Shown here piece by piece: positions 1 through 54,799 of a stretch of 54,799 nt of DNA. Position numbers and translations under genes: made by a program. The notes under the pieces were generated by a model, which searched no databases, was not told where the DNA came from, and worked only from the letters and a program-made list of their open reading frames with translations. This DNA comes from an uncultured Gemmatimonadaceae bacterium (lineage in GTDB: Bacteria; Gemmatimonadota; Gemmatimonadetes; Longimicrobiales; RSA9): assembly GCA_964410055.1 (NCBI GenBank), contig CAYPGK010000009.1, forward strand, positions 5,549 through 60,347, given 5' to 3'. The number at the start of each line of letters is the position of its first letter. Within the stretch, counting starts at the first letter, position 1.

Positions 1-63
1 CCGGCGTTCGCGGTGGTGGGGCCGGCGTTCGCGGCGGTGGCCCCAGAGTTCGGGGCGGCTGCG
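1..63. repeat. Degenerate 21-bp tandem repeat, 3 copies visible, may continue left of the window
   Basis: ccggcgttcgcggtggtgggg / ccggcgttcgcggcggtggcc / ccagagttcggggcggctgcg at 1-21, 22-42, 43-63. Confidence 0.6.
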
Positions 64-232
64 CCGAAACGCACAAACAACGCTCTCGGCGCCGCGCTTG
101 ATCAGTTGGGGTCAATAGATCATCCCAATCGATCAAAGAATTGCGGCGTTGGAGATCGGTGTGCAGTTGGGGGGATATATTCGCCCCAATCGATCAAACG
201 TGCGACGACGGCCGTTGATTGTGCGATTGGGG
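63..232. repeat. Element of six alternating 14-bp inverted motifs, copy A
   Basis: Motifs near CCCCAATCGCACAA or its reverse complement at 63, 98, 123, 159, 184, 219; spacers 21/11/22/11/21 nt; aligns without gaps to the reverse complement of 29111-29280. Confidence 0.8.
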
Positions 233-512
233 GCGTTCACCGAACGCGCTCATCGATCCAGCGTGGCCCGGCCCGGCAGCCGCCACCGGAAGCGTGCGAA
301 GGTGCGATTGGAAGAGGTTGGCGGCTCACACGCCCGCCCGCGTCCGCCCGGGTCTCGCCCACGGGTTCGCCTGGCGCCCGGCCCCCGGCGCGGCTCGCCT
401 CGGCTCGCGCCCAACCCCCACGCAACCCCCGCACCGGAAACCGCACCTGCACCCGTCCCCACCCACCCCTCGCCCGCAGCCGCACCCGCACCGGCCGATC
501 ACCCAATCCGCA

Positions 513-2393
513 TCACTCCGCCACAGCCTCCACCTGATACGCGATCCCCCACGCGCCGGGGCCCAGATGGGTGGCGAGGGCGGGGGAGGCGGGGGAGGCA
601 ATGATCTCGGCGGCGGGGTAGCGCTCGTGGATCGCGGCGCGGATGGCCGGCACGATCTCGGGGACGCCAACGTGGATGACGCCGAAGCGGACGCGCGCAC
701 GGTCGGGCGGCGCCTGGTCCTGGATCAGATCGAGCATCTTCGGCAGCACGTTCTTCGGCCCCAGCACCTTGGCGGCGGGGACGATCCGTGCGTCCGGGGT
801 CAGCCCGAGGATCGGGCGGATGCGGAGCCGGCCGGCGAGCCAGGCCTGGCCGCGGGTGACGCGGCCCGAGGCCAGGAGGTTGTCGAAGGTGTCGACGGTG
901 AAGTAGATCCCCGAACGGTCGCGGATCCGGTCGAGCTCGGCGAGGATCTCATCGACCGGGGTGCCGAGTTCGGCGAGCTCTGCGGCGCGGAGGACGAGCA
1001 GCCCTTCGGTCAGCGATGCGCCCCTGGAGTCGAAGACGGTCACGGGCGCGTCCTCGAAGATCCGCGCCGCGGTCTCCCCCGAGGCAAAGGTGCCCGAGAG
1101 CGTCGAGGCGAGGAGGACGGCGAGGACGTGCTCGCCATCCTCTGCGGCGCGGGCGTACGCCTCGAGGAACGCCGCGGGCGGCGGCTGCGACGTCGTCGGA
1201 CGCTCGCCGCGGCGGAGCCGCTCGACGAAGGTGTCGGAATCGATGTCGACGCGGTCGCGCAGCGACTCGTCGCCGTAGACCAGCGAGACGGGGACCACGT
1301 GGATCCCGTGGGCGCGCGCGATCTCGTCCGGCAGGTCCGCCACGCTGTCGGTCACGATCGCGATCGGGCGGCGGGCGAGGTGGACGTGCGACGATGCGGC
1401 GCGCTCGATCGCGGCGTGCTGCGCGTGCATGTCCTCGGCCTTGTGCGCCACGAGCTCGCCGATCTCGCGCAGCCGAGCGAAGACCGCCTCGGGATCGTCC
1501 GTGTGGATGTGCACCTTGAGCACGCCGGCGCCGCGGATCACGATCAGCGAGTCGCCGAGCCCGGTGAGCGCGGCGCGCACGACGTCGGCTCCGGGGAGTG
1601 CGTCGCTCCGAACCAGTCCCTCGGTGCAGAAGCGGTGCTGGTCCGACACATCGACGTGCGCGGCGGCCATGGGGTCGGCGTCGTCGGTAGCGAGCGCGGC
1701 GTCCGCGGAAGCCGCGGCTGCGGAAGCATCGCCGTTCTCGACGGTCGGGGTGCCTTTCCCAGGTCCGGAACTAGGCGCGGCGGTGCCGCGGACCAGCGAG
1801 GCGACGCCTTCGAGAAAGTGGACGAAGCCTTTGGCGCCGGCGTCCACGACGCCGGCAGAGCGCAGGACGGGGAGCAGATCCGGCGTGCGGGCTAGCGCCT
1901 CGCGGGCGCGGGCGACGAGGCGGTCGAGCAGCTCGACGAAATCCGAGGTCTGTGACTGCTCCGCCTCCTCCGTCGTCTCACGGATGACGGTGATGATCGT
2001 CCCCTCGACGGGGCGCTCGAGCGCGGAGTAGAGATGGTCGGCGGCGCGGCGCAGGGCGACGACGAACTCCGCCACGCTCAGCCGCTCCCGCCCCTCGACG
2101 GCCGCCGAAAAGCCGAGGAGGAAGTGCGAGAAGATCATCCCGCAGTTGCCGCGGGCGCCGAGCACGCCCGCGTCGGCCGCGCGACGAGCCACGGCCCAGA
2201 CCTCGCGCTCTCGAGTCGCCCGCAGGCCGTCCGCGATGCTGCGGACCGTCAGCGCGAGATTCGTCCCGGTGTCACCATCCGGTACGGGATAAACGTTGAT
2301 ACGATTGAGTTCCGCGCGGCAGTGCTGGGTATAGTCGCACGCCGCGATGAGAGCCCGCCGGAGCCTGGACCCGTCCAGATATGCGATCTGCAT
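513..2393 (-). CDS. DAK2 (FakA-like) / DegV (FakB-like) fusion protein, fatty-acid kinase-like
   Basis: N-terminal LNRINVYPVPDGDTGTNL, GARGNCG, PVEGTI and GVVDAGAKG DAK2 motifs; C-terminal IVTDS, PTTSQP and SxxLSGT DegV motifs; 626 aa. Confidence 0.92.
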   Translation of the reverse strand: MQIAYLDGSRLRRALIAACDYTQHCRAELNRINVYPVPDGDTGTNLALTVRSIADGLRATREREVWAVARRAADAGVLGARGNCGMIFSHFLLGFSAAVEGRERLSVAEFVVALRRAADHLYSALERPVEGTIITVIRETTEEAEQSQTSDFVELLDRLVARAREALARTPDLLPVLRSAGVVDAGAKGFVHFLEGVASLVRGTAAPSSGPGKGTPTVENGDASAAAASADAALATDDADPMAAAHVDVSDQHRFCTEGLVRSDALPGADVVRAALTGLGDSLIVIRGAGVLKVHIHTDDPEAVFARLREIGELVAHKAEDMHAQHAAIERAASSHVHLARRPIAIVTDSVADLPDEIARAHGIHVVPVSLVYGDESLRDRVDIDSDTFVERLRRGERPTTSQPPPAAFLEAYARAAEDGEHVLAVLLASTLSGTFASGETAARIFEDAPVTVFDSRGASLTEGLLVLRAAELAELGTPVDEILAELDRIRDRSGIYFTVDTFDNLLASGRVTRGQAWLAGRLRIRPILGLTPDARIVPAAKVLGPKNVLPKMLDLIQDQAPPDRARVRFGVIHVGVPEIVPAIRAAIHERYPAAEIIASPASPALATHLGPGAWGIAYQVEAVAE

Positions 2394-2399
2394 TCATCG

Positions 2400-2427
2400 A
2401 AGATAGACAAACGGCGCGTAGAAACAA
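2400..2427 (-). promoter_or_regulatory. Putative sigma70 promoter of the DAK2-DegV gene, possibly leaderless
   Basis: Minus strand TTGTTT-N16-TATCTT, ending 6 nt before the ATG; no Shine-Dalgarno. Confidence 0.4.
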
Positions 2428-2546
2428 GGGTTTGGGCCAGACGCGGCCGGGCCGGACCGACCCCCAACGACCTCGCACCCGAACGGCGCCGCGCACCGGC
2501 GCGGCGATCGGATCGACCGTTGCAGGAGAGGAGCCACCGGAAAGGC

Positions 2547-2575
2547 TTGCCAAGGTCCAGCGTGCTGGATAGAAT
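2547..2575 (+). promoter_or_regulatory. Putative sigma70 promoter of the TPR gene
   Basis: TTGCCA-N17-TAGAAT; the spacer holds the palindrome TCCAGC-gt-GCTGGA. Confidence 0.6.
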
Positions 2576-2754
2576 TGTCTGTTCAGCGACAGGGATTTTG
2601 GACCCCGGCGCACGACTCGCCTGCACCCGGACCGGCACAGCCGGTTCCGGGCCGCGAACTTTTCGTGGCCGGAAGGTTTAGAGCATTTCGGAACGTCATT
2701 TCAGGCCGCCGCCGTGGCCGCGTAATGTTTCCCGCAACCGTGGAGATCCCCGAG

Positions 2755-4503
2755 ATGGTGCACACGCGCAACTATCGTCGACTCACGCTAGTCCTGTCGC
2801 TCGGATTGGTGGTCGGCGGACTCGCGCTGGCGTCGCCCGCAGAGGCACAGGACCGGTTCCGCGTTCTCGTGCCGAAGTCGCTGGCTCGTGAAGGCGACGT
2901 CAAGAAGAACTTCGGCGAGAACGTGTCGAAGGAGCTGAGGAAGCTGATCGACGACCTCCCGACGCACCGGCCGGTCGAAAAGAACGACCTCAAGGACGTG
3001 CTGAAGCAGTTCCGACTGAAGGAAGACGACCTGGTCAACTGCATTACGGCGCGTCAGCTCGCGGCTCAGACCGGCTTCGAGCTGGTCATGTGCGGGACTT
3101 ACGCCGCCGCGGGGGATGGGTTCGCGGTGAGCGCCCAGTTCATCAGCCCGCGGGAGAACTACGTGTTCGATGTGCCGTCGTTCAATTCGTCGGATCACCG
3201 CGAAGCGGCGCGGCACATCTTCGATTCGTTCCGTAACTACATTGAGTTGCTGAGCAACACGACCTACTGCATGGAGCACATCAACAGCCGGCAGTGGAGC
3301 GAGGCGCTCCAGCGCTGCGATGCGGCGCTGGCGATCGATTCGAACGCCGAGACGGCGCTCTACGGCCGTGGCTACGCGCTCATGCAGCTCGATCAGGACG
3401 AGGCGGCGCTGACGGCGCTGACCCAGGTGCTCGACCGCAACCCGATCCATCAGGATGCGCTGCAGGCCGCGGGGTACGTGACCGCGAAGCTGGGCCAGCT
3501 CGAGGAGTCGCGTAAGTACTACGGCCAGTACCTCGAGCTGAACCCCGGCGATGCGCGGGTCCGGCTGACGATCGCGAACGACGCGGCCAAGGCGGGCGAC
3601 CCCGAGGGCGCGCTCCAGATCGCCGAGGTCGGGCTACAGGGCGATTCCGTCGACCTGACGCTCGCCGAGTACGCGGGCTACTTCGCCATGGCCGCGGGTG
3701 CGAAGGCGCAGGCGGACGCTTCCGAGGGCGAGAGCGGCGGCGAGGTGCCCGGCTCGGCGGCGGGCTTCTACGAGAAGGCGCTCACCTACTTCGACCAGGT
3801 CCTCGCCTCGAACCCCGACTCGCTGCAGCCGAACTTCACGGTCAGCTACGTGAACGCGCTGACGCAGCTCGGCAGGACGCAGGAGGCGGCGGATCGCGGC
3901 GCCGAATTCGTGCGGCTCCAGCCGGACAACGTCCCGCTGTGGACCGTCTACGCCGCGGCGCTGAACGAGGCCGGCCGCCTGAGCGACGCACTCGCTGCGC
4001 TCGATTCGGTCCTTGCCAAGGACCCGAACGCGCCGAACGTCCGCGCGCGCAAGGGCCAGTGGCTGCTCCAGGCCGGGCAGCTCGATGCGGCCAAGACGGC
4101 GTTCAGCGCCGCGGTCGAGGCGGGGGAGATCACGGCCGATCAGGCCGCGCGTTCGTTCCTGGCAATCGGCGTGAACGACAAGTACCAGAAGAAGGACTAC
4201 GACGGCGCGCTGCCGTACCTGCGCGCGGCGCTCGATCTCGCTCAGGACCCGGAGAACCAGGGGATGGCCCACTTCTACATCGGCTACATCCTCTACGTCC
4301 AGGGCGAGCAGGTCCAGGCGCCGAGCACGGCCGCTTCGGCCCAGAAGGCGCTGCCGATCTTCCAGCAGTCGCGCGACCACCTGCAGAAGGCGAAGCCGTT
4401 CGCCGACACGAACGCGTCGGTCGCGAACAGCCTCCGGCAGCTCCTCACCAACGTGGATCAGTTCATCGAGATCCAGGAGCTGCTGATCAAGCGCGGCCGC
4501 TAG
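2755..4503 (+). CDS. Secreted tetratricopeptide-repeat protein
   Basis: ATG 2755 with GGAG upstream; signal peptide (RRLTLVLSLGLVVGGLALASPAEA-QD); many TPR-like helices (ALYGRGYALMQL, YLELNPGD). Confidence 0.85.
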   Translation: MVHTRNYRRLTLVLSLGLVVGGLALASPAEAQDRFRVLVPKSLAREGDVKKNFGENVSKELRKLIDDLPTHRPVEKNDLKDVLKQFRLKEDDLVNCITARQLAAQTGFELVMCGTYAAAGDGFAVSAQFISPRENYVFDVPSFNSSDHREAARHIFDSFRNYIELLSNTTYCMEHINSRQWSEALQRCDAALAIDSNAETALYGRGYALMQLDQDEAALTALTQVLDRNPIHQDALQAAGYVTAKLGQLEESRKYYGQYLELNPGDARVRLTIANDAAKAGDPEGALQIAEVGLQGDSVDLTLAEYAGYFAMAAGAKAQADASEGESGGEVPGSAAGFYEKALTYFDQVLASNPDSLQPNFTVSYVNALTQLGRTQEAADRGAEFVRLQPDNVPLWTVYAAALNEAGRLSDALAALDSVLAKDPNAPNVRARKGQWLLQAGQLDAAKTAFSAAVEAGEITADQAARSFLAIGVNDKYQKKDYDGALPYLRAALDLAQDPENQGMAHFYIGYILYVQGEQVQAPSTAASAQKALPIFQQSRDHLQKAKPFADTNASVANSLRQLLTNVDQFIEIQELLIKRGR

Positions 4504-4532
4504 TCGCGGCGGGTCGCTGGTCCCGAGAAACG

Positions 4533-4568
4533 GGCCGGGAGCGTGAGTCCACGCTCCCGGCCTTTTTT
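4533..4568 (+). terminator. Rho-independent terminator
   Basis: GGCCGGGAGCGTG-agtc-CACGCTCCCGGCC followed by TTTTTT, 30 nt after the TPR stop. Confidence 0.9.
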
Positions 4569-4634
4569 CGTGCTCCGTATCGGTGCCGCCGTCCGGCTCG
4601 GATGACCTGGAGCGAGGCCACGATTCACTCCGGG

Positions 4635-5519
4635 CTAAGGTGCCATGACGGTCAGTCGGCGCGGGCAGAGGGAGTAGCGGAAGCTGCGCGCCCGCACCGG
4701 CTCTCCGTCCGCGTTCACCGAAATCGTCTCCGAGGGCGTGACCACGATCGAGGCGGCGCGGGTGTAGCGCACGCCCGGGCTCTCGAGGTGCGTCCCGGCC
4801 CGGAGGTCCGGAAGCAGCGCGAGGAAATCGAGCCGGGGCATCGCCTCCACCACGAGCAGGTCCAGCATCCCGTCCCCCAACTCCGCGCGCGGTGTGAGGA
4901 GGCTTCCGCCCCCCGTCCGCCGCGCATTCCCCACCGCGAAGAGCAGGATCTCGCCCTCGTAGAACCGCCGCCCGTCCGTGGTGAATCGAGCCCCGGTCGG
5001 GCGCAGCTCCACGAACTCCCGCGCGCCGGTGACGATGTAGGCGAGCGGGCCGAGGAGGCGCTTCGTCTCGCTCGGCGTCTGCTCCGTCGCCTCCGCGCCG
5101 AAGCCCCCGGTCGAGACGTTCACGAAGAGGCGGTCGTTCACGCGTGCGACGTCGATGTCTAGCGGCCGGCCCTCCACGGCGACCCGCGCGGCGGCATCGA
5201 GATCGTGCGGGATCCCCAGCCCCATCGCGAAGTCGTTCCCCGTGCCGATCGGCAGGATTCCGAGCCGGGGCGGATTGCGTAGCCGGCCGAGGCCGTTGAC
5301 GACCTCGTTCACCGTGCCATCGCCGCCGGCGGCGATCACCACCTCGGCACCCGCCCGGGCCGACGCGCGCGCCAGGCGAGTCGCATCGCCGGCCTCGAAG
5401 GTGAGGTGCGGCCACACCCGGTGCCCCTCCGCACGCAGCCGCGCAATGACGGAGCGCAGCGCTTCGAGGCGCTGCGGATCGCCCCGCGGGTGCATGATCA
5501 GCGCGACGGTCAGCGGCAC
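4635..5519 (-). CDS. Diacylglycerol-kinase-family lipid kinase (YegS/DgkB-like)
   Basis: AAGGDGTVNEVVNG, LPIGTGNDFA, LGPLAY and NADGE motifs; 294 aa. Confidence 0.9.
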   Translation of the reverse strand: MPLTVALIMHPRGDPQRLEALRSVIARLRAEGHRVWPHLTFEAGDATRLARASARAGAEVVIAAGGDGTVNEVVNGLGRLRNPPRLGILPIGTGNDFAMGLGIPHDLDAAARVAVEGRPLDIDVARVNDRLFVNVSTGGFGAEATEQTPSETKRLLGPLAYIVTGAREFVELRPTGARFTTDGRRFYEGEILLFAVGNARRTGGGSLLTPRAELGDGMLDLLVVEAMPRLDFLALLPDLRAGTHLESPGVRYTRAASIVVTPSETISVNADGEPVRARSFRYSLCPRRLTVMAP

Positions 5520-5757
5520 ATCGGGCCTCCCGTTTCGTCGAGGGCGTTCACGGCGCGGGGCGCTCGGCGGGCCATGGCGCCGAGCGCAGCCAGATCCGCG
5601 CCCGAGCCGCGCTCCAGCGGCGGATCAATTGCCTTTCGGGCGGCGGATCTGTGGCTCCACGGAGGCGGATTGTCGGCCTCCCGGGCGCGAATCCGGGCTG
5701 CGCGTCGTGGGTGCCGTCGGTGCAAATTCCTGGCCTATAAGGACTTGCAAGAAAGCC

Positions 5758-5786
5758 TTGACCGGGTGGGGCGTGATGCGTACCTT
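5758..5786 (+). promoter_or_regulatory. Putative sigma70 promoter of the dcw operon
   Basis: TTGACC-N17-TACCTT upstream of mraZ. Confidence 0.7.
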
Positions 5787-5796
5787 GGGGGCCGCG

Positions 5797-5824
5797 GTGG
5801 GGAGAAGTGGGGAGATGTGGGGAG
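5797..5824 (+). promoter_or_regulatory. MraZ-binding direct repeats
   Basis: GTGGGGAG x3 at 5797, 5807, 5817 (10-bp period), resembling known GTGG-type MraZ boxes upstream of mraZ. Confidence 0.85.
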
Positions 5825-5887
5825 CTCACCGGCACCCCGAGCACCGGGAGGCCCGATGGCGGGAACTCCGACCCCGAGGAGCGGGGA

Positions 5888-6316
5888 GTGACCTTTCTGG
5901 GGAGCTACACCTACCAGCTCGACGAAAAGGGTCGAGTCAGCCTTCCGGCCGCGTTCCGCCGGGAGGCGGGCGATCAGCGTTTCATCATGGTCCAGGCGTA
6001 CCGGCCGTCGCTGGCGCTCTACCCGGAGTCGGAGTGGGCGGGGGTCCAGGAACGGCTGAAGGAGCTGGTGCGTCATCAGCCGGAGGCTCGGCTGTGGGTG
6101 CTGTCGGTGATGGCGAACGCGGTGGAGGCGGTCCCGGACGGGCAGGGCCGGATCCTGATTCCGACGCGGCTGCAGGAGGCGGCGGAGCTGAACGGCCAGG
6201 TCCTGCTGGTGGGCGCGCTGGACAAGATCGAGTTGTGGAACCCGGAGCGGTTCGAGGAAGCGATGCGGGAGGGGGCGGGGAAGTTCGAGCGGTTCGCGCC
6301 TCAGATCTTCCGGTAG
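5888..6316 (+). CDS. mraZ: Transcriptional regulator MraZ
   Basis: GTG start after GAGGAG; FLGSY..LDEKGRVSLPAAFR, DGQGRILIP and IELWN motifs; first gene of dcw. Confidence 0.95.
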   Translation: MTFLGSYTYQLDEKGRVSLPAAFRREAGDQRFIMVQAYRPSLALYPESEWAGVQERLKELVRHQPEARLWVLSVMANAVEAVPDGQGRILIPTRLQEAAELNGQVLLVGALDKIELWNPERFEEAMREGAGKFERFAPQIFR

Positions 6317-6321
6317 CCGGC

Positions 6322-7251
6322 GTGGACGGGTCGATCCGTCATGTGCCGGTGATGCTGCAGGAGGTGCTCGAGTATCTACGTCCCGAGCGAGGTGGGTTGT
6401 ACTTCGACGGGACCTTGGGAGACGGCGGTCATAGCGAAGCGATCCTCAGCGCGGGCGCAGACGTCCGCGTGATCGGCGTGGATCAGGATCCGGAGGCCCT
6501 TGAAGTGGCGGCACGGCGGCTGGCGCGATTCGGAGCGCGAGTAGAGCTGCGGCTTACGAACTTTGCCGATGCGGCGGAGTCGTTGCGCGAGCCGCTTGCG
6601 GGCGCATTGCTGGATCTGGGCCTGTCGTCGCGTCACCTCGACGAGACGGGGCGCGGCTTTTCCTTCCGCCCCGGCACACCCCTGGACATGCGAATGGCAG
6701 GACCTGCCGCCGAGGGCGTCCCCACGGCGGCGGATCTGTTGAACGAGCTTCCGGAGCGGGAGCTCGCGGACCTGTTCTGGCGCTACGGCGAGGAGCGTCG
6801 TTCGCGGCGTCTTGCGGCGGAAGTCGTGCGGCGTCGGAAGGAGGCGCCGTTCCGCACGAGCGACGACCTGGTCGCGGTGCTGGAGCGCGTCTTCGGCGGT
6901 CGTCTCACGGCACAGGACAAGGCGCGGATCTTCCAGGCGCTGCGGATCGCGGTGAACGACGAGCTGGGCGCGCTGGAGCGTGCGCTCCCGGCGCTGCGCG
7001 ATGCGCTGGAGCCGGGCGGCGTGCTGGTGGTGCTGTCGTACCATTCGCTGGAGGATCGGCGGGTCAAGGAATCGTTCCGGGAATGGAGCCGGGCTTGCAT
7101 CTGTCCGCCGGAGTTGCCGGTGTGCCGGTGTCGGGGGCGTCCGCTGGGCGAGACGCTGACGCGCAAGCCGGTCGTGCCGACGCCGGAGGAGGTGGAGTCG
7201 AACCCGCGGGCGCGCAGCGCGCGGCTGCGAGCGTGGCGGAGGGCGGCGTGA
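6322..7251 (+). CDS. rsmH: 16S rRNA m4C1402 methyltransferase RsmH
   Basis: HVPVML, DGTLGDGGHS, LDMRM, FQALRIAVN, SYHSLEDR and NPRARSARLR motifs; real start near 6322, not 5155. Confidence 0.95.
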   Translation: MDGSIRHVPVMLQEVLEYLRPERGGLYFDGTLGDGGHSEAILSAGADVRVIGVDQDPEALEVAARRLARFGARVELRLTNFADAAESLREPLAGALLDLGLSSRHLDETGRGFSFRPGTPLDMRMAGPAAEGVPTAADLLNELPERELADLFWRYGEERRSRRLAAEVVRRRKEAPFRTSDDLVAVLERVFGGRLTAQDKARIFQALRIAVNDELGALERALPALRDALEPGGVLVVLSYHSLEDRRVKESFREWSRACICPPELPVCRCRGRPLGETLTRKPVVPTPEEVESNPRARSARLRAWRRAA

Positions 7252-7562
7252 AGCGCGGGCAGCCCGGGGTGATCCGCGTCGCGCTCGGCTTCGCCGCGCT
7301 GCTCGCGTCGCTGAGCCTGGTGATCTGGCGTCAGAGCCGCGCGCTCGAGGTGCTGCGCGCCCTCGATGGAGTGCGCCGTGAGCGGGCGGTCGTTGAGGCG
7401 GAGCGAGCGGCGCTGCTGCAGCGGATCCGTCGTCTGGAGAGCCGGAGCCGGGTGGTGGCGGAGGCGGGCGAAAGGTTGGGGATGCACGTACCAACGGGTG
7501 CGGAGATCGTGATCCTGCCGATGGGCGCGGCATCGGGTGCGGAGCCGGAGGTGGTGCGGTGA
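7248..7562 (+). CDS. ftsL: Cell division protein FtsL
   Basis: GTGA overlap with rsmH; single TM helix, coiled coil, A.ERLGM..P; lies between rsmH and ftsI. Confidence 0.8.
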   Translation: MKRGQPGVIRVALGFAALLASLSLVIWRQSRALEVLRALDGVRRERAVVEAERAALLQRIRRLESRSRVVAEAGERLGMHVPTGAEIVILPMGAASGAEPEVVR

Positions 7563-9580
7563 AGGTGACGCCGCGTTCTCACGCGTGGCGCCGTCGCGCG
7601 CTGCTGCTCGCGATGCTCGTGATCGGGCTCGTGGTTCTCGCGCGCGGCTTCCAGCTCCAGGTGCTGGAGGGCGAGTCGTGGCGTGCGCGCGCGGTGGGGC
7701 AGCAGCGGCAGCGGGTGGAGTTGCCTGCGCCGCGGGGGACGATCTACGACCGGAACGGCGTGCCGCTCGCTGCGAGCCGCGAGGCATACCGGATCGCGGT
7801 CGCGCCGAGGGAGGTCCGGGACGCCGCTGCGCTTTCGGCGCGTCTGCGGGAGGTGCTGGGCGTGACGGCGCAGCAGGCGCGGCGCGCGGTGGACCCGAAG
7901 CGGGCCTGGGTGGTGCTTCCCGGGCGTTACGACGAGGTGGCGCGGCAGCGGCTCGCGGCCGAGCCGGGCGTCCACTTCGAGCGGGTGATCGAGCGGCTGT
8001 ACCCGCACGGCGATCTTGCGCTCGAGCTGATCGGCCGTGTGGGCGCCGACGGCCGTGCGCAGGGCGGGCTCGAGCTGGAGTTCGACTCGCTGCTCGCGGG
8101 CAAGCCGGGCGAGGCGGTGGCGAGGCGGGACGTGCTGGGGCGGGTGATCCCGGGCGCCGTGATCACGGTCCAGGAGCCGGTCCCCGGTCACGACGTGGTG
8201 CTGACGATCGATTACGCTCTCCAGGAGATCGCCGACGACGCGCTGCGGCGCGCGATCGAGAAGACGGAGGCGGCGGGCGGCGACCTGGTGCTGGCGGACC
8301 CGGAGACGGGGGAGATCCTGGCAGCGGCGACGGTACGGCGCGATGGTCCGCGCAACTGGCTCGCGGTGACGGAGCCGTACGAGCCGGGCTCGACGATCAA
8401 GCCGTTCGTCGCCGCTGCTCTCCTGAACGAGCGTCGCGTGACGATGGCCGACAGCGTCTACGCGGAGCAGGGTCGTTACGTGAACGGCGGCCGGACCATC
8501 ACGGACGTGAACGGGTACGGATGGCTGACCCTCCGCGACGCGTTGCGCTACTCCTCGAACATCGCGATGGCGAAGGTGGCCGAGCGTCTGGAGCCGGCGG
8601 AGCAGTACGCCTACCTCCGGGACTTCGGGTTCGGCACGCCGACGGGCGTGTCGTACCCGTCGGAGGCATCGGGGCTGCTGCGCCGGCCGGAGCGGTGGTC
8701 ACGGTATTCGCAGAGCAGTCTGGCGATGGGGTACGAAGTCTCGGTCACGCCGCTTCAGATGGTGCTGGCGTACGGTGCGCTCGCGAACGGCGGCGTGCTC
8801 ATGGAGCCGCGCCTGGTGCGCGAAGTCCGTACGCGGGGCGGGCGGGTGGTCGAGCGCTACTCGCCGCAGCCGGTCCGCCGCGTGGTGCCCGGCGCGGTCG
8901 CGCGGGAGATCAGCGAGGCGCTGGTCGACGTGGTCGAGGCCGGGACCGGCCAGGCGGCGGGTCTGGGGCCGTTCCAGGTGGCGGGGAAGACGGGCACGGC
9001 GCGCCAGGTCCGGGACGGCCGCTACGAAGCGGGGAGCTACACGGCGTCGTTTGCTGGCTTCTTTCCGGCTGACGACCCGCAGTTCTCCTTCCTGGTCCGC
9101 CTGGACCGGCCGAAGGGCGCGTACTATGGCGGGCTCGCGGCGGCGCCGGTAATGCGGGCGACGCTCGCGGCCGCGCTCGCCGCGCGCGAGACGGCGCTGG
9201 ACCGTCGAGCGGTCGCGGCGGCGGTGGCGCCGAGCCGGTCGGCCGAGGAAAAGCCGACGACGCCGCGCCGGGCGCGGGTCGAGGCCCCGACCGACGCGGC
9301 GCTCCCCACGGTCGCGACGCCGCCTCCGGCCGGTCCGTTCATCTTCGCGATGAACGCCGCGCCGCTGCGCAGGATCGATGATGCGACCGCGCCTGCGGCG
9401 CGGGAGGTTCCCGCGGTGAAGGGGCTCGCGCTGCGGGATGCCGCGCTACGGCTCCACGAGGCCGGGTTCCGTGTGGTCGTCGAGGGGAGCGGCCCCGCCG
9501 TGGAGACGGTGCCGAAGGCGGGCGTCAAGGCGCGGCCGGGCTCGGTGGTCCGGGTGCGGGGGAAGGAGGCGGAACGGTGA
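7559..9580 (+). CDS. ftsI: Class B penicillin-binding protein FtsI with C-terminal PASTA domain
   Basis: RGTIYDRNG, EPGSTIK (SxxK), SSN and KTGT motifs; C-terminal VPAVKGLALRDA PASTA-like segment. Confidence 0.93.
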   Translation: MKVTPRSHAWRRRALLLAMLVIGLVVLARGFQLQVLEGESWRARAVGQQRQRVELPAPRGTIYDRNGVPLAASREAYRIAVAPREVRDAAALSARLREVLGVTAQQARRAVDPKRAWVVLPGRYDEVARQRLAAEPGVHFERVIERLYPHGDLALELIGRVGADGRAQGGLELEFDSLLAGKPGEAVARRDVLGRVIPGAVITVQEPVPGHDVVLTIDYALQEIADDALRRAIEKTEAAGGDLVLADPETGEILAAATVRRDGPRNWLAVTEPYEPGSTIKPFVAAALLNERRVTMADSVYAEQGRYVNGGRTITDVNGYGWLTLRDALRYSSNIAMAKVAERLEPAEQYAYLRDFGFGTPTGVSYPSEASGLLRRPERWSRYSQSSLAMGYEVSVTPLQMVLAYGALANGGVLMEPRLVREVRTRGGRVVERYSPQPVRRVVPGAVAREISEALVDVVEAGTGQAAGLGPFQVAGKTGTARQVRDGRYEAGSYTASFAGFFPADDPQFSFLVRLDRPKGAYYGGLAAAPVMRATLAAALAARETALDRRAVAAAVAPSRSAEEKPTTPRRARVEAPTDAALPTVATPPPAGPFIFAMNAAPLRRIDDATAPAAREVPAVKGLALRDAALRLHEAGFRVVVEGSGPAVETVPKAGVKARPGSVVRVRGKEAER

Positions 9581-11067
9581 GGCGCGGCGCGATCGGCATA
9601 GGCGAGATCGTGCGGCGCCTCGAGGCCGAGGGGCGCGTGGTCTCCGCACCGGGCACGGACACGGTGATCACCGGCATCGCGGACGACAGCCGCCGCGTCC
9701 GGGCCGGCGACCTGTACTGCGCCTGGGCCGGCACGGCGCTGGACGGCCACCGCTTCGTCCCCGCAGCCGAATCCGCGGGCGCGGTGGCCGCGCTGGTCGA
9801 GCGGCCCGTGCCCGAGAGCTCGCTGCCGCAGGTGGTCGTGCGGGACGGGCGTCGGTCGGCAGCGCTCGCGGCCGCGACGTTCTACGGCGATCCCGCCGAC
9901 ACGCTTCGCCTCGTGGGTGTCACCGGGACGAATGGCAAGACCACGACGACGTGGCTCCTGCGCCACCTCCTGGGCGCGCGCTGGGGCGCGGCTTCGATCG
10001 GCACGCTCGGCGTGATCCTCGAGGACGGTAGCCCGTTCCCGGGCGGCGAGTCGCTCACGACGCCTGGGCCGGTCGACATGGCGCGGGTGCTTCGCGAGTT
10101 GGTCGACCGCGGTGTGGGCGCGGTGGCGATGGAGGTCTCCTCGCACGCCCTCGACCAGGGGCGCGTGCACGCGCTGCGCTTCGACGCGGCGATCTTCACG
10201 AACCTGACGCGTGACCACCTGGACTACCACGGCACCGAAGAGGCCTACGTGAGCGCGAAGCGGTCGCTCGTCGGGATGCTCCGGGAGGGCGGCGCCGCGG
10301 TGCTCAATGCGGACGACGGCGCGTGGTCCGGGCTGGGCGATGAAGCGCCTCGGGCGCTGGATTACGCGATCGAACGGGACGGCGCGGCGGTCCGCGCAGA
10401 GCAGGTCGAGCTCGGCCCCTTCGGCGCTCGCTTCCGGCTGGTCACGCCGACGGGCGTGGCGAAGGTCGAGCTTCCCCTGCTCGGTGGCTTCAACGTCTAC
10501 AACGCGCTGGGCGCGGCCGGCGCCGCGCTCGCGCTGGGCTTCGAGGTGGACGAGGTCGCTTCGCTGCTCGAGTCGGCGCCCCAGGTGCCGGGCCGGCTGG
10601 AGAAGGTGGCCGACGCGCCGTGCACGGTGCTCCGCGACTACGCCCACACGCCGGACGCGCTGGAGCGGGTACTGACTGCGCTGCGGCCGCTGGTGCCGGG
10701 GCGCCTCATCGTCGTCTTCGGCGCGGGCGGCGACCGGGACCGGGGCAAGCGGCCGCTCATGGGCGCGGTGGCGGAGCAGTGGGCGGACATTCCGATCGTG
10801 ACGTCGGACAACCCGCGCACGGAAGATCCCGAGCTGATCATCGCCGAGATCGAGGCGGGGATGCCCGCGCGCCGGCACCTGCGGGTCACGGACCGGAGGG
10901 CGGCGATCGCGCGCGCGCTCGAGATCGCGCGGCCGGAGGACCTGGTGCTCCTGGCAGGGAAGGGACACGAGACGTACCAGATCGTGGGGAAGGAGAAGCT
11001 GCCGTTCGACGAGCGGGTGGTCGTGGCCGAGCTCGCGGCCGCGCGGGTGCCGGAGGTGGGCGCGTGA
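9577..11067 (+). CDS. murE: UDP-MurNAc-tripeptide synthetase MurE (meso-DAP type)
   Basis: GVTGTNGKTT, MEVSSH, DYAHTPD, DNPR and AGKGHETYQ motifs. Confidence 0.96.
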   Translation: MRRGAIGIGEIVRRLEAEGRVVSAPGTDTVITGIADDSRRVRAGDLYCAWAGTALDGHRFVPAAESAGAVAALVERPVPESSLPQVVVRDGRRSAALAAATFYGDPADTLRLVGVTGTNGKTTTTWLLRHLLGARWGAASIGTLGVILEDGSPFPGGESLTTPGPVDMARVLRELVDRGVGAVAMEVSSHALDQGRVHALRFDAAIFTNLTRDHLDYHGTEEAYVSAKRSLVGMLREGGAAVLNADDGAWSGLGDEAPRALDYAIERDGAAVRAEQVELGPFGARFRLVTPTGVAKVELPLLGGFNVYNALGAAGAALALGFEVDEVASLLESAPQVPGRLEKVADAPCTVLRDYAHTPDALERVLTALRPLVPGRLIVVFGAGGDRDRGKRPLMGAVAEQWADIPIVTSDNPRTEDPELIIAEIEAGMPARRHLRVTDRRAAIARALEIARPEDLVLLAGKGHETYQIVGKEKLPFDERVVVAELAAARVPEVGA

Positions 11068-12503
11068 GCGTGTTCTGGACCGATTCGGCGGTCCGACAGG
11101 CGCTCGGCCTCGCGGGGGCGGCGCCGGCCGAATACCCGGCCGTCTGGACGGACACGCGCACGATCCCCGAGGGCGCGCTCTTCGTTGCGCTCAGGGGCGA
11201 ACGCTTCGACGCGCACGACTTCCTGGCCCAGGCCGCGGAGCGGGGTGCGCGCGGCGCGGTGGTCGAGCGAGTGCCCGAGGGCGCGCCGTCGTCGCTGGTC
11301 TACTACGAGGTGCCCGACACGCTCGAGGCGCTCGGCCAGCTCGCGCGGCACTACCGCCGCTCGCTCGGCGCTCGGGTCTGCGCCGTGGTCGGGAGCAACG
11401 GCAAGACGACGACGAAGGACCTCGCGAAGGCGGTGCTCGAGACGCGCTACCGCGTGCACGCGACGGAGGCGAACCTCAACAACCTGATCGGCGTGCCGCT
11501 CACGCTCCTCGCGGCGCCGGTGGACGCGGAGGCGCTGGTCGTCGAGGTCGGCACGAACACGCCGGGCGAGGTCGGGCGGCTGGCGCGGATCGTGGAGCCG
11601 GACGTGGCGATCATCACGACGGTCGCCGAGGAGCACCTGGAGGGACTCGGCGACCTGGAGGGCGTGCTCCGGGAGGAGACGGCGATCCTGGAAGCGCTGC
11701 CATCGCAAGGAGTTGCACTGGTCGGCGAAGAGCCGCCGGAGCTGGCCGAACGCGCGCGCACGATGGCGTCGCGCGTCCGGGTCTGTGGCTGGAGCGAACT
11801 CGCGGACGCGGAGTTGCGAGCCGAACGGGTGGAGCTGGATGAACAAGGGCGGACCAGCTTCCACTGGCAGGATCGAACCGTTCGGCTCGCATTCCGCGGC
11901 CGGCCCAACGCGCGCAACGCGCTCCTCGCCCTGGCCCTCGGGCTCGAGTGGGGCGTGGACGTGGATGCGGCCGTCGCGGCGCTGGCCCATGTCCGCCCGC
12001 CCAGGATGCGCGGGGAGATGCACCGGTACGGCGATCTGACGGTGATCGCCGACTGCTACAACGCGAACCCCGCGAGCGTGGAAGCCGCGGTCGACCTGCT
12101 GGTCTCGTTGCCGCGGAACGGTGCGAGGGTCGCGGTCCTCGGCACGATGCGCGAGCTGGGGACCGCGAGCGAAGGGCTGCACCGCAGGACGGCGGAGGCG
12201 GTTGCCGCCGCCGATGTGGACCTGATCGTGGCGACGGGGGAGTTCGCCGCCGCGTTCGAGCCGCTGGCCGGCCAGCTCGGCGACCGGCTGATCGCGGTGG
12301 ACGATCCGCTGGACGCGTACGCGCCGCTCGCCAGTCGGCTGAGCGGGCGTGAAGTCGTGCTGCTCAAAGGTTCGCGGGGCGTCGCGCTGGAGCGGCTGCT
12401 TCCGCGTTTCGAGGAGGACTGGGGCCGATCGGCCGATTCCCCGCGCCTCGAGGACGGGGCGCGACCCGGGGACCAGGCGGCGACCGCCGCCAAGGGAGAG
12501 TGA
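11064..12503 (+). CDS. murF: UDP-MurNAc-pentapeptide synthetase MurF
   Basis: GTGA overlap with murE; DTR, GERFDAH, GSNGKTTTK, DCYNANP and KGSRG motifs. Confidence 0.94.
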   Translation: MSVFWTDSAVRQALGLAGAAPAEYPAVWTDTRTIPEGALFVALRGERFDAHDFLAQAAERGARGAVVERVPEGAPSSLVYYEVPDTLEALGQLARHYRRSLGARVCAVVGSNGKTTTKDLAKAVLETRYRVHATEANLNNLIGVPLTLLAAPVDAEALVVEVGTNTPGEVGRLARIVEPDVAIITTVAEEHLEGLGDLEGVLREETAILEALPSQGVALVGEEPPELAERARTMASRVRVCGWSELADAELRAERVELDEQGRTSFHWQDRTVRLAFRGRPNARNALLALALGLEWGVDVDAAVAALAHVRPPRMRGEMHRYGDLTVIADCYNANPASVEAAVDLLVSLPRNGARVAVLGTMRELGTASEGLHRRTAEAVAAADVDLIVATGEFAAAFEPLAGQLGDRLIAVDDPLDAYAPLASRLSGREVVLLKGSRGVALERLLPRFEEDWGRSADSPRLEDGARPGDQAATAAKGE

Positions 12504-12506
12504 CGT

Positions 12507-13613
12507 GTGCTCTACCATCTGCTGACGCCACTGGCAGAGTATCACATTTTCTTCAACCTGTTCCGTTACATCACGTTCCGCGCGGCCGGGGCGATGGTGA
12601 CGGCGCTGGTGTTGTCGTTCCTGCTGGGGCCGGCGGTGATCCGGTGGCTGCGTACGCTGCGCGTCGGGCAGGTGGTGCGCCAGGACGGGCCGGAGACGCA
12701 TTACGGCAAGGCCGGTACGCCGACCATGGGCGGCGTGCTGATCCTGATCGCGACCGTCACGGCGACGGTGCTCTGGGCCGAGCTGACCAACCCGTACACG
12801 GTCATCGCCCTGATCGTCCTGGTCTGGATGGGCGTGCTCGGGTTCATCGACGACTACCTGAAGGTCGTCCGCCGTCGGACCGAGGGGCTGGTCGGGCGCT
12901 ACAAGCTGATCGGCCAGGGGCTGCTCGGACTGATCCTCGGGATCTACCTCTGGAAGTGGCCGATCAGCCCGGTCCCGTTCAACTGGACGGGGCTGCCGTT
13001 CTTCGCAGACCACTTCCTGGTCCTTGCACCGATCGTGTTCGTGCCGTGGGTGATGCTGGTGCTGGCCGGGAGCTCGAACGCGGTGAATCTGACGGACGGG
13101 CTGGACGGGCTGGCGGCGGGGCTTTCGGCGATCGCCGCGGCCACGTTTGCGGTCTTCGCCTACCTGATCGGCCGCATCGACACGGCGGATTACCTGGGCT
13201 TCTTCTACCTGCCTGGCGCCGGTGAACTGGCGATCTTCGCCGTGGCGCTGACGGGCGCTGCGCTCGGGTTCCTGTGGTACAACGCGCACCCGGCGGAAGT
13301 CTTCATGGGCGACACCGGGTCGCTCGCGATCGGCGGCGCGATCGGCGCGATCGCGATCCTGCTAAAGCTGGAGTTCCTGCTGGTCATCGTGGGCGGCGTC
13401 TTCGTGCTGGAGGCGCTCTCGGTGATTCTGCAGGTCGGCTACTTCAAGTACACGGCGCGGCGGTACGGCCAGGGGCGGCGGATCCTGAAGATGGCGCCGT
13501 TGCACCACCACTTCGAGAAGGCGGGGTGGGTGGAGAGCAAGGTGATCATCCGCTTCTGGATCCTGGGGATCCTCTTCACGCTCCTGGCGTTCAGCACGCT
13601 CAAGATCCGGTGA
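12507..13613 (+). CDS. mraY: Phospho-MurNAc-pentapeptide transferase MraY
   Basis: KAGTPTMGG, DDYLK, NAVNLTDGLDGL, FMGDTGS and MAPLHHHFE motifs. Confidence 0.97.
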   Translation: MLYHLLTPLAEYHIFFNLFRYITFRAAGAMVTALVLSFLLGPAVIRWLRTLRVGQVVRQDGPETHYGKAGTPTMGGVLILIATVTATVLWAELTNPYTVIALIVLVWMGVLGFIDDYLKVVRRRTEGLVGRYKLIGQGLLGLILGIYLWKWPISPVPFNWTGLPFFADHFLVLAPIVFVPWVMLVLAGSSNAVNLTDGLDGLAAGLSAIAAATFAVFAYLIGRIDTADYLGFFYLPGAGELAIFAVALTGAALGFLWYNAHPAEVFMGDTGSLAIGGAIGAIAILLKLEFLLVIVGGVFVLEALSVILQVGYFKYTARRYGQGRRILKMAPLHHHFEKAGWVESKVIIRFWILGILFTLLAFSTLKIR

Positions 13614-15001
13614 TGATGGCGCGGCGTGCCGGCGCGGCCGGCGGGACGGTTGCGGTGCTCGGGCTCGCGCGGAGCGGGTGCGCGGCGGCCGAGCTCGCGC
13701 TGCACGCCGGCTACCGGGTCTACGCATCGGATGCCGGGGACTCGCCGGCGCTGCGCGAGGCGGCCGAGGCGGTGCGCCGGGCGGGCGGGGAGGCGGAGGT
13801 GGGGGGGCACTCGGTCGAGAAGATCGCCGCGAGCGAGCTGGTCGTGGTGAGCCCCGGGATCCCGCCGACGGCGCCGATCTTCGCCGAGCCGGGCGTGGCC
13901 GGGGTGCCGCGGGTCTCGGAGCTGGAGTTCGCGTTCCGGTTCCTCGATGCGCCGGTCGCGGCGGTGACGGGGACGAACGGCAAGACGACGACGGCGGCGC
14001 TCGCGTCGAACCTGCTCCGGACGGCGGGGCTGGACGCGCCGGCCGCGGGGAACATCGGGCTCGCGCTCTCGGAGGTCGCGCGCCGCGAGCCCGCGCCGGA
14101 CTGGGTCGTCGTGGAGGCGAGCTCCTTCCAGCTCGCGGACATCGACACCTTCGTGCCGAGGATCGGCGTGGTGACGAACCTGGCGCCGGACCACCTGGAC
14201 CGGTACCCGACGGTCGAGGCCTACTACGCCGACAAGACGCGCCTCTTCGAGAACGCGACCGAGTCGAGCCGCTGGGTGCTGAACGGCGAGGAGCCGGAGG
14301 TGCTGGCGCTCGCGGGCGACGCGCCCGGGCGGCGCTACTTGTTCCGCGTACGGAGCGCGCCGTGCTCGCAGGAGCTGGGCGGCCACGTGGCGGCGGATGG
14401 CGTGCTCACGCTCCGGACCGAATCGGGTGAGGTGCCGCTGGTGCACGTTTCGGAGCTCCGGATCCTGGGCGAGCACAACCGGGCGAACGCGCTCGCGGCG
14501 TCGCTGGTTGCGGTGCTGGCGGGCGCGGATGTCGAAGCGGTTCGGGAGGGGCTGCGCACCTTCCGGGCGCTCGAGCACCGGCTCGAGCCGATCGTCGAGA
14601 GGGACGGCGTGCTCTGGATCAACGATTCGAAGGCGACGAACGTCGAGTCGACGCGCGTGGCGCTGCGCAGCGTGACGCGCCCGACGGTGCTGCTGCTGGG
14701 CGGCCGTCACAAAGGCGAGCCGTACACGTCGCTCGTGCCCGAGCTGAAGGCGCGCGCGCGGGCGGTGGTCGCGTACGGCGAGGCGGCGCCGATCGTCGAG
14801 GCGGAGCTGTCGCCCGCGGTGCGGGTCGAGCGGGTCGACGGCCCGTTCGAGGAGGTGGTCGCGCGCGCCGCGTCGCTCGCGCTGCCGGGCGACGTGATCC
14901 TGCTTTCTCCGGCGTGCGCGAGCTACGATATGTTCCGGGACTACGAAGAGCGGGGCCGGCGCTTCGCCGCGCTGGCGCGGGGGGAGGAGGAGCGTGCGTA
15001 A
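13613..15001 (+). CDS. murD: UDP-MurNAc-L-Ala:D-Glu ligase MurD
   Basis: TGATG overlap; GLARSG, VVSPGIP, TGTNGKTT, SSFQL, NDSKATN and LSPACASYD motifs. Confidence 0.95.
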   Translation: MMARRAGAAGGTVAVLGLARSGCAAAELALHAGYRVYASDAGDSPALREAAEAVRRAGGEAEVGGHSVEKIAASELVVVSPGIPPTAPIFAEPGVAGVPRVSELEFAFRFLDAPVAAVTGTNGKTTTAALASNLLRTAGLDAPAAGNIGLALSEVARREPAPDWVVVEASSFQLADIDTFVPRIGVVTNLAPDHLDRYPTVEAYYADKTRLFENATESSRWVLNGEEPEVLALAGDAPGRRYLFRVRSAPCSQELGGHVAADGVLTLRTESGEVPLVHVSELRILGEHNRANALAASLVAVLAGADVEAVREGLRTFRALEHRLEPIVERDGVLWINDSKATNVESTRVALRSVTRPTVLLLGGRHKGEPYTSLVPELKARARAVVAYGEAAPIVEAELSPAVRVERVDGPFEEVVARAASLALPGDVILLSPACASYDMFRDYEERGRRFAALARGEEERA

Positions 15002-16199
15002 CGGCGTCGGCGTCGCGACGGCGACGTGGGAAGACCTGTCCGCGACGGAGCGGACTCGCCTCGACACGGGGTGGGAGGGAGCAGTGCTGCTGCTGCTCTC
15101 TCTGGTCCTCCTCTCGTTCGGGCTGGTCATGCTCTACAGCGCGAGCGCGGCGAACGCACAGATGAGCGGGCTCGAGGACTACCACTTCGTGGTGCGGCAG
15201 GCGATGGGCGGCGCCATGGGACTGGTCGGTCTTGCGGTCTTCGCGCGCATCGACTACCGGCACCTGCGTCGCCTCGCCTGGCCGCTCCTCGGCGCGGTGA
15301 CGCTGCTCCTGCTGGTGGTCGTGATGCCGGGGACACAGGCGATCGCGCCGGAGATCAACGGCGCGCGGCGCTGGCTGGTCTTGGGCGGTCTGACGCTCCA
15401 GCCGTCGGAGTTCGCGAAGCTCGCGATCGTGATCTGGACGGCGGCGCTCGCGGTGAAGAAGCAGGACAAGCTGCCCAGCCTGAGCCGCGGGCTCCTGCCG
15501 TTCCTGATCGTCTGGGGCGCGGTCGTGGGGCTGATCGTCCTGGAGCCGAGCCTTTCGGCCGGGATGATCGTGGTGCTGCTCGCATCGCTGGTGGTCTTCG
15601 CCGCGGGTGCGCGGATCGGGCACTTCCTGGTGCTCGGCGTGGTCGGGCTCCCGCTTCTCTGGAGCCAGGTCGAGACGGCGGCGTACCGGATGCGGCGCGT
15701 GGTCGCGTTCCTGGACCCGTCGCACGATCCGGCGGGCGTGAGCTACCAGATCCGGCAGTCGCTGATCGCGGTGGGGAGCGGCGGCGTGTTCGGGCGCGGC
15801 TTCGGGCGCGGCGAGCAGAAGTTCGGCTTCCTCCCCGAGCCGCACAACGACTTCCTCTTCGCGATGATCGGCGAGGAGTGGGGGTTCATTGGCGTGTTCG
15901 CGGTGGTCGCGCTCTTCGTCGCGTTCGGGATGGTCGGCTACAGGGTGGCGCGGCAGGCGCCGGACCTCTTCGGCTCGCTCCTCGCGATCGGCGCGACCAA
16001 CGTGATCGTCGTGCAGGCGTTCCTGCACATGGCCGTCAACCTGGCGCTCGTTCCGACGACCGGCGTGACGCTGCCCTTCTTCTCCTACGGGCGGTCGAGC
16101 CTGCTGGTCTGCCTGGCGGCGGTCGGCGTGCTGATCTCGATCGCACGGGCCGGCAGCCGCGGCGACGCCGGGGTGGAGCCGGTTGGAGGGGCGGTGTGA
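14994..16199 (+). CDS. ftsW: Peptidoglycan polymerase FtsW
   Basis: GARRW, QPSEFAK, LPEPHNDF and LPFFSYG motifs; multi-TM. Confidence 0.95.
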   Translation: MRNGVGVATATWEDLSATERTRLDTGWEGAVLLLLSLVLLSFGLVMLYSASAANAQMSGLEDYHFVVRQAMGGAMGLVGLAVFARIDYRHLRRLAWPLLGAVTLLLLVVVMPGTQAIAPEINGARRWLVLGGLTLQPSEFAKLAIVIWTAALAVKKQDKLPSLSRGLLPFLIVWGAVVGLIVLEPSLSAGMIVVLLASLVVFAAGARIGHFLVLGVVGLPLLWSQVETAAYRMRRVVAFLDPSHDPAGVSYQIRQSLIAVGSGGVFGRGFGRGEQKFGFLPEPHNDFLFAMIGEEWGFIGVFAVVALFVAFGMVGYRVARQAPDLFGSLLAIGATNVIVVQAFLHMAVNLALVPTTGVTLPFFSYGRSSLLVCLAAVGVLISIARAGSRGDAGVEPVGGAV

Positions 16200-17392
16200 G
16201 CATGGGCGGGCGTGGCGGCGCGGCGGGCGCGCCCGCCGCGGGCCCGGGTGAGCGGCCCGGCGCAGGCACCGTCTGCGTCCTCTTCGCCGGCGGCGGCACC
16301 GGCGGGCACCTCTACCCGGCGCTCGCGCTGGCCGCGGCGATGAAGGAGGTGCACCCGGAGGTGGAGGCGCACTTCGTCGGTGCGCGGCGTGGCGTCGAGG
16401 CGCGGGTGTTCCCGGCGCAGGGCGTGCCGCACACGCTGCTGCCCTTCGAGCCGATCCGGCGCGACCGGGTCTGGCGCAACTGGCGGCTCGTGCCGGCGAT
16501 GGTGAAAAGCGCGGTCGGGCTCATGCGGCTGTTCCGAACTTTCCGGCCGCGGCTGGTGGTCGGGACCGGCGGATACGCGAGCGGACCGGCGTGCGCCTGG
16601 GCGCTGCTGCGAGGCGTGCCGGTCGCGGTGCAGGAGCAGAACTCGTATCCGGGGCTGGTCACGCGGTGGCTCTCCCGTTGGGCGCGGCAGGTCCACCTCG
16701 GCTTCCCCGAGGCGGCGCGGCACCTGCGGCCGGGCCCCGATACGGAGGTGTTCACACTCGGTAACCCGATCCGGCCGCCGGATCCGGGGCTCGACCCGGC
16801 GGCGTGCCGGCGGGAGTTCGGCCTCGCGCCGGAGGGGGTGGTCGGGCTGGTGGTGGGGGGGAGCCAGGGCGCGCGCGCGGTGAACGAGGCGCTGTGCCGC
16901 ACGCTCGAGGCGGTCGCTGCGGGCCGTCTCGAGGCGCCGCCCGAGGGCATGCAGCTCCTCTGGGCTACGGGCCCGGCGCACGTGGATTCGGTGCGGCGAC
17001 GGCTGGAGCCGCTCGGCGTCGAAGGCTGGGTGCGCGTCGTCGGCTACATCGAGGAGATGCCGAAAGCGCTCGCGGCGGCGGACTTCGCGCTCTCGCGGGC
17101 AGGCGCGATGGCGACGGCGGAGCTGATGGCGTGGGGGATCCCGGCGATCCTGGTCCCGCTGCCGACGGCGGCTGCGGACCATCAGACGCACAACGCGCGG
17201 GCGCTGGCGGAGGCGGGCGCGGCGGTGTGCGTGGCGGAGTCGGAGCTGTCGCCGGAGCGACTGTGGGGCGAGCTGCGCCGGATCGCCGGCGATGGGGCGC
17301 TGCGCGAGTCGATGGCGGAAAAGGCGCGCGGGCGTGCGCGGCCGGACGCGGCGCGCGAGATCGCGGAACGGATGCTTTCCCTGGTGGCGTGA
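16196..17392 (+). CDS. murG: Lipid II GlcNAc transferase MurG (start 16196 or 16202)
   Basis: GGGTGGHLYP, GTGGY, EQN, GGSQGA and HQTHNA motifs. Confidence 0.94.
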   Translation: MSMGGRGGAAGAPAAGPGERPGAGTVCVLFAGGGTGGHLYPALALAAAMKEVHPEVEAHFVGARRGVEARVFPAQGVPHTLLPFEPIRRDRVWRNWRLVPAMVKSAVGLMRLFRTFRPRLVVGTGGYASGPACAWALLRGVPVAVQEQNSYPGLVTRWLSRWARQVHLGFPEAARHLRPGPDTEVFTLGNPIRPPDPGLDPAACRREFGLAPEGVVGLVVGGSQGARAVNEALCRTLEAVAAGRLEAPPEGMQLLWATGPAHVDSVRRRLEPLGVEGWVRVVGYIEEMPKALAAADFALSRAGAMATAELMAWGIPAILVPLPTAAADHQTHNARALAEAGAAVCVAESELSPERLWGELRRIAGDGALRESMAEKARGRARPDAAREIAERMLSLVA

Positions 17393-18837
17393 TGGAAGAG
17401 CGTGGCACTGGCATGAACGCGGGGGCCCGCGACGAGGCGGGGCTGGACCTGCGCGCACTGGCGCGAACGGGGCCGGTCCACTTCGTCGGGATCTCGGGCG
17501 CCGGCGTCTCCGCGCTGGCGGAGCTGGTGCTGCGCAGCGGCGGCCGGGCGACGGGTTGCGACCTGCGCTCCGGCCCGGCAGTGGACGCGCTCCGCGAGCT
17601 GGGCGCCGAGATCGTGGAGGGGCACGACCCGTCGCACGTGGCGGACGCGGTCGCCGTGGTGACGACGGCGGCGGTCCCGGCCGACCATCCGGAGCTCGTC
17701 GAGGCGCGCGCCCGCGGGATCCCCGTACTGAAGCGGGCGGAGGCGCTGGGCGCGCTGGTCAACCGTGGGACGGTGGTCGCGGTCGCGGGGACGCACGGCA
17801 AGACGACGACGACGGCGATGACGACGGCGGTCCTGGCGGAGGCCGGGCTCGACCCGACGGGCTTCGTGGGCGGGCGGGTGCCGGGGTGGGGGAGCGGGCT
17901 GCGCGCCGGCTCGGACCGCCTCTTCGTGGTCGAGGCCGACGAGTACGACCGCTCGTTCCTCACTCTGCAGCCGGACGTGGCGATCGTGACGACGATCGAG
18001 GCCGATCACCTGGACGTCTACGGCACGCTCGAGGCGGTCGAGGCGGCGTTCCGCGAGTTCGTTGCGCCGGTGCCGGACGATGGCCTGATCGCGGCGTGCG
18101 TCGACGATGCGGGCGCGAAGCGGCTCCTGGAGGAGGCGGCGGGGGAGCGAGGGCTGGGCTACGGACTCTCTGCCGACGCCGCGCTTCGGGCGGTCGATGT
18201 CGAGGCGCGGGGCCGGGGGAGCCGGTTCATGCTGGTGGAGCGCGGCGAGCCGCTAGGCGAGGTAGTGTTGGGGGTGCCCGGGGCGCACAACGTGAGGAAC
18301 GCGCTGGCCGCGATCGCGGCGGCGCGGCACCTGGGCGCGGACCTGGCCGCGATCCGGCACGCGCTCGCTGAGTTCCGCGGCGTCGGCCGGCGGTTCGAGG
18401 CGCTGGGCGAGGCGGGCGGCGTGCTCTTCGTGGACGACTACGCGCACCACCCGACGGAGATCGAGGCGACGCTGGCCGCGGCGCGGAGCGCGTACCCGGA
18501 GCGGCGGCTCGTCGCCGTCTTCCAGCCACACCTGTACTCGAGGACGCGGGACTTCGCGGGGGCGTTCGGCCGGGCGCTGGCGGGTGCGGACGTGGTGTGG
18601 GTCGCAGAGGTCTATCCCGCGCGCGAGGCGCCGATCCCGGGCGTGACGGGCGCGCTGGTGGCGGACGCGGCGCGGGCGGCGGGTGCGGAGGACGTGCACT
18701 ACCACCCGGATGTGGGCACGCTGCGCGAGGCGCTCGCGGCGTCGCTGCGGTCGGGCGACCTGTGCCTGACGCTCGGCGCGGGCGACATCGACGAGACCGG
18801 CCGCGTGGTGCGGGAACGTCTGGAAGAGGCCGCGTGA
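17392..18837 (+). CDS. murC: UDP-MurNAc:L-Ala ligase MurC
   Basis: HFVGISGAGVS, AGTHGKTTT, EADEYD, DDYAHHPTE and FQPHLYSRT motifs. Confidence 0.95.
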   Translation: MEERGTGMNAGARDEAGLDLRALARTGPVHFVGISGAGVSALAELVLRSGGRATGCDLRSGPAVDALRELGAEIVEGHDPSHVADAVAVVTTAAVPADHPELVEARARGIPVLKRAEALGALVNRGTVVAVAGTHGKTTTTAMTTAVLAEAGLDPTGFVGGRVPGWGSGLRAGSDRLFVVEADEYDRSFLTLQPDVAIVTTIEADHLDVYGTLEAVEAAFREFVAPVPDDGLIAACVDDAGAKRLLEEAAGERGLGYGLSADAALRAVDVEARGRGSRFMLVERGEPLGEVVLGVPGAHNVRNALAAIAAARHLGADLAAIRHALAEFRGVGRRFEALGEAGGVLFVDDYAHHPTEIEATLAAARSAYPERRLVAVFQPHLYSRTRDFAGAFGRALAGADVVWVAEVYPAREAPIPGVTGALVADAARAAGAEDVHYHPDVGTLREALAASLRSGDLCLTLGAGDIDETGRVVRERLEEAA

Positions 18838-19583
18838 TCCGTGCGATCCCGCGCTGGGGCTGGGCGCTCCTTGCCCTTGCGGTCTTCGTCACGCTGGCGG
18901 CACAGGCGCCGCTGCTGCTCCGGCGCATGGAGGCGTTCCGGGTGCAGCGGGTCGAGGTGCTCGGGACGCGGTACCTGGCGCCGCACGACGCGCTGGCCGC
19001 GAGTGGGATCGCGGACACGTCGAGCGTCTTCGACGACCCGGCGCCGTGGCGCGAGGCGCTGATGCGCCACCCGCTGGTCGCGAGCGCGACGATCGAGCGC
19101 AAGCTCCCCGGGACGCTGATCGTGACGATCGTCGAGGTCGAGCCGGTCGCGCTGGTGCGCACGCCCGAGCTACGAGCGGTGGACGGCGCGGGGCGGATGC
19201 TCCCGATCGACCCGGCGGGTGCGGTGCTGGACGTGCCGATCGTGGACGCGCCCGTGCGGGTGGCCGAGGATGGCGTCGTCGAAAGCGACACGGTTGCCGC
19301 GCTGATCGACGTTGCCGCTCGCCTCGGGCGAGTCGCGCCGGCGCTCGCCGCGCGCGTATCCGAGGTCGGGGCGGGGGAGGGCGGCACGGTCCGGCTCCTC
19401 CTGCGCGAGCCGACGAACGCGGAGGTGCTGCTCCCGGCGGCGCTGGATGGCGAGCGCCTCGAGCAGCTCCGCCTGACGATACAGGATCTCGAGCGCCGCC
19501 AGGAGATGCGGGGCGTGCGCAGGATCGACGTACGATTCCGAGACCAGGTCGTGGTCTCGCTGAACCCTAGCGCAAGTGGCTGA
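18834..19583 (+). CDS. ftsQ: Cell division protein FtsQ/DivIB
   Basis: GTGA overlap; TM helix, POTRA-like segment (FRVQRVEVLG...RKLPGTL), C-terminal IDVRFRDQVVV. Confidence 0.88.
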   Translation: MIRAIPRWGWALLALAVFVTLAAQAPLLLRRMEAFRVQRVEVLGTRYLAPHDALAASGIADTSSVFDDPAPWREALMRHPLVASATIERKLPGTLIVTIVEVEPVALVRTPELRAVDGAGRMLPIDPAGAVLDVPIVDAPVRVAEDGVVESDTVAALIDVAARLGRVAPALAARVSEVGAGEGGTVRLLLREPTNAEVLLPAALDGERLEQLRLTIQDLERRQEMRGVRRIDVRFRDQVVVSLNPSASG

Positions 19584-20814
19584 TATGCGAGCCAACCTCT
19601 TTGCCGGGCTGGACATCGGGACGACGAAGACGTGTGCGGTCATCGTCGAGGTCGCGGGCGAGCCGCCGCGGCATCCCAAGATCAAGATACTGGGCGTCGG
19701 ACAGGCCCGGACGGGCGGGATGCGCCGCGAGGTGGTCACCGACATCGAGGAGACGACGGAGTCGGTGCGCGCGGCGATGAAGGAAGCCGAGCTCATGGCC
19801 GGCGTCTCGCTCGACCGCGTCTTCGTGGGCGTGGCGGGCGAGCACGTGCACGCGAAGACGTCGACGGGCGTCGTCGCCGTGGGCCGCGAGGAGATCGATG
19901 CGGGCGACGTGCGCCGTGTGCACGAGGTCGCGCGCGCGGTCGTCGTCCCGGCCGACCGCGAAGTTCTGCACGTGCTGCCGCAGGAGTACCTGGTCGACCA
20001 CCGGGCCGGGATCCGCGATCCGGTCGGGATGGTCGGCACGCGCCTCGAGGCGGAGGTCTACATCATCACGAGCTCGGTCACGGCCACGCAGAACCTGCGC
20101 AAGGCGGTCGACCGCGCTGGCTACAAGATCGAGGCGCTGGTCCACGAGCCGCTCGCGACGTCGCTCTCGGTGCTCGTCGAGGACGAGAAGGACGTCGGCG
20201 TCGCGCTGGTCGACCTGGGCGGCGCCACGACCGAGCTGGCCGTCTTCCGGGACGGCAAGATGCGCCATCTGGCCACGATCCCGTGGGGCGGCGTGACGGT
20301 GACGAACGACCTGGCGAAGGGGCTTTCCATCACCTACGCCGAAGCCGAGCGGGCCAAGGAGAAGTTCGGCGTCGCCTCGGCTCAGCTCGTCGACCCGCGG
20401 GAGATGGTCGAGGTCCCGGGCCCGGGGCCGGGGAGCCAGCGGCAGGTCCCGCGCGAGCTGATCGCGCACATCATCGAGCAGCGCCTGGACGAGATCCTCG
20501 GGCTCGTCGCCCGGGAGATCGAGAGCGCGGGCGAGAAGGGGAACCTCGGCGCCGGCGTCGTGCTGACGGGCGGCGGCGCCTCGCTCGCGGGGACCTCGGA
20601 GGTCGCGCAGCACGTCTTCGGCATGCCGGTCCGGATCGGCACTCCCGGCGAGGAGCTGGTCGGGCTGGTCGACTCGGTACGCCGTCCGAAGTTCGCAACC
20701 GCCACGGGGCTCGCCATGTACGGCGCGCACCGCGGCATCGAGACAGGGATCAGCACCGGATTCGGTGAGGGCGCCATGAGCCGACTGGTCGCCTGGCTGA
20801 AGGAGTTCTTCTAG
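19576..20814 (+). CDS. ftsA: Cell division protein FtsA
   Basis: GLDIGTTK, VDLGGATT, VVLTGGG motifs; C-terminal amphipathic WLKEFF. Confidence 0.96.
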   Translation: MADMRANLFAGLDIGTTKTCAVIVEVAGEPPRHPKIKILGVGQARTGGMRREVVTDIEETTESVRAAMKEAELMAGVSLDRVFVGVAGEHVHAKTSTGVVAVGREEIDAGDVRRVHEVARAVVVPADREVLHVLPQEYLVDHRAGIRDPVGMVGTRLEAEVYIITSSVTATQNLRKAVDRAGYKIEALVHEPLATSLSVLVEDEKDVGVALVDLGGATTELAVFRDGKMRHLATIPWGGVTVTNDLAKGLSITYAEAERAKEKFGVASAQLVDPREMVEVPGPGPGSQRQVPRELIAHIIEQRLDEILGLVAREIESAGEKGNLGAGVVLTGGGASLAGTSEVAQHVFGMPVRIGTPGEELVGLVDSVRRPKFATATGLAMYGAHRGIETGISTGFGEGAMSRLVAWLKEFF

Positions 20815-20886
20815 TCCGTTCCGTTTTCATCCAACCGCCACGGGGGATCACCGGTCGGTCTCCCGGGCCACCCAAAGGAGGGTGAC

Positions 20887-22068
20887 ATGATGATCTTCGA
20901 ATTCGAGGATGCAGCCGTCCAGAATGCGCGCATGAAAGTCGTCGGTGTGGGCGGTGGCGGCGGCAACGCGGTCAACCGCATGATCGACGAGGAGCTGGAG
21001 GGCGTCGAGTTCATCAGCGTCAACACGGATGCACAGGCGCTGAAGAGCTCGCGTTCGCAGGTCAAGATCCAGATCGGCAAGAAGCTGACGCGCGGGCTGG
21101 GCGCGGGCGCGCGCCCGGAGATCGGCCGGCAGGCGATCGAGGAGAACAAGGACGAGGTCGCGCGGGCGATCGAGGGCTCGGACCTGGTCTTCGTCACCGC
21201 CGGTATGGGCGGTGGCACGGGGACGGGCGCGGCGCCGGTCATCGCCGAGATGGCGCGCGAGATGGGCGCGCTCAGCATCGGGATCGTGACGAAGCCGTTC
21301 CTCTTCGAGGGGAAGAAGCGGATGCGTCAGGCCGAGCAGGGGCTGGCCGAGCTGAAGCGAGCGGCCGACACGGTCATCGTGGTTCCGAACGAGCGGCTGC
21401 TCTCGGTGGTCGGCAAGGGCGTCAGCTTCCGCGACGCGCTGAAGAAGGCCGACGAAGTGCTGCTGCACGCCACGCAGGGGATCAGCGACCTGATCAACGT
21501 GACGGGCGAGGTCAACGTGGACTTCGCGGACGTGCGGACGGTCATGCAGAACCGCGGTCCGGCGTTGATGGGCACGGGCTTCGGCCGTGGCGAGAACCGG
21601 GCGGTCGAGGCGGCTCAGGAGGCGATTTCGAGCCCACTGCTGGACAACCTGTCGATCTCGGGGGCGGCCGGCGTGCTGATCAACATCACGGGCGGCATGG
21701 ACCTCACCATTGACGAAGTCACGACGATCGCGTCTATCATCCAGGAGGCGGCGGGAGACGACGCGGAGATCATCTTCGGCGCGGTGCACGACCCGACGCT
21801 GGAGGGCGAGGTCCGGGTCACGGCGATCGCGACGGGGCTGGAGGCGGAAGCCGAGCCGCCGGCGCGCGACAACGTGATCCGTGGCAACTTCGCGCCGCGT
21901 CCGATGGTCGCTCCGGCCGCGGCCGCTGCTGCCGCAGCCCCTGCGGCGCCGCGGACGCCGGTCATCGCCGAGGCGATGCCGTTCCCGCGTCAGCCGGAGC
22001 GCGCGATCATGCGCCAGCAGCTTGCCGACCTGGACATCCCGACGTTCATCCGGCGACAGATGGATTAG
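20887..22068 (+). CDS. ftsZ: Cell division protein FtsZ
   Basis: [24 protein letters not shown] motifs; C-terminal [13 protein letters not shown]. Confidence 0.98.
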
Positions 22069-22104
22069 GCGGAGCCGAGGGGCCTTCGCCGGAGAGGGGG
22101 ATCG

Positions 22105-23415
22105 ATGTCGAACCCGTTGCGAGTGACGGTGCTCGTGCTGCTCGCCACGCTCACGTGGGGGATCAGCGCGTTCTGGGAGCCCGGGAGCCGAGTGCCCGGG
22201 AGCGAGGCCGCGCCCGTGCTGGGCACGCTCTACGCCGCCCCGGTCGACCGCGTCGAGAAGCATGTGCTCGCCGCGGGCGAGACGCTCGACCGGCTGCTCA
22301 GCCGGGCGGAGATCGTGGGCGCGGAGCTGCACGAGCTGGTCCGTGCGCTCCGCGAGTACAAGAACCCGAGGCACCTGCGGCCGGGCGTGGAGGTCACGGT
22401 CCGCAAGTGGGCCGATGACGGCCGTGCGCGGGCGGTCGAGCTGCGGATCAACGCGGACAGCACGGTCCACTTCGATCGGTCGGAGACCGGCTGGGCCGGC
22501 AGCGTCCGGATCACGCCGACCACGATCGACACGACGTACGCGTCTGGCGTGATCGGCGTGGGCGGCTCGGTCTACCAGGCGATCATGCGCGACGACGCCC
22601 TGGAGCTGCCGCCGGCGGAGCGCGAAGCACTCGTCGCCGAGCTGGCGGAGATCTACGCCTACCGGCTCGACTTCTCGCACGACATCCGGCCCGGTGACCG
22701 GTACCGGCTGGTGTACGAGCGGGAGGCGCGGCCGGACGGGACGGCGCGCAGACGTCGCATTCTGGTGGCCGAGGTGGTGAACCAGGGGCGCACGTACCCG
22801 GCGATCTACTTCAACGCGCACGGCACGCGGGGCGAGTACTACGACAGCGAGGGCCGCTCGCTCCAGACGATGTTCCGGCGCTACCCCGTCGACTACGTGC
22901 GGATCACGTCGTCCTTCTCGTGGCGGCGCTATCATCCGGTGCTGGGGCGCTACCGCGCGCATCTCGGCACGGACTTCGGCGCGGCGCCCGGCACGCCGGT
23001 CCGGGCGACGGCCGACGGCACCGTCTCCTTCGCCGGCCGCGACGGCGGCTACGGCAACCTGATCAAGATCCGTCACGCGCTCGGCTACGAGACGCGCTAC
23101 GCGCACCTGCGCGGCTTCGCGCGTGGGATCAGGGCGGGGACGAAGGTGGTGCAGGGGCAGATCATCGGCTACGTCGGCGCGACCGGGCTGGCGACCGGTC
23201 CGCACCTGCACTACGAACTGCGGAAGAACGGCCAGGCGCTGAACGCGAGCCGGGTCCAGCTCCCCGGCAAGCCGGGCGTGCCCGACGCGAAGATGGCCGA
23301 CTTCCGCGCGCTGGTCGAAGAGCGCGTCGCGCTCCTCGAAACGAACCTCCCGGTGGGCCCGCACCTTGCGGGGGCGGAGGGCGAATCGGAACGGACAATG
23401 GGCGGAGACCGCTGA
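22105..23415 (+). CDS. M23 (LytM) peptidoglycan DD-endopeptidase, MepM-like
   Basis: N-terminal hydrophobic anchor, LysM/OapA-like region, HLGTD (HxxxD), GGYGN, YAHL and GPHLHYE (HxH). Confidence 0.92.
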   Translation: MSNPLRVTVLVLLATLTWGISAFWEPGSRVPGSEAAPVLGTLYAAPVDRVEKHVLAAGETLDRLLSRAEIVGAELHELVRALREYKNPRHLRPGVEVTVRKWADDGRARAVELRINADSTVHFDRSETGWAGSVRITPTTIDTTYASGVIGVGGSVYQAIMRDDALELPPAEREALVAELAEIYAYRLDFSHDIRPGDRYRLVYEREARPDGTARRRRILVAEVVNQGRTYPAIYFNAHGTRGEYYDSEGRSLQTMFRRYPVDYVRITSSFSWRRYHPVLGRYRAHLGTDFGAAPGTPVRATADGTVSFAGRDGGYGNLIKIRHALGYETRYAHLRGFARGIRAGTKVVQGQIIGYVGATGLATGPHLHYELRKNGQALNASRVQLPGKPGVPDAKMADFRALVEERVALLETNLPVGPHLAGAEGESERTMGGDR

Positions 23416-23453
23416 TTTCATTGCGGATCCCTCCGCCCACACCGGCGTACAAG

Positions 23454-23488
23454 ACGAAGCCTGCCGGCCCGGTGCCGGCAGGCTTCGT
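23454..23488 (+). terminator. GC-rich hairpin after the M23 gene, probable terminator
   Basis: ACGAAGCCTGCCGGC-ccggt-GCCGGCAGGCTTCGT, perfect 15-bp stem; weak U-tract. Confidence 0.6.
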
Positions 23489-23508
23489 TCGCGAAACGGA
23501 AGTGGCGG

Positions 23509-25500
23509 ATGGATCTGCTGAGCTGGGCACTCTTCGCGCTGGCGGCGACGGGCACGCTCGCCGTCGTGCATCACCTCTACCGTCGTCGGGAGGCGCCGGG
23601 TCATGGGCGCACGCTCCTGCTGATGCTGCGCTGGCTCGCGCTCACGCTCCTCATCCTGCTCCTCTTCGATCCGCACCTGCCGGTGCCGGGCTTCGCCTCG
23701 GGCGGCGAGCGCACCCGGGTTCTGGTCGATGCCTCTCTGAGCATGGCGCTGCCCCGCGCGCCAGGTGATACTACGACCCGCTGGCAGGCCGCGGTGCGCG
23801 AGGCGGCGCGGGCCGGGAGCGACGAGGTCCTCCTCTTCGGCGACGTCGCCCGATCGGTTCCGAAGGACTCGCTCGCGTCGCTGGAGCCGTCGGCGACGTC
23901 TAGCCGGCTGCTCCCGGCGCTCCAGGCGGCGTCCGAGGCCGGGGCCCGGCGCGTGGTCGTGCTGACGGACGGCGGGATCGACGATGCGGCCGAGGTGCGC
24001 CGCACGCTCCCCGCGCTCGGCCTCGACGTCGAGATCCGGCGCATCACCGAGGGCGCACTCGGCAACCGGGCTCTCGTCGAGGTCGAGGCGCCGGCGTGGG
24101 CGGAGGCGGGCAAGCCGCTCCGCGTCCGCGCTTCCGTCGCGGCCGTGGGAGTCGCGGGCGACACCGTGGACGTCGAGCTCCGGCGCGACGGGCGCGTCCT
24201 GGCCACGACGCGCGTCGCCGTTCCGGATTCAGGCCGCCTGGCCGAAGCGCTGCTCGAGTTCGAGCCCGACGCGCCGGAAGCGGGCGGCCTCGTCCGCTAC
24301 GACGTGGCGATCGCAGGCGACGACGCCGCGCCCGACGACGACGTGCGCAGCGTCTACGTCCACGTGGGCGAGCGGCCGACGGGCGTGGCGCTCGTCTCCT
24401 TGCGACCCGACTGGGAGCCGCGCTTCCTCATGCCGGTCCTCGAGGAGGCGCTCGGGCTGCCGGTGCGCGGCTTCCTCCGGGCGGCGCGCGAGCGCTACGT
24501 CGAAATGGGCGCCGGCGCCGATGCCGGCCGGCCCGCCGACGAGGCGACCGTGCGGCGCATCGTCCGGGAGGCCGACCTGGTCGTCATCCACGGGATGGGC
24601 CCGGGCGCGCCCGTCTGGGCGGCGGAGGCCGTGCGCGAAGCGCGCAGGGCGCTCATCTTCCCGGAGCCCGGCGCCCGCGATGCGGGGGTGCCGATCACGC
24701 TCCCGCCCGCGATGCCGGGCGAGTGGTACCCGACCGCCGACCTCCCCGCTTCGCCCGTCGCCGCGCTCCTCGCCGCGATGCCGACCGCGGCGCTGCCGCC
24801 GCTCACCGGCGTACGGCCCGTCGCGGCGCTGGACGGCGCGTGGTCGCCGATCACCGCGACGCGCGGCGGACGCGGCACCGGCGCGCCGGTCGTCGTTGCC
24901 AGGGAGGCCGATGGCCGACGCTGGGCAGTCGCGACCGCGGAAGGGTTCTGGCGTTGGGCGTTCCGGGGCGGCGAGGCGCGGCAGGCGTACCGTCGGCTCT
25001 GGAGCGCGATCGGTGGGTGGCTGATCGAAGGCGATGCCGCCGCGGGCGACTCGGTCGTCCGGCCCGTCCGGATCGCCGCACGGCGTGGTGAGCCGATCGG
25101 ATGGCTCGTCGGCTCGAGCGACGCCGACTCGGTCGCGCTGCGCATCACGGACGCGGAGGGCGCCGTCGTCATGGACACCGTCGTGAGCGCGCTACGCGGC
25201 GATACCGCGTACACGCCGCCCCTCGCGCCCGGGCACTACGCGTACGGTGCACGGGTGTTCACCGGCGATACGGAGGCCGGCGCGGCCGAGGGGCCGATCA
25301 GCGTCGAGAGCTATTCGCCGGAGTTCCTGCGGGCCTCCGCAGAGATCGGCGCCTTCGACGCCGAGGACGCGCGCGAGCCGGCGATCCGCAACATCGTGCG
25401 CGAAGGCCGCCCGCTGCATACTTTGCCCTGGGTCTACCTGATGATCGTCGGGCTCGTGTGCACGGAGTGGGTGCTGCGCCGGCGGTGGGGGCTCAGGTAG
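23509..25500 (+). CDS. VWA-domain membrane protein (BatA-like N-terminal TMs, Ig-like region, C-terminal TM)
   Basis: Two N-terminal TMs, MIDAS-like DASLS and VVLTDG, C-terminal TM ending EWVLRRRWGLR. Confidence 0.75.
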   Translation: MDLLSWALFALAATGTLAVVHHLYRRREAPGHGRTLLLMLRWLALTLLILLLFDPHLPVPGFASGGERTRVLVDASLSMALPRAPGDTTTRWQAAVREAARAGSDEVLLFGDVARSVPKDSLASLEPSATSSRLLPALQAASEAGARRVVVLTDGGIDDAAEVRRTLPALGLDVEIRRITEGALGNRALVEVEAPAWAEAGKPLRVRASVAAVGVAGDTVDVELRRDGRVLATTRVAVPDSGRLAEALLEFEPDAPEAGGLVRYDVAIAGDDAAPDDDVRSVYVHVGERPTGVALVSLRPDWEPRFLMPVLEEALGLPVRGFLRAARERYVEMGAGADAGRPADEATVRRIVREADLVVIHGMGPGAPVWAAEAVREARRALIFPEPGARDAGVPITLPPAMPGEWYPTADLPASPVAALLAAMPTAALPPLTGVRPVAALDGAWSPITATRGGRGTGAPVVVAREADGRRWAVATAEGFWRWAFRGGEARQAYRRLWSAIGGWLIEGDAAAGDSVVRPVRIAARRGEPIGWLVGSSDADSVALRITDAEGAVVMDTVVSALRGDTAYTPPLAPGHYAYGARVFTGDTEAGAAEGPISVESYSPEFLRASAEIGAFDAEDAREPAIRNIVREGRPLHTLPWVYLMIVGLVCTEWVLRRRWGLR

Positions 25501-25666
25501 ACGAGCGTTACCGGGAATGGGCCCGGAGGCGGGAACGACCCGTTCCGGAGGTGGGACCGGGCGCGTGCCGCTAACCGGCGCGCCGGCGGACGTCGTTGGG
25601 TTTAGGGGTAGTCATTTGGGGCCGACGGGCGTCGTCCGGGGATGAGTGGTGGAGACACGATAGGGA

Positions 25667-26596
25667 ATGGCAAGACTTTTCAAGCACAAGTCGGAGCGCA
25701 AGTCGCTCTGGCAGCGGATCAAGGACGTGGCGTTCACGGACGTCAACGTCCTCATTCAGGGTGGGGTTGACGAGGGTTCACTTGAGCGGCTGGAGGAGCT
25801 GCTGCTGGCGAGCGACTTCGGCGTGCCGGTGACAATGCGGCTGGTCGACCGGGTCGAAGATCTGTCCCGGCAGGGGAAGGCGCGCACGGAGCAGGACTTC
25901 CTGGACGCGGTCGAGCGGGAGCTGCTCACGGTCCTGCGCGGCGAGGGGACGGACGCGTCGCTGCGCTTCGCGAGCGGCGAGGGCCCGACGGTCTTCCTCG
26001 TGGTCGGCGTGAACGGGGTGGGCAAGACGACGACGATCGGCAAGCTCGCGCATCGTCTGAAGCGGCAGGGGCATCGGGTGCTCCTGGCGGCGGGCGATAC
26101 GTTCCGCGCGGGCGCGATCGACCAGCTCCGGGTGTGGGCGGAGCGTTCAGGCGCGGAATTCGTGGGGGCGCAGCCGGGTGCGGACCCGGCGGCGGTCGCC
26201 TTCGACGCGATCGATGCCGCTCGTGCGCGGGGCGCGGACGTGGTGATCATCGACACGGCCGGGCGTCTGCACACGCAGAGCGACCTGATGGCGGAGCTGG
26301 CGAAGGTGCACCGGGTCGTGGGGAAGAAGGTCGAGGGCGCGCCGCACGAGACGTTGCTCGTCCTGGACGCGACGACGGGTCAGAATGCGCTGTCGCAGGT
26401 GCGCATCTTCTCGGGGATGCTTCAGCTCACGGGGCTGGTCCTCTCGAAGCTGGACAGCACGGCGAAGGGCGGGATCGTGGTGGCGCTCAAGGAGCAATTC
26501 GGGATCCCGGTCAAGCTGGTCGGCACGGGCGAAGGGATCGAGGAGCTGGAGCCGTTCGACGCGGAGCTGTTCGCAAAGGAAGTCCTGACCGCCTGA
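25667..26596 (+). CDS. ftsY: SRP receptor FtsY
   Basis: GVNGVGKTTT, DTFRAGA, DTAGR, DATTGQN and KLDSTAKGG motifs. Confidence 0.96.
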   Translation: MARLFKHKSERKSLWQRIKDVAFTDVNVLIQGGVDEGSLERLEELLLASDFGVPVTMRLVDRVEDLSRQGKARTEQDFLDAVERELLTVLRGEGTDASLRFASGEGPTVFLVVGVNGVGKTTTIGKLAHRLKRQGHRVLLAAGDTFRAGAIDQLRVWAERSGAEFVGAQPGADPAAVAFDAIDAARARGADVVIIDTAGRLHTQSDLMAELAKVHRVVGKKVEGAPHETLLVLDATTGQNALSQVRIFSGMLQLTGLVLSKLDSTAKGGIVVALKEQFGIPVKLVGTGEGIEELEPFDAELFAKEVLTA

Positions 26597-26610
26597 CGGG
26601 GCGGACCATC

Positions 26611-28839
26611 ATGACGACGACATCCGCATCGCCGCTGGATCGGCCGGTCCAGTACCTCAAGGGCGTGGGTCCCAAGCGGGCGGAGACGCTCTCGCGCGTG
26701 GGCGTCAACACCGCGCGGGACCTGCTCTACCACGTCCCGCGCCGCTACGAGGACGCGAGCACGGTGTCGCGGATCGGCTCGCTCGAGGTCGGGATGGACG
26801 CCACGGTGATCGGCGAGGTCACGAGCAAGGGCGTCATCCCGACACGGGTCGGGCTGCGGATCTTCCAGGCGGTGATCCGTGACGGGAGCGGGCTGATCGA
26901 GTGCTCGTGGCCGGGCCAGCCGTTCCTGGACCGTGTGATCCGGAAGGGCGACCTCCTCCTCGTGACCGGCCCGGTCAAGTTCTTCCACGGCCGCCAGATC
27001 CAGCCGCGGGAGTACGTGATCCTGGGCCGCGCCGGCGAGGACGGCGACGCGGCCGGTAAGGTGCTCCCGATCTACCCCGCCACCGAGGGCCTCTCCCAAC
27101 GGCTCCTCCGCTCGATCATCGACCAGAACCTGGACGCGCTGCTCCCCGCGCTGGATGAGGAGGAGATCTTCGGGCCGGAGCAGCTCCGCAGGGTGGGCGC
27201 CGCGCAGCTCCGCGACGCGATCGAGCTGCTGCACCGCCCGCCGTCGCTACGGGAGGCGGAGAGCGGGCGACGTCGTCTGGCGTACGAGGAGGCGTTCTTC
27301 CTCCAGCTCCTGCACGCCCGCGCCCACCACCGCGCGACCGCCGAGCGGAGCGGGATCGCGTTCCGCCGCACGGACGCCCTGATCGGCGCGCTCTTCCGCT
27401 CGCTCCCGTTCCAGCTCACCGGCGCACAGACGCGAGTCGTCCGGGAGATCTACGCGGACATGACGTCGCCGCGGCGGATGAACCGCCTGGTCCAGGGCGA
27501 CGTCGGGTCGGGGAAGACGGTGGTGGCGCTCTTCGCCATGCTCCTCGCGGTCGAGAGCGGGTACCAGGCCGCGCTCATGGCGCCGACCGAGATCCTGGCC
27601 GAGCAGCACGCGCGCACGTTGCGCAAGCTGCTGGATGGCCTGCCGGTCGAGGTCGCGCTCCTGACCGGCCGGCTCGGCGCCGCGGAGCGCCGCGCCGCGC
27701 TGGAGTCGATCGCGAGCGGCCGGGCCGGGATCGTCGTCGGGACGCACGCGCTGATCCAGGACGCCGTGACGTTCCACCGCCTCGGGCTCGCCGTGATCGA
27801 CGAGCAGCACCGCTTCGGCGTGCGCCAGCGGCAGGCGCTGGCGGAGATGGCCAGGCGGGGCGGTACGGCGAGCGACGGCGAGGCGGCGCGCGCCGACGGC
27901 GGTGCGGGCCGGTCGCGCGGCGACGGCCGGGCCGCGATGCGCGGAGGTGGGCGTCGCGACCCCGACCGAGAAGCTGTCGACGTCGGCCTCGACGCGGCAC
28001 CCGACGTCCTCGTCATGTCCGCCACCCCCATCCCACGCTCGCTCGCGCTCACCGTCTACGGCGACCTGGACCTCAGCATCCTGGACGAGCTCCCGCCCGG
28101 TCGGCAGCGGGTGCGGACGGGCGTGCGCCCGGAGCGCGCCCGCGGCAAGGTCTACGACTTCATCCGCGAGCAGGTCGGCGCCGGGCGGCAGGCCTACATC
28201 GTCTACCCCCTCGTCGAGGAGTCCGAGAAGCTGGAGCTGCGCGCCGCGACCGCGGAGTTCGAGCGGCTCCAGAGCGAGGTCTTCCCGGATCTGCGGCTCG
28301 GGCTTATCCACGGGCAGATGCCGGGCGACGAGAAGGATGCGACGATGCGCGCCTTCGTCGCCGGCGAGCTCGACATCCTCGTCTCGACCACCGTCATCGA
28401 GGTCGGCATCGACGTGCCGAACTCGACGGTCATGGTCATCGAGCACGCCGAGCGCTTCGGCCTCTCCCAGCTCCACCAGCTCCGCGGTCGGGTCGGGCGC
28501 GGGGCGGAGGAGAGCTACTGCATACTGATCGCGACCGGCGATGCCGTCGCAGCCGAGCGGCTCCGCATCTTCTCCCGCACCCACGACGGCTTCGAGATCG
28601 CCCGCGAGGACCTGCGCATCCGCGGCATGGGCGACTTCTTCGGCGCCCGCCAGCACGGCGTCCCCGCCTTCCGCTACTTCGACCCGCTCCGCGACGAGAA
28701 GCTGCTCGCCGCCGCGCGCGAGGAGGCGCGGCGGATCGTCGAGGCGGACCCGGAGCTGGTTGCTCCGGAGAATGCGCGGTTCCGGGCGGTGCTGGAGAAG
28801 CGGTATGGGGAGCGGGAGCGGTTGTACGGGGTGGGGTGA
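26611..28839 (+). CDS. recG: ATP-dependent DNA helicase RecG
   Basis: LKGVGPKR, QGDVGSGKT, DEQHRFG, MSATPIPR, TTVIEVG and QLHQLRGRVGRG motifs. Confidence 0.96.
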   Translation: MTTTSASPLDRPVQYLKGVGPKRAETLSRVGVNTARDLLYHVPRRYEDASTVSRIGSLEVGMDATVIGEVTSKGVIPTRVGLRIFQAVIRDGSGLIECSWPGQPFLDRVIRKGDLLLVTGPVKFFHGRQIQPREYVILGRAGEDGDAAGKVLPIYPATEGLSQRLLRSIIDQNLDALLPALDEEEIFGPEQLRRVGAAQLRDAIELLHRPPSLREAESGRRRLAYEEAFFLQLLHARAHHRATAERSGIAFRRTDALIGALFRSLPFQLTGAQTRVVREIYADMTSPRRMNRLVQGDVGSGKTVVALFAMLLAVESGYQAALMAPTEILAEQHARTLRKLLDGLPVEVALLTGRLGAAERRAALESIASGRAGIVVGTHALIQDAVTFHRLGLAVIDEQHRFGVRQRQALAEMARRGGTASDGEAARADGGAGRSRGDGRAAMRGGGRRDPDREAVDVGLDAAPDVLVMSATPIPRSLALTVYGDLDLSILDELPPGRQRVRTGVRPERARGKVYDFIREQVGAGRQAYIVYPLVEESEKLELRAATAEFERLQSEVFPDLRLGLIHGQMPGDEKDATMRAFVAGELDILVSTTVIEVGIDVPNSTVMVIEHAERFGLSQLHQLRGRVGRGAEESYCILIATGDAVAAERLRIFSRTHDGFEIAREDLRIRGMGDFFGARQHGVPAFRYFDPLRDEKLLAAAREEARRIVEADPELVAPENARFRAVLEKRYGERERLYGVG

Positions 28840-28854
28840 TAGAGCAGGTTCTGG

Positions 28855-28971
28855 GTATCAGGAATCAGGTATCAGGAATCAGGTATCAGGTATCAGGGAT
28901 CAGGGATCAGGTTCGGGTGCGGGACGACGGCTGGATAGAGCGCTAACCCCCTGACACCTGATTCCCAATAC
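28855..28971. repeat. Heptamer tandem repeat G(T/A/G)ATCAG x8 with inverted copies downstream
   Basis: 28855-28910: GTATCAG GAATCAG GTATCAG GAATCAG GTATCAG GTATCAG GGATCAG GGATCAG; 28951-28971: CTGACAC CTGATTC CCAATAC (reverse-complement-like). Confidence 0.9.
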
Positions 28972-28992
28972 CAAAAAGCTAAAGGCGTGCCT

Positions 28993-29085
28993 CTCCCATG
29001 GCGTCCGGTATTGCTCCACCCAGAGATTGCGATCGGCGTCCATGAGCAGGCGCCCGTAGGTGGGCATGAGCTCGGGGATTGGCGC
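28993..29085 (-). pseudogene. Short remnant of a beta-propeller (6-bladed/NHL-like) gene
   Basis: Reads APIPELMPTYGRLLMDADRNLWVEQYRTPWE, similar to the D.dG.LWV blade motif; no plausible start, flanked by repeat elements. Confidence 0.45.
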
Positions 29086-29110
29086 GCACTTCACGGTGTC
29101 GTAGCGCGCA

Positions 29111-29280
29111 CCCCAATCGAACAACCGACCGGTCGGGGCGCCCGGTTGTGCGACAAGGGTGAATATTTCACCCCTATCGCACGATCGATTGTGGCGCGCG
29201 CGTTCATTGTGCGATAGGGGGGAGCGATTGACCCCAATCGAACAATCGAAGCGCGGAAGGCGTCCGTTGTGCGATTCGGT
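29111..29280. repeat. Element of six alternating 14-bp inverted motifs, copy B (inverted relative to copy A)
   Basis: CCCCAATCGAACAA (29111), TTGTGCGACAAGGG (29146), CCCCTATCGCACGA (29171), TTGTGCGATAGGGG (29207), CCCCAATCGAACAA (29232), TTGTGCGATTCGGT (29267); spacers 21/11/22/11/21. Confidence 0.85.
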
Positions 29281-29533
29281 GCATCCACTGCGCTGTCCGC
29301 CCGCCGGCCCGCCCCCACGCCGTCCCGCCAGCCCTGGCCGCCAGGCCGACCTGCGGGCCGCCCGCCATCCTCGGCAGTGCGGGCTCTGGCCACCGAGCCA
29401 CTGCCCATTCTGCCCGGCACCCGCCTGGCGCGCCCCGGGCGCCGCGGGATTCGCGCGCCGCCGCTCAGTCCGACCGCCCCGGCGGCGCGACCGGCGCGGT
29501 AGCCGCGCCCCGCGGCCGCGCCTGCCCCGAACC

Positions 29534-31411
29534 CTACATCCCCAGCGCCTTCTTCAGCGCCGCCTCACCCCCCACCACCGGCAGCTCGAGCCGCGTTCCT
29601 GCCAGATCCACCGTCAACTCCGTGCCCGGACTCGGCCAGAGAGTGAAGTCGCGGTCGCTGGAGAAGATCATGAGGCCGATGCGCTGGCCGGCCGGGATGA
29701 CCTGGTCGTCGGGCTGGAGGTCGAAGCTCACCTCGTAGAACTGGCCGGGGACGAGCGGCTCGCTCTCGCGGATCGACTCGCGGTTCTGCGGGTCGGCCCA
29801 GCCGCGGGTGATCAGGTCGTCCGTGATGTTGCTGCTGCCCTCCCACGGCAGGGCGACGAGCCAGACGGAGAGGTTCGCCGCGGGCTTGCTCGAGGCGAGC
29901 CGGATCGTGACGCGCGGCGTGCCCGAGATGTGGACCGCCTCGGTGAGCACCGGCGTCGCATAGAGGAGCCGGTGTCCGGAGCGTTCGGCGGCGGCGAGGT
30001 CGGCGCCGGAGAAGGAGACGTCGTCGACGAGCGTCTCGGTCCCCTGTCCCGGCGCGTCGGACGGCACGAGGCCGCCGATGCCGTTCAGCCCGTCGGTCCC
30101 GGCGGCGGCCGCACGGAGCTGGAGCGTGACCGGCGCCGCGGCGGGGTTCGGGTAGTCGGGGTACGGCGTGGGCTGGAGTCGGTCGTCGCCCTCGCGGACG
30201 ATCCAGGCGCGCGGGTCGTTCTCGACGCCGTTCTCGATGCCGTAGAGATAGCGCGTGAACCAGCGGTTCATCATCTCGAGCGGCGGCGGTCCGCCGTGGC
30301 CGCCCTGGTGGAAGTAGTACTGCAGCGGCACGCCGCGCTCCTTCAGCGCCTCGCCGACGATCACGCTGTGCTCGGGCTTGACGTTCCAGTCGTTGAAGGC
30401 GTGCGCCATGAGGGTGGCGGCGCGGATCCCGTCGATCTGGCGCAGGAAGTCGCGACCGGCCCAGAAGTCGTTGTAGTCGCCGGTGATGCGGTCCATCCCG
30501 GCCGCCATCTCGCCGTCGCGGACGGTGGCGTTGCAGTAGGCGCGGCGGTCCGGATCGCCGCTGTTGATGAAGTCGTAGAGGATGTCGATGTCCTCGCCCA
30601 GCCACCCGCCGGGGTGTACGATGAGCCCGTTCTGGCGATAGTAGAGGTAGTAGGAGTTGTTGGGCGCGACGGGGATGATCGCCTCGAGCCCCTCGACGCC
30701 GGTCGTCGCCGCGGCGACGGCGAGCGTGCCGTTGTAGGAGGTGCCGGTCATCCCGACTTTCCCGGTGCTCCAGTGGGCGACGACCTCCTCGTCGCCATCC
30801 GGGGTGGTGAAGCCACGGGCCCTGCCGTTCAGCCAGTCGATGACGGCCTTGGGCGCGAGCGCCTCGGGGTCGCCGCCGACGGTCGGGCAGCCCTGGGAGA
30901 GCCCGGTCCCGGGCGCTTCGGAGTGGACGACTGCAAAGCCGCGCGGGACCCAGTCGGCGACGTGCGTGTTCGAGATGAACGGGCGCACGCGGCGTTCGAC
31001 CGGTGGGGCCTGGGTTCGCGGCGGCGGCGGTGCGCCGAGCTCCTGCCGCACGTCCCAGAAGAACTCGGTCCCCCGCGCCGTCCCGGAGTAGTACGGACTG
31101 GACTCGTAGATCACCGGGACCTTGAGGCCTTCGGTCTCGGTCTGGCGCGGCCGGACGACGGAGACGTGGACGCGGTCGCGCTTCCCGTCGCCGTCGATGT
31201 CGAACTCGGTCTCCACCCACAACTGCTCGCGGATCCAGGTGCTCGAATCCGCGAACGCGGGTACGATCTGAGCCTGGCCGTCGACGAAAACGGGGCGAGC
31301 CCGCTGGGCATCCTGTGCCCGGGCCGAGGGCGCGACGACGTGAAGGAGCGCGAGTGCGCCGACGAGCGCGGTCGTGGCGCGGACGCGGGAGGGGTTGGTT
31401 CCGAGTCGCAT
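29534..31411 (-). CDS. Secreted Xaa-Pro dipeptidyl-peptidase (S15, CocE/NonD family)
   Basis: Signal peptide ending ARA-QD; SPY, VIDWLNGR, GTSYNG nucleophile elbow, DWNV, HQGGH; ATG 31411 with GGAG upstream. Confidence 0.9.
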   Translation of the reverse strand: MRLGTNPSRVRATTALVGALALLHVVAPSARAQDAQRARPVFVDGQAQIVPAFADSSTWIREQLWVETEFDIDGDGKRDRVHVSVVRPRQTETEGLKVPVIYESSPYYSGTARGTEFFWDVRQELGAPPPPRTQAPPVERRVRPFISNTHVADWVPRGFAVVHSEAPGTGLSQGCPTVGGDPEALAPKAVIDWLNGRARGFTTPDGDEEVVAHWSTGKVGMTGTSYNGTLAVAAATTGVEGLEAIIPVAPNNSYYLYYRQNGLIVHPGGWLGEDIDILYDFINSGDPDRRAYCNATVRDGEMAAGMDRITGDYNDFWAGRDFLRQIDGIRAATLMAHAFNDWNVKPEHSVIVGEALKERGVPLQYYFHQGGHGGPPPLEMMNRWFTRYLYGIENGVENDPRAWIVREGDDRLQPTPYPDYPNPAAAPVTLQLRAAAAGTDGLNGIGGLVPSDAPGQGTETLVDDVSFSGADLAAAERSGHRLLYATPVLTEAVHISGTPRVTIRLASSKPAANLSVWLVALPWEGSSNITDDLITRGWADPQNRESIRESEPLVPGQFYEVSFDLQPDDQVIPAGQRIGLMIFSSDRDFTLWPSPGTELTVDLAGTRLELPVVGGEAALKKALGM

Positions 31412-31532
31412 GCCGATGCTTTCTCCGGTAATATGGATCCGCGATTCGTGCCCGGCCGAGCGGCCTGAGGCGGAGGCAACGTAGCCGGCGGGTGGAAAGC
31501 GGGTCAAGGGATGGGTCGCGGAACGGCGGGAT

Positions 31533-31560
31533 TCAGGTTAACATGGCTTCCTGCCGATAC
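31533..31560 (+). promoter_or_regulatory. Putative sigma28 (FliA) promoter
   Basis: TCAG-N16-GCCGATAC; same architecture as the site upstream of flgL. Confidence 0.65.
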
Positions 31561-31618
31561 TGAAGGCGGATTCGTGTCGCCAGGAACGGCGGTACGACAA
31601 CGGAGCGGGAGTGCGACG

Positions 31619-32845
31619 ATGGTGCCAGGCGAACGGGAACGCGCCACGCGCGACGTCGCCCCGGTGAAGGGGCGTGGGCGGTGGGCGCCGTTGCCGGTGC
31701 GGTCCGGGTCGCGCCGGCGGTCGGCTGTCGCGATCGCGGCCGTGGCCGCGGTCGTCGCAATCTCGGCCGCGACTCCCGCGGAGGCCCGGCAGGGGAACCC
31801 GCCGCCTGGCGAGCGGCGGCCATCGCTCGACCGCCACGCCCAACGCCGGGCCGCGCTGGAGCGCCAGCGCACCGGTGAGGCGACGCCGACGGGAGTGGAA
31901 GGCGACGTGTGGCCGGGCACGGGCTACGGCGCCTTGCCATGGCAGTGGCCTGGGGCGCAGTGGGGGTGGCCCGGCGCGGCGCAGGGGTGGTCCGGCGCAT
32001 GGTGGGGGGGGCCCGGCGCGCCATGGGGTTGGCCTTACGGCGGCACGCCCTGGGGATGGCCGAACGGCGATGCCGATCAGGGCATCCCCGGCTGGCCAGG
32101 CTTCGTGGGGCCGCCTGGGCCCGGCTGGTGGCGCGGCGACGCGTTCCGGGGCGGGGTCGCCTGGTGGCGGTTCCGTCCTGGGGCCGCCTGGCGATTCGGC
32201 GGTGCATACTCCGGCATCTTTGCTTGGCCATACGGTGCCGGCAGCCGATTCGGCATTGGCGCCTTCCCGTGGAGGTACGGCATCGAAGCCTTCGCGCTGC
32301 GCGGTTTCTGGTGTTACGCGTCGCCGGGTGGGCGGGGGCGGGCGCCCGGTGGCCGGGATCGCGGGCCGGCCTATTGGGGGTGCGGCCCTTCGGTCTTTCC
32401 GTACGTGGCGCCGGGGCAGCGTCTGGAGACGCCGTACAATTTGCCGTGGGGGTGGCCGTACGTGCCGCGCCACCGTTTCGAAGGCCGCTTTTCGGAGGGG
32501 GCGGGCGGCGTGCCCACCCGGCGTGACGGCGGCCTGCCGTCCTACTCTGCCGGGGTGCCGACGCCGACGTGGCCTGGTGCGGCCGCGGCGTACGCAACGG
32601 CCCCGGGCGGGGCGGATTGCGCGTTCGTCGTGATCGAGGTCACGCACGGTGGCGCGTTCCGCGGCTGGATCCAACCGAGCCGGTTCGGCGCGGAGGAGCC
32701 GCGCGAGGTCGAGCTCGCCATCGATGCCCTCTTCTCCCGGGGCCTGCCTCTCGTGCTCATGGCGCCGGACGGTTATGCTGTCCGCGTGCCGGCGGGTCTG
32801 CCAATCGAAAGTATACGGGTAGCGCCTTGCAACACGACACGATGA
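31619..32845 (+). CDS. Hypothetical exported Trp/Gly/Pro-rich repeat protein
   Basis: ATG 31619 with GGGAG; SRRR + hydrophobic stretch + AEA signal; xWGWPGA heptad repeats; C-terminal globular-looking segment bounded by two Cys; stop overlaps the next ATG (ATGA). Confidence 0.65.
   Translation: MVPGERERATRDVAPVKGRGRWAPLPVRSGSRRRSAVAIAAVAAVVAISAATPAEARQGNPPPGERRPSLDRHAQRRAALERQRTGEATPTGVEGDVWPGTGYGALPWQWPGAQWGWPGAAQGWSGAWWGGPGAPWGWPYGGTPWGWPNGDADQGIPGWPGFVGPPGPGWWRGDAFRGGVAWWRFRPGAAWRFGGAYSGIFAWPYGAGSRFGIGAFPWRYGIEAFALRGFWCYASPGGRGRAPGGRDRGPAYWGCGPSVFPYVAPGQRLETPYNLPWGWPYVPRHRFEGRFSEGAGGVPTRRDGGLPSYSAGVPTPTWPGAAAAYATAPGGADCAFVVIEVTHGGAFRGWIQPSRFGAEEPREVELAIDALFSRGLPLVLMAPDGYAVRVPAGLPIESIRVAPCNTTR
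31937..32068 (+). repeat. Coding 21-bp (7-aa) tandem repeats
   Basis: PWQWPGA QWGWPGA AQGWSGA WWGGPGA PWGWPYG (GT) PWGWPNG. Confidence 0.8.
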
Positions 32846-34683
32846 CCTCGGGCGACGGATACCATGAATTGTACGAGGCGTCGCCGGCGGCGATCCTTAC
32901 CGTGGACCGGGCGGGGCACATCGTGGATTGCAACCGCGCGGCGTGTATCCGCCTCGCGCGGGCGCGGGGCGAGCTCCTCGGCGGCCCCGTTCTCCGCTGG
33001 ATCTCGCCGCTAGACCGGGCGCGGAGCAAGACGTACTTCCTCCAGGCGTTCCGGGGCGGGGTCGTCGAGTGGAAGGCGCGATTCCGGCGCGGCGACGGGT
33101 TCAGCCCGGTCATGGAGTTGCGCGCCTGTGCCTTCGGCGGGAGTGAAGCCGGCGCACCGAAGCAACTCCACGTCTTCCTGTCCGAGCTCGCAGAGAGCCG
33201 CTTCCCGTATCGAGCCGCGGGGCATCTCCAGACCGCGCTCGAGATCTTTCCCGACCAGTTCGTGCTGCTCCTCGACGGCGACGGCTGCATCCGCTACTCG
33301 GCCGGTCTGGAGCGCACGCTCTGGTACGGCGAGGAAGAGTGCATGGGACGCGACTCGTCGTTCCTCTTCGCCAACGGACCGACGGGCCGGGACCTGCTGA
33401 GCGTTCTCAGGCGGGAAACGGCGGCGGGCCGCCGTTGGGAGGGCGAGCCCTGGCTGGTCCGGAAGGACGGCTCTCGCTTCCCGGCCCGCATGGTCGCGGT
33501 GCCGTACTCCGATCCGCGAGACGATCGGCCGATCGGCACGCTCCTGGTCGGTCGCGACGTCAGCGACGAGCACGCCGCCGCCGACCGCCTGGCCAAGGCC
33601 GAGCGCCTGGCGCACATCGGCGAGGTCGTGGCGAGCATCGCGTACGAGCTGGAGACACCGGCGCGTCGCATCGCGGAGCTCGTTGCGGAAACGCGGAAGC
33701 ATGACGGCTCGACCGGGGACGACGCGCCGGCTGCGGACCTCGAGCGCGAGTCGGAGAAAGTCGCCCGGCTCGCGCATTCGCTTTACGCCTTCGCGCTGGA
33801 CACGCGGGCGGAAAGCACGCATGCCGACACGCTCGCGCTCATCGACGAGGCGATCACCGACGAGGCGGCGCTCTGCGAGGAGACCGGCGTCCGGATCGAG
33901 CGCGCCCTGCCGGCCGACCTGCCGGAGACGTTCGTCGCGCCCGATCACTTCCGAACCCTCCTGCGCCACCTCCTGGAGAACGCACGGGAGGCTGCACAAC
34001 ACGCCAGGCACGGCCAGGTCCGCGTGCGCGGCGAGGCGACGCCGTCCGCGATCGAGATCCACATCTCGGACAACGGACCCGGCGTCCGGGAGGAGTGGCG
34101 GGAGAGGATTTTCGAGCCGTTCTTCACGACGAAGAACGGACGGCTCGGGCTCGGGCTCGCCATCGCGCGCGGGATCGTTGCCGCGTACGGTGGCCGCATC
34201 TGGGCCGATCACGACGAACATACGGGTGGCGCGAAGATCTCGGTCGCACTTCCGGTCGAGCCGCCGAGCTACACCGCTGCGTTTCGCCCCCACTCCCTCG
34301 CCGTGCGCCGCCCCCGCTCGATCCTCGTCGTCGACGACGACGAGGGGCTCAGGAAGGCGATTTGCACGTTCCTCGAAAAGCTGGGCTACTCCGTCACCGA
34401 GGCGTGGAGCGGGCGCAGCGCGCTCGCCCGCATCACCTCGGGTGTATACCCCGAGCTCGTGATCACCGACCTCAAGATGAAGGATGGGACGGGCTACTGG
34501 TTCCTCAGGGAGCTGGCCCGGGACTTTCCGCGTATACTCCGCCGCACCGTCATCCTGACCGGCGATCCCTCGCACGCCGCCGTGGATCGGATCCAACGGG
34601 AGACGGATTGCCCCGTGATCAGGAAACCGTTCGATTTCCAGGTGTTGCTAGATCGTTTGTACGAGGTTGCATCTCGAGATTGA
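32842..34683 (+). CDS. PAS-PAS-HisKA-HATPase-REC hybrid sensor, pseudokinase (His->Tyr)
   Basis: Two PAS/PAC regions (RRGDG, RKDGSRFP); H-box SIAYELETP; DNGPG, FEPFFTTK, GLGLAI; receiver VVDDD, ITDLKM, KPF. Confidence 0.88.
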   Translation: MTSGDGYHELYEASPAAILTVDRAGHIVDCNRAACIRLARARGELLGGPVLRWISPLDRARSKTYFLQAFRGGVVEWKARFRRGDGFSPVMELRACAFGGSEAGAPKQLHVFLSELAESRFPYRAAGHLQTALEIFPDQFVLLLDGDGCIRYSAGLERTLWYGEEECMGRDSSFLFANGPTGRDLLSVLRRETAAGRRWEGEPWLVRKDGSRFPARMVAVPYSDPRDDRPIGTLLVGRDVSDEHAAADRLAKAERLAHIGEVVASIAYELETPARRIAELVAETRKHDGSTGDDAPAADLERESEKVARLAHSLYAFALDTRAESTHADTLALIDEAITDEAALCEETGVRIERALPADLPETFVAPDHFRTLLRHLLENAREAAQHARHGQVRVRGEATPSAIEIHISDNGPGVREEWRERIFEPFFTTKNGRLGLGLAIARGIVAAYGGRIWADHDEHTGGAKISVALPVEPPSYTAAFRPHSLAVRRPRSILVVDDDEGLRKAICTFLEKLGYSVTEAWSGRSALARITSGVYPELVITDLKMKDGTGYWFLRELARDFPRILRRTVILTGDPSHAAVDRIQRETDCPVIRKPFDFQVLLDRLYEVASRD

Positions 34684-34806
34684 GTCGCAAGGCACCGCGA
34701 AGGAAGCGCCAGGGAATCCCCAGAGAACAACTGAATATAGATTGTCATCTCGCACTCGGCCGGGCGGCCCGCTTTGGAGCAGGCCGGTCGGGCGGGTCGA
34801 GGGGGT

Positions 34807-35289
34807 CTAGGCGTCCGCGCGGCGAGACAGGTCGACCGGGTGGCGCAGACCGAACTCGGTGTCGGTGAGGATGACCTGCTTCGCGCGCCCGGTGCGCATG
34901 TCGATCGCGACCGGACCCTGGAGGTTGAGGGTGCAGGGCCGATCGGGGGTGCGAGGGAGGGTGACGATCGCGAGGACCGCGAGGTCCGAGGCGGCCGTGG
35001 TCCCGAGCTCGGCGACCTCGGCGTCGTGCAGCTCGACGACGTAGTCGCGGACGAAGACGAAGGGATCGGCAAGGAGGAAGGCGAGCGCCTCGTCCTCGTT
35101 CGACTGGAGCCAGTAGAGCCCTTCGTGGTCGGTTGCGCGGAGGGTGAACTGCCGGTGCTCCGGGAAGCCGAAGAGCCCATTGCGGAAGTGGACGAGCCGC
35201 TTGAATGGCCGGGGCTCGGACTGGGCGCCGACAGTCGGCGCATCGATAGGGTCGGTGGCCTTCAACGCAGTCGCCGTAGCGTTCATCAT
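34807..35289 (-). CDS. fliW: Flagellar assembly factor FliW
   Basis: GLFGF, WLQS, FLLADPF and TLNLQGP..AKQVIL motifs; ATGA overlap with flgL stop. Confidence 0.92.
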   Translation of the reverse strand: MMNATATALKATDPIDAPTVGAQSEPRPFKRLVHFRNGLFGFPEHRQFTLRATDHEGLYWLQSNEDEALAFLLADPFVFVRDYVVELHDAEVAELGTTAASDLAVLAIVTLPRTPDRPCTLNLQGPVAIDMRTGRAKQVILTDTEFGLRHPVDLSRRADA

Positions 35290-36176
35290 CTCAGGTAATC
35301 CGTGAGCGAAGTCTGAAGAATCCGAGCGTTCGCGGCCAGGGCGGCCTGATAAGCGGTCTGCTGATGGATCAGCCGGGTCAGCGCTTCCTCCAGCTCGACG
35401 TCGGAAAGGTCGGAGCGGAAGGTCTTGAGCTGGACGTCCCACGCCTCGAGGTTGGCCTCGGCCATGTCGAGCGCGTTCTGGCGCGCGCCGACCTCGGCAA
35501 TGAGGTCCTGGACCGCGCCGAAGGCGCGATCGACCGAGGCGATCGAGGCGGAGACGGCGTCTTGATCGTTGGCGCCGAGCGCATCGGCGAGCTCGCGGAG
35601 CGAAGCGAAGACCTCGCTGTCGATGAAGACCGTTCCGCCGTCGTGCTGGGTGGCGATGAGATGGCCGCTCGCGATCTCGACCTGCCGGCCGCCGGCGTCG
35701 CGGGGCGGGAAGTCGGGATCGAACGCGCCGTCGGCATCGAACGGCCGGCGGTCGTCGAACGCACCGCCGAAGAGATAGCTGCCGTTGACGCGGGTATTGC
35801 CGAGCTGGATCGCTTCGGCGAGCAACTGTTCGACCTCGGCCTTCGCCGCGGCGCGGGTGTCTGCGTTCGCCGTGCCGGTCGCATTCGCGATGGCGAGCTC
35901 CCTGGCGCGGGTGAGGAGGTCGGTCAGGCTGCCGAGCACGCTCTCCTCGGCGGAGAGCCGGGTCCGCGCCGTGCCGATGTTGCGCCGGTACTGTTCGATG
36001 GCGCGGAGCTGACTGTCGGTGCGCACGACGGTGCCGGCGGCGACCGGGTCGTCGGACGGCCGGTGGATGCGCGAGCCGGAGACCACCTGCTTTTGCGCTT
36101 CGTGGATCGAGCGCAGCGTGGCCTGATAGTTGGTCAGCGTCTGGCGTTGCAGCAGACTGTTGGTGATCCTCGACAT
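35286..36176 (-). CDS. flgL: Hook-associated protein 3 FlgL
   Basis: MSRIT, SGSRIHRPSDDPVAA, NGSYLFGG, GARQN and C-terminal SLTDYLR. Confidence 0.92.
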   Translation of the reverse strand: MSRITNSLLQRQTLTNYQATLRSIHEAQKQVVSGSRIHRPSDDPVAAGTVVRTDSQLRAIEQYRRNIGTARTRLSAEESVLGSLTDLLTRARELAIANATGTANADTRAAAKAEVEQLLAEAIQLGNTRVNGSYLFGGAFDDRRPFDADGAFDPDFPPRDAGGRQVEIASGHLIATQHDGGTVFIDSEVFASLRELADALGANDQDAVSASIASVDRAFGAVQDLIAEVGARQNALDMAEANLEAWDVQLKTFRSDLSDVELEEALTRLIHQQTAYQAALAANARILQTSLTDYLR

Positions 36177-36236
36177 CGCCGCGGCGGTTCTGGTTCGGGG
36201 GCTGGCAGGGCCGACTTTGCCGGGCCGCTGACAGCA

Positions 36237-36264
36237 GTATCGTCACCAGGTTCACATAAGTTGA
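36237..36264 (-). promoter_or_regulatory. Putative sigma28 promoter of flgL-fliW
   Basis: Minus strand TCAA-N16-GACGATAC, about 60 nt upstream of the flgL ATG. Confidence 0.6.
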
Positions 36265-36360
36265 ATACGGCCCCGGAATGCCCGCGCCGGGCGGGAGCGC
36301 GGAGCCGGCCGTGGATGGGCCACCGTCGTTGTGGTTGGCATTTCTTTTCCCCGGAGAACG

Positions 36361-37764
36361 ATGGCAACGATCCTTTGCGTCGACGATGAACCCCCCGTCG
36401 TCCAGGTATTGAAGACGCTTCTGCAGCGTTCAGGTCACCAGGCGGTGGGCGTGCACAACGTGGAGGCGGCGTTCAACGTGCTTTCGCGCGGCGGTGTCGA
36501 CCTGATCATTTCCGATTACCGAATGCCGGACGCGACGGGGCTCGAGTTCCTCGCGCGGCTCGCGCAGGAGGGGTATGACACGCCGCTGGTCATGCTGACC
36601 GGGTACGCGAGCATCGAGCACGCGGTCGCCTCGATCAAGGCGGGCGCCGTCGACTACCTCACGAAGCCCGTGCGCGCCGAGCAGCTCGAGCTGGTGGTCG
36701 ACCAGGCGCTGGAGTTCAGTCGGCTGCGCCGTGAGAACGCCGCGCTGCGCGACGAGGTCAACCAGCTCCGGACCGAGCGCGAGCTGATCGGCGAGAGTCC
36801 CGTGTTCAAAAGGACGCTCGAGACGATCGCGATGGTCGCGCGCACGCGGGCTACGGTACTCCTGCAGGGCGAGTCCGGGACCGGGAAGGAGCTCCTCGCA
36901 CGCGCGATCCACAACGAGAGCGAGCGGCGCGACGGACCGTTCATCTCCGTCAACTGCGCCGCCATGCCGGAGCAGCTCGTCGAGAGCATCCTCTTCGGCC
37001 ACGAGAAGGGCGCCTTCACGGGCGCGATCCGGCAGGTCAAGGGTGCCTTCGAGCGGGCGCACCGGGGCACGCTCCTGCTCGACGAGGTCTCGGAGATGCG
37101 CCTCGACCTCCAGGCCAAGCTGCTCCGCGTGCTGCAGGAGCAGGAGTTCGAGCGCGTGGGCGGCACGACGCCCGTGCGCGTCGACGTCCGCATCGTCGCC
37201 ACGACCAACCGCGACCTCGCGGCCGAGGTCCAGGCCGGAAACTTCCGCGAGGACCTCTTCTACCGCCTCAGCGTCGTGCCGGTCTCCGTCCCGCCGCTCC
37301 GCGAGCGCGCAGACGACATCCCGCTCCTCGCCCACCGCTTCGCACAGCGCGTCGCCCGCGAGATCGGCAAGGAGTTCCACGGACTCTCGCCGGAGACCAT
37401 CGAGATGCTCCGCGGCTATTCCTGGCCCGGCAACGTGCGCGAGCTCGCGCACACCATCGAGCGCGCCGTGATCCTGGCGCCCGAGCCGGTCCTCAAACCG
37501 TCGGCGTTCGACAGGGAACGCTTCGGACTGACCCCTGTCGGGCCCTCGCCGAACGGCACGGCGCAGCACCCCACCGGCGCGGCCGCCCAGGGCCACGCGG
37601 ACGGGCTCGTCGTCCTCGACACCCTCAACCTCGCCGAGGCCGAGAAGGTCCTCATCGAGCGCGCGCTCGAAGCGACCGACCAGAACCGCACGCGCGCAGC
37701 CGAGCTGCTCGGCATCAGCGTGCGCACCCTTCGCAACAAGCTCAACGTCAAGTCGACCGATTGA
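36361..37764 (+). CDS. Sigma54-dependent response regulator (REC-AAA+-Fis HTH), FlrC/FleR/FlgR-like
   Basis: VDDE and SDYRMP receiver; GESGTGKE, GAFTGA, LLDEV, FREDLFYRL, WPGNVREL; C-terminal HTH; directly upstream of flgB. Confidence 0.93.
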   Translation: MATILCVDDEPPVVQVLKTLLQRSGHQAVGVHNVEAAFNVLSRGGVDLIISDYRMPDATGLEFLARLAQEGYDTPLVMLTGYASIEHAVASIKAGAVDYLTKPVRAEQLELVVDQALEFSRLRRENAALRDEVNQLRTERELIGESPVFKRTLETIAMVARTRATVLLQGESGTGKELLARAIHNESERRDGPFISVNCAAMPEQLVESILFGHEKGAFTGAIRQVKGAFERAHRGTLLLDEVSEMRLDLQAKLLRVLQEQEFERVGGTTPVRVDVRIVATTNRDLAAEVQAGNFREDLFYRLSVVPVSVPPLRERADDIPLLAHRFAQRVAREIGKEFHGLSPETIEMLRGYSWPGNVRELAHTIERAVILAPEPVLKPSAFDRERFGLTPVGPSPNGTAQHPTGAAAQGHADGLVVLDTLNLAEAEKVLIERALEATDQNRTRAAELLGISVRTLRNKLNVKSTD

Positions 37765-37782
37765 GCCCGCCCCTGGCAAGGG

Positions 37783-37854
37783 CGGCAAAGGCGTCCGCCT
37801 CCGGCCGGCAGATTGTGCCGCCCTTGCCGGCCGGAGGCGTGCCCATCCTTGCCG
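37783..37854. promoter_or_regulatory. Putative enhancer boxes for the sigma54 activator
   Basis: CGGCA-aaggc-GTCCG (37783), CGGCA-gattg-TGCCG (37806), TGCCC-atcct-TGCCG (37840); same motif upstream of fliL. Confidence 0.55.
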
Positions 37855-37974
37855 GTTTCGTCCCGCCTGTGCGCCGACCGCGCGTTGTTTCATGAAATCG
37901 AAGTAACGTCCCAACAACAACTTACAAGGCCATCTCGCCTCCGTCGCCACGCCCGGAAGGACCGTGCCGGCGAT

Positions 37975-37989
37975 TGGAATGGAGCTTGC
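37975..37989 (+). promoter_or_regulatory. Sigma54 -24/-12 promoter of the flgB operon
   Basis: TGGAAT-GGAGC-TTGC versus consensus TGGCAC-N5-TTGC; AT-rich IHF-like tract at about 37890-37925. Confidence 0.75.
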
Positions 37990-38039
37990 CTTTCCACCGC
38001 GGCGGAATTCACGCACCCAGTCGCGGAGGCGATGACGCC

Positions 38040-38336
38040 ATGCTCCACGGGTTGATCGGCAAGTCGACGAGCGTCGACACGCTGAAAGGCGGCCTGGACG
38101 CATCCATGAGGCGGACCGAGGCGATCGCGCATCGGGTGGCGAACGCGGCGACGCCGGGGATGGAGGGGATGGAAGGGTTCGCGCGCGTGCTGGACGACGT
38201 GACCGGTGAGTCGACGGGCGTGGACCTGGAGGCGGAGATGGTCTCGTTGGCGGACGAGCAGATCCGCTACGACGCGATGTCGCGCCTGCTCCAGCGGGTC
38301 TACGAACAGGTCCGCATGAGCGTGAGGGGAGGCTGA
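38040..38336 (+). CDS. flgB: Basal-body rod protein FlgB (short, divergent)
   Basis: GGAGG RBS; AIAHRVANAATPG and VDLEAEM motifs; precedes flgC; 98 aa. Confidence 0.85.
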   Translation: MLHGLIGKSTSVDTLKGGLDASMRRTEAIAHRVANAATPGMEGMEGFARVLDDVTGESTGVDLEAEMVSLADEQIRYDAMSRLLQRVYEQVRMSVRGG

Positions 38337-38338
38337 TC

Positions 38339-38920
38339 GTGCCGATCCAGGGGACCGGGTTCGGCTCGATGCTGCGGCCGCTGTTCCGCGGGCTGGCGAT
38401 CTCGGCGAGCGGGCTATCGGCGCAGCGTCAGCGGATCGAGGTGATCGCGCACAACGTGGCCAACGCGGAGACGACGCGGACCGCCGAAGGCGGCGCGTAT
38501 CGCCGCAAGGTCGTCCAGCTCGAGGCGGAGCCGTTCGGGCTCGAAGGCACGGCGGCGGGCGCGGGCGGGGCGATCTGGCCGGGGTCGGGTGCCGCGGTGC
38601 CCGGCGTATTCGCGCCCGGGATCGATCCGGTCCGCGTGCCCGAGGTCCAGGCGCCGCGCGTGCCGGTGCCGGGTGCGGCGGAGTGGCCGGAGGTGGCGGG
38701 GGGCGTTCGTATCGCAGGCGTCGCGGAGGACGCGTCGGAGGGTCCGCTGGTCTACGACCCCGGGCACCCGGACGCGGATGAGACCGGCTACGTCCGGTAC
38801 CCGAACGTCCGGATCACGGACGAGATGATCGACCTGCTGGAAGCCCGCCGGATCTACGAGGCGAACGCGACGGTGTTCCAGGCGGTCAAGGCGATGTTGA
38901 AGCGGGCGATCGACATCTGA
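38339..38920 (+). CDS. flgC: Basal-body rod protein FlgC
   Basis: ISASGLSAQR, NVANAETT, YRRK, YDPGHPDAD..GYVRYPNV and YEAN motifs. Confidence 0.95.
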   Translation: MPIQGTGFGSMLRPLFRGLAISASGLSAQRQRIEVIAHNVANAETTRTAEGGAYRRKVVQLEAEPFGLEGTAAGAGGAIWPGSGAAVPGVFAPGIDPVRVPEVQAPRVPVPGAAEWPEVAGGVRIAGVAEDASEGPLVYDPGHPDADETGYVRYPNVRITDEMIDLLEARRIYEANATVFQAVKAMLKRAIDI

Positions 38921-38933
38921 GGAGTGGGACGAG

Positions 38934-39266
38934 ATGAGCGTGAACGGAGTCGCGACGGGCGCGGGAGGGATCGGTTACGGGTTTGACCGTGCCGCGCGCG
39001 GGGCAACGGAGCCCGCGGTCCGGGGCCCGGGCGTCGTCGACGGGAGCGGTGCCGCGCGGCGTGCGGACCGCCCGGGCGTTTCGGGTGCGCTCTCCGACGC
39101 GCCGCCGCCGGGCACGGACCCGGAGCTCTGGAGCGTGCTGACCACGGAAGAGCGTGCGTACTACGCGAAGGCGCAGTCGATGGGGCCGCTCACGTACCGG
39201 CCCGGCACGGCGTCGAGCCCCACGGCGCCGCCGGTCCGTGGCGGCCGCCTCGACGTGAGGGTTTGA
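38934..39266 (+). CDS. Hypothetical protein within the flagellar operon
   Basis: GAGGAG RBS; fills the flgC-fliE gap; core PPGTDPELWSVLTTEERAYY...GPLTY; C-terminal RGGRLDVRV. Confidence 0.75.
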   Translation: MSVNGVATGAGGIGYGFDRAARGATEPAVRGPGVVDGSGAARRADRPGVSGALSDAPPPGTDPELWSVLTTEERAYYAKAQSMGPLTYRPGTASSPTAPPVRGGRLDVRV

Positions 39267-39269
39267 GCC

Positions 39270-39587
39270 ATGCCGACGTCGATCGGAGGAATTGGCGCCC
39301 AGGGGATCGGCGGGGTCGGCGACCGTCGCGGGATCCCGGTCGGTGGACTCGCCCGCGCGGGCGGCGGCGAGTCGTTCGCAGACACGCTGAAGCGCGCGCT
39401 GGGCGATGTGCAGCAGCTCCAGGACGATGCGCGCGACGCGATCGCCCGCTTCGTCCGCGGCGAGCCCGTCGACCTGCACGCGGTCATGGCCGCGACGGAG
39501 GAGGCGGGGATCGCGCTCGAGCTGCTGATCGAGATTCGCAACAAGCTGACCGAGGCGTACCGCACGGTCGTGTCGATGCAGGCGTGA
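39270..39587 (+). CDS. fliE: Hook-basal body protein FliE
   Basis: SFADTL, DLHAVM and IRNKLTEAYR motifs. Confidence 0.93.
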   Translation: MPTSIGGIGAQGIGGVGDRRGIPVGGLARAGGGESFADTLKRALGDVQQLQDDARDAIARFVRGEPVDLHAVMAATEEAGIALELLIEIRNKLTEAYRTVVSMQA

Positions 39588-39607
39588 GCGGAGAACGTTA
39601 GTCGATT

Positions 39608-41104
39608 ATGCCACCCATCGTACAGGACTTCATCGACCGGTTCGGCCGGGGCCGTGCCCTGGCGCTGGTGCTGGTGGGGGTCGGATCGCTCGTGGCGATC
39701 TGGGCGTTCGCCCATTGGGCGACGGCGCCGACGTGGGTGCCGCTCTACAGCGGGCTCTCGCTCGACGTGGTCGGCGATGTCACGTCTCGCCTCGACGAGG
39801 CCGGGATCGAGTACCGGCTGGAGCGGGGCGGCGCGGAGCTGCACGTGGTGGAGGGCGACGTGGCCCGTGCCCGCGTGCTCCTGGCGCAGGCCGGCCTGCC
39901 GGCGCGGTCGCGCCCCGGCTTCGAGCTCTTCGACCAGCCGGCGTGGGGGATGACGGACTTCACGCAGCGGGTCAACTACCGCCGTGCGATCGAGGGCGAG
40001 CTGGAGCGGACGATCGCGCAAATGCGGGGAGTCGAGGCCGCCCAGGTCCACCTGGCGATGGGCGAGGGGCGGGTGTTCAGGCGCGCGGAGCGGCCGACCG
40101 AAGCCTCGGTCTTCCTCAAGCTGCGCGCGGGCGTCGAGGCGTCGGCCGAGATGGTCGAAGCGATCCGCTTCCTGGTGGCGAGCAGCGTGGAGGGGCTCCA
40201 GAGCGAGAACGTCACGGTGCTCAATGACCGGGGCCGGCTCCTCTCGGTGGCGGCGGAAGGCGCATCGACCGATCTGCTGACCAAGCGGCAGCTCGAGTAC
40301 CAGCGCGAGATCGAGAGCCGCCTCGAGCAGAAGGCGATCGACCTGGTCTCACAGGTGGTCGGCGCCGGGAACGTGGAGGTCCGCGTCGCGGCGTCGGTCA
40401 ACTTCGACCGGGTCGAGCGGACGACCCAGTCGGTCGACCCCCAGGAGCAGGTCGTGCTCCAGGAGCAGCGCTCGGAGATCGTGCCGGGGCCGAACACGCA
40501 GGGCGCGGGCTCGACCGTGGCGAACACGACGTACGACGTGACGCGGCAGGTCGAGACCTACGCCGGCGGCGTGGGCGTGATCGACCGCCTCACCGTCGCG
40601 GTCCTCGTCAACGATCGCCTCGTGGTGGACGGCGACAGCGCGCGGATGGTCCCGCGCACCGAGGAGGAGCTCCGGCAGGTCGAGGCGCTGGTGCGGAACG
40701 CGGTCGGGTTCAGGCCCGAGCGCGGCGACGAGATCACGGTGGTCGGCGCGGCGTTCGATCAGCGAGGTCTCCTCACGCTCGCGCGTGACGACGGGCCGGG
40801 GATCATCGGATTCCTGCGCACGTTCCAGCGTCCGCTGGTCGGGCTCGTGGCGGTCGTGCTCGTCTTCATCATCGCGATGCGCGTGATCCGCTCCCTGCCG
40901 CGTGTGGTCGAGCCGCTGGGTGAGCCGATCCCGGCCATGGCCGGCGGCGCCCCGCCCCTCGAGGACGGTGAGGACGATCTCAAACTGCCGCCGCATCCGG
41001 CGGTCGAGGAAGCATACATCGAAGGGCGAGAGCAGGTGAGCGCCCTCTTGCAGAAGCGGCCCGAGAACGCCGCGCGCGTGCTCCGCGCATGGCTGAGGGA
41101 GTGA
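39608..41104 (+). CDS. fliF: MS-ring protein FliF
   Basis: LYSGL, GFELFD, TDFTQRVNYRRAIEGELERTI, ASSVEGL, RLTVAVLV; two TMs. Confidence 0.95.
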   Translation: MPPIVQDFIDRFGRGRALALVLVGVGSLVAIWAFAHWATAPTWVPLYSGLSLDVVGDVTSRLDEAGIEYRLERGGAELHVVEGDVARARVLLAQAGLPARSRPGFELFDQPAWGMTDFTQRVNYRRAIEGELERTIAQMRGVEAAQVHLAMGEGRVFRRAERPTEASVFLKLRAGVEASAEMVEAIRFLVASSVEGLQSENVTVLNDRGRLLSVAAEGASTDLLTKRQLEYQREIESRLEQKAIDLVSQVVGAGNVEVRVAASVNFDRVERTTQSVDPQEQVVLQEQRSEIVPGPNTQGAGSTVANTTYDVTRQVETYAGGVGVIDRLTVAVLVNDRLVVDGDSARMVPRTEEELRQVEALVRNAVGFRPERGDEITVVGAAFDQRGLLTLARDDGPGIIGFLRTFQRPLVGLVAVVLVFIIAMRVIRSLPRVVEPLGEPIPAMAGGAPPLEDGEDDLKLPPHPAVEEAYIEGREQVSALLQKRPENAARVLRAWLRE

Positions 41105-41114
41105 CGGAAGTGCC

Positions 41115-42152
41115 ATGGCGAACACTGCGGTCCAGTTGAAAAAGCGTACGGCCAACGATCTGACGGGCCGTCAGAAGGCGGCGGTGCTGCTGATGGCGCT
41201 CGGGCCGGAGGCATCGAAGCCGATCACGCAGGCGCTGACTCCGGAGGAGGTCGAGGAGATCACGCTGGAGATCGCCCGGATGGAGACCGTGCCTCCGGAC
41301 GTGGTCGAGGCGGTGCTCGACGAGTGGCGCCGGACGGAAGAGGCCGCGTACTCGCTCGCGCAGGGCGGCGTCGAGTACGCGAAGCAGATCCTCGAGCAGA
41401 CGTTCGGGCCGCAACGCGCGGCGGTCATCCTCAAGCGGATCGAGAGCCAGCTCCGTGAATCGGCGGGGTTCCGCGTGCTCCGCAACGCGGACCCGCACCA
41501 GTTGACGACCGTGCTGCGCAACGAGCACCCCCAGACCATTTCGTTGATCCTGGCCCACCTCGAGCCCGCGCTCGTGGCGGACGTGCTCAAGCAGCTCGAC
41601 CCCAAGCTGGGCGCTGCGGTGCTGTACCGCATGGCGCGGATGGACAAGGTGCTGCCGGACGTGTTGCAGGCGGTCGAGCGCTCGCTCGGCAGCGACGCGA
41701 CGGTCTCCCTCGCCCAGGACGTGACGAAGGCGGGCGGCCCGGCCGCGGTCGCGGCGGTGCTGAACCACGTCGTCGGCGTCCTCGAGAAGGACCTGCTCGA
41801 TGGGCTCGAACAGCAGGACCCCGAGCTCTGCGAGGAGATCAAGAGCCTGATGTTCGTCTTCGAGGACATTGTCCGTCTGGACGACAAGGCGCTCCAGCGG
41901 GCGCTCCAGACGATCGATTCGCGCGAGCTCGCGCTGGCGCTCAAGGCGGCGAGCGACGAGGTGAAGTCGCGGATCCACGGCGTCATGTCGCAGCGGGCGA
42001 TCAACGCGCTCCAGGAGGAGATGGAGCTTCTGGGCCCGGTGCGGCTGCGTGACGTCGAGGAGGCGCAGGCCGCGATCGTGAAGTCCATCCGCATGCTGGA
42101 GGAGAGCGGTGAGATCGTCATCGGCGGGGCGGCAGATGAGTACGTCATCTGA
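41115..42152 (+). CDS. fliG: Motor switch protein FliG
   Basis: QKAAVLL, GGVEYA, EHPQT and MFVFED motifs. Confidence 0.96.
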   Translation: MANTAVQLKKRTANDLTGRQKAAVLLMALGPEASKPITQALTPEEVEEITLEIARMETVPPDVVEAVLDEWRRTEEAAYSLAQGGVEYAKQILEQTFGPQRAAVILKRIESQLRESAGFRVLRNADPHQLTTVLRNEHPQTISLILAHLEPALVADVLKQLDPKLGAAVLYRMARMDKVLPDVLQAVERSLGSDATVSLAQDVTKAGGPAAVAAVLNHVVGVLEKDLLDGLEQQDPELCEEIKSLMFVFEDIVRLDDKALQRALQTIDSRELALALKAASDEVKSRIHGVMSQRAINALQEEMELLGPVRLRDVEEAQAAIVKSIRMLEESGEIVIGGAADEYVI

Positions 42153-42777
42153 GCGTCCGGGCGTGCTCCCCGAGGAGCAGGGTGGCGGGCTGGTGCCATC
42201 GGAGTGGCTGCTTCCCGACGCGCGCGAGCCCGAGCCGCCGCCCGTCGACGTGGAGGCTCTGCGGCGCGAGGCCGAGCAGGCGTACGATCGCGGCTACGCC
42301 GAAGGGTTCGCCGCCGGCGTCGAGGAGGGGCGCAGGCACGAATCGAAGCGGATCGCACAAGCGGTCGCGGTCGCCGAATCGGTTGCCGAGGCGGTGCGCG
42401 CCTCCGAGCAGCGCTGGCTCGGCGCGCTCGAGGAGAATGTGTGCGCCCTGGCGATCGCCGTCGCGCGGCACGTGGTCGGCCGCGAGCTGCGCTCGGACGC
42501 CCAGACGATCGCCGAGCTGGTCCGGCGCGCGATCGCGGATTTCCCGGTCGACGAGCCGCTTCGCGTGCGGATCAACCCGCAGGACCTCTCGACGCTCTCG
42601 GCCGTCTCGCCCGTGGACGGCGAGCCGGTCGCCGTCGCTCGCGGGCGCGACCTGCGCTGGGTCGCCGACCCCGAGATCGGGCCGGGCGGCTTCGTCGTGG
42701 AAGGGCGCGAGCGGATCGTCGACGGTAGGATCGACCTCGCCCTCGAGCGCATCTACAGGAGCCTGATCCATGCTTGA
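42136..42777 (+). CDS. fliH: Flagellar export protein FliH
   Basis: AxxxGxxxG repeats (AYDRGYAEGFAAGVEEG), RINPQD, GGFVVE; lies between fliG and fliI. Confidence 0.88.
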   Translation: MSTSSERPGVLPEEQGGGLVPSEWLLPDAREPEPPPVDVEALRREAEQAYDRGYAEGFAAGVEEGRRHESKRIAQAVAVAESVAEAVRASEQRWLGALEENVCALAIAVARHVVGRELRSDAQTIAELVRRAIADFPVDEPLRVRINPQDLSTLSAVSPVDGEPVAVARGRDLRWVADPEIGPGGFVVEGRERIVDGRIDLALERIYRSLIHA

Positions 42778-44086
42778 GGTGCTGCTCCCGCGCATCGACC
42801 GGACGCCTCGCTTCGCGACCTACGGCCGCACGACGCGCGTCATCGGCCTCGTCATCGAGGCGACGGGGCTGGACCCCGCCCTCGGCGAGCTGTGCCGCAT
42901 CTCGAGCCTGTCCGGGAAGCACTCCGTCCTGGCGGAAGTGGTCGGCTTCCACGAGCGCGGGATCATGCTCATGCCGCTCGGCGGCGTCGACGGCGTACAC
43001 CCCGGCAGCGCGGTCGAGCCGCTCGGCCGCTCGCTCGGCGTCGACGTCGGCCCCGGCATGCTCGGCCGCGTCCTGAACGGACTCGGCCAGCCGATCGACG
43101 GGAAGGGGAGCATCGGCCCGACGCAGCGCGTGCCGCTCGTCGCCGCGCCGCTCAACCCCCTGGCCCGCAGCACGATCGACCGGCCGTTCGAGACCGGCGT
43201 GCGCGCGATCGATGGCATGATCTCCCTCGGCCGCGGCCAGCGCGTCGGGATCTTCGCCGGGAGCGGCGTCGGCAAGAGCACGCTGCTCGGGATGATCGCG
43301 CGCCGCGCGGCGGCCGACGTCAACGTGATCGCGCTCCTGGGCGAGCGCGGCCGCGAGGTGCGCGACTTCATCGAAGAGTCGCTCGGCCCGGAGGGTCTGG
43401 AGCGCTCGATCGTGATCGTCGCGACGGGCGATGAGTCCGCGCTCGTGCGTGCCCGCGGCGCCCTCGTCGCCACTGCGGTCGCCGAGTACTTCCGCGACCA
43501 GGGCAAGCAGGTCCTGCTCATGGTCGACTCGGTGACCCGCGTGGCCATGGCATGGCGCGAGATCGGGCTCGCCGTCGGCGAGCCGCCCACGACCAGGGGG
43601 TACCCGCCCTCCGTCTTCGCCTCGTTGCCGCGCCTCCTCGAGCGCGCAGGCAACGCTTCCACGGGCGGGATCACGGGGATCTACACGGTCCTGGTCGAAG
43701 GCGACGACTTCAACGAGCCGGTCGCGGACGCGGTTCGCGGGATCCTGGACGGCCACATCGTCCTGAGCCGCCGGATGGCGACGGCGGGCCACTTCCCGGC
43801 GATCGACGTGCTGGAGAGCGTGAGCCGCCTGCGCGACCGCGTGATCGACAAGGAGCACCGCAGCGCGGCGAACCGGGTGCAGCAGCTCCTGGCGGCGTAC
43901 CGGGAGAAGGAGGACCTGATCGCCGTCGGCGCGTACCAGCCGGGGAGCGACCGGGAGGTGGACGCGGCGATCGCATCGCGCGAGGCGATCCTCTCGTTCC
44001 TCCAGCAGCGGCCGGACGAGCAATCGAGCTTCGGTGAGAGTCGCGACCGCCTGGTGTCCCTTGCCGCCGCGGCCGCGGCCGACTGA
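42770..44086 (+). CDS. fliI: Flagellar export ATPase FliI
   Basis: AGSGVGKST, GERGREV, DSVTR, GYPPS and LDGHIVLSR motifs. Confidence 0.96.
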   Translation: MLEVLLPRIDRTPRFATYGRTTRVIGLVIEATGLDPALGELCRISSLSGKHSVLAEVVGFHERGIMLMPLGGVDGVHPGSAVEPLGRSLGVDVGPGMLGRVLNGLGQPIDGKGSIGPTQRVPLVAAPLNPLARSTIDRPFETGVRAIDGMISLGRGQRVGIFAGSGVGKSTLLGMIARRAAADVNVIALLGERGREVRDFIEESLGPEGLERSIVIVATGDESALVRARGALVATAVAEYFRDQGKQVLLMVDSVTRVAMAWREIGLAVGEPPTTRGYPPSVFASLPRLLERAGNASTGGITGIYTVLVEGDDFNEPVADAVRGILDGHIVLSRRMATAGHFPAIDVLESVSRLRDRVIDKEHRSAANRVQQLLAAYREKEDLIAVGAYQPGSDREVDAAIASREAILSFLQQRPDEQSSFGESRDRLVSLAAAAAAD

Positions 44087-44099
44087 TGCGGGGAAGACG

Positions 44100-44564
44100 A
44101 TGAAAAAGCCCACGTTCAAACTCCAGAAGGTGCTCGACCTGCGCCTGTGGCGTGAACAGGAGTCCGCACAACGCCTGGGCGAGGCGCAGCGGCAGATGGC
44201 GGAGGCGGAGCAAGCGGCCGACGCGCTGCGCGAGGTCCGCAAGAGCGGACTCGAGCAGTTCAGGCGCGCCCACGCGGTCGGCGGCCCCGTCGGCCAGCTC
44301 CAGAACCTGAGCTACGTGCTCGGTCGGCTGGATGCACGGATCGCCGAGGCCGACGCGCGTCGCCTCGAGGCTGAGCAGCGGGTGAATGCGACGCGGTCGG
44401 AGTACGCGATGGCGCTTCAAGAGAGGCGCGTGCTCGAGCGGCTGCGCGACCGGCACATGGAGCAGGCCCGTGCCGTGATCGCGCACGCCGAGGGGCTCGC
44501 TATGGACGACCTGGCCGTCACGCGACATGCGAGGCGTGCGGCCGACGCTGATCCGGAGGAATGA
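44100..44564 (+). CDS. fliJ: Flagellar export protein FliJ
   Basis: FKLQKVLDLR N-terminus, coiled coil, LERLRDR...MDDLA; follows fliI. Confidence 0.88.
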   Translation: MKKPTFKLQKVLDLRLWREQESAQRLGEAQRQMAEAEQAADALREVRKSGLEQFRRAHAVGGPVGQLQNLSYVLGRLDARIAEADARRLEAEQRVNATRSEYAMALQERRVLERLRDRHMEQARAVIAHAEGLAMDDLAVTRHARRAADADPEE

Positions 44565-44567
44565 GGC

Positions 44568-45113
44568 GTGGTGACGAGGATCCTGGTTTTCGTGTCCGTC
44601 GGCTTCACGCTGGGCGTGACCCTCGGCTCCGCCGTGAGGGTCATGACGACGCCGGACCCGATCGTGGTGGAGGAGCCGGACGAAGCGGGCGCAACTTCGG
44701 GGCCGGAGGCACAGCCGTCCGGGGATACGACGACTTCGACGCCGTCCGGCGGCGCGCCGCCGGCGCAGATGTCGGTCGGCGACGGAGCGTCGCACACAGG
44801 CGGGCTGGCGGACGGGGCGCCCGCCGAGCCGAGGCGGCCGGCGCCCGTGCTGACCCAGGTTGCACCGGCCACCGCCACCCGACCCGGCGGGGAAGACGCG
44901 TCCGAACCAGATGGCTCGGCACGGCTCGGCAAGATCTTCGCCGCCATGGATGCCCGGGACGCCGCCCGCGTCCTGGAGATGCTCGATGACCACGAGGTCC
45001 GCTCGATCCTGTCCCACATGACCGACAGGCACGCGGCAGCGATCCTCGGACACTTCGATCCCGCGCGCGCCGCGACGCTGAGCCGCGTGGTGCTGGGAGC
45101 CCCGGCGCGATGA
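44568..45113 (+). CDS. MotE/YlxF/FlbB-like flagellar protein (MgtE N-like helical domain)
   Basis: N-terminal TM, low-complexity linker, RLGKIFAAMDARDAARVL...AAAILGHFDPARAA; lies between fliJ and fliK. Confidence 0.8.
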   Translation: MVTRILVFVSVGFTLGVTLGSAVRVMTTPDPIVVEEPDEAGATSGPEAQPSGDTTTSTPSGGAPPAQMSVGDGASHTGGLADGAPAEPRRPAPVLTQVAPATATRPGGEDASEPDGSARLGKIFAAMDARDAARVLEMLDDHEVRSILSHMTDRHAAAILGHFDPARAATLSRVVLGAPAR

Positions 45114-46765
45114 TGGAGGTCGCGATGTTCCTCGGAGGCGATTCGGCCGTGAGCCGCACCGAGTCCGTCGGCTCGCCCAGCGGGCGCGCCCGGCGCGGAC
45201 AGGGGGCGGACGCGGCTGAGCACGACGCCGCGACCTTCGCCGCCGCGCTCATGTCGGCGCAGATGCGCACGGAGCCCGCGCCGGACGTGCTCCGGATCGA
45301 CGCCTCGCTCGAGCGCCTGGACCCGCAGTTCCGTGCGCGGCTCGAGCGGGTCATGGAGCGGATGCGGGACGAGTACGGCCACGAGGTGCGGCTCGTGGAA
45401 GGGTTCCGTGACGGCGCGCGGCAGGACTACCTCTACGCCCAGGGGCGCACCCGGCCGGGGCCGATCGTGACGTGGACGCGCGATTCCGCTCACGAACGCG
45501 GCCTGGCCGCCGACCTCCTCGTCGACGGCCGCTACGACAACCCGGAAGGGTACGCGCGGCTCGCGCAGGTCGCCCGCGAGGAGGGGCTCCGCACCCTCGG
45601 ACCGATGGACGCGGGACACGTCGAGCTGGCCGACAAGCCGACCTCGCCACAGGCAGCGACTGCGGCACGGACTGCGACCGACGCCGCGACGGCCCGCGCT
45701 GCGCTCCAGCCGATGCCTCCGCCCACGGCCCAGCCGACGGGCACGATCGCCCGGCCGGCGGCGCCGGCGGAGGTCGCGGCCGTCGCACCGGTCGCGGTCC
45801 CGGCGGCGGCATCCGTGGCGCGGGTCGCCACGGTGGCCCGGACCGCTCCGGCGTCTTTCGCCGGACTGCACTCGAACCAGGCGCAGGGCACACGCTCCGT
45901 CGCCGGCCAGGGCGCTGCGGTGGGCATCCCGGTCGCACCGAATGCCGCGGGCGAATCGGTGGGGAGCGCCATGCCGGGCCTGAACGACGCGGCGGAGCGG
46001 GTTGACGTCGCCTCGAATGCCGACCGCTCCGGCCGGCCGGGCGATATTCCGACGGCCTCATTGGCGGTCGAGGCCGCGACAGTCGCACGGGCGTCCGCGC
46101 CCCGGCGCGGCGCATCCGACGACGCGGCCGACTCCGGCACTCGAGACGCGCCGGACGCACTCGGCTTCGATCCGGCCACTTCCCGCACGGCCGACGCCCC
46201 GGCCGGCGACGTAGCGAGTGGCCCGTCGAGCACGGCCACGGCCTCCGGCGTCGCACAGGGCGCCGCGAGCACGGCCGCAGCCGGCGCGGGCGCGATCGAG
46301 CGCGCGGAGCAGATCCTGGAGCTCCAGGAAGCCGCAGCGGCGGCGCCGCGTTCACGCGTCGTCGTGCGCGTCGAGGATGGGGACGGCGGGGTCGGGCGCG
46401 TGCGGGTCGATCTGCGCGGCGCATCGGTCGATGCCGAGATCGCGGTTCCGGACCGGGAGCTCGCCGCCCGTCTCGATTCGCAGATGGATGCGCTGGACCG
46501 CGCGCTCCGGCGGGAGGGGCTGATGCCGGAAGCGCTGCGCGCCCACGCGGCGCCGGCGGCGGAGCACGGCGATGTCGCACGATTCTCCGCGCCCGGCGCT
46601 GCGATCGCGCAGGAGGCGACGCCCGGCGCCGCAGCGGACGCCGCGACCGACCGCGACCACCGCCGCGGCCATGATGACCCGACCCGCGATGCGCCCCGGC
46701 GCGACGGCGAGGAGCGACGGCATTCACCGAGAGAGGACCGCCACGAGAGGGGGCGCCCATGGTGA
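45110..46765 (+). CDS. fliK: FliK-like hook-length control protein with N-terminal M15 peptidase domain
   Basis: Residues ~62-173: EGFR..RQ..LYAQGRT.PGPIVT, SAHERGLAAD, DAGHVE; Ala/Pro/Thr-rich linker; FliK_C-like segment at 46349-46522; directly upstream of flgD. Confidence 0.75.
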   Translation: MMEVAMFLGGDSAVSRTESVGSPSGRARRGQGADAAEHDAATFAAALMSAQMRTEPAPDVLRIDASLERLDPQFRARLERVMERMRDEYGHEVRLVEGFRDGARQDYLYAQGRTRPGPIVTWTRDSAHERGLAADLLVDGRYDNPEGYARLAQVAREEGLRTLGPMDAGHVELADKPTSPQAATAARTATDAATARAALQPMPPPTAQPTGTIARPAAPAEVAAVAPVAVPAAASVARVATVARTAPASFAGLHSNQAQGTRSVAGQGAAVGIPVAPNAAGESVGSAMPGLNDAAERVDVASNADRSGRPGDIPTASLAVEAATVARASAPRRGASDDAADSGTRDAPDALGFDPATSRTADAPAGDVASGPSSTATASGVAQGAASTAAAGAGAIERAEQILELQEAAAAAPRSRVVVRVEDGDGGVGRVRVDLRGASVDAEIAVPDRELAARLDSQMDALDRALRREGLMPEALRAHAAPAAEHGDVARFSAPGAAIAQEATPGAAADAATDRDHRRGHDDPTRDAPRRDGEERRHSPREDRHERGRPW

Positions 46766-47427
46766 CCACACCCGTGACCACGTCCGCGCCGGCGGCGCAC
46801 GCCGCGCTCGCGACGGCGGGCGGCCAGCTCGGCAAGCAGGAGTTCCTGGAGCTCCTGGTCGCCCAGCTCCGCCATCAGGACCCGCTCAACCCCATGCAGC
46901 CGCAGGACATGGCGGCGCAGCTCGCGCAGTTCAGCAGCGTCGAGCAGCTCATCACGCTGAACGACCAGATGGCCGTCCAGATCGCCTTCGGTGAGGCGGT
47001 CGTCCACGGCCTCGCCAGCGGCACGGCGATCGGCGTCCTCGGCAGGAACGTCCTCGCCCGGTCCGACCGGGTCGAGATCGGCAAGGGCGGAAGCGACGCC
47101 ATCACGGTCGAGGTCGGCGGCGCGGGCGGCGCAGCGCGGCTCACGCTCCTCGATGCCGACGGCAAGGAGGTCGGCTCGCGCGACCTCGGCAGCCTCGCCG
47201 CGGGCCGCCACACCGTCGAGATCGGCAACGCGGCAAAGGGCCTGAAGGACGGCGTCTACAACGTCGTCGTCGAGGTCGTCGACGCCGACGGCGGCGACGT
47301 CGCCACCGTCACCTACGTGAACGTCCGCATCGATGGCGTGCGCAACACCGACCACGGCATCGTCCTGGCCGCCGGAGCGCTCGAGCTCGAAATGCGGGAC
47401 ATCGTCGAAGTCTTCCACAACCCGTAA
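46759..47427 (+). CDS. flgD: Hook capping protein FlgD
   Basis: LGKQEFLELLVAQLRHQDPLNPM and AQLAQFSSVEQL motifs. Confidence 0.95.
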   Translation: MVTTPVTTSAPAAHAALATAGGQLGKQEFLELLVAQLRHQDPLNPMQPQDMAAQLAQFSSVEQLITLNDQMAVQIAFGEAVVHGLASGTAIGVLGRNVLARSDRVEIGKGGSDAITVEVGGAGGAARLTLLDADGKEVGSRDLGSLAAGRHTVEIGNAAKGLKDGVYNVVVEVVDADGGDVATVTYVNVRIDGVRNTDHGIVLAAGALELEMRDIVEVFHNP

Positions 47428-47441
47428 CCTGGGGGATCATC

Positions 47442-48722
47442 ATGATGCGATCGCTTTTCTCCGGCGTGTCCGGCCTCCGCAACCATCAGGTGCGGATGGA
47501 CGTGATCGGCAACAACATCGCGAACGTCAACACCGTCGGCTACAAGGCGAGCCGGGTCACCTTCGAGGAAGCCTTCGCGCAGCTCGTCCAGGGCGCGAGC
47601 CGCCCGCCCGGAGACGACTCCGCGGTCAGCGGCGGCGTGAACCCGATCCAGGTCGGGCTCGGCATGAACATCAGCAGCATCGACCTGCTCTTCACGCAGG
47701 GGAACCTGGAATCGACCGGCGTCGTCACCGACCTGGCGATCCAGGGCGACTCCTTCTTCGTCGTCTCCGACGGCTCGTCGCGTTACTACACCCGCTCGGG
47801 GAACTTCCAGCTCGACGCGGGCGGCCGCCTCGTCGCCGCCACCAACGGCTTCGTCGTCCAGGGCCGCATGGCCACGCCCGACGGCACGCTCAGGGAGACG
47901 ATCACCGACATCGTGCTGCCGTTCGGCCAGAAGTCGCCCGCGCGCGCGACCGAGCGCGTCTCGATCGGCGGCAACCTGGACTCCGGCGCGGGCGCCGGCG
48001 CCGCGCCCGAGACCACCATCACGATCTACGACGAACAGGGGAACGAGGTCGAGCTCAAGCTCGTCTTCACCAAGACGTACACCGACCCGACCGATCCCGC
48101 CTACGACCCGAACGTCTGGGACGTCGAAATCTTCGCCGACGGCGCGGCGGTGGCCACGACCACGCTCGAATTCACATCCAACGGCACCCTCGCTGCCGTC
48201 GACGGTGATGCCACCTCCGCAGATTTCTCGTTCACATTCCCGGCGCCGACCGGGTCGAACCAGACCGTCACCATCGACTTCGGCACCATCGGCGGGATCG
48301 ACGGGCTCTCCCAGTTCGCACGGCCCACGACCGCCGTCCTCCGCGAGCAGGACGGCTACACCATGGGCGAGCTCCAGAACATCAGCATCGACCCCGACGG
48401 CGTCATCAGCGGCTCCTTCAGCAACGGGGTCACGCTGACGCTCGCGCAGATCGTCCTGGCCGACTTCAACAACCCGACCGGCCTCATCCGGAGCGGGGAC
48501 AACATGTACCAGGTCTCGGCCAACTCTGGCCCCGCCGTCCTCGGCTTCGCCGGCGAGGGCTCGAGGTCGATGATCACCTCGGGCGCGCTCGAGATGTCCA
48601 ACGTCGACCTGGCCCAGGAGTTCACCAACATGATCACCGCGCAGCGCGGCTTCCAGTCGAACGCGCGCGTGATCACCGCCAGCGACGAGATGCTCCAGGA
48701 GCTCGTCAGCCTCAAGCGCTAA
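47442..48722 (+). CDS. flgE: Hook protein FlgE
   Basis: MMRSLFSGVSGL, GNNIANVNTVGYK, DLAIQGD, YTRSGNF and LEMSNVDLAQEF..MITAQRGFQ motifs. Confidence 0.96.
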   Translation: MMRSLFSGVSGLRNHQVRMDVIGNNIANVNTVGYKASRVTFEEAFAQLVQGASRPPGDDSAVSGGVNPIQVGLGMNISSIDLLFTQGNLESTGVVTDLAIQGDSFFVVSDGSSRYYTRSGNFQLDAGGRLVAATNGFVVQGRMATPDGTLRETITDIVLPFGQKSPARATERVSIGGNLDSGAGAGAAPETTITIYDEQGNEVELKLVFTKTYTDPTDPAYDPNVWDVEIFADGAAVATTTLEFTSNGTLAAVDGDATSADFSFTFPAPTGSNQTVTIDFGTIGGIDGLSQFARPTTAVLREQDGYTMGELQNISIDPDGVISGSFSNGVTLTLAQIVLADFNNPTGLIRSGDNMYQVSANSGPAVLGFAGEGSRSMITSGALEMSNVDLAQEFTNMITAQRGFQSNARVITASDEMLQELVSLKR

Positions 48723-48735
48723 GGCGCCGCCGTGA

Positions 48736-48770
48736 CCCGGCGACGGGCGGCTTCGGTCGCCCGTCGCGGG
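48736..48770 (+). terminator. Hairpin with cUUCGg loop after flgE
   Basis: GCGACGGGCGGC-TTCG-GTCGCCCGTCGC; no U-tract. Confidence 0.55.
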
Positions 48771-48771
48771 C

Positions 48772-48827
48772 CGGCAAAACCCGCCGCCTGACCCGGCAGA
48801 CCCTGCCGCTCCTGTCAAGGATTGCCT
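48772..48827. promoter_or_regulatory. Putative enhancer boxes upstream of fliL
   Basis: CGGCA-aaacc-CGCCG (48772), CGGCA-gaccc-TGCCG (48794), TGTCA-aggat-TGCCT (48813). Confidence 0.55.
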
Positions 48828-48914
48828 ACCCGTCTTTCGCACGTCCTCGCCGGGCCGTTGTTGTAACCGGTTGTAATCACGCCGTTTGTGGCGCTCGTGT
48901 CCGCCGTGTCCGAG

Positions 48915-48929
48915 CGGCACGGAGTCTGC
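48915..48929 (+). promoter_or_regulatory. Sigma54 -24/-12 promoter of the fliL operon
   Basis: CGGCAC-GGAGT-CTGC; AT-rich IHF-like tract at about 48858-48890. Confidence 0.65.
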
Positions 48930-48987
48930 CCATGTGGTTGGGCGTCGGAGCCGCGAACCAATCAGACTCACAGTTCGGGAGAGCGCA

Positions 48988-49500
48988 ATGGCGCGCAACA
49001 CGGATAGCCACGACGTGACCGGGGGCGGCGGGGGGAATGCCGCGTCGTCCGAGCGGTCGCCGGTGCTGATGTTCGCTCTGGTGGCCGGCCTGGTGTTGGG
49101 CGGCGGGGCGGGGTGGAAGGTGGTCGGCCCGGTGCTGGCGAATCGCGGTGGCGCGGTCGTGGTCGCAGAACGACCGAGCCGGCGTGCGGAGCCGCGGGAG
49201 CGGGCGTACTTCACACTCGAGAACCTGGTCGTCAACCCGGCGGGCACGCGCGGCATGCGGTACCTGGTGATCACGGTCTCGGTCGAGGTGTCGTCGCAGC
49301 GCGTGGCGGACGAGCTGACGGCCCGGGAGGCCGAGGTGCGCGACGCGCTGGTCCGGCTGCTGGGGCGGAAGACGGTGGAGGAGCTAGCGGACGTGGAGAG
49401 GCGGGAGTCGCTGCGGGACGAGATCTACGGCCTCGTCGAGAACATGCTCTCGAGAGGCGACGTCGTGCACGTGTACCTGCCCCTGTACGTGATCCAGTAG
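48988..49500 (+). CDS. fliL: Basal body-associated protein FliL
   Basis: N-terminal TM; LENLVVNPAG..RYL, VRDAL and VYLP.YVIQ motifs; upstream of fliM. Confidence 0.9.
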   Translation: MARNTDSHDVTGGGGGNAASSERSPVLMFALVAGLVLGGGAGWKVVGPVLANRGGAVVVAERPSRRAEPRERAYFTLENLVVNPAGTRGMRYLVITVSVEVSSQRVADELTAREAEVRDALVRLLGRKTVEELADVERRESLRDEIYGLVENMLSRGDVVHVYLPLYVIQ

Positions 49501-49504
49501 AGCC

Positions 49505-50473
49505 ATGACATCGGAGACGCTGTCGCAGGAAGAGATCGACCTGTTGTTCGAGGGCCAGAGGCCATCGAACCCGTCGGTCGCGCGTCCGCGATCGACGGAG
49601 GTGCAGGTCTACGACTTCCGCCGGCCGAGCCGGATCTCGAAGGACCGACTGCGGTCGCTCGAGGCGATGTACGACCTGCTGGCGAAGTCGCTGGAGAACT
49701 GGCTGACCGGGCGCGTGCGCTCGCAGGTCGAGCTGAACCTGCTCGAGGTGCAGCAGTTCAGCTTCAGCGAGTTCCTGCTGTCGTTGCCGACGCCGTGCGC
49801 GTCGTACGTCTTCGACATCAAGGACTCCGGCGGCCAGCAGGGCGTGATCGACTTCGGGCCGGACTTCGCCTTCTTCCTGGTGGACCGTCTTCTCGGCGGG
49901 TCCGGGCCGATCGTGGTGCTGGACCGGTCGCTGACTCCGCTCGAGCGGATGATGGTGCGGATCGCGGCGGACCGTGTCGCGACGCTCCTTTCGGAGATCT
50001 GGCGTGACCACGTGCGGCTGGACCTGGAGCTGACGCGCTTCGAATCGATCCCCGACATGCTCCAGATCGCGAACCGTGAGGATCCGGTCCTGGTCGCGAA
50101 CATCGAGGTGACGGCGGGTGGGACGCGGAGCCCGCTGCTGCTGTGCCTGCCGTTCGGTGTGCTGGAGAAGTTCTTCACGTCTTCGGGGACGCAGCGGGTC
50201 TACGGGCCGCGCGGCGGCGAACGCGAGCGGGAGGCGGACCGTCAGGCCGTCGACGCGTCGCTGCGGCAGACGAACGTGCCGGTGCAGGTCCGGCTGCCGG
50301 AGTTCGAGCTGTCCGTGCAGCAGCTCTCCTCTCTGCGGCCGGGCGGCGTCCTGCTCACCGGCCACGCGCCGGACGGGGAAGTGGAGGTCTACGTCGCCGG
50401 GCAGAAGCGGTTCATGGCGGCGGTCCGCCGCACGGGGCGCAAGCTCGCGGTGAGCATCACCGACGAGGTCTGA
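49505..50473 (+). CDS. fliM: Motor switch protein FliM
   Basis: LSQEEIDLL CheY-binding motif, YDFRRP, VDRLLGG, LTPLE. Confidence 0.94.
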   Translation: MTSETLSQEEIDLLFEGQRPSNPSVARPRSTEVQVYDFRRPSRISKDRLRSLEAMYDLLAKSLENWLTGRVRSQVELNLLEVQQFSFSEFLLSLPTPCASYVFDIKDSGGQQGVIDFGPDFAFFLVDRLLGGSGPIVVLDRSLTPLERMMVRIAADRVATLLSEIWRDHVRLDLELTRFESIPDMLQIANREDPVLVANIEVTAGGTRSPLLLCLPFGVLEKFFTSSGTQRVYGPRGGEREREADRQAVDASLRQTNVPVQVRLPEFELSVQQLSSLRPGGVLLTGHAPDGEVEVYVAGQKRFMAAVRRTGRKLAVSITDEV

Positions 50474-50512
50474 GGCGAGAACGTGGCAATCACGAAGGGC
50501 ACTGGAGGCGGG

Positions 50513-50872
50513 ATGGATACGACGGGGAACCCGACGGGTCAGGGCGCACCGGAGGCGGTCGTGCCGCCGACGGCGGAGAAGCAGGGAGCCGCTGCGACGA
50601 ACGGGGCGGCGGCGCCGATCGCCGTGGTCTACGACCTGATGCTTCCGGTCATCATCGAGCTCGGCCGGACGAAGATGACGATCCAGGAGATCCTCGAGCT
50701 GAGTCGTGGCTCGGTCATCGAGCTGGACCGTCTGGTCGGCGAGCCGATCGACATCTACGCGGGCGACCGCCGCTTCGCCGAGGGCGAGGTGGTGGTAATC
50801 GGCGAACAGTTCGGCGTGCGGATCACGCGGATCCTCCCGTCGGCGCAGCCCGAGGCGCGGGTCAACGGATGA
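50513..50872 (+). CDS. fliN: Motor switch protein FliN
   Basis: GGAGG RBS before ATG 50513; IELGRT, GSVIELDR and GEVVVI..FGVRIT motifs. Confidence 0.93.
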   Translation: MDTTGNPTGQGAPEAVVPPTAEKQGAAATNGAAAPIAVVYDLMLPVIIELGRTKMTIQEILELSRGSVIELDRLVGEPIDIYAGDRRFAEGEVVVIGEQFGVRITRILPSAQPEARVNG

Positions 50873-52143
50873 TGACTCCGCTGCTCCTCGCGGGCGCGGC
50901 CATGGCCGTGCTCCTGGTGGGCGTGGCGCTGGCGTTCCGGGCCGTGAACCGCTTCGCCCTGGGCGGCCGGCTGGGCGCCGGGCGCTCGGCGTTCTCGGTC
51001 GTGGCCCGTGTCGGGCTCGGACCGCGCCAGGGGCTGGCGGTCGTCCGGGTCGGCGAGCGCGGCGTCGTCGTCTCGCTGGGCGAGGGCGGCGTGCACCGGG
51101 TGCTCGAGCTGAGCCCCGAAGAACTGGCCGGCGTCGAGGCGAGCAGCGGGATCGGCGCGGCCCAGGCGAGCGCGCTGGGCAGTGCCGCGGCCGCGCGCGT
51201 CGGGCGCCGGCTGCGCAGCTTCATCGCGTTCTCGGCGGCCGTTGCGCTGCCGTTCGCTGCAAACCTCACGCGGCCCGCGGTGGCGAGCGCCGCGCCGGTG
51301 GAGGTGGCCGACGTCGCGGCGGTCGGGCTGGCCAACGTCGCGGCGGTCGAGGCGTCGGACGACGCACCGGTCGACGCGGCCGCAGTCGCGTCACCGATCG
51401 TGCAGCAGCCCGCGGCCCAGGTGCCCGCCGGGTCGGGCGCCGCCGCGATCGACAGCGTCGCATCCCGGCTGCTCCCGCAGATCGGCGTCACGCTCGGCTC
51501 CGACGACGACGGACTGCGCCTGAGCGGCACCGTCGGCATGGTGATCGTGATCGGACTCCTCACGACGCTGCCGACACTGCTGCTCCTGATGACGAGCTTC
51601 ACGCGGATCTTGGTCGTGCTGCACTTCCTCAGGCAGGCGCTGGGCACGCAGAGCGCGCCACCGGCGCACCTGATGGCGGCGCTCGCGCTGCTGCTGACCG
51701 GGTTCGTCATGGCGCCCACGCTGCGCGAGGTGAACGCCACGGCGCTGCAGCCGTGGACGGAAGGCGAGATCACGGAGGGCGAGATGCTGTCCGCGGCGGC
51801 CGTGCCGATGCGCGCGTTCATGCTGCGGCAGACGCGCGAGGAGGATCTGGCGCTCTTCCTAGAGCTGAGCGAGACCGGCCCGGTCGCGACCGAGGACGAG
51901 ATCCCGCTCGCCACGCTCATGTCCGCCTTCGCGGTCGGCGAGCTGCGCACGGCGTTCCAGATCGGCTTCGCGATTTTCCTCCCCTTCGTCGTGATCGACA
52001 TCGTCGTGGCCGCGGTGCTGACCAGCATGGGGATGTTCATGCTGCCGCCCGCGATGATCGCGCTGCCGCTGAAGCTGATGCTGTTCGTGTTGGTCGACGG
52101 CTGGACGCTCGTCGTCCAGAGTCTGTTCGAGAGCTTCCTGTAG
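50869..52143 (+). CDS. fliP: Fused FliO-FliP flagellar export protein
   Basis: ATGA overlap with fliN; N-terminal TM + VVARVGLGPRQGLAVVRVG (FliO-like); C-terminal MTSFTRI, RQALG, ELRTAFQIGF, LPLKLMLFVLVDGW (FliP); no internal stop. Confidence 0.9.
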   Translation: MMTPLLLAGAAMAVLLVGVALAFRAVNRFALGGRLGAGRSAFSVVARVGLGPRQGLAVVRVGERGVVVSLGEGGVHRVLELSPEELAGVEASSGIGAAQASALGSAAAARVGRRLRSFIAFSAAVALPFAANLTRPAVASAAPVEVADVAAVGLANVAAVEASDDAPVDAAAVASPIVQQPAAQVPAGSGAAAIDSVASRLLPQIGVTLGSDDDGLRLSGTVGMVIVIGLLTTLPTLLLLMTSFTRILVVLHFLRQALGTQSAPPAHLMAALALLLTGFVMAPTLREVNATALQPWTEGEITEGEMLSAAAVPMRAFMLRQTREEDLALFLELSETGPVATEDEIPLATLMSAFAVGELRTAFQIGFAIFLPFVVIDIVVAAVLTSMGMFMLPPAMIALPLKLMLFVLVDGWTLVVQSLFESFL

Positions 52144-52155
52144 GAGACGGCGCAC

Positions 52156-52425
52156 GTGTCGTACGCGATCGTGGTGGACCTCGCGCGTAACGCCCTGATG
52201 TTCGCGCTCCTGATCGGCGGGCCGCTGCTCGCCGTCGCGCTCGTGGTCGGCCTGATGGTCAGCGTGCTCCAGGCGGCCACGCAGATCCAGGAGCAGACGC
52301 TGGTCGTGGTCGCGAAGTTCTTTGCCGTCGGCTCGATCTTCCTGATCCTGCTGCCGTGGCTGCTCCAGACGGCGGTCAAGTTCACGACCGAGGTGCTGCG
52401 CAGCGTGCCCGTGATCGTGTCATGA
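52156..52425 (+). CDS. fliQ: Export gate protein FliQ
   Basis: GLMVSVLQAATQIQEQTL motif; 89 aa. Confidence 0.95.
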   Translation: MSYAIVVDLARNALMFALLIGGPLLAVALVVGLMVSVLQAATQIQEQTLVVVAKFFAVGSIFLILLPWLLQTAVKFTTEVLRSVPVIVS

Positions 52426-53204
52426 AGGACCCGTTCCACCTCCTTGCGCCGGGCGGCCCGGCCGCCGTTTCGCTCCTTGCCATGCGGCTGAGCGGGCTGG
52501 TCCTGGTCGCGCCGCTCTACTCGGCACGGACCGTCCCGGTCCCGGTCCGGGTCGCCGTGCTGGTCGTGCTGACGGCGCTCCTCGTGCCGGTCGCGTGGGG
52601 GCACCTCGTGCAGGTGCCGCGGGTCACGCCCGCGACGCTGATCCAGGAGCTGCTGGTCGGCTTCGCGATCGGGCTCGGCGCCGCGGTCCTGGTCGGCGCC
52701 GCGGAGGTGGCCGGCGACTACGTCTCGATCCAGACGGGACTCTCGAGCGCCGGGCTCCTCGACCCGGTCAGCGGCGCGACCGTGCCGACGCTCGGCCAGT
52801 TCACGCACCTGTTCGCGCTCACCCTGTTCCTGACGCTGAACGGGCACGTGCTGGTCCTCGAGGCGCTCGCCGCGAGCACCGAGGTGATCCCGGTCGGCGC
52901 CGCGCTGTCTGCGGAGGACGGGCTCGGTGAGCTGGTCCGGCTGGGGAGTGAGTTGTTCGTGATCGGGCTGCGCATCGCCGCGCCGGTGATCGTGGCGGTC
53001 CTGATCACCAACCTGGCGCTCGGGATCCTGAGCAAGGCTGCGCCGCAGTTCAACGTGCTGATGATGGCGTTCCCGATCCAGATCGGGATCGGCCTGCTCG
53101 TGCTCGGCCTCACGCTGCCGCTGGTGGCGGCGTTCGTCTCGACCTGGCCGGGCGCGTACGAGAGTCTGACGTCGCGCCTCATCGAGGCGCTGCGAGGGCA
53201 GTGA
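52422..53204 (+). CDS. fliR: Export gate protein FliR
   Basis: ATGA overlap; ELLVG, QTGLS, LNGH and KAAPQFN..FP motifs; multi-TM. Confidence 0.93.
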   Translation: MKDPFHLLAPGGPAAVSLLAMRLSGLVLVAPLYSARTVPVPVRVAVLVVLTALLVPVAWGHLVQVPRVTPATLIQELLVGFAIGLGAAVLVGAAEVAGDYVSIQTGLSSAGLLDPVSGATVPTLGQFTHLFALTLFLTLNGHVLVLEALAASTEVIPVGAALSAEDGLGELVRLGSELFVIGLRIAAPVIVAVLITNLALGILSKAAPQFNVLMMAFPIQIGIGLLVLGLTLPLVAAFVSTWPGAYESLTSRLIEALRGQ

Positions 53205-53205
53205 G

Positions 53206-54297
53206 ATGTCCGAATCGTTCCAGGAGAAGACCGAAGCCCCGACTCCGCGGCGGCGCGAAGACGCGCGCCGCAAGGGGCAGATCGCCAGGAGCGCAGAGGT
53301 CGGCACGGCGTGCGTGCTCCTCGGCGCGGCGGGCGTCGTCCAGTTCGGCGGCCGCGTGCTGGGTCTCGACCTCGTCGCCATCCTGGGCGGCAGCTTCGGC
53401 ACCGCGTCCGTCCCGCCGGTCGGCGTCGACGCGACGGCGGCGTGGCTCCAGGGCGTGGGCTGGATCGTGCTCGGCGCGATCGCTCCCGTCGTGCTCGGCA
53501 TCTCGGGGCTCGTCCTCGCGCTCGGCGCGGTGCAGGGGCGCGGCACGCTGACCATGAAGCCGCTCGAGCCGGACTGGTCGCGCCTCGCGCCGCACAAGAA
53601 CCTGCGACGCCTCTTCGGCGTGCGTCCCCTCGTCGAACTGGCGAAGTCGGTCCTCAAGCTCTGCATCGTCGCCGTCGCGATCTACCTCGCGATCGGCGGC
53701 GCGTGGTCGGAGATCCTGGCGCTGCCGCAGCAGGCGCCCGGCGCGGTGCTCGGCATCGTGCACCGGCTCGCGACTCGGCTCTTCCTCACCGCCGGTCTCG
53801 CGTTCCTCGCCCTCGCCGCGGCCGACTACTTCTACCAGCTCTGGGAGCACGAGCGCGGGCTGCGCATGACGAAGGAGGAGGTCAAGCAGGAGCTCAAGGA
53901 CACCGAGGGCGATCCGATGATCCGGTCGCGCATGCGCGCCCTCGGCCGCTCGCTCGCGCGTCGCCGCATGATGGCCGAGGTCCCGACCGCGGACGTCGTC
54001 GTCACGAACCCGACGCACATCGCCGTCGCGCTCCGCTACGACCCGTCGGTCGCGGCGGCGCCGATCGTGGTCGCGATGGGCGAGCGCAAGCTGGCGCAGC
54101 GCATCAAGGAGATCGCGCTCGCGGCCGGCGTGCCGGTGATCGAGAACCGGCCCCTCGCGCGGGCACTGCTCGCCACGGGCCGCATCGGGTTGCCCATCCC
54201 GCCCGACCTCTACGTGGCCGTGGCCGAGGTGCTGGCCTTCGTCATCCGGCAGCGGGATGCGCTGCGTAACCGCAAGCGCGGGACGGTGGTCGAATGA
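53206..54297 (+). CDS. flhB: Export switch protein FlhB
   Basis: [30 protein letters not shown] and NPTH autocleavage site. Confidence 0.96.
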
Positions 54298-54799
54298 GTA
54301 CGCTCGCGCTCCCTCGCACGCAGATGGTCTTCCGCGGCGCCGAGCTCGCGGTGATCGTGGGCGTCGTCTTCATCGTCGCGCTCCTGGTCCTGCCGCTCCC
54401 GCCGGCGCTGCTCGACCTCATGCTCGCGCTCAGCATCGCGACGTCGCTCGTTGTGCTGCTCGTCGCGATGTACACGACCGACCCGCTCGAGTTCAGCGTC
54501 TTCCCGACGCTGCTCCTGCTGCTCACGCTCTTCCGCCTCGCGCTCAACGTGAGCAGCACCCGGCTGATCCTGGGCGCGGGTTCCGCGGGGAAGGTGATCG
54601 AGGCGTTCGGCGCCTTCGTCGTCGGCGGCAACTACGTCGTCGGCGTTGTCATCTTCCTGATCCTGATCGCGATCAACTTCGTCGTGATCACGAAGGGCGC
54701 CGGGCGTGTGGCCGAGGTCGCGGCGCGCTTCACTCTCGATGCGATGCCCGGCCGGCAGATGAGCATCGACGCCGACCTGAACGCCGGCCTGATCGACGA
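54294..54799 (+). CDS. flhA: Export apparatus protein FlhA (5' part, runs off the window)
   Basis: ATGA overlap with flhB; translates to [27 protein letters not shown] and [37 protein letters not shown]. Confidence 0.95.

Follow-up and report, generated by a model that had tools for sequence, protein, structure and literature searches.

A predicted M15 peptidase domain embedded in FliK, the flagellar hook-length ruler, of Gemmatimonadota

It is only in part clear how flagella and other trans-envelope machines get across the cell wall and leave the cell alive. Two solutions are known: either the rod cap FlgJ itself carries a hydrolase, or FlgJ recruits a separate lytic transglycosylase. The dual-domain FlgJ of β- and γ-proteobacteria is described as a type III export substrate bearing a peptidoglycan-cleaving domain that acts where the rod meets the wall (PMC8517470). 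Single-domain FlgJ proteins, in the same account, rely on a separate lytic enzyme, i.e. SltF in Rhodobacter sphaeroides and BB0259 in Borrelia burgdorferi (PMC8517470). In Acinetobacter, TagX is reported to be a Ply500-like L,D-endopeptidase that is required for passage of the T6SS through the wall (PMC5061870).

The locus presented here lies in a window of 54,799 nucleotides (the whole stretch of DNA analysed) from an uncultured Gemmatimonadaceae bacterium, whose draft genome comprises 226 contigs and is 98.7% complete. The flagellar genes are ordered fliF-G-H-I-J, a ylxF-like gene, the M15-FliK open reading frame, flgD, flgE, fliL, fliM and fliN, with fliJ recognised by PF02050 (2.7e-15), and the single-contig genome G103 has the identical order. 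A preliminary description had placed an open reading frame at 45110-46765 on the forward strand in the fliK slot, and its coordinates proved exact, with the ylxF-like gene 5' and flgD 3'. The ATG of fliK overlaps the stop codon of the ylxF-like gene (ATGA) and its last 7 nt overlap the start of flgD, i.e. fliK is translationally coupled to both, and its GC3 of 0.87 is similar to that of the adjacent genes. The features are as follows, all on the forward strand.

44568..45113, + strand: ylxF/FlbB-like gene (MgtE_N/FliG-like), 5' of fliK (PF03448, 1.1e-5)
45110..46765, + strand: fliK gene with embedded M15 peptidase domain (from the ORF list; ATG start, 551 aa)
45110..45286, + strand: N-terminal region, aa 1-59, presumed to serve type III export and contact with the hook cap
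45287..45634, + strand: M15 (LAS-fold) peptidase domain of Ply500/LysB4/CwlK type, aa 60-175 (PDB matches, AF2, Foldseek, phage endolysins)
45407..45409, + strand: codon of R100, the conserved Arg upstream of the metal site (invariant, 36/36)
45485..45514, + strand: SxHxxGxAxD motif, S126-A-H128-E-R-G-L-A-A-D135, with the first Zn-site His and the Asp (conserved, aligned to Ply500/LysB4)
45608..45619, + strand: DxxH motif, D167-A-G-H170, putative general base and second Zn-binding His (roles by analogy with Ply500 and TagX, as outlined in PMC5061870)
45755..45859, + strand: (V-A-x)n tripeptide repeat, aa 216-250 (conserved; low pLDDT)
45860..46285, + strand: Ala/Pro/Ser-rich disordered linker (ruler segment), aa 251-392 (pLDDT <50; mean pairwise identity 0.18)
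46286..46564, + strand: FliK_C / T3S4 substrate-specificity-switch domain, aa 393-485 (PF02120 at aa 430-474, hhalign, Foldseek)
46565..46762, + strand: Arg/Asp/His-rich disordered C-terminal tail, aa 486-551 (low pLDDT; R-rich family consensus)
46759..47427, + strand: flgD (hook cap), 3' of fliK (PF03963, 2e-21; PF13860, 1e-7)

M15-FliK contains two confidently folded domains, the peptidase (~60-175) and FliK_C (~393-485). The M15 domain follows the presumed export region at the N-terminus and precedes the ruler linker. In the AF2 model the N-terminal region has a helix at 32-53, which bears the conserved F43..L47 motif, and both F43 and L47 are almost invariant in an alignment of 36 relatives. 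Reading of the sequence and a hydropathy scan revealed no Sec-like signal at the extreme N-terminus, i.e. no positive n-region followed by a hydrophobic core, and no conserved transmembrane segment was found in the family by hydropathy scan; the top 19-residue window (1.73) falls within the Val/Ala repeat, where relatives have charged residues. This (V-A-x)n repeat is itself conserved, with a mean pairwise identity of 0.45 against 0.17-0.18 for the flanking linkers; A240 is invariant and A234, V236, A237, V239, A243 and A246 are almost so among the 36 relatives. The median number of Cys residues in the family is 0, and such scarcity would be compatible with a substrate exported unfolded. The position of the peptidase domain along the protein is variable, with the SxHxxGxAxD motif found between residues 42 and 431 of the fetched relatives (median 263).

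The preliminary description had read the motifs as those of M15 L-Ala-D-Glu peptidases of the CwlK/Ply500 type, an assignment borne out by PDB searches, predicted fold and conservation in 36/36 relatives. When the single protein was compared with the PDB by phmmer, LysB4 (7.5e-6) and Ply500 (9.2e-6) were matched, and a family profile gave 3.5e-12 for Ply500 and 1e-11 for LysB4. The AF2 model has a pLDDT above 90 across ~60-175, and Foldseek placed Ply500 first (2vo9, 1.7e-6), with LysECD7 (8q2g, 3.3e-5), LysB4 (6akv, 1.4e-4) and ChiX (5opz, 4.2e-4) also matched and VanXY, LdcB and hedgehog N-domains among the lower matches, so that the predicted fold is of the LAS/hedgehog type; the full-length model returned only M15/LAS folds. 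Phage endolysins align over aa 3-118 of the M15 domain, with 30% identity to PlyP35. Curated models are less sensitive to this family: M15-FliK itself scores 14.7 bits with Pfam VanY against a cut-off of 25, the NCBIfam search of its ORF matched no family, and among 36 relatives VanY was matched by 13, M15_2 by 4 and M15_3 by 4 at E<=0.01. The case for M15 homology therefore rests on the PDB profile search, the fold and the phage matches.

Both the H-x6-D and the D-x-x-H metal-binding and catalytic motifs are present, and SxHxxGxAxD aligns with SNHNYGVAVD of Ply500 and LysB4. R100, H128, D135, D167 and H170 were all confirmed at the positions given in the preliminary description, and these residues, together with R104 and Q105, are invariant in 36/36 aligned relatives, as are the columns of S126, G131, A133 and G169. 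SxHxxGxAxD is kept in 244/246 fetched relatives, and in all 244 that bear it D.GH (DxGH) lies no more than 60 aa away. Mean pairwise identity is 0.60 for the M15 domain, 0.40 for FliK_C and 0.17-0.25 for the linkers, making the M15 domain the most conserved segment of the protein. Judged from this alignment, the catalytic residues are all in place and strongly constrained, i.e. under purifying selection. An inactive domain had been named as a result that would undo the proposal, and the in silico answer is that the catalytic residues are intact in 36/36; enzymatic activity is accordingly a prediction from these residues, and the putative specificity for the L-Ala-D-Glu bond is read solely from the nearest characterised relatives. 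M15-FliK is the sole bearer of an M15 domain of the Ply500/CwlK type in this genome.

The C-terminal domain identifies the protein as FliK. Flg_hook (PF02120) scores 16.7 bits in M15-FliK itself, below the cut-off of 29.8, and is matched by 32/36 relatives at E<=0.01 (best 1.9e-10). Comparison by hhalign with plain FliK_C domains of the same phylum gave a probability of 99.2% (E 2.4e-19), and Foldseek of the domain, which was modelled apart from the full-length protein (AF2 pLDDT 81), ranked the PscP switch domain 5cuk first (probability 0.99) and FliK_C 2rrl third (0.97), with no E-value <=1e-3. The Pfam check proposed in the preliminary description therefore fell below the cut-offs, whereas its profile-profile counterpart, hhalign, and the PDB profile support the two domains, and both are well beyond chance despite the sub-cut-off Pfam scores. 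A further concern, that the C-terminus was not FliK_C and that a canonical fliK lay elsewhere, was not borne out. Whole-genome searches with two FliK_C profiles found only the M15-FliK gene (next matches E 0.65 and 0.11); the profile built from plain FliK_C only gave 3.3e-14 for fliK and 0.11 for the next match, and the one other PF02120 match in the genome is noise at E 9.24. With a FliK_C/T3S4 domain, a position upstream of flgD-flgE and a single copy, M15-FliK is the only FliK that this organism has. FliK proteins are secreted rulers that stop the hook from growing further and switch the type III export gate; for this particular protein, export by the flagellar type III system, hook-length control and specificity switching are predicted from its family. 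The N-terminus is less informative. A short profile made from the first 30 residues matched nothing, family members included, and a loose F-x-x-L-L regex, a weak pattern, matched 9/15 frames in the sister family f4, 11/17 in the M15-type lineage (f5, f1) and 3/3 in family f10 of the sister class. F-x-x-L-L near the N-terminus may thus be common to some plain FliKs, and it is too weak as proof of a shared export signal.

The FlgJ of this organism is a 96-aa protein consisting of the rod-binding domain only, encoded next to flgI on a separate contig, and the earlier remark that no flgJ is visible in the window therefore holds. No glucosaminidase was found in the genome, and none of its seven SLT genes is on C9 or C65, the contigs that bear flagellar genes. 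The genome context fits a wall-opening role for M15-FliK, since FlgJ has no hydrolase domain, no glucosaminidase was found and no SLT gene lies on the flagellar contigs. M15-FliK does not combine a rod-binding domain (PF10135) with a hydrolase on one polypeptide and is not itself a FlgJ. Complex prediction for FlgJ and the M15 domain gave a score of 0.00, which has no bearing either way on binding. The seven SLT enzymes could serve FlgJ, as in other bacteria, which counts against a wall-opening role for M15-FliK.

The fusion recurs in the phylum. Clustering at 90% yielded 172 relatives, 537 cluster representatives match at E<=1e-30 (the best 150 of these are all 393-861 aa) and 171 M15-FliK loci were confirmed in species-representative genomes. 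All named holders are Gemmatimonadota, although the genome scan relied on a peptide pattern specific to this family and the Atlas search on the nearest clusters, so that hydrolase-FliK fusions in other phyla could escape both. The genes are annotated as 'M15 family metallopeptidase' or 'hypothetical protein' and rarely as FliK, and with such naming the flagellar gene sets of Gemmatimonadota appear to be without fliK. Within a sample of 201 Gemmatimonadota genomes, 55 have FlgJ and 18 of these have an intact M15-FliK, always alongside a single-domain FlgJ whose tail beyond the rod-binding region is at most 29 residues (18/18). In family f10 of the sister class (13 genomes) FlgJ is long: twelve genomes have tails of 177-188 aa and the remaining one a tail of 99 aa. 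Pfam recognises an SLT domain (4.3e-33) as the tail of G002, the one checked. No P0001 match was found among the 13 f10 genomes, and FliK is plain in 3/3 examined. The survey of the fusion against catalytic FlgJ that had been suggested showed intact M15-FliK only beside hydrolase-less FlgJ (18/18) and long FlgJ beside plain FliK in f10.

The sister family f4 (22 genomes) has neither arrangement. Its FlgJ is single-domain in 22/22 (tails <=46 aa), its FliK is plain in 17/17 examined frames, four of them checked with Pfam, and no homologue of the M15 domain was found anywhere in the 22 genomes. A dedicated f4 hydrolase was not found either, with 0/23 SLT places near the flagellar cluster in five f4 genomes and, in the cluster of G127, no additional gene relative to that of the window genome. 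Among the M15 bearers and their closest kin, the M15 domain is gone from G089, whose FliK_C is sister to that of an M15 bearer with support 100/98, and G140 retains only a decayed copy from which both motifs are gone. A search of the 22 f4 and three f10 genomes with an M15 profile yielded no stand-alone ancestor of the domain. Stand-alone M15 genes with 35-55% local identity are present in three FlgJ-less genomes, G106, G145 and G033.

M15-FliK shares features with each of the systems described above. As in Salmonella FlgJ, with its rod-binding and glucosaminidase/muramidase domains, a wall enzyme is fused to a rod/hook-class export substrate, but here the carrier is the ruler FliK rather than the rod cap, FlgJ has no enzyme domain, and a zinc peptidase would cut the stem peptide whereas the glycosidase cuts glycan. 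The SltF and BB0259 systems, as outlined in the source cited above, offer a parallel in which FlgJ is a scaffold and another polypeptide opens the wall. Those enzymes are, however, of the SLT family and bind FlgJ, whereas the candidate here is an M15 domain without a Sec signal inside FliK. SltF is exported by the Sec pathway. TagX offers a parallel as an L-Ala-D-Glu endopeptidase of Ply500/CwlK type dedicated to taking a secretion machine across the producer's own wall, and its metal-binding and general-base residues are those of Ply500 (PMC5061870). TagX is a stand-alone, inner-membrane-anchored protein of the T6SS, whereas M15-FliK has no anchor, is a secreted flagellar ruler and is encoded in a flagellar operon rather than a T6SS cluster, so that it does not belong to the TagX type. 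Fold and motifs are the same as in Ply500 (2vo9), LysB4 (6akv), PlyP35, CwlK, ChiX (5opz) and LysECD7 (8q2g), but the M15 domain here is shorter (~115 aa), is not accompanied by a cell-wall-binding domain and lies outside any lysis cassette.

The rulers FliK, YscP and PscP resemble M15-FliK in the C-terminal T3S4 domain, the long disordered ruler, the position before flgD and the single copy, and differ in that the protein described here has an enzymatic domain. We know of no other ruler with such a domain, and neither an enzyme-bearing ruler nor a FliK with a peptidase domain was found to be described in the openly accessible article texts searched. FlgJ proteins with a rod-binding domain and an M23 peptidase were reportedly found in some δ-proteobacteria by Nambu et al. 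in 2006. Together with the FlgJ-SLT of f10, these show that the hydrolase module on the flagellar export path is interchangeable and can be a peptidase; in both cases the module is on FlgJ, whereas here it is on FliK.

The preliminary description had proposed that the ruler itself may deliver a wall-opening enzyme at the growing rod, and this interpretation is partly supported, none of its three refuting conditions having come true in silico. The favoured reading, which is considered moderately probable, is that a wall-opening enzyme leaves via the flagellar secretion system as part of FliK, and that the cell profits from it but can do without it. FliK, which has no Sec signal, would like all FliKs travel unfolded and N-terminus first through the nascent rod, as a substrate of the rod/hook class. 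The M15 domain would emerge at the rod tip before the tip has left the periplasm, fold with Zn and cut peptide stems off the glycan strands, opening the sacculus locally for the rod, a task of which FlgJ would be incapable here because it is merely a 96-aa rod-binding cap. Upon completion of the hook, FliK_C would flip the export gate, and with it FliK export and enzyme delivery would stop. The export route, the place and moment at which the enzyme acts and its part in flagellar assembly are predictions made from sequence and gene context. The mechanism would require the M15 domain to fold at the tip beneath the FlgJ cap, a demand that counts against it. The plain FliK of f4, whose genomes have no M15 domain, together with the loss in G089 and the decay in G140, indicates that a flagellum can be built without the M15 domain and weakens the strong form of the wall-opening idea; its contribution to assembly is probably helpful rather than essential. 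In a more specific and rather doubtful version of the mechanism, the enzyme would act on a leash: the M15 domain would fold at the tip of the rod when the ~300 residues that follow it were still threaded in the channel. Cutting would then be confined to the wall near the tip and to the time of FliK transit, ending with the FliK_C switch.

Other roles can be envisaged for an M15 domain on FliK. It could be a secreted lysin or muropeptide processor that rides on FliK, is shed with it after the hook has cleared the outer membrane, and acts on the walls of neighbours or on free fragments, in competition or nutrition, rather than on the producer's own wall. The closest solved and annotated relatives are phage endolysins, FliK is released into the medium in Salmonella and the domain is dispensable in some lineages, all of which would suit such a role, but there is no cell-wall-binding module, no immunity-like neighbouring gene and no polymorphism of the weapon type, conservation within the protein is highest in the M15 domain, and in the sampled genomes it occurs only with a FlgJ lacking a hydrolase domain. 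The few molecules shed per flagellum would, moreover, be very dilute outside the cell, and a lysin is accordingly judged unlikely. Remodelling of the cell's own wall around the motor rather than admission of the rod, e.g. trimming of stem peptides so that the P ring has space, or adjustment of the peptidoglycan to which the stator (MotB) binds, draws on the same evidence, namely that for an enzyme active in the periplasm and delivered to the basal body, and gains from f4 and G089, in which the rod apparently passes without M15. The data, however, contain no specific pointer to the P ring or the stator, we know of no other system in which an L,D-endopeptidase has a role at either, and this alternative too is regarded as improbable.

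A structural role, in which catalysis is irrelevant and the domain is a small Zn-stabilised globule that folds after exit and serves as the 'ball' in a ball-and-chain ruler, or else stops or anchors the ruler at the hook cap, is very unlikely. It would accommodate the widely varying position of the domain (motif at 42-431) and its location in the N-terminal half, with which rulers of the FliK/YscP type contact the cap or tip, and the Zn ligands could indeed be kept for fold stability alone, but this leaves the invariance of R100 and of the general base D167, neither with an expected structural role, unexplained. The plain FliKs of f4 and f10 function without a globule, and in G140 the domain has decayed exactly at the catalytic motifs while the protein persists, which suggests that selection had acted on catalysis. 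In a draft of 226 contigs one might fear an artefact of assembly, as raised in the preliminary description, or of gene calling, or else a pseudogene fusion in decay. Against it, both domains are in a single open frame in 17 other genomes, including the single-contig genomes G103, G067 and G136, and hundreds of assemblies made independently contain the fusion; with 171 loci, 537 representatives at E<=1e-30 and normal GC3, this explanation was rejected as practically negligible.

A peptidoglycan peptidase in FliK would be a third solution to the problem of wall crossing, beside the hydrolase on FlgJ and the recruited transglycosylase, and the first enzymatic domain reported on a type III secretion ruler. 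Gemmatimonadota offer a natural three-way comparison inside one phylum between FlgJ-SLT, M15-FliK and neither, and the fusion raises the questions of whether a Zn enzyme can be delivered by flagellar export and take on its fold at the rod tip, and whether a folded domain alters the measurement of hook length. If the leashed form of the mechanism were true, one polypeptide would supply the spatial targeting, the dosing and the shut-off of a potentially lethal autolysin, which would be a new principle for a secretion machine crossing the wall and the first ruler with a catalytic function.

M15-FliK, a FliK with an embedded M15 peptidase domain, is encoded within an operon of the standard flagellar export and hook type, arranged as follows:

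5' side, in order: flgB, flgC, fliE, fliF, fliG, fliH, fliI, fliJ and 'ylxF'
fliJ, 5' of 'ylxF': PF02050, 2.7e-15
'ylxF', MgtE_N-like, directly 5' of M15-FliK: PF03448, 1.1e-5
45110-46765, plus strand: M15-FliK, a 551-aa frame with an ATG start
flgD, directly 3' of M15-FliK: PF03963, 2e-21
3' side, in order: flgD, flgE, fliL, fliM, fliN, fliP/Q/R, flhB and flhA

The start overlaps the upstream stop codon in ATGA, the flgD ATG overlaps the last 7 nt of the frame, and GC3 (0.87) is similar to that of the neighbours, whose Pfam assignments agree with the fliK slot named in the preliminary description. The residue numbers given there are exact in both the sequence and the alignment of relatives. 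Shortly upstream of flgB, translation starts alone indicate a response regulator of the sigma-54 type (36331-37764) and, on the minus strand, a flagellin-family/FlgL-like gene (35286-36176). A cell-division/cell-wall (dcw-like) cluster, likewise read from translation starts only, spans window positions ~7559-23415:

19576-20814: ftsA-like, start of translation only
20887-22068: ftsZ-like, start of translation only

Peptidase and hook domains had both been predicted, and Pfam matched both on the single protein, as VanY (aa 70-137, E 0.027, 14.7 bits versus a cut-off of 25) and Flg_hook (aa 430-474, E 0.0065, 16.7 bits versus 29.8), but each below its cut-off; NCBIfam gave no family match. Each domain was therefore examined independently. 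An AlphaFold2 model resting on 36 relatives is confident in two blocks, at aa ~60-175 (pLDDT mostly >90) and aa ~410-480 (pLDDT 84-95), and is disordered elsewhere.

The first block resembles M15 endopeptidases. Among PDB sequences, phmmer matched M15-FliK to LysB4 (7.5e-6) and the L-alanyl-D-glutamate peptidase Ply500 (9.2e-6), which a profile of the 36 relatives reached at 1e-11 and 3.5e-12, respectively. Ply500 was also the top Foldseek match of the model (1.7e-6), followed by LysECD7, VanXYc, LdcB, LysB4, VanX, the L-Ala-D-Glu endopeptidase ChiX and then hedgehog N-domains, which jointly make the predicted fold the LAS fold. The domain alone matched 52 phage records, mostly endolysins; the PlyP35 match covers aa 3-118 of the 122-aa query, both motifs included. 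The motif residues first noticed in the sequence are present and invariant in 36/36 relatives (R100, R104, Q105, S126, H128, G131, A133, D135, D167, G169 and H170), SxHxxGxAxD occurs in 244 of 246 fetched family proteins, and all 244 have DxGH no more than 60 residues further on. By their equivalents in Ply500 and TagX, H128, D135 and H170 are assigned as putative Zn ligands and D167 as the putative general base, roles for which the Ply500 structure paper is reportedly also a basis. PMC5061870 describes equivalent metal-ligand and general-base residues for Ply500 and TagX. Conservation within the protein peaks in the M15 segment, where mean pairwise identity is 0.60; FliK_C reaches 0.40, and the N-terminus, linkers and tail reach 0.17-0.25. 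Three Gemmatimonadota genomes that have no FlgJ match carry stand-alone M15 genes (G106:C2:130465-130962, G145:C182:67321-67605 and G033:C46:8692-8844; open frames of 314-373 aa), which are locally 35-55% identical to the domain found in FliK and may be related to the source of that domain.

The proposed FliK_C-like identity of the C-terminus is borne out by the relatives, 32/36 of which match PF02120 at E<=0.01 (best 1.9e-10), and by hhalign, which joined an alignment of C-terminal domains from 18 M15 bearers to one from 20 plain FliKs (lacking M15) of the same phylum, several of these plain FliKs being above the Pfam cut-off, with a probability of 99.2% (E 2.4e-19). A separate AlphaFold2 model of aa 393-485 (pLDDT 81) retrieved the PscP substrate-switching domain 5cuk at Foldseek rank 1 (probability 0.99, TM 0.53) and FliK_C 2rrl at rank 3 (probability 0.97), but because every E-value exceeded 1e-3 this is supportive without being decisive. 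Across 34,897 frames of the whole genome (98.7% complete), M15-FliK was the sole match of both the plain-FliK_C profile (3.3e-14; next 0.11) and the M15 profile (6.4e-59; next 0.1), and PF02120 had no second credible place; no canonical fliK was thus found elsewhere in the genome.

Directly after the M15 domain lies a V-A-x repeat (window 45755-45859, aa 216-250) with low pLDDT and no Pfam match. Relatives of M15-FliK conserve 4-10 such tripeptides (e.g. VARVAQVAxVA), with A240 invariant, six flanking V/A positions nearly so and a mean pairwise identity of 0.45 amid an otherwise unconserved linker; the three-residue periodicity suggests either a binding motif or an element that is extended or PPII-like. 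The tail after FliK_C (window 46565-46762, aa 486-551), disordered in the model, abounds in Arg, Asp, His and Glu, and its family consensus has an R-rich end (RxRSRRE-like).

Scoring of 7,999 candidates among 90%-identity clusters gave 172 relatives at E<=1e-3. When 1.84 billion representatives clustered at 50% identity were searched with a profile, 5,967 matched at E<=1e-3, 1,737 at <=1e-10 and 537 at <=1e-30; lengths in the best 150 are 393-861 aa, and most of these cover the whole profile. Of 232 pattern matches in species-representative genomes, 171 were confirmed. Assembly artefact is ruled out by these 171 loci and the 537 representatives. Titles of the best 80 loci read Gemmatimonadota, Gemmatimonadales, Gemmatimonadaceae, Gemmatimonas, Longimicrobiales, Longimicrobiaceae or 'uncultured bacterium', with two complete chromosomes among them, and the nearest Atlas clusters are likewise Gemmatimonadota. 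Among the 120 of 172 relatives listed, the sole discordant label is a MAG protein of 'Nannocystis sp.'; database names are 'M15 family metallopeptidase', 'hypothetical protein', CwlK, YcbK and D-Ala-D-Ala dipeptidase, with one FliK.

A sample of 201 Gemmatimonadota genomes, the window's own included, was divided into anonymous family units f1-f12. Rod-binding FlgJ was found in 55, PF02120 (E<=0.01) in 48 and a match to M15-FliK in 23. Forty FliK loci were scanned with M15 and FliK_C profiles; outside this set lie weak matches in G012 and G200, ten of 13 f10 FliKs and the FliKs of five f4 genomes without a PF02120 match. Both domains share one frame in 17 genomes plus the window's own (15 f5, 2 f1, 1 f2), plain FliK occupies 17/17 f4 and 3/3 f10 loci, and the G055 locus, a weak Pfam match, matched neither profile. 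Flg_hook is the only credible Pfam domain in four f4 FliKs and one f10 FliK. The M15 profile found no homologue in 22 flagellated f4 genomes, three f10 genomes or G089 (f5); its sole match among these and G140 (f5) is a decayed copy in G140. The loci are:

L019:934-1812, minus strand: FlgJ of G002 (f10), 292 aa, rod-binding plus SLT (Pfam SLT 4.3e-33)
L039:1187-1534, minus strand: decayed M15 of G140 (profile 2.6e-30)
L040:1820-3754, plus strand: FliK of G089, M15 domain gone

FlgJ extends 177-188 aa beyond its rod-binding region in 12 of 13 f10 genomes (99 aa in the other) and <=56 aa in all 42 genomes of f1, f2, f4 and f5; f10 loci (L146-L156) were classed by tail length, with Pfam on the G002 tail alone. 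In G002, a member of a sister class of the phylum, the FlgJ fusion partner is thus an SLT lytic transglycosylase domain and not the glucosaminidase of enterobacterial FlgJ. M15-FliK accompanies single-domain FlgJ, which has no hydrolase domain, in 18/18 genomes and long-tailed FlgJ in 0/13 (by query-protein match), and so occurs only alongside single-domain FlgJ in this sample. However, 22 f4 genomes have neither M15-FliK nor long-tailed FlgJ. These flagellated genomes (e.g. G127:C1:1985000-2024999, L142/L143) combine single-domain FlgJ with plain FliK and no homologue of this M15 domain; in the five of them checked, the flagellar cluster and its surroundings contain no SLT gene.

The G140 copy is recognisable but has lost SxH, the Asp and all of the DxGH end. 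In a FliK_C tree (39 rows, 94 columns) f4 forms one clade (96/96) and f10 another (100/100); G089, which lacks M15, groups as sister to G184, which has it (100/98), and this position points to secondary loss. G140 and G089 represent two independent inactivations within the M15-bearing family. The tree fits both loss of M15 in f4 and its never having been there.

The window contains no flgJ, as originally noted: the sole PF10135 match in its genome is on contig C65, where flgI immediately precedes it and a flgN-like gene and flgK follow, and encodes a 96-aa FlgJ with the rod-binding domain only. Glucosaminidase PF01832 was not found in this genome, none of its seven SLT-domain frames lies on the flagellar contigs C9 and C65, and inspection of the 38-kb cluster that is syntenic in the closed genome G103 revealed no additional hydrolase gene.

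FliK belongs to the rod/hook class of substrates; it is exported unfolded, N-terminus first, and released to the periplasm until the structure crosses the outer membrane and to the medium afterwards; the FlgJ hydrolase domain gets to the wall by the same route. Because nothing at the M15-FliK N-terminus resembles a Sec-like signal, Cys is almost absent from the family, the active site is invariant and FlgJ lacks an enzyme domain, we infer that M15-FliK is probably a rod-delivered wall-loosening peptidase, its activity, export and phenotype being predictions. According to PMC5061870, the Ply500-like L,D-endopeptidase TagX is needed for type VI secretion system passage through the producer's wall, so this enzyme class is capable of providing wall passage for a machine. 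The remaining probability is shared by three rivals: an extracellular lysin that is shed, a different local role in wall remodelling, and a globule whose function is purely structural. The plain f4 FliKs, the G089 loss and the G140 decay show that cells can dispense with or replace M15 activity; its likely substitutes are housekeeping lytic transglycosylases, as PMC8517470 describes for other bacteria whose FlgJ has a single domain.

FliK and M15 endopeptidases are already known, as is the export of a wall hydrolase by the flagellar system, but their combination on the ruler is not known to be. No FliK or other type-III ruler with an enzymatic domain is described in the full-text literature searched, which covers few subscription journals and no supplementary files, so that an earlier mention may exist. 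As a rod-delivered peptidase, the M15 domain would pass through the nascent rod, fold at the tip or close to it in the periplasm and cut stem peptides, loosening the sacculus for the rod, until FliK_C switches export specificity and the M15 supply would end.
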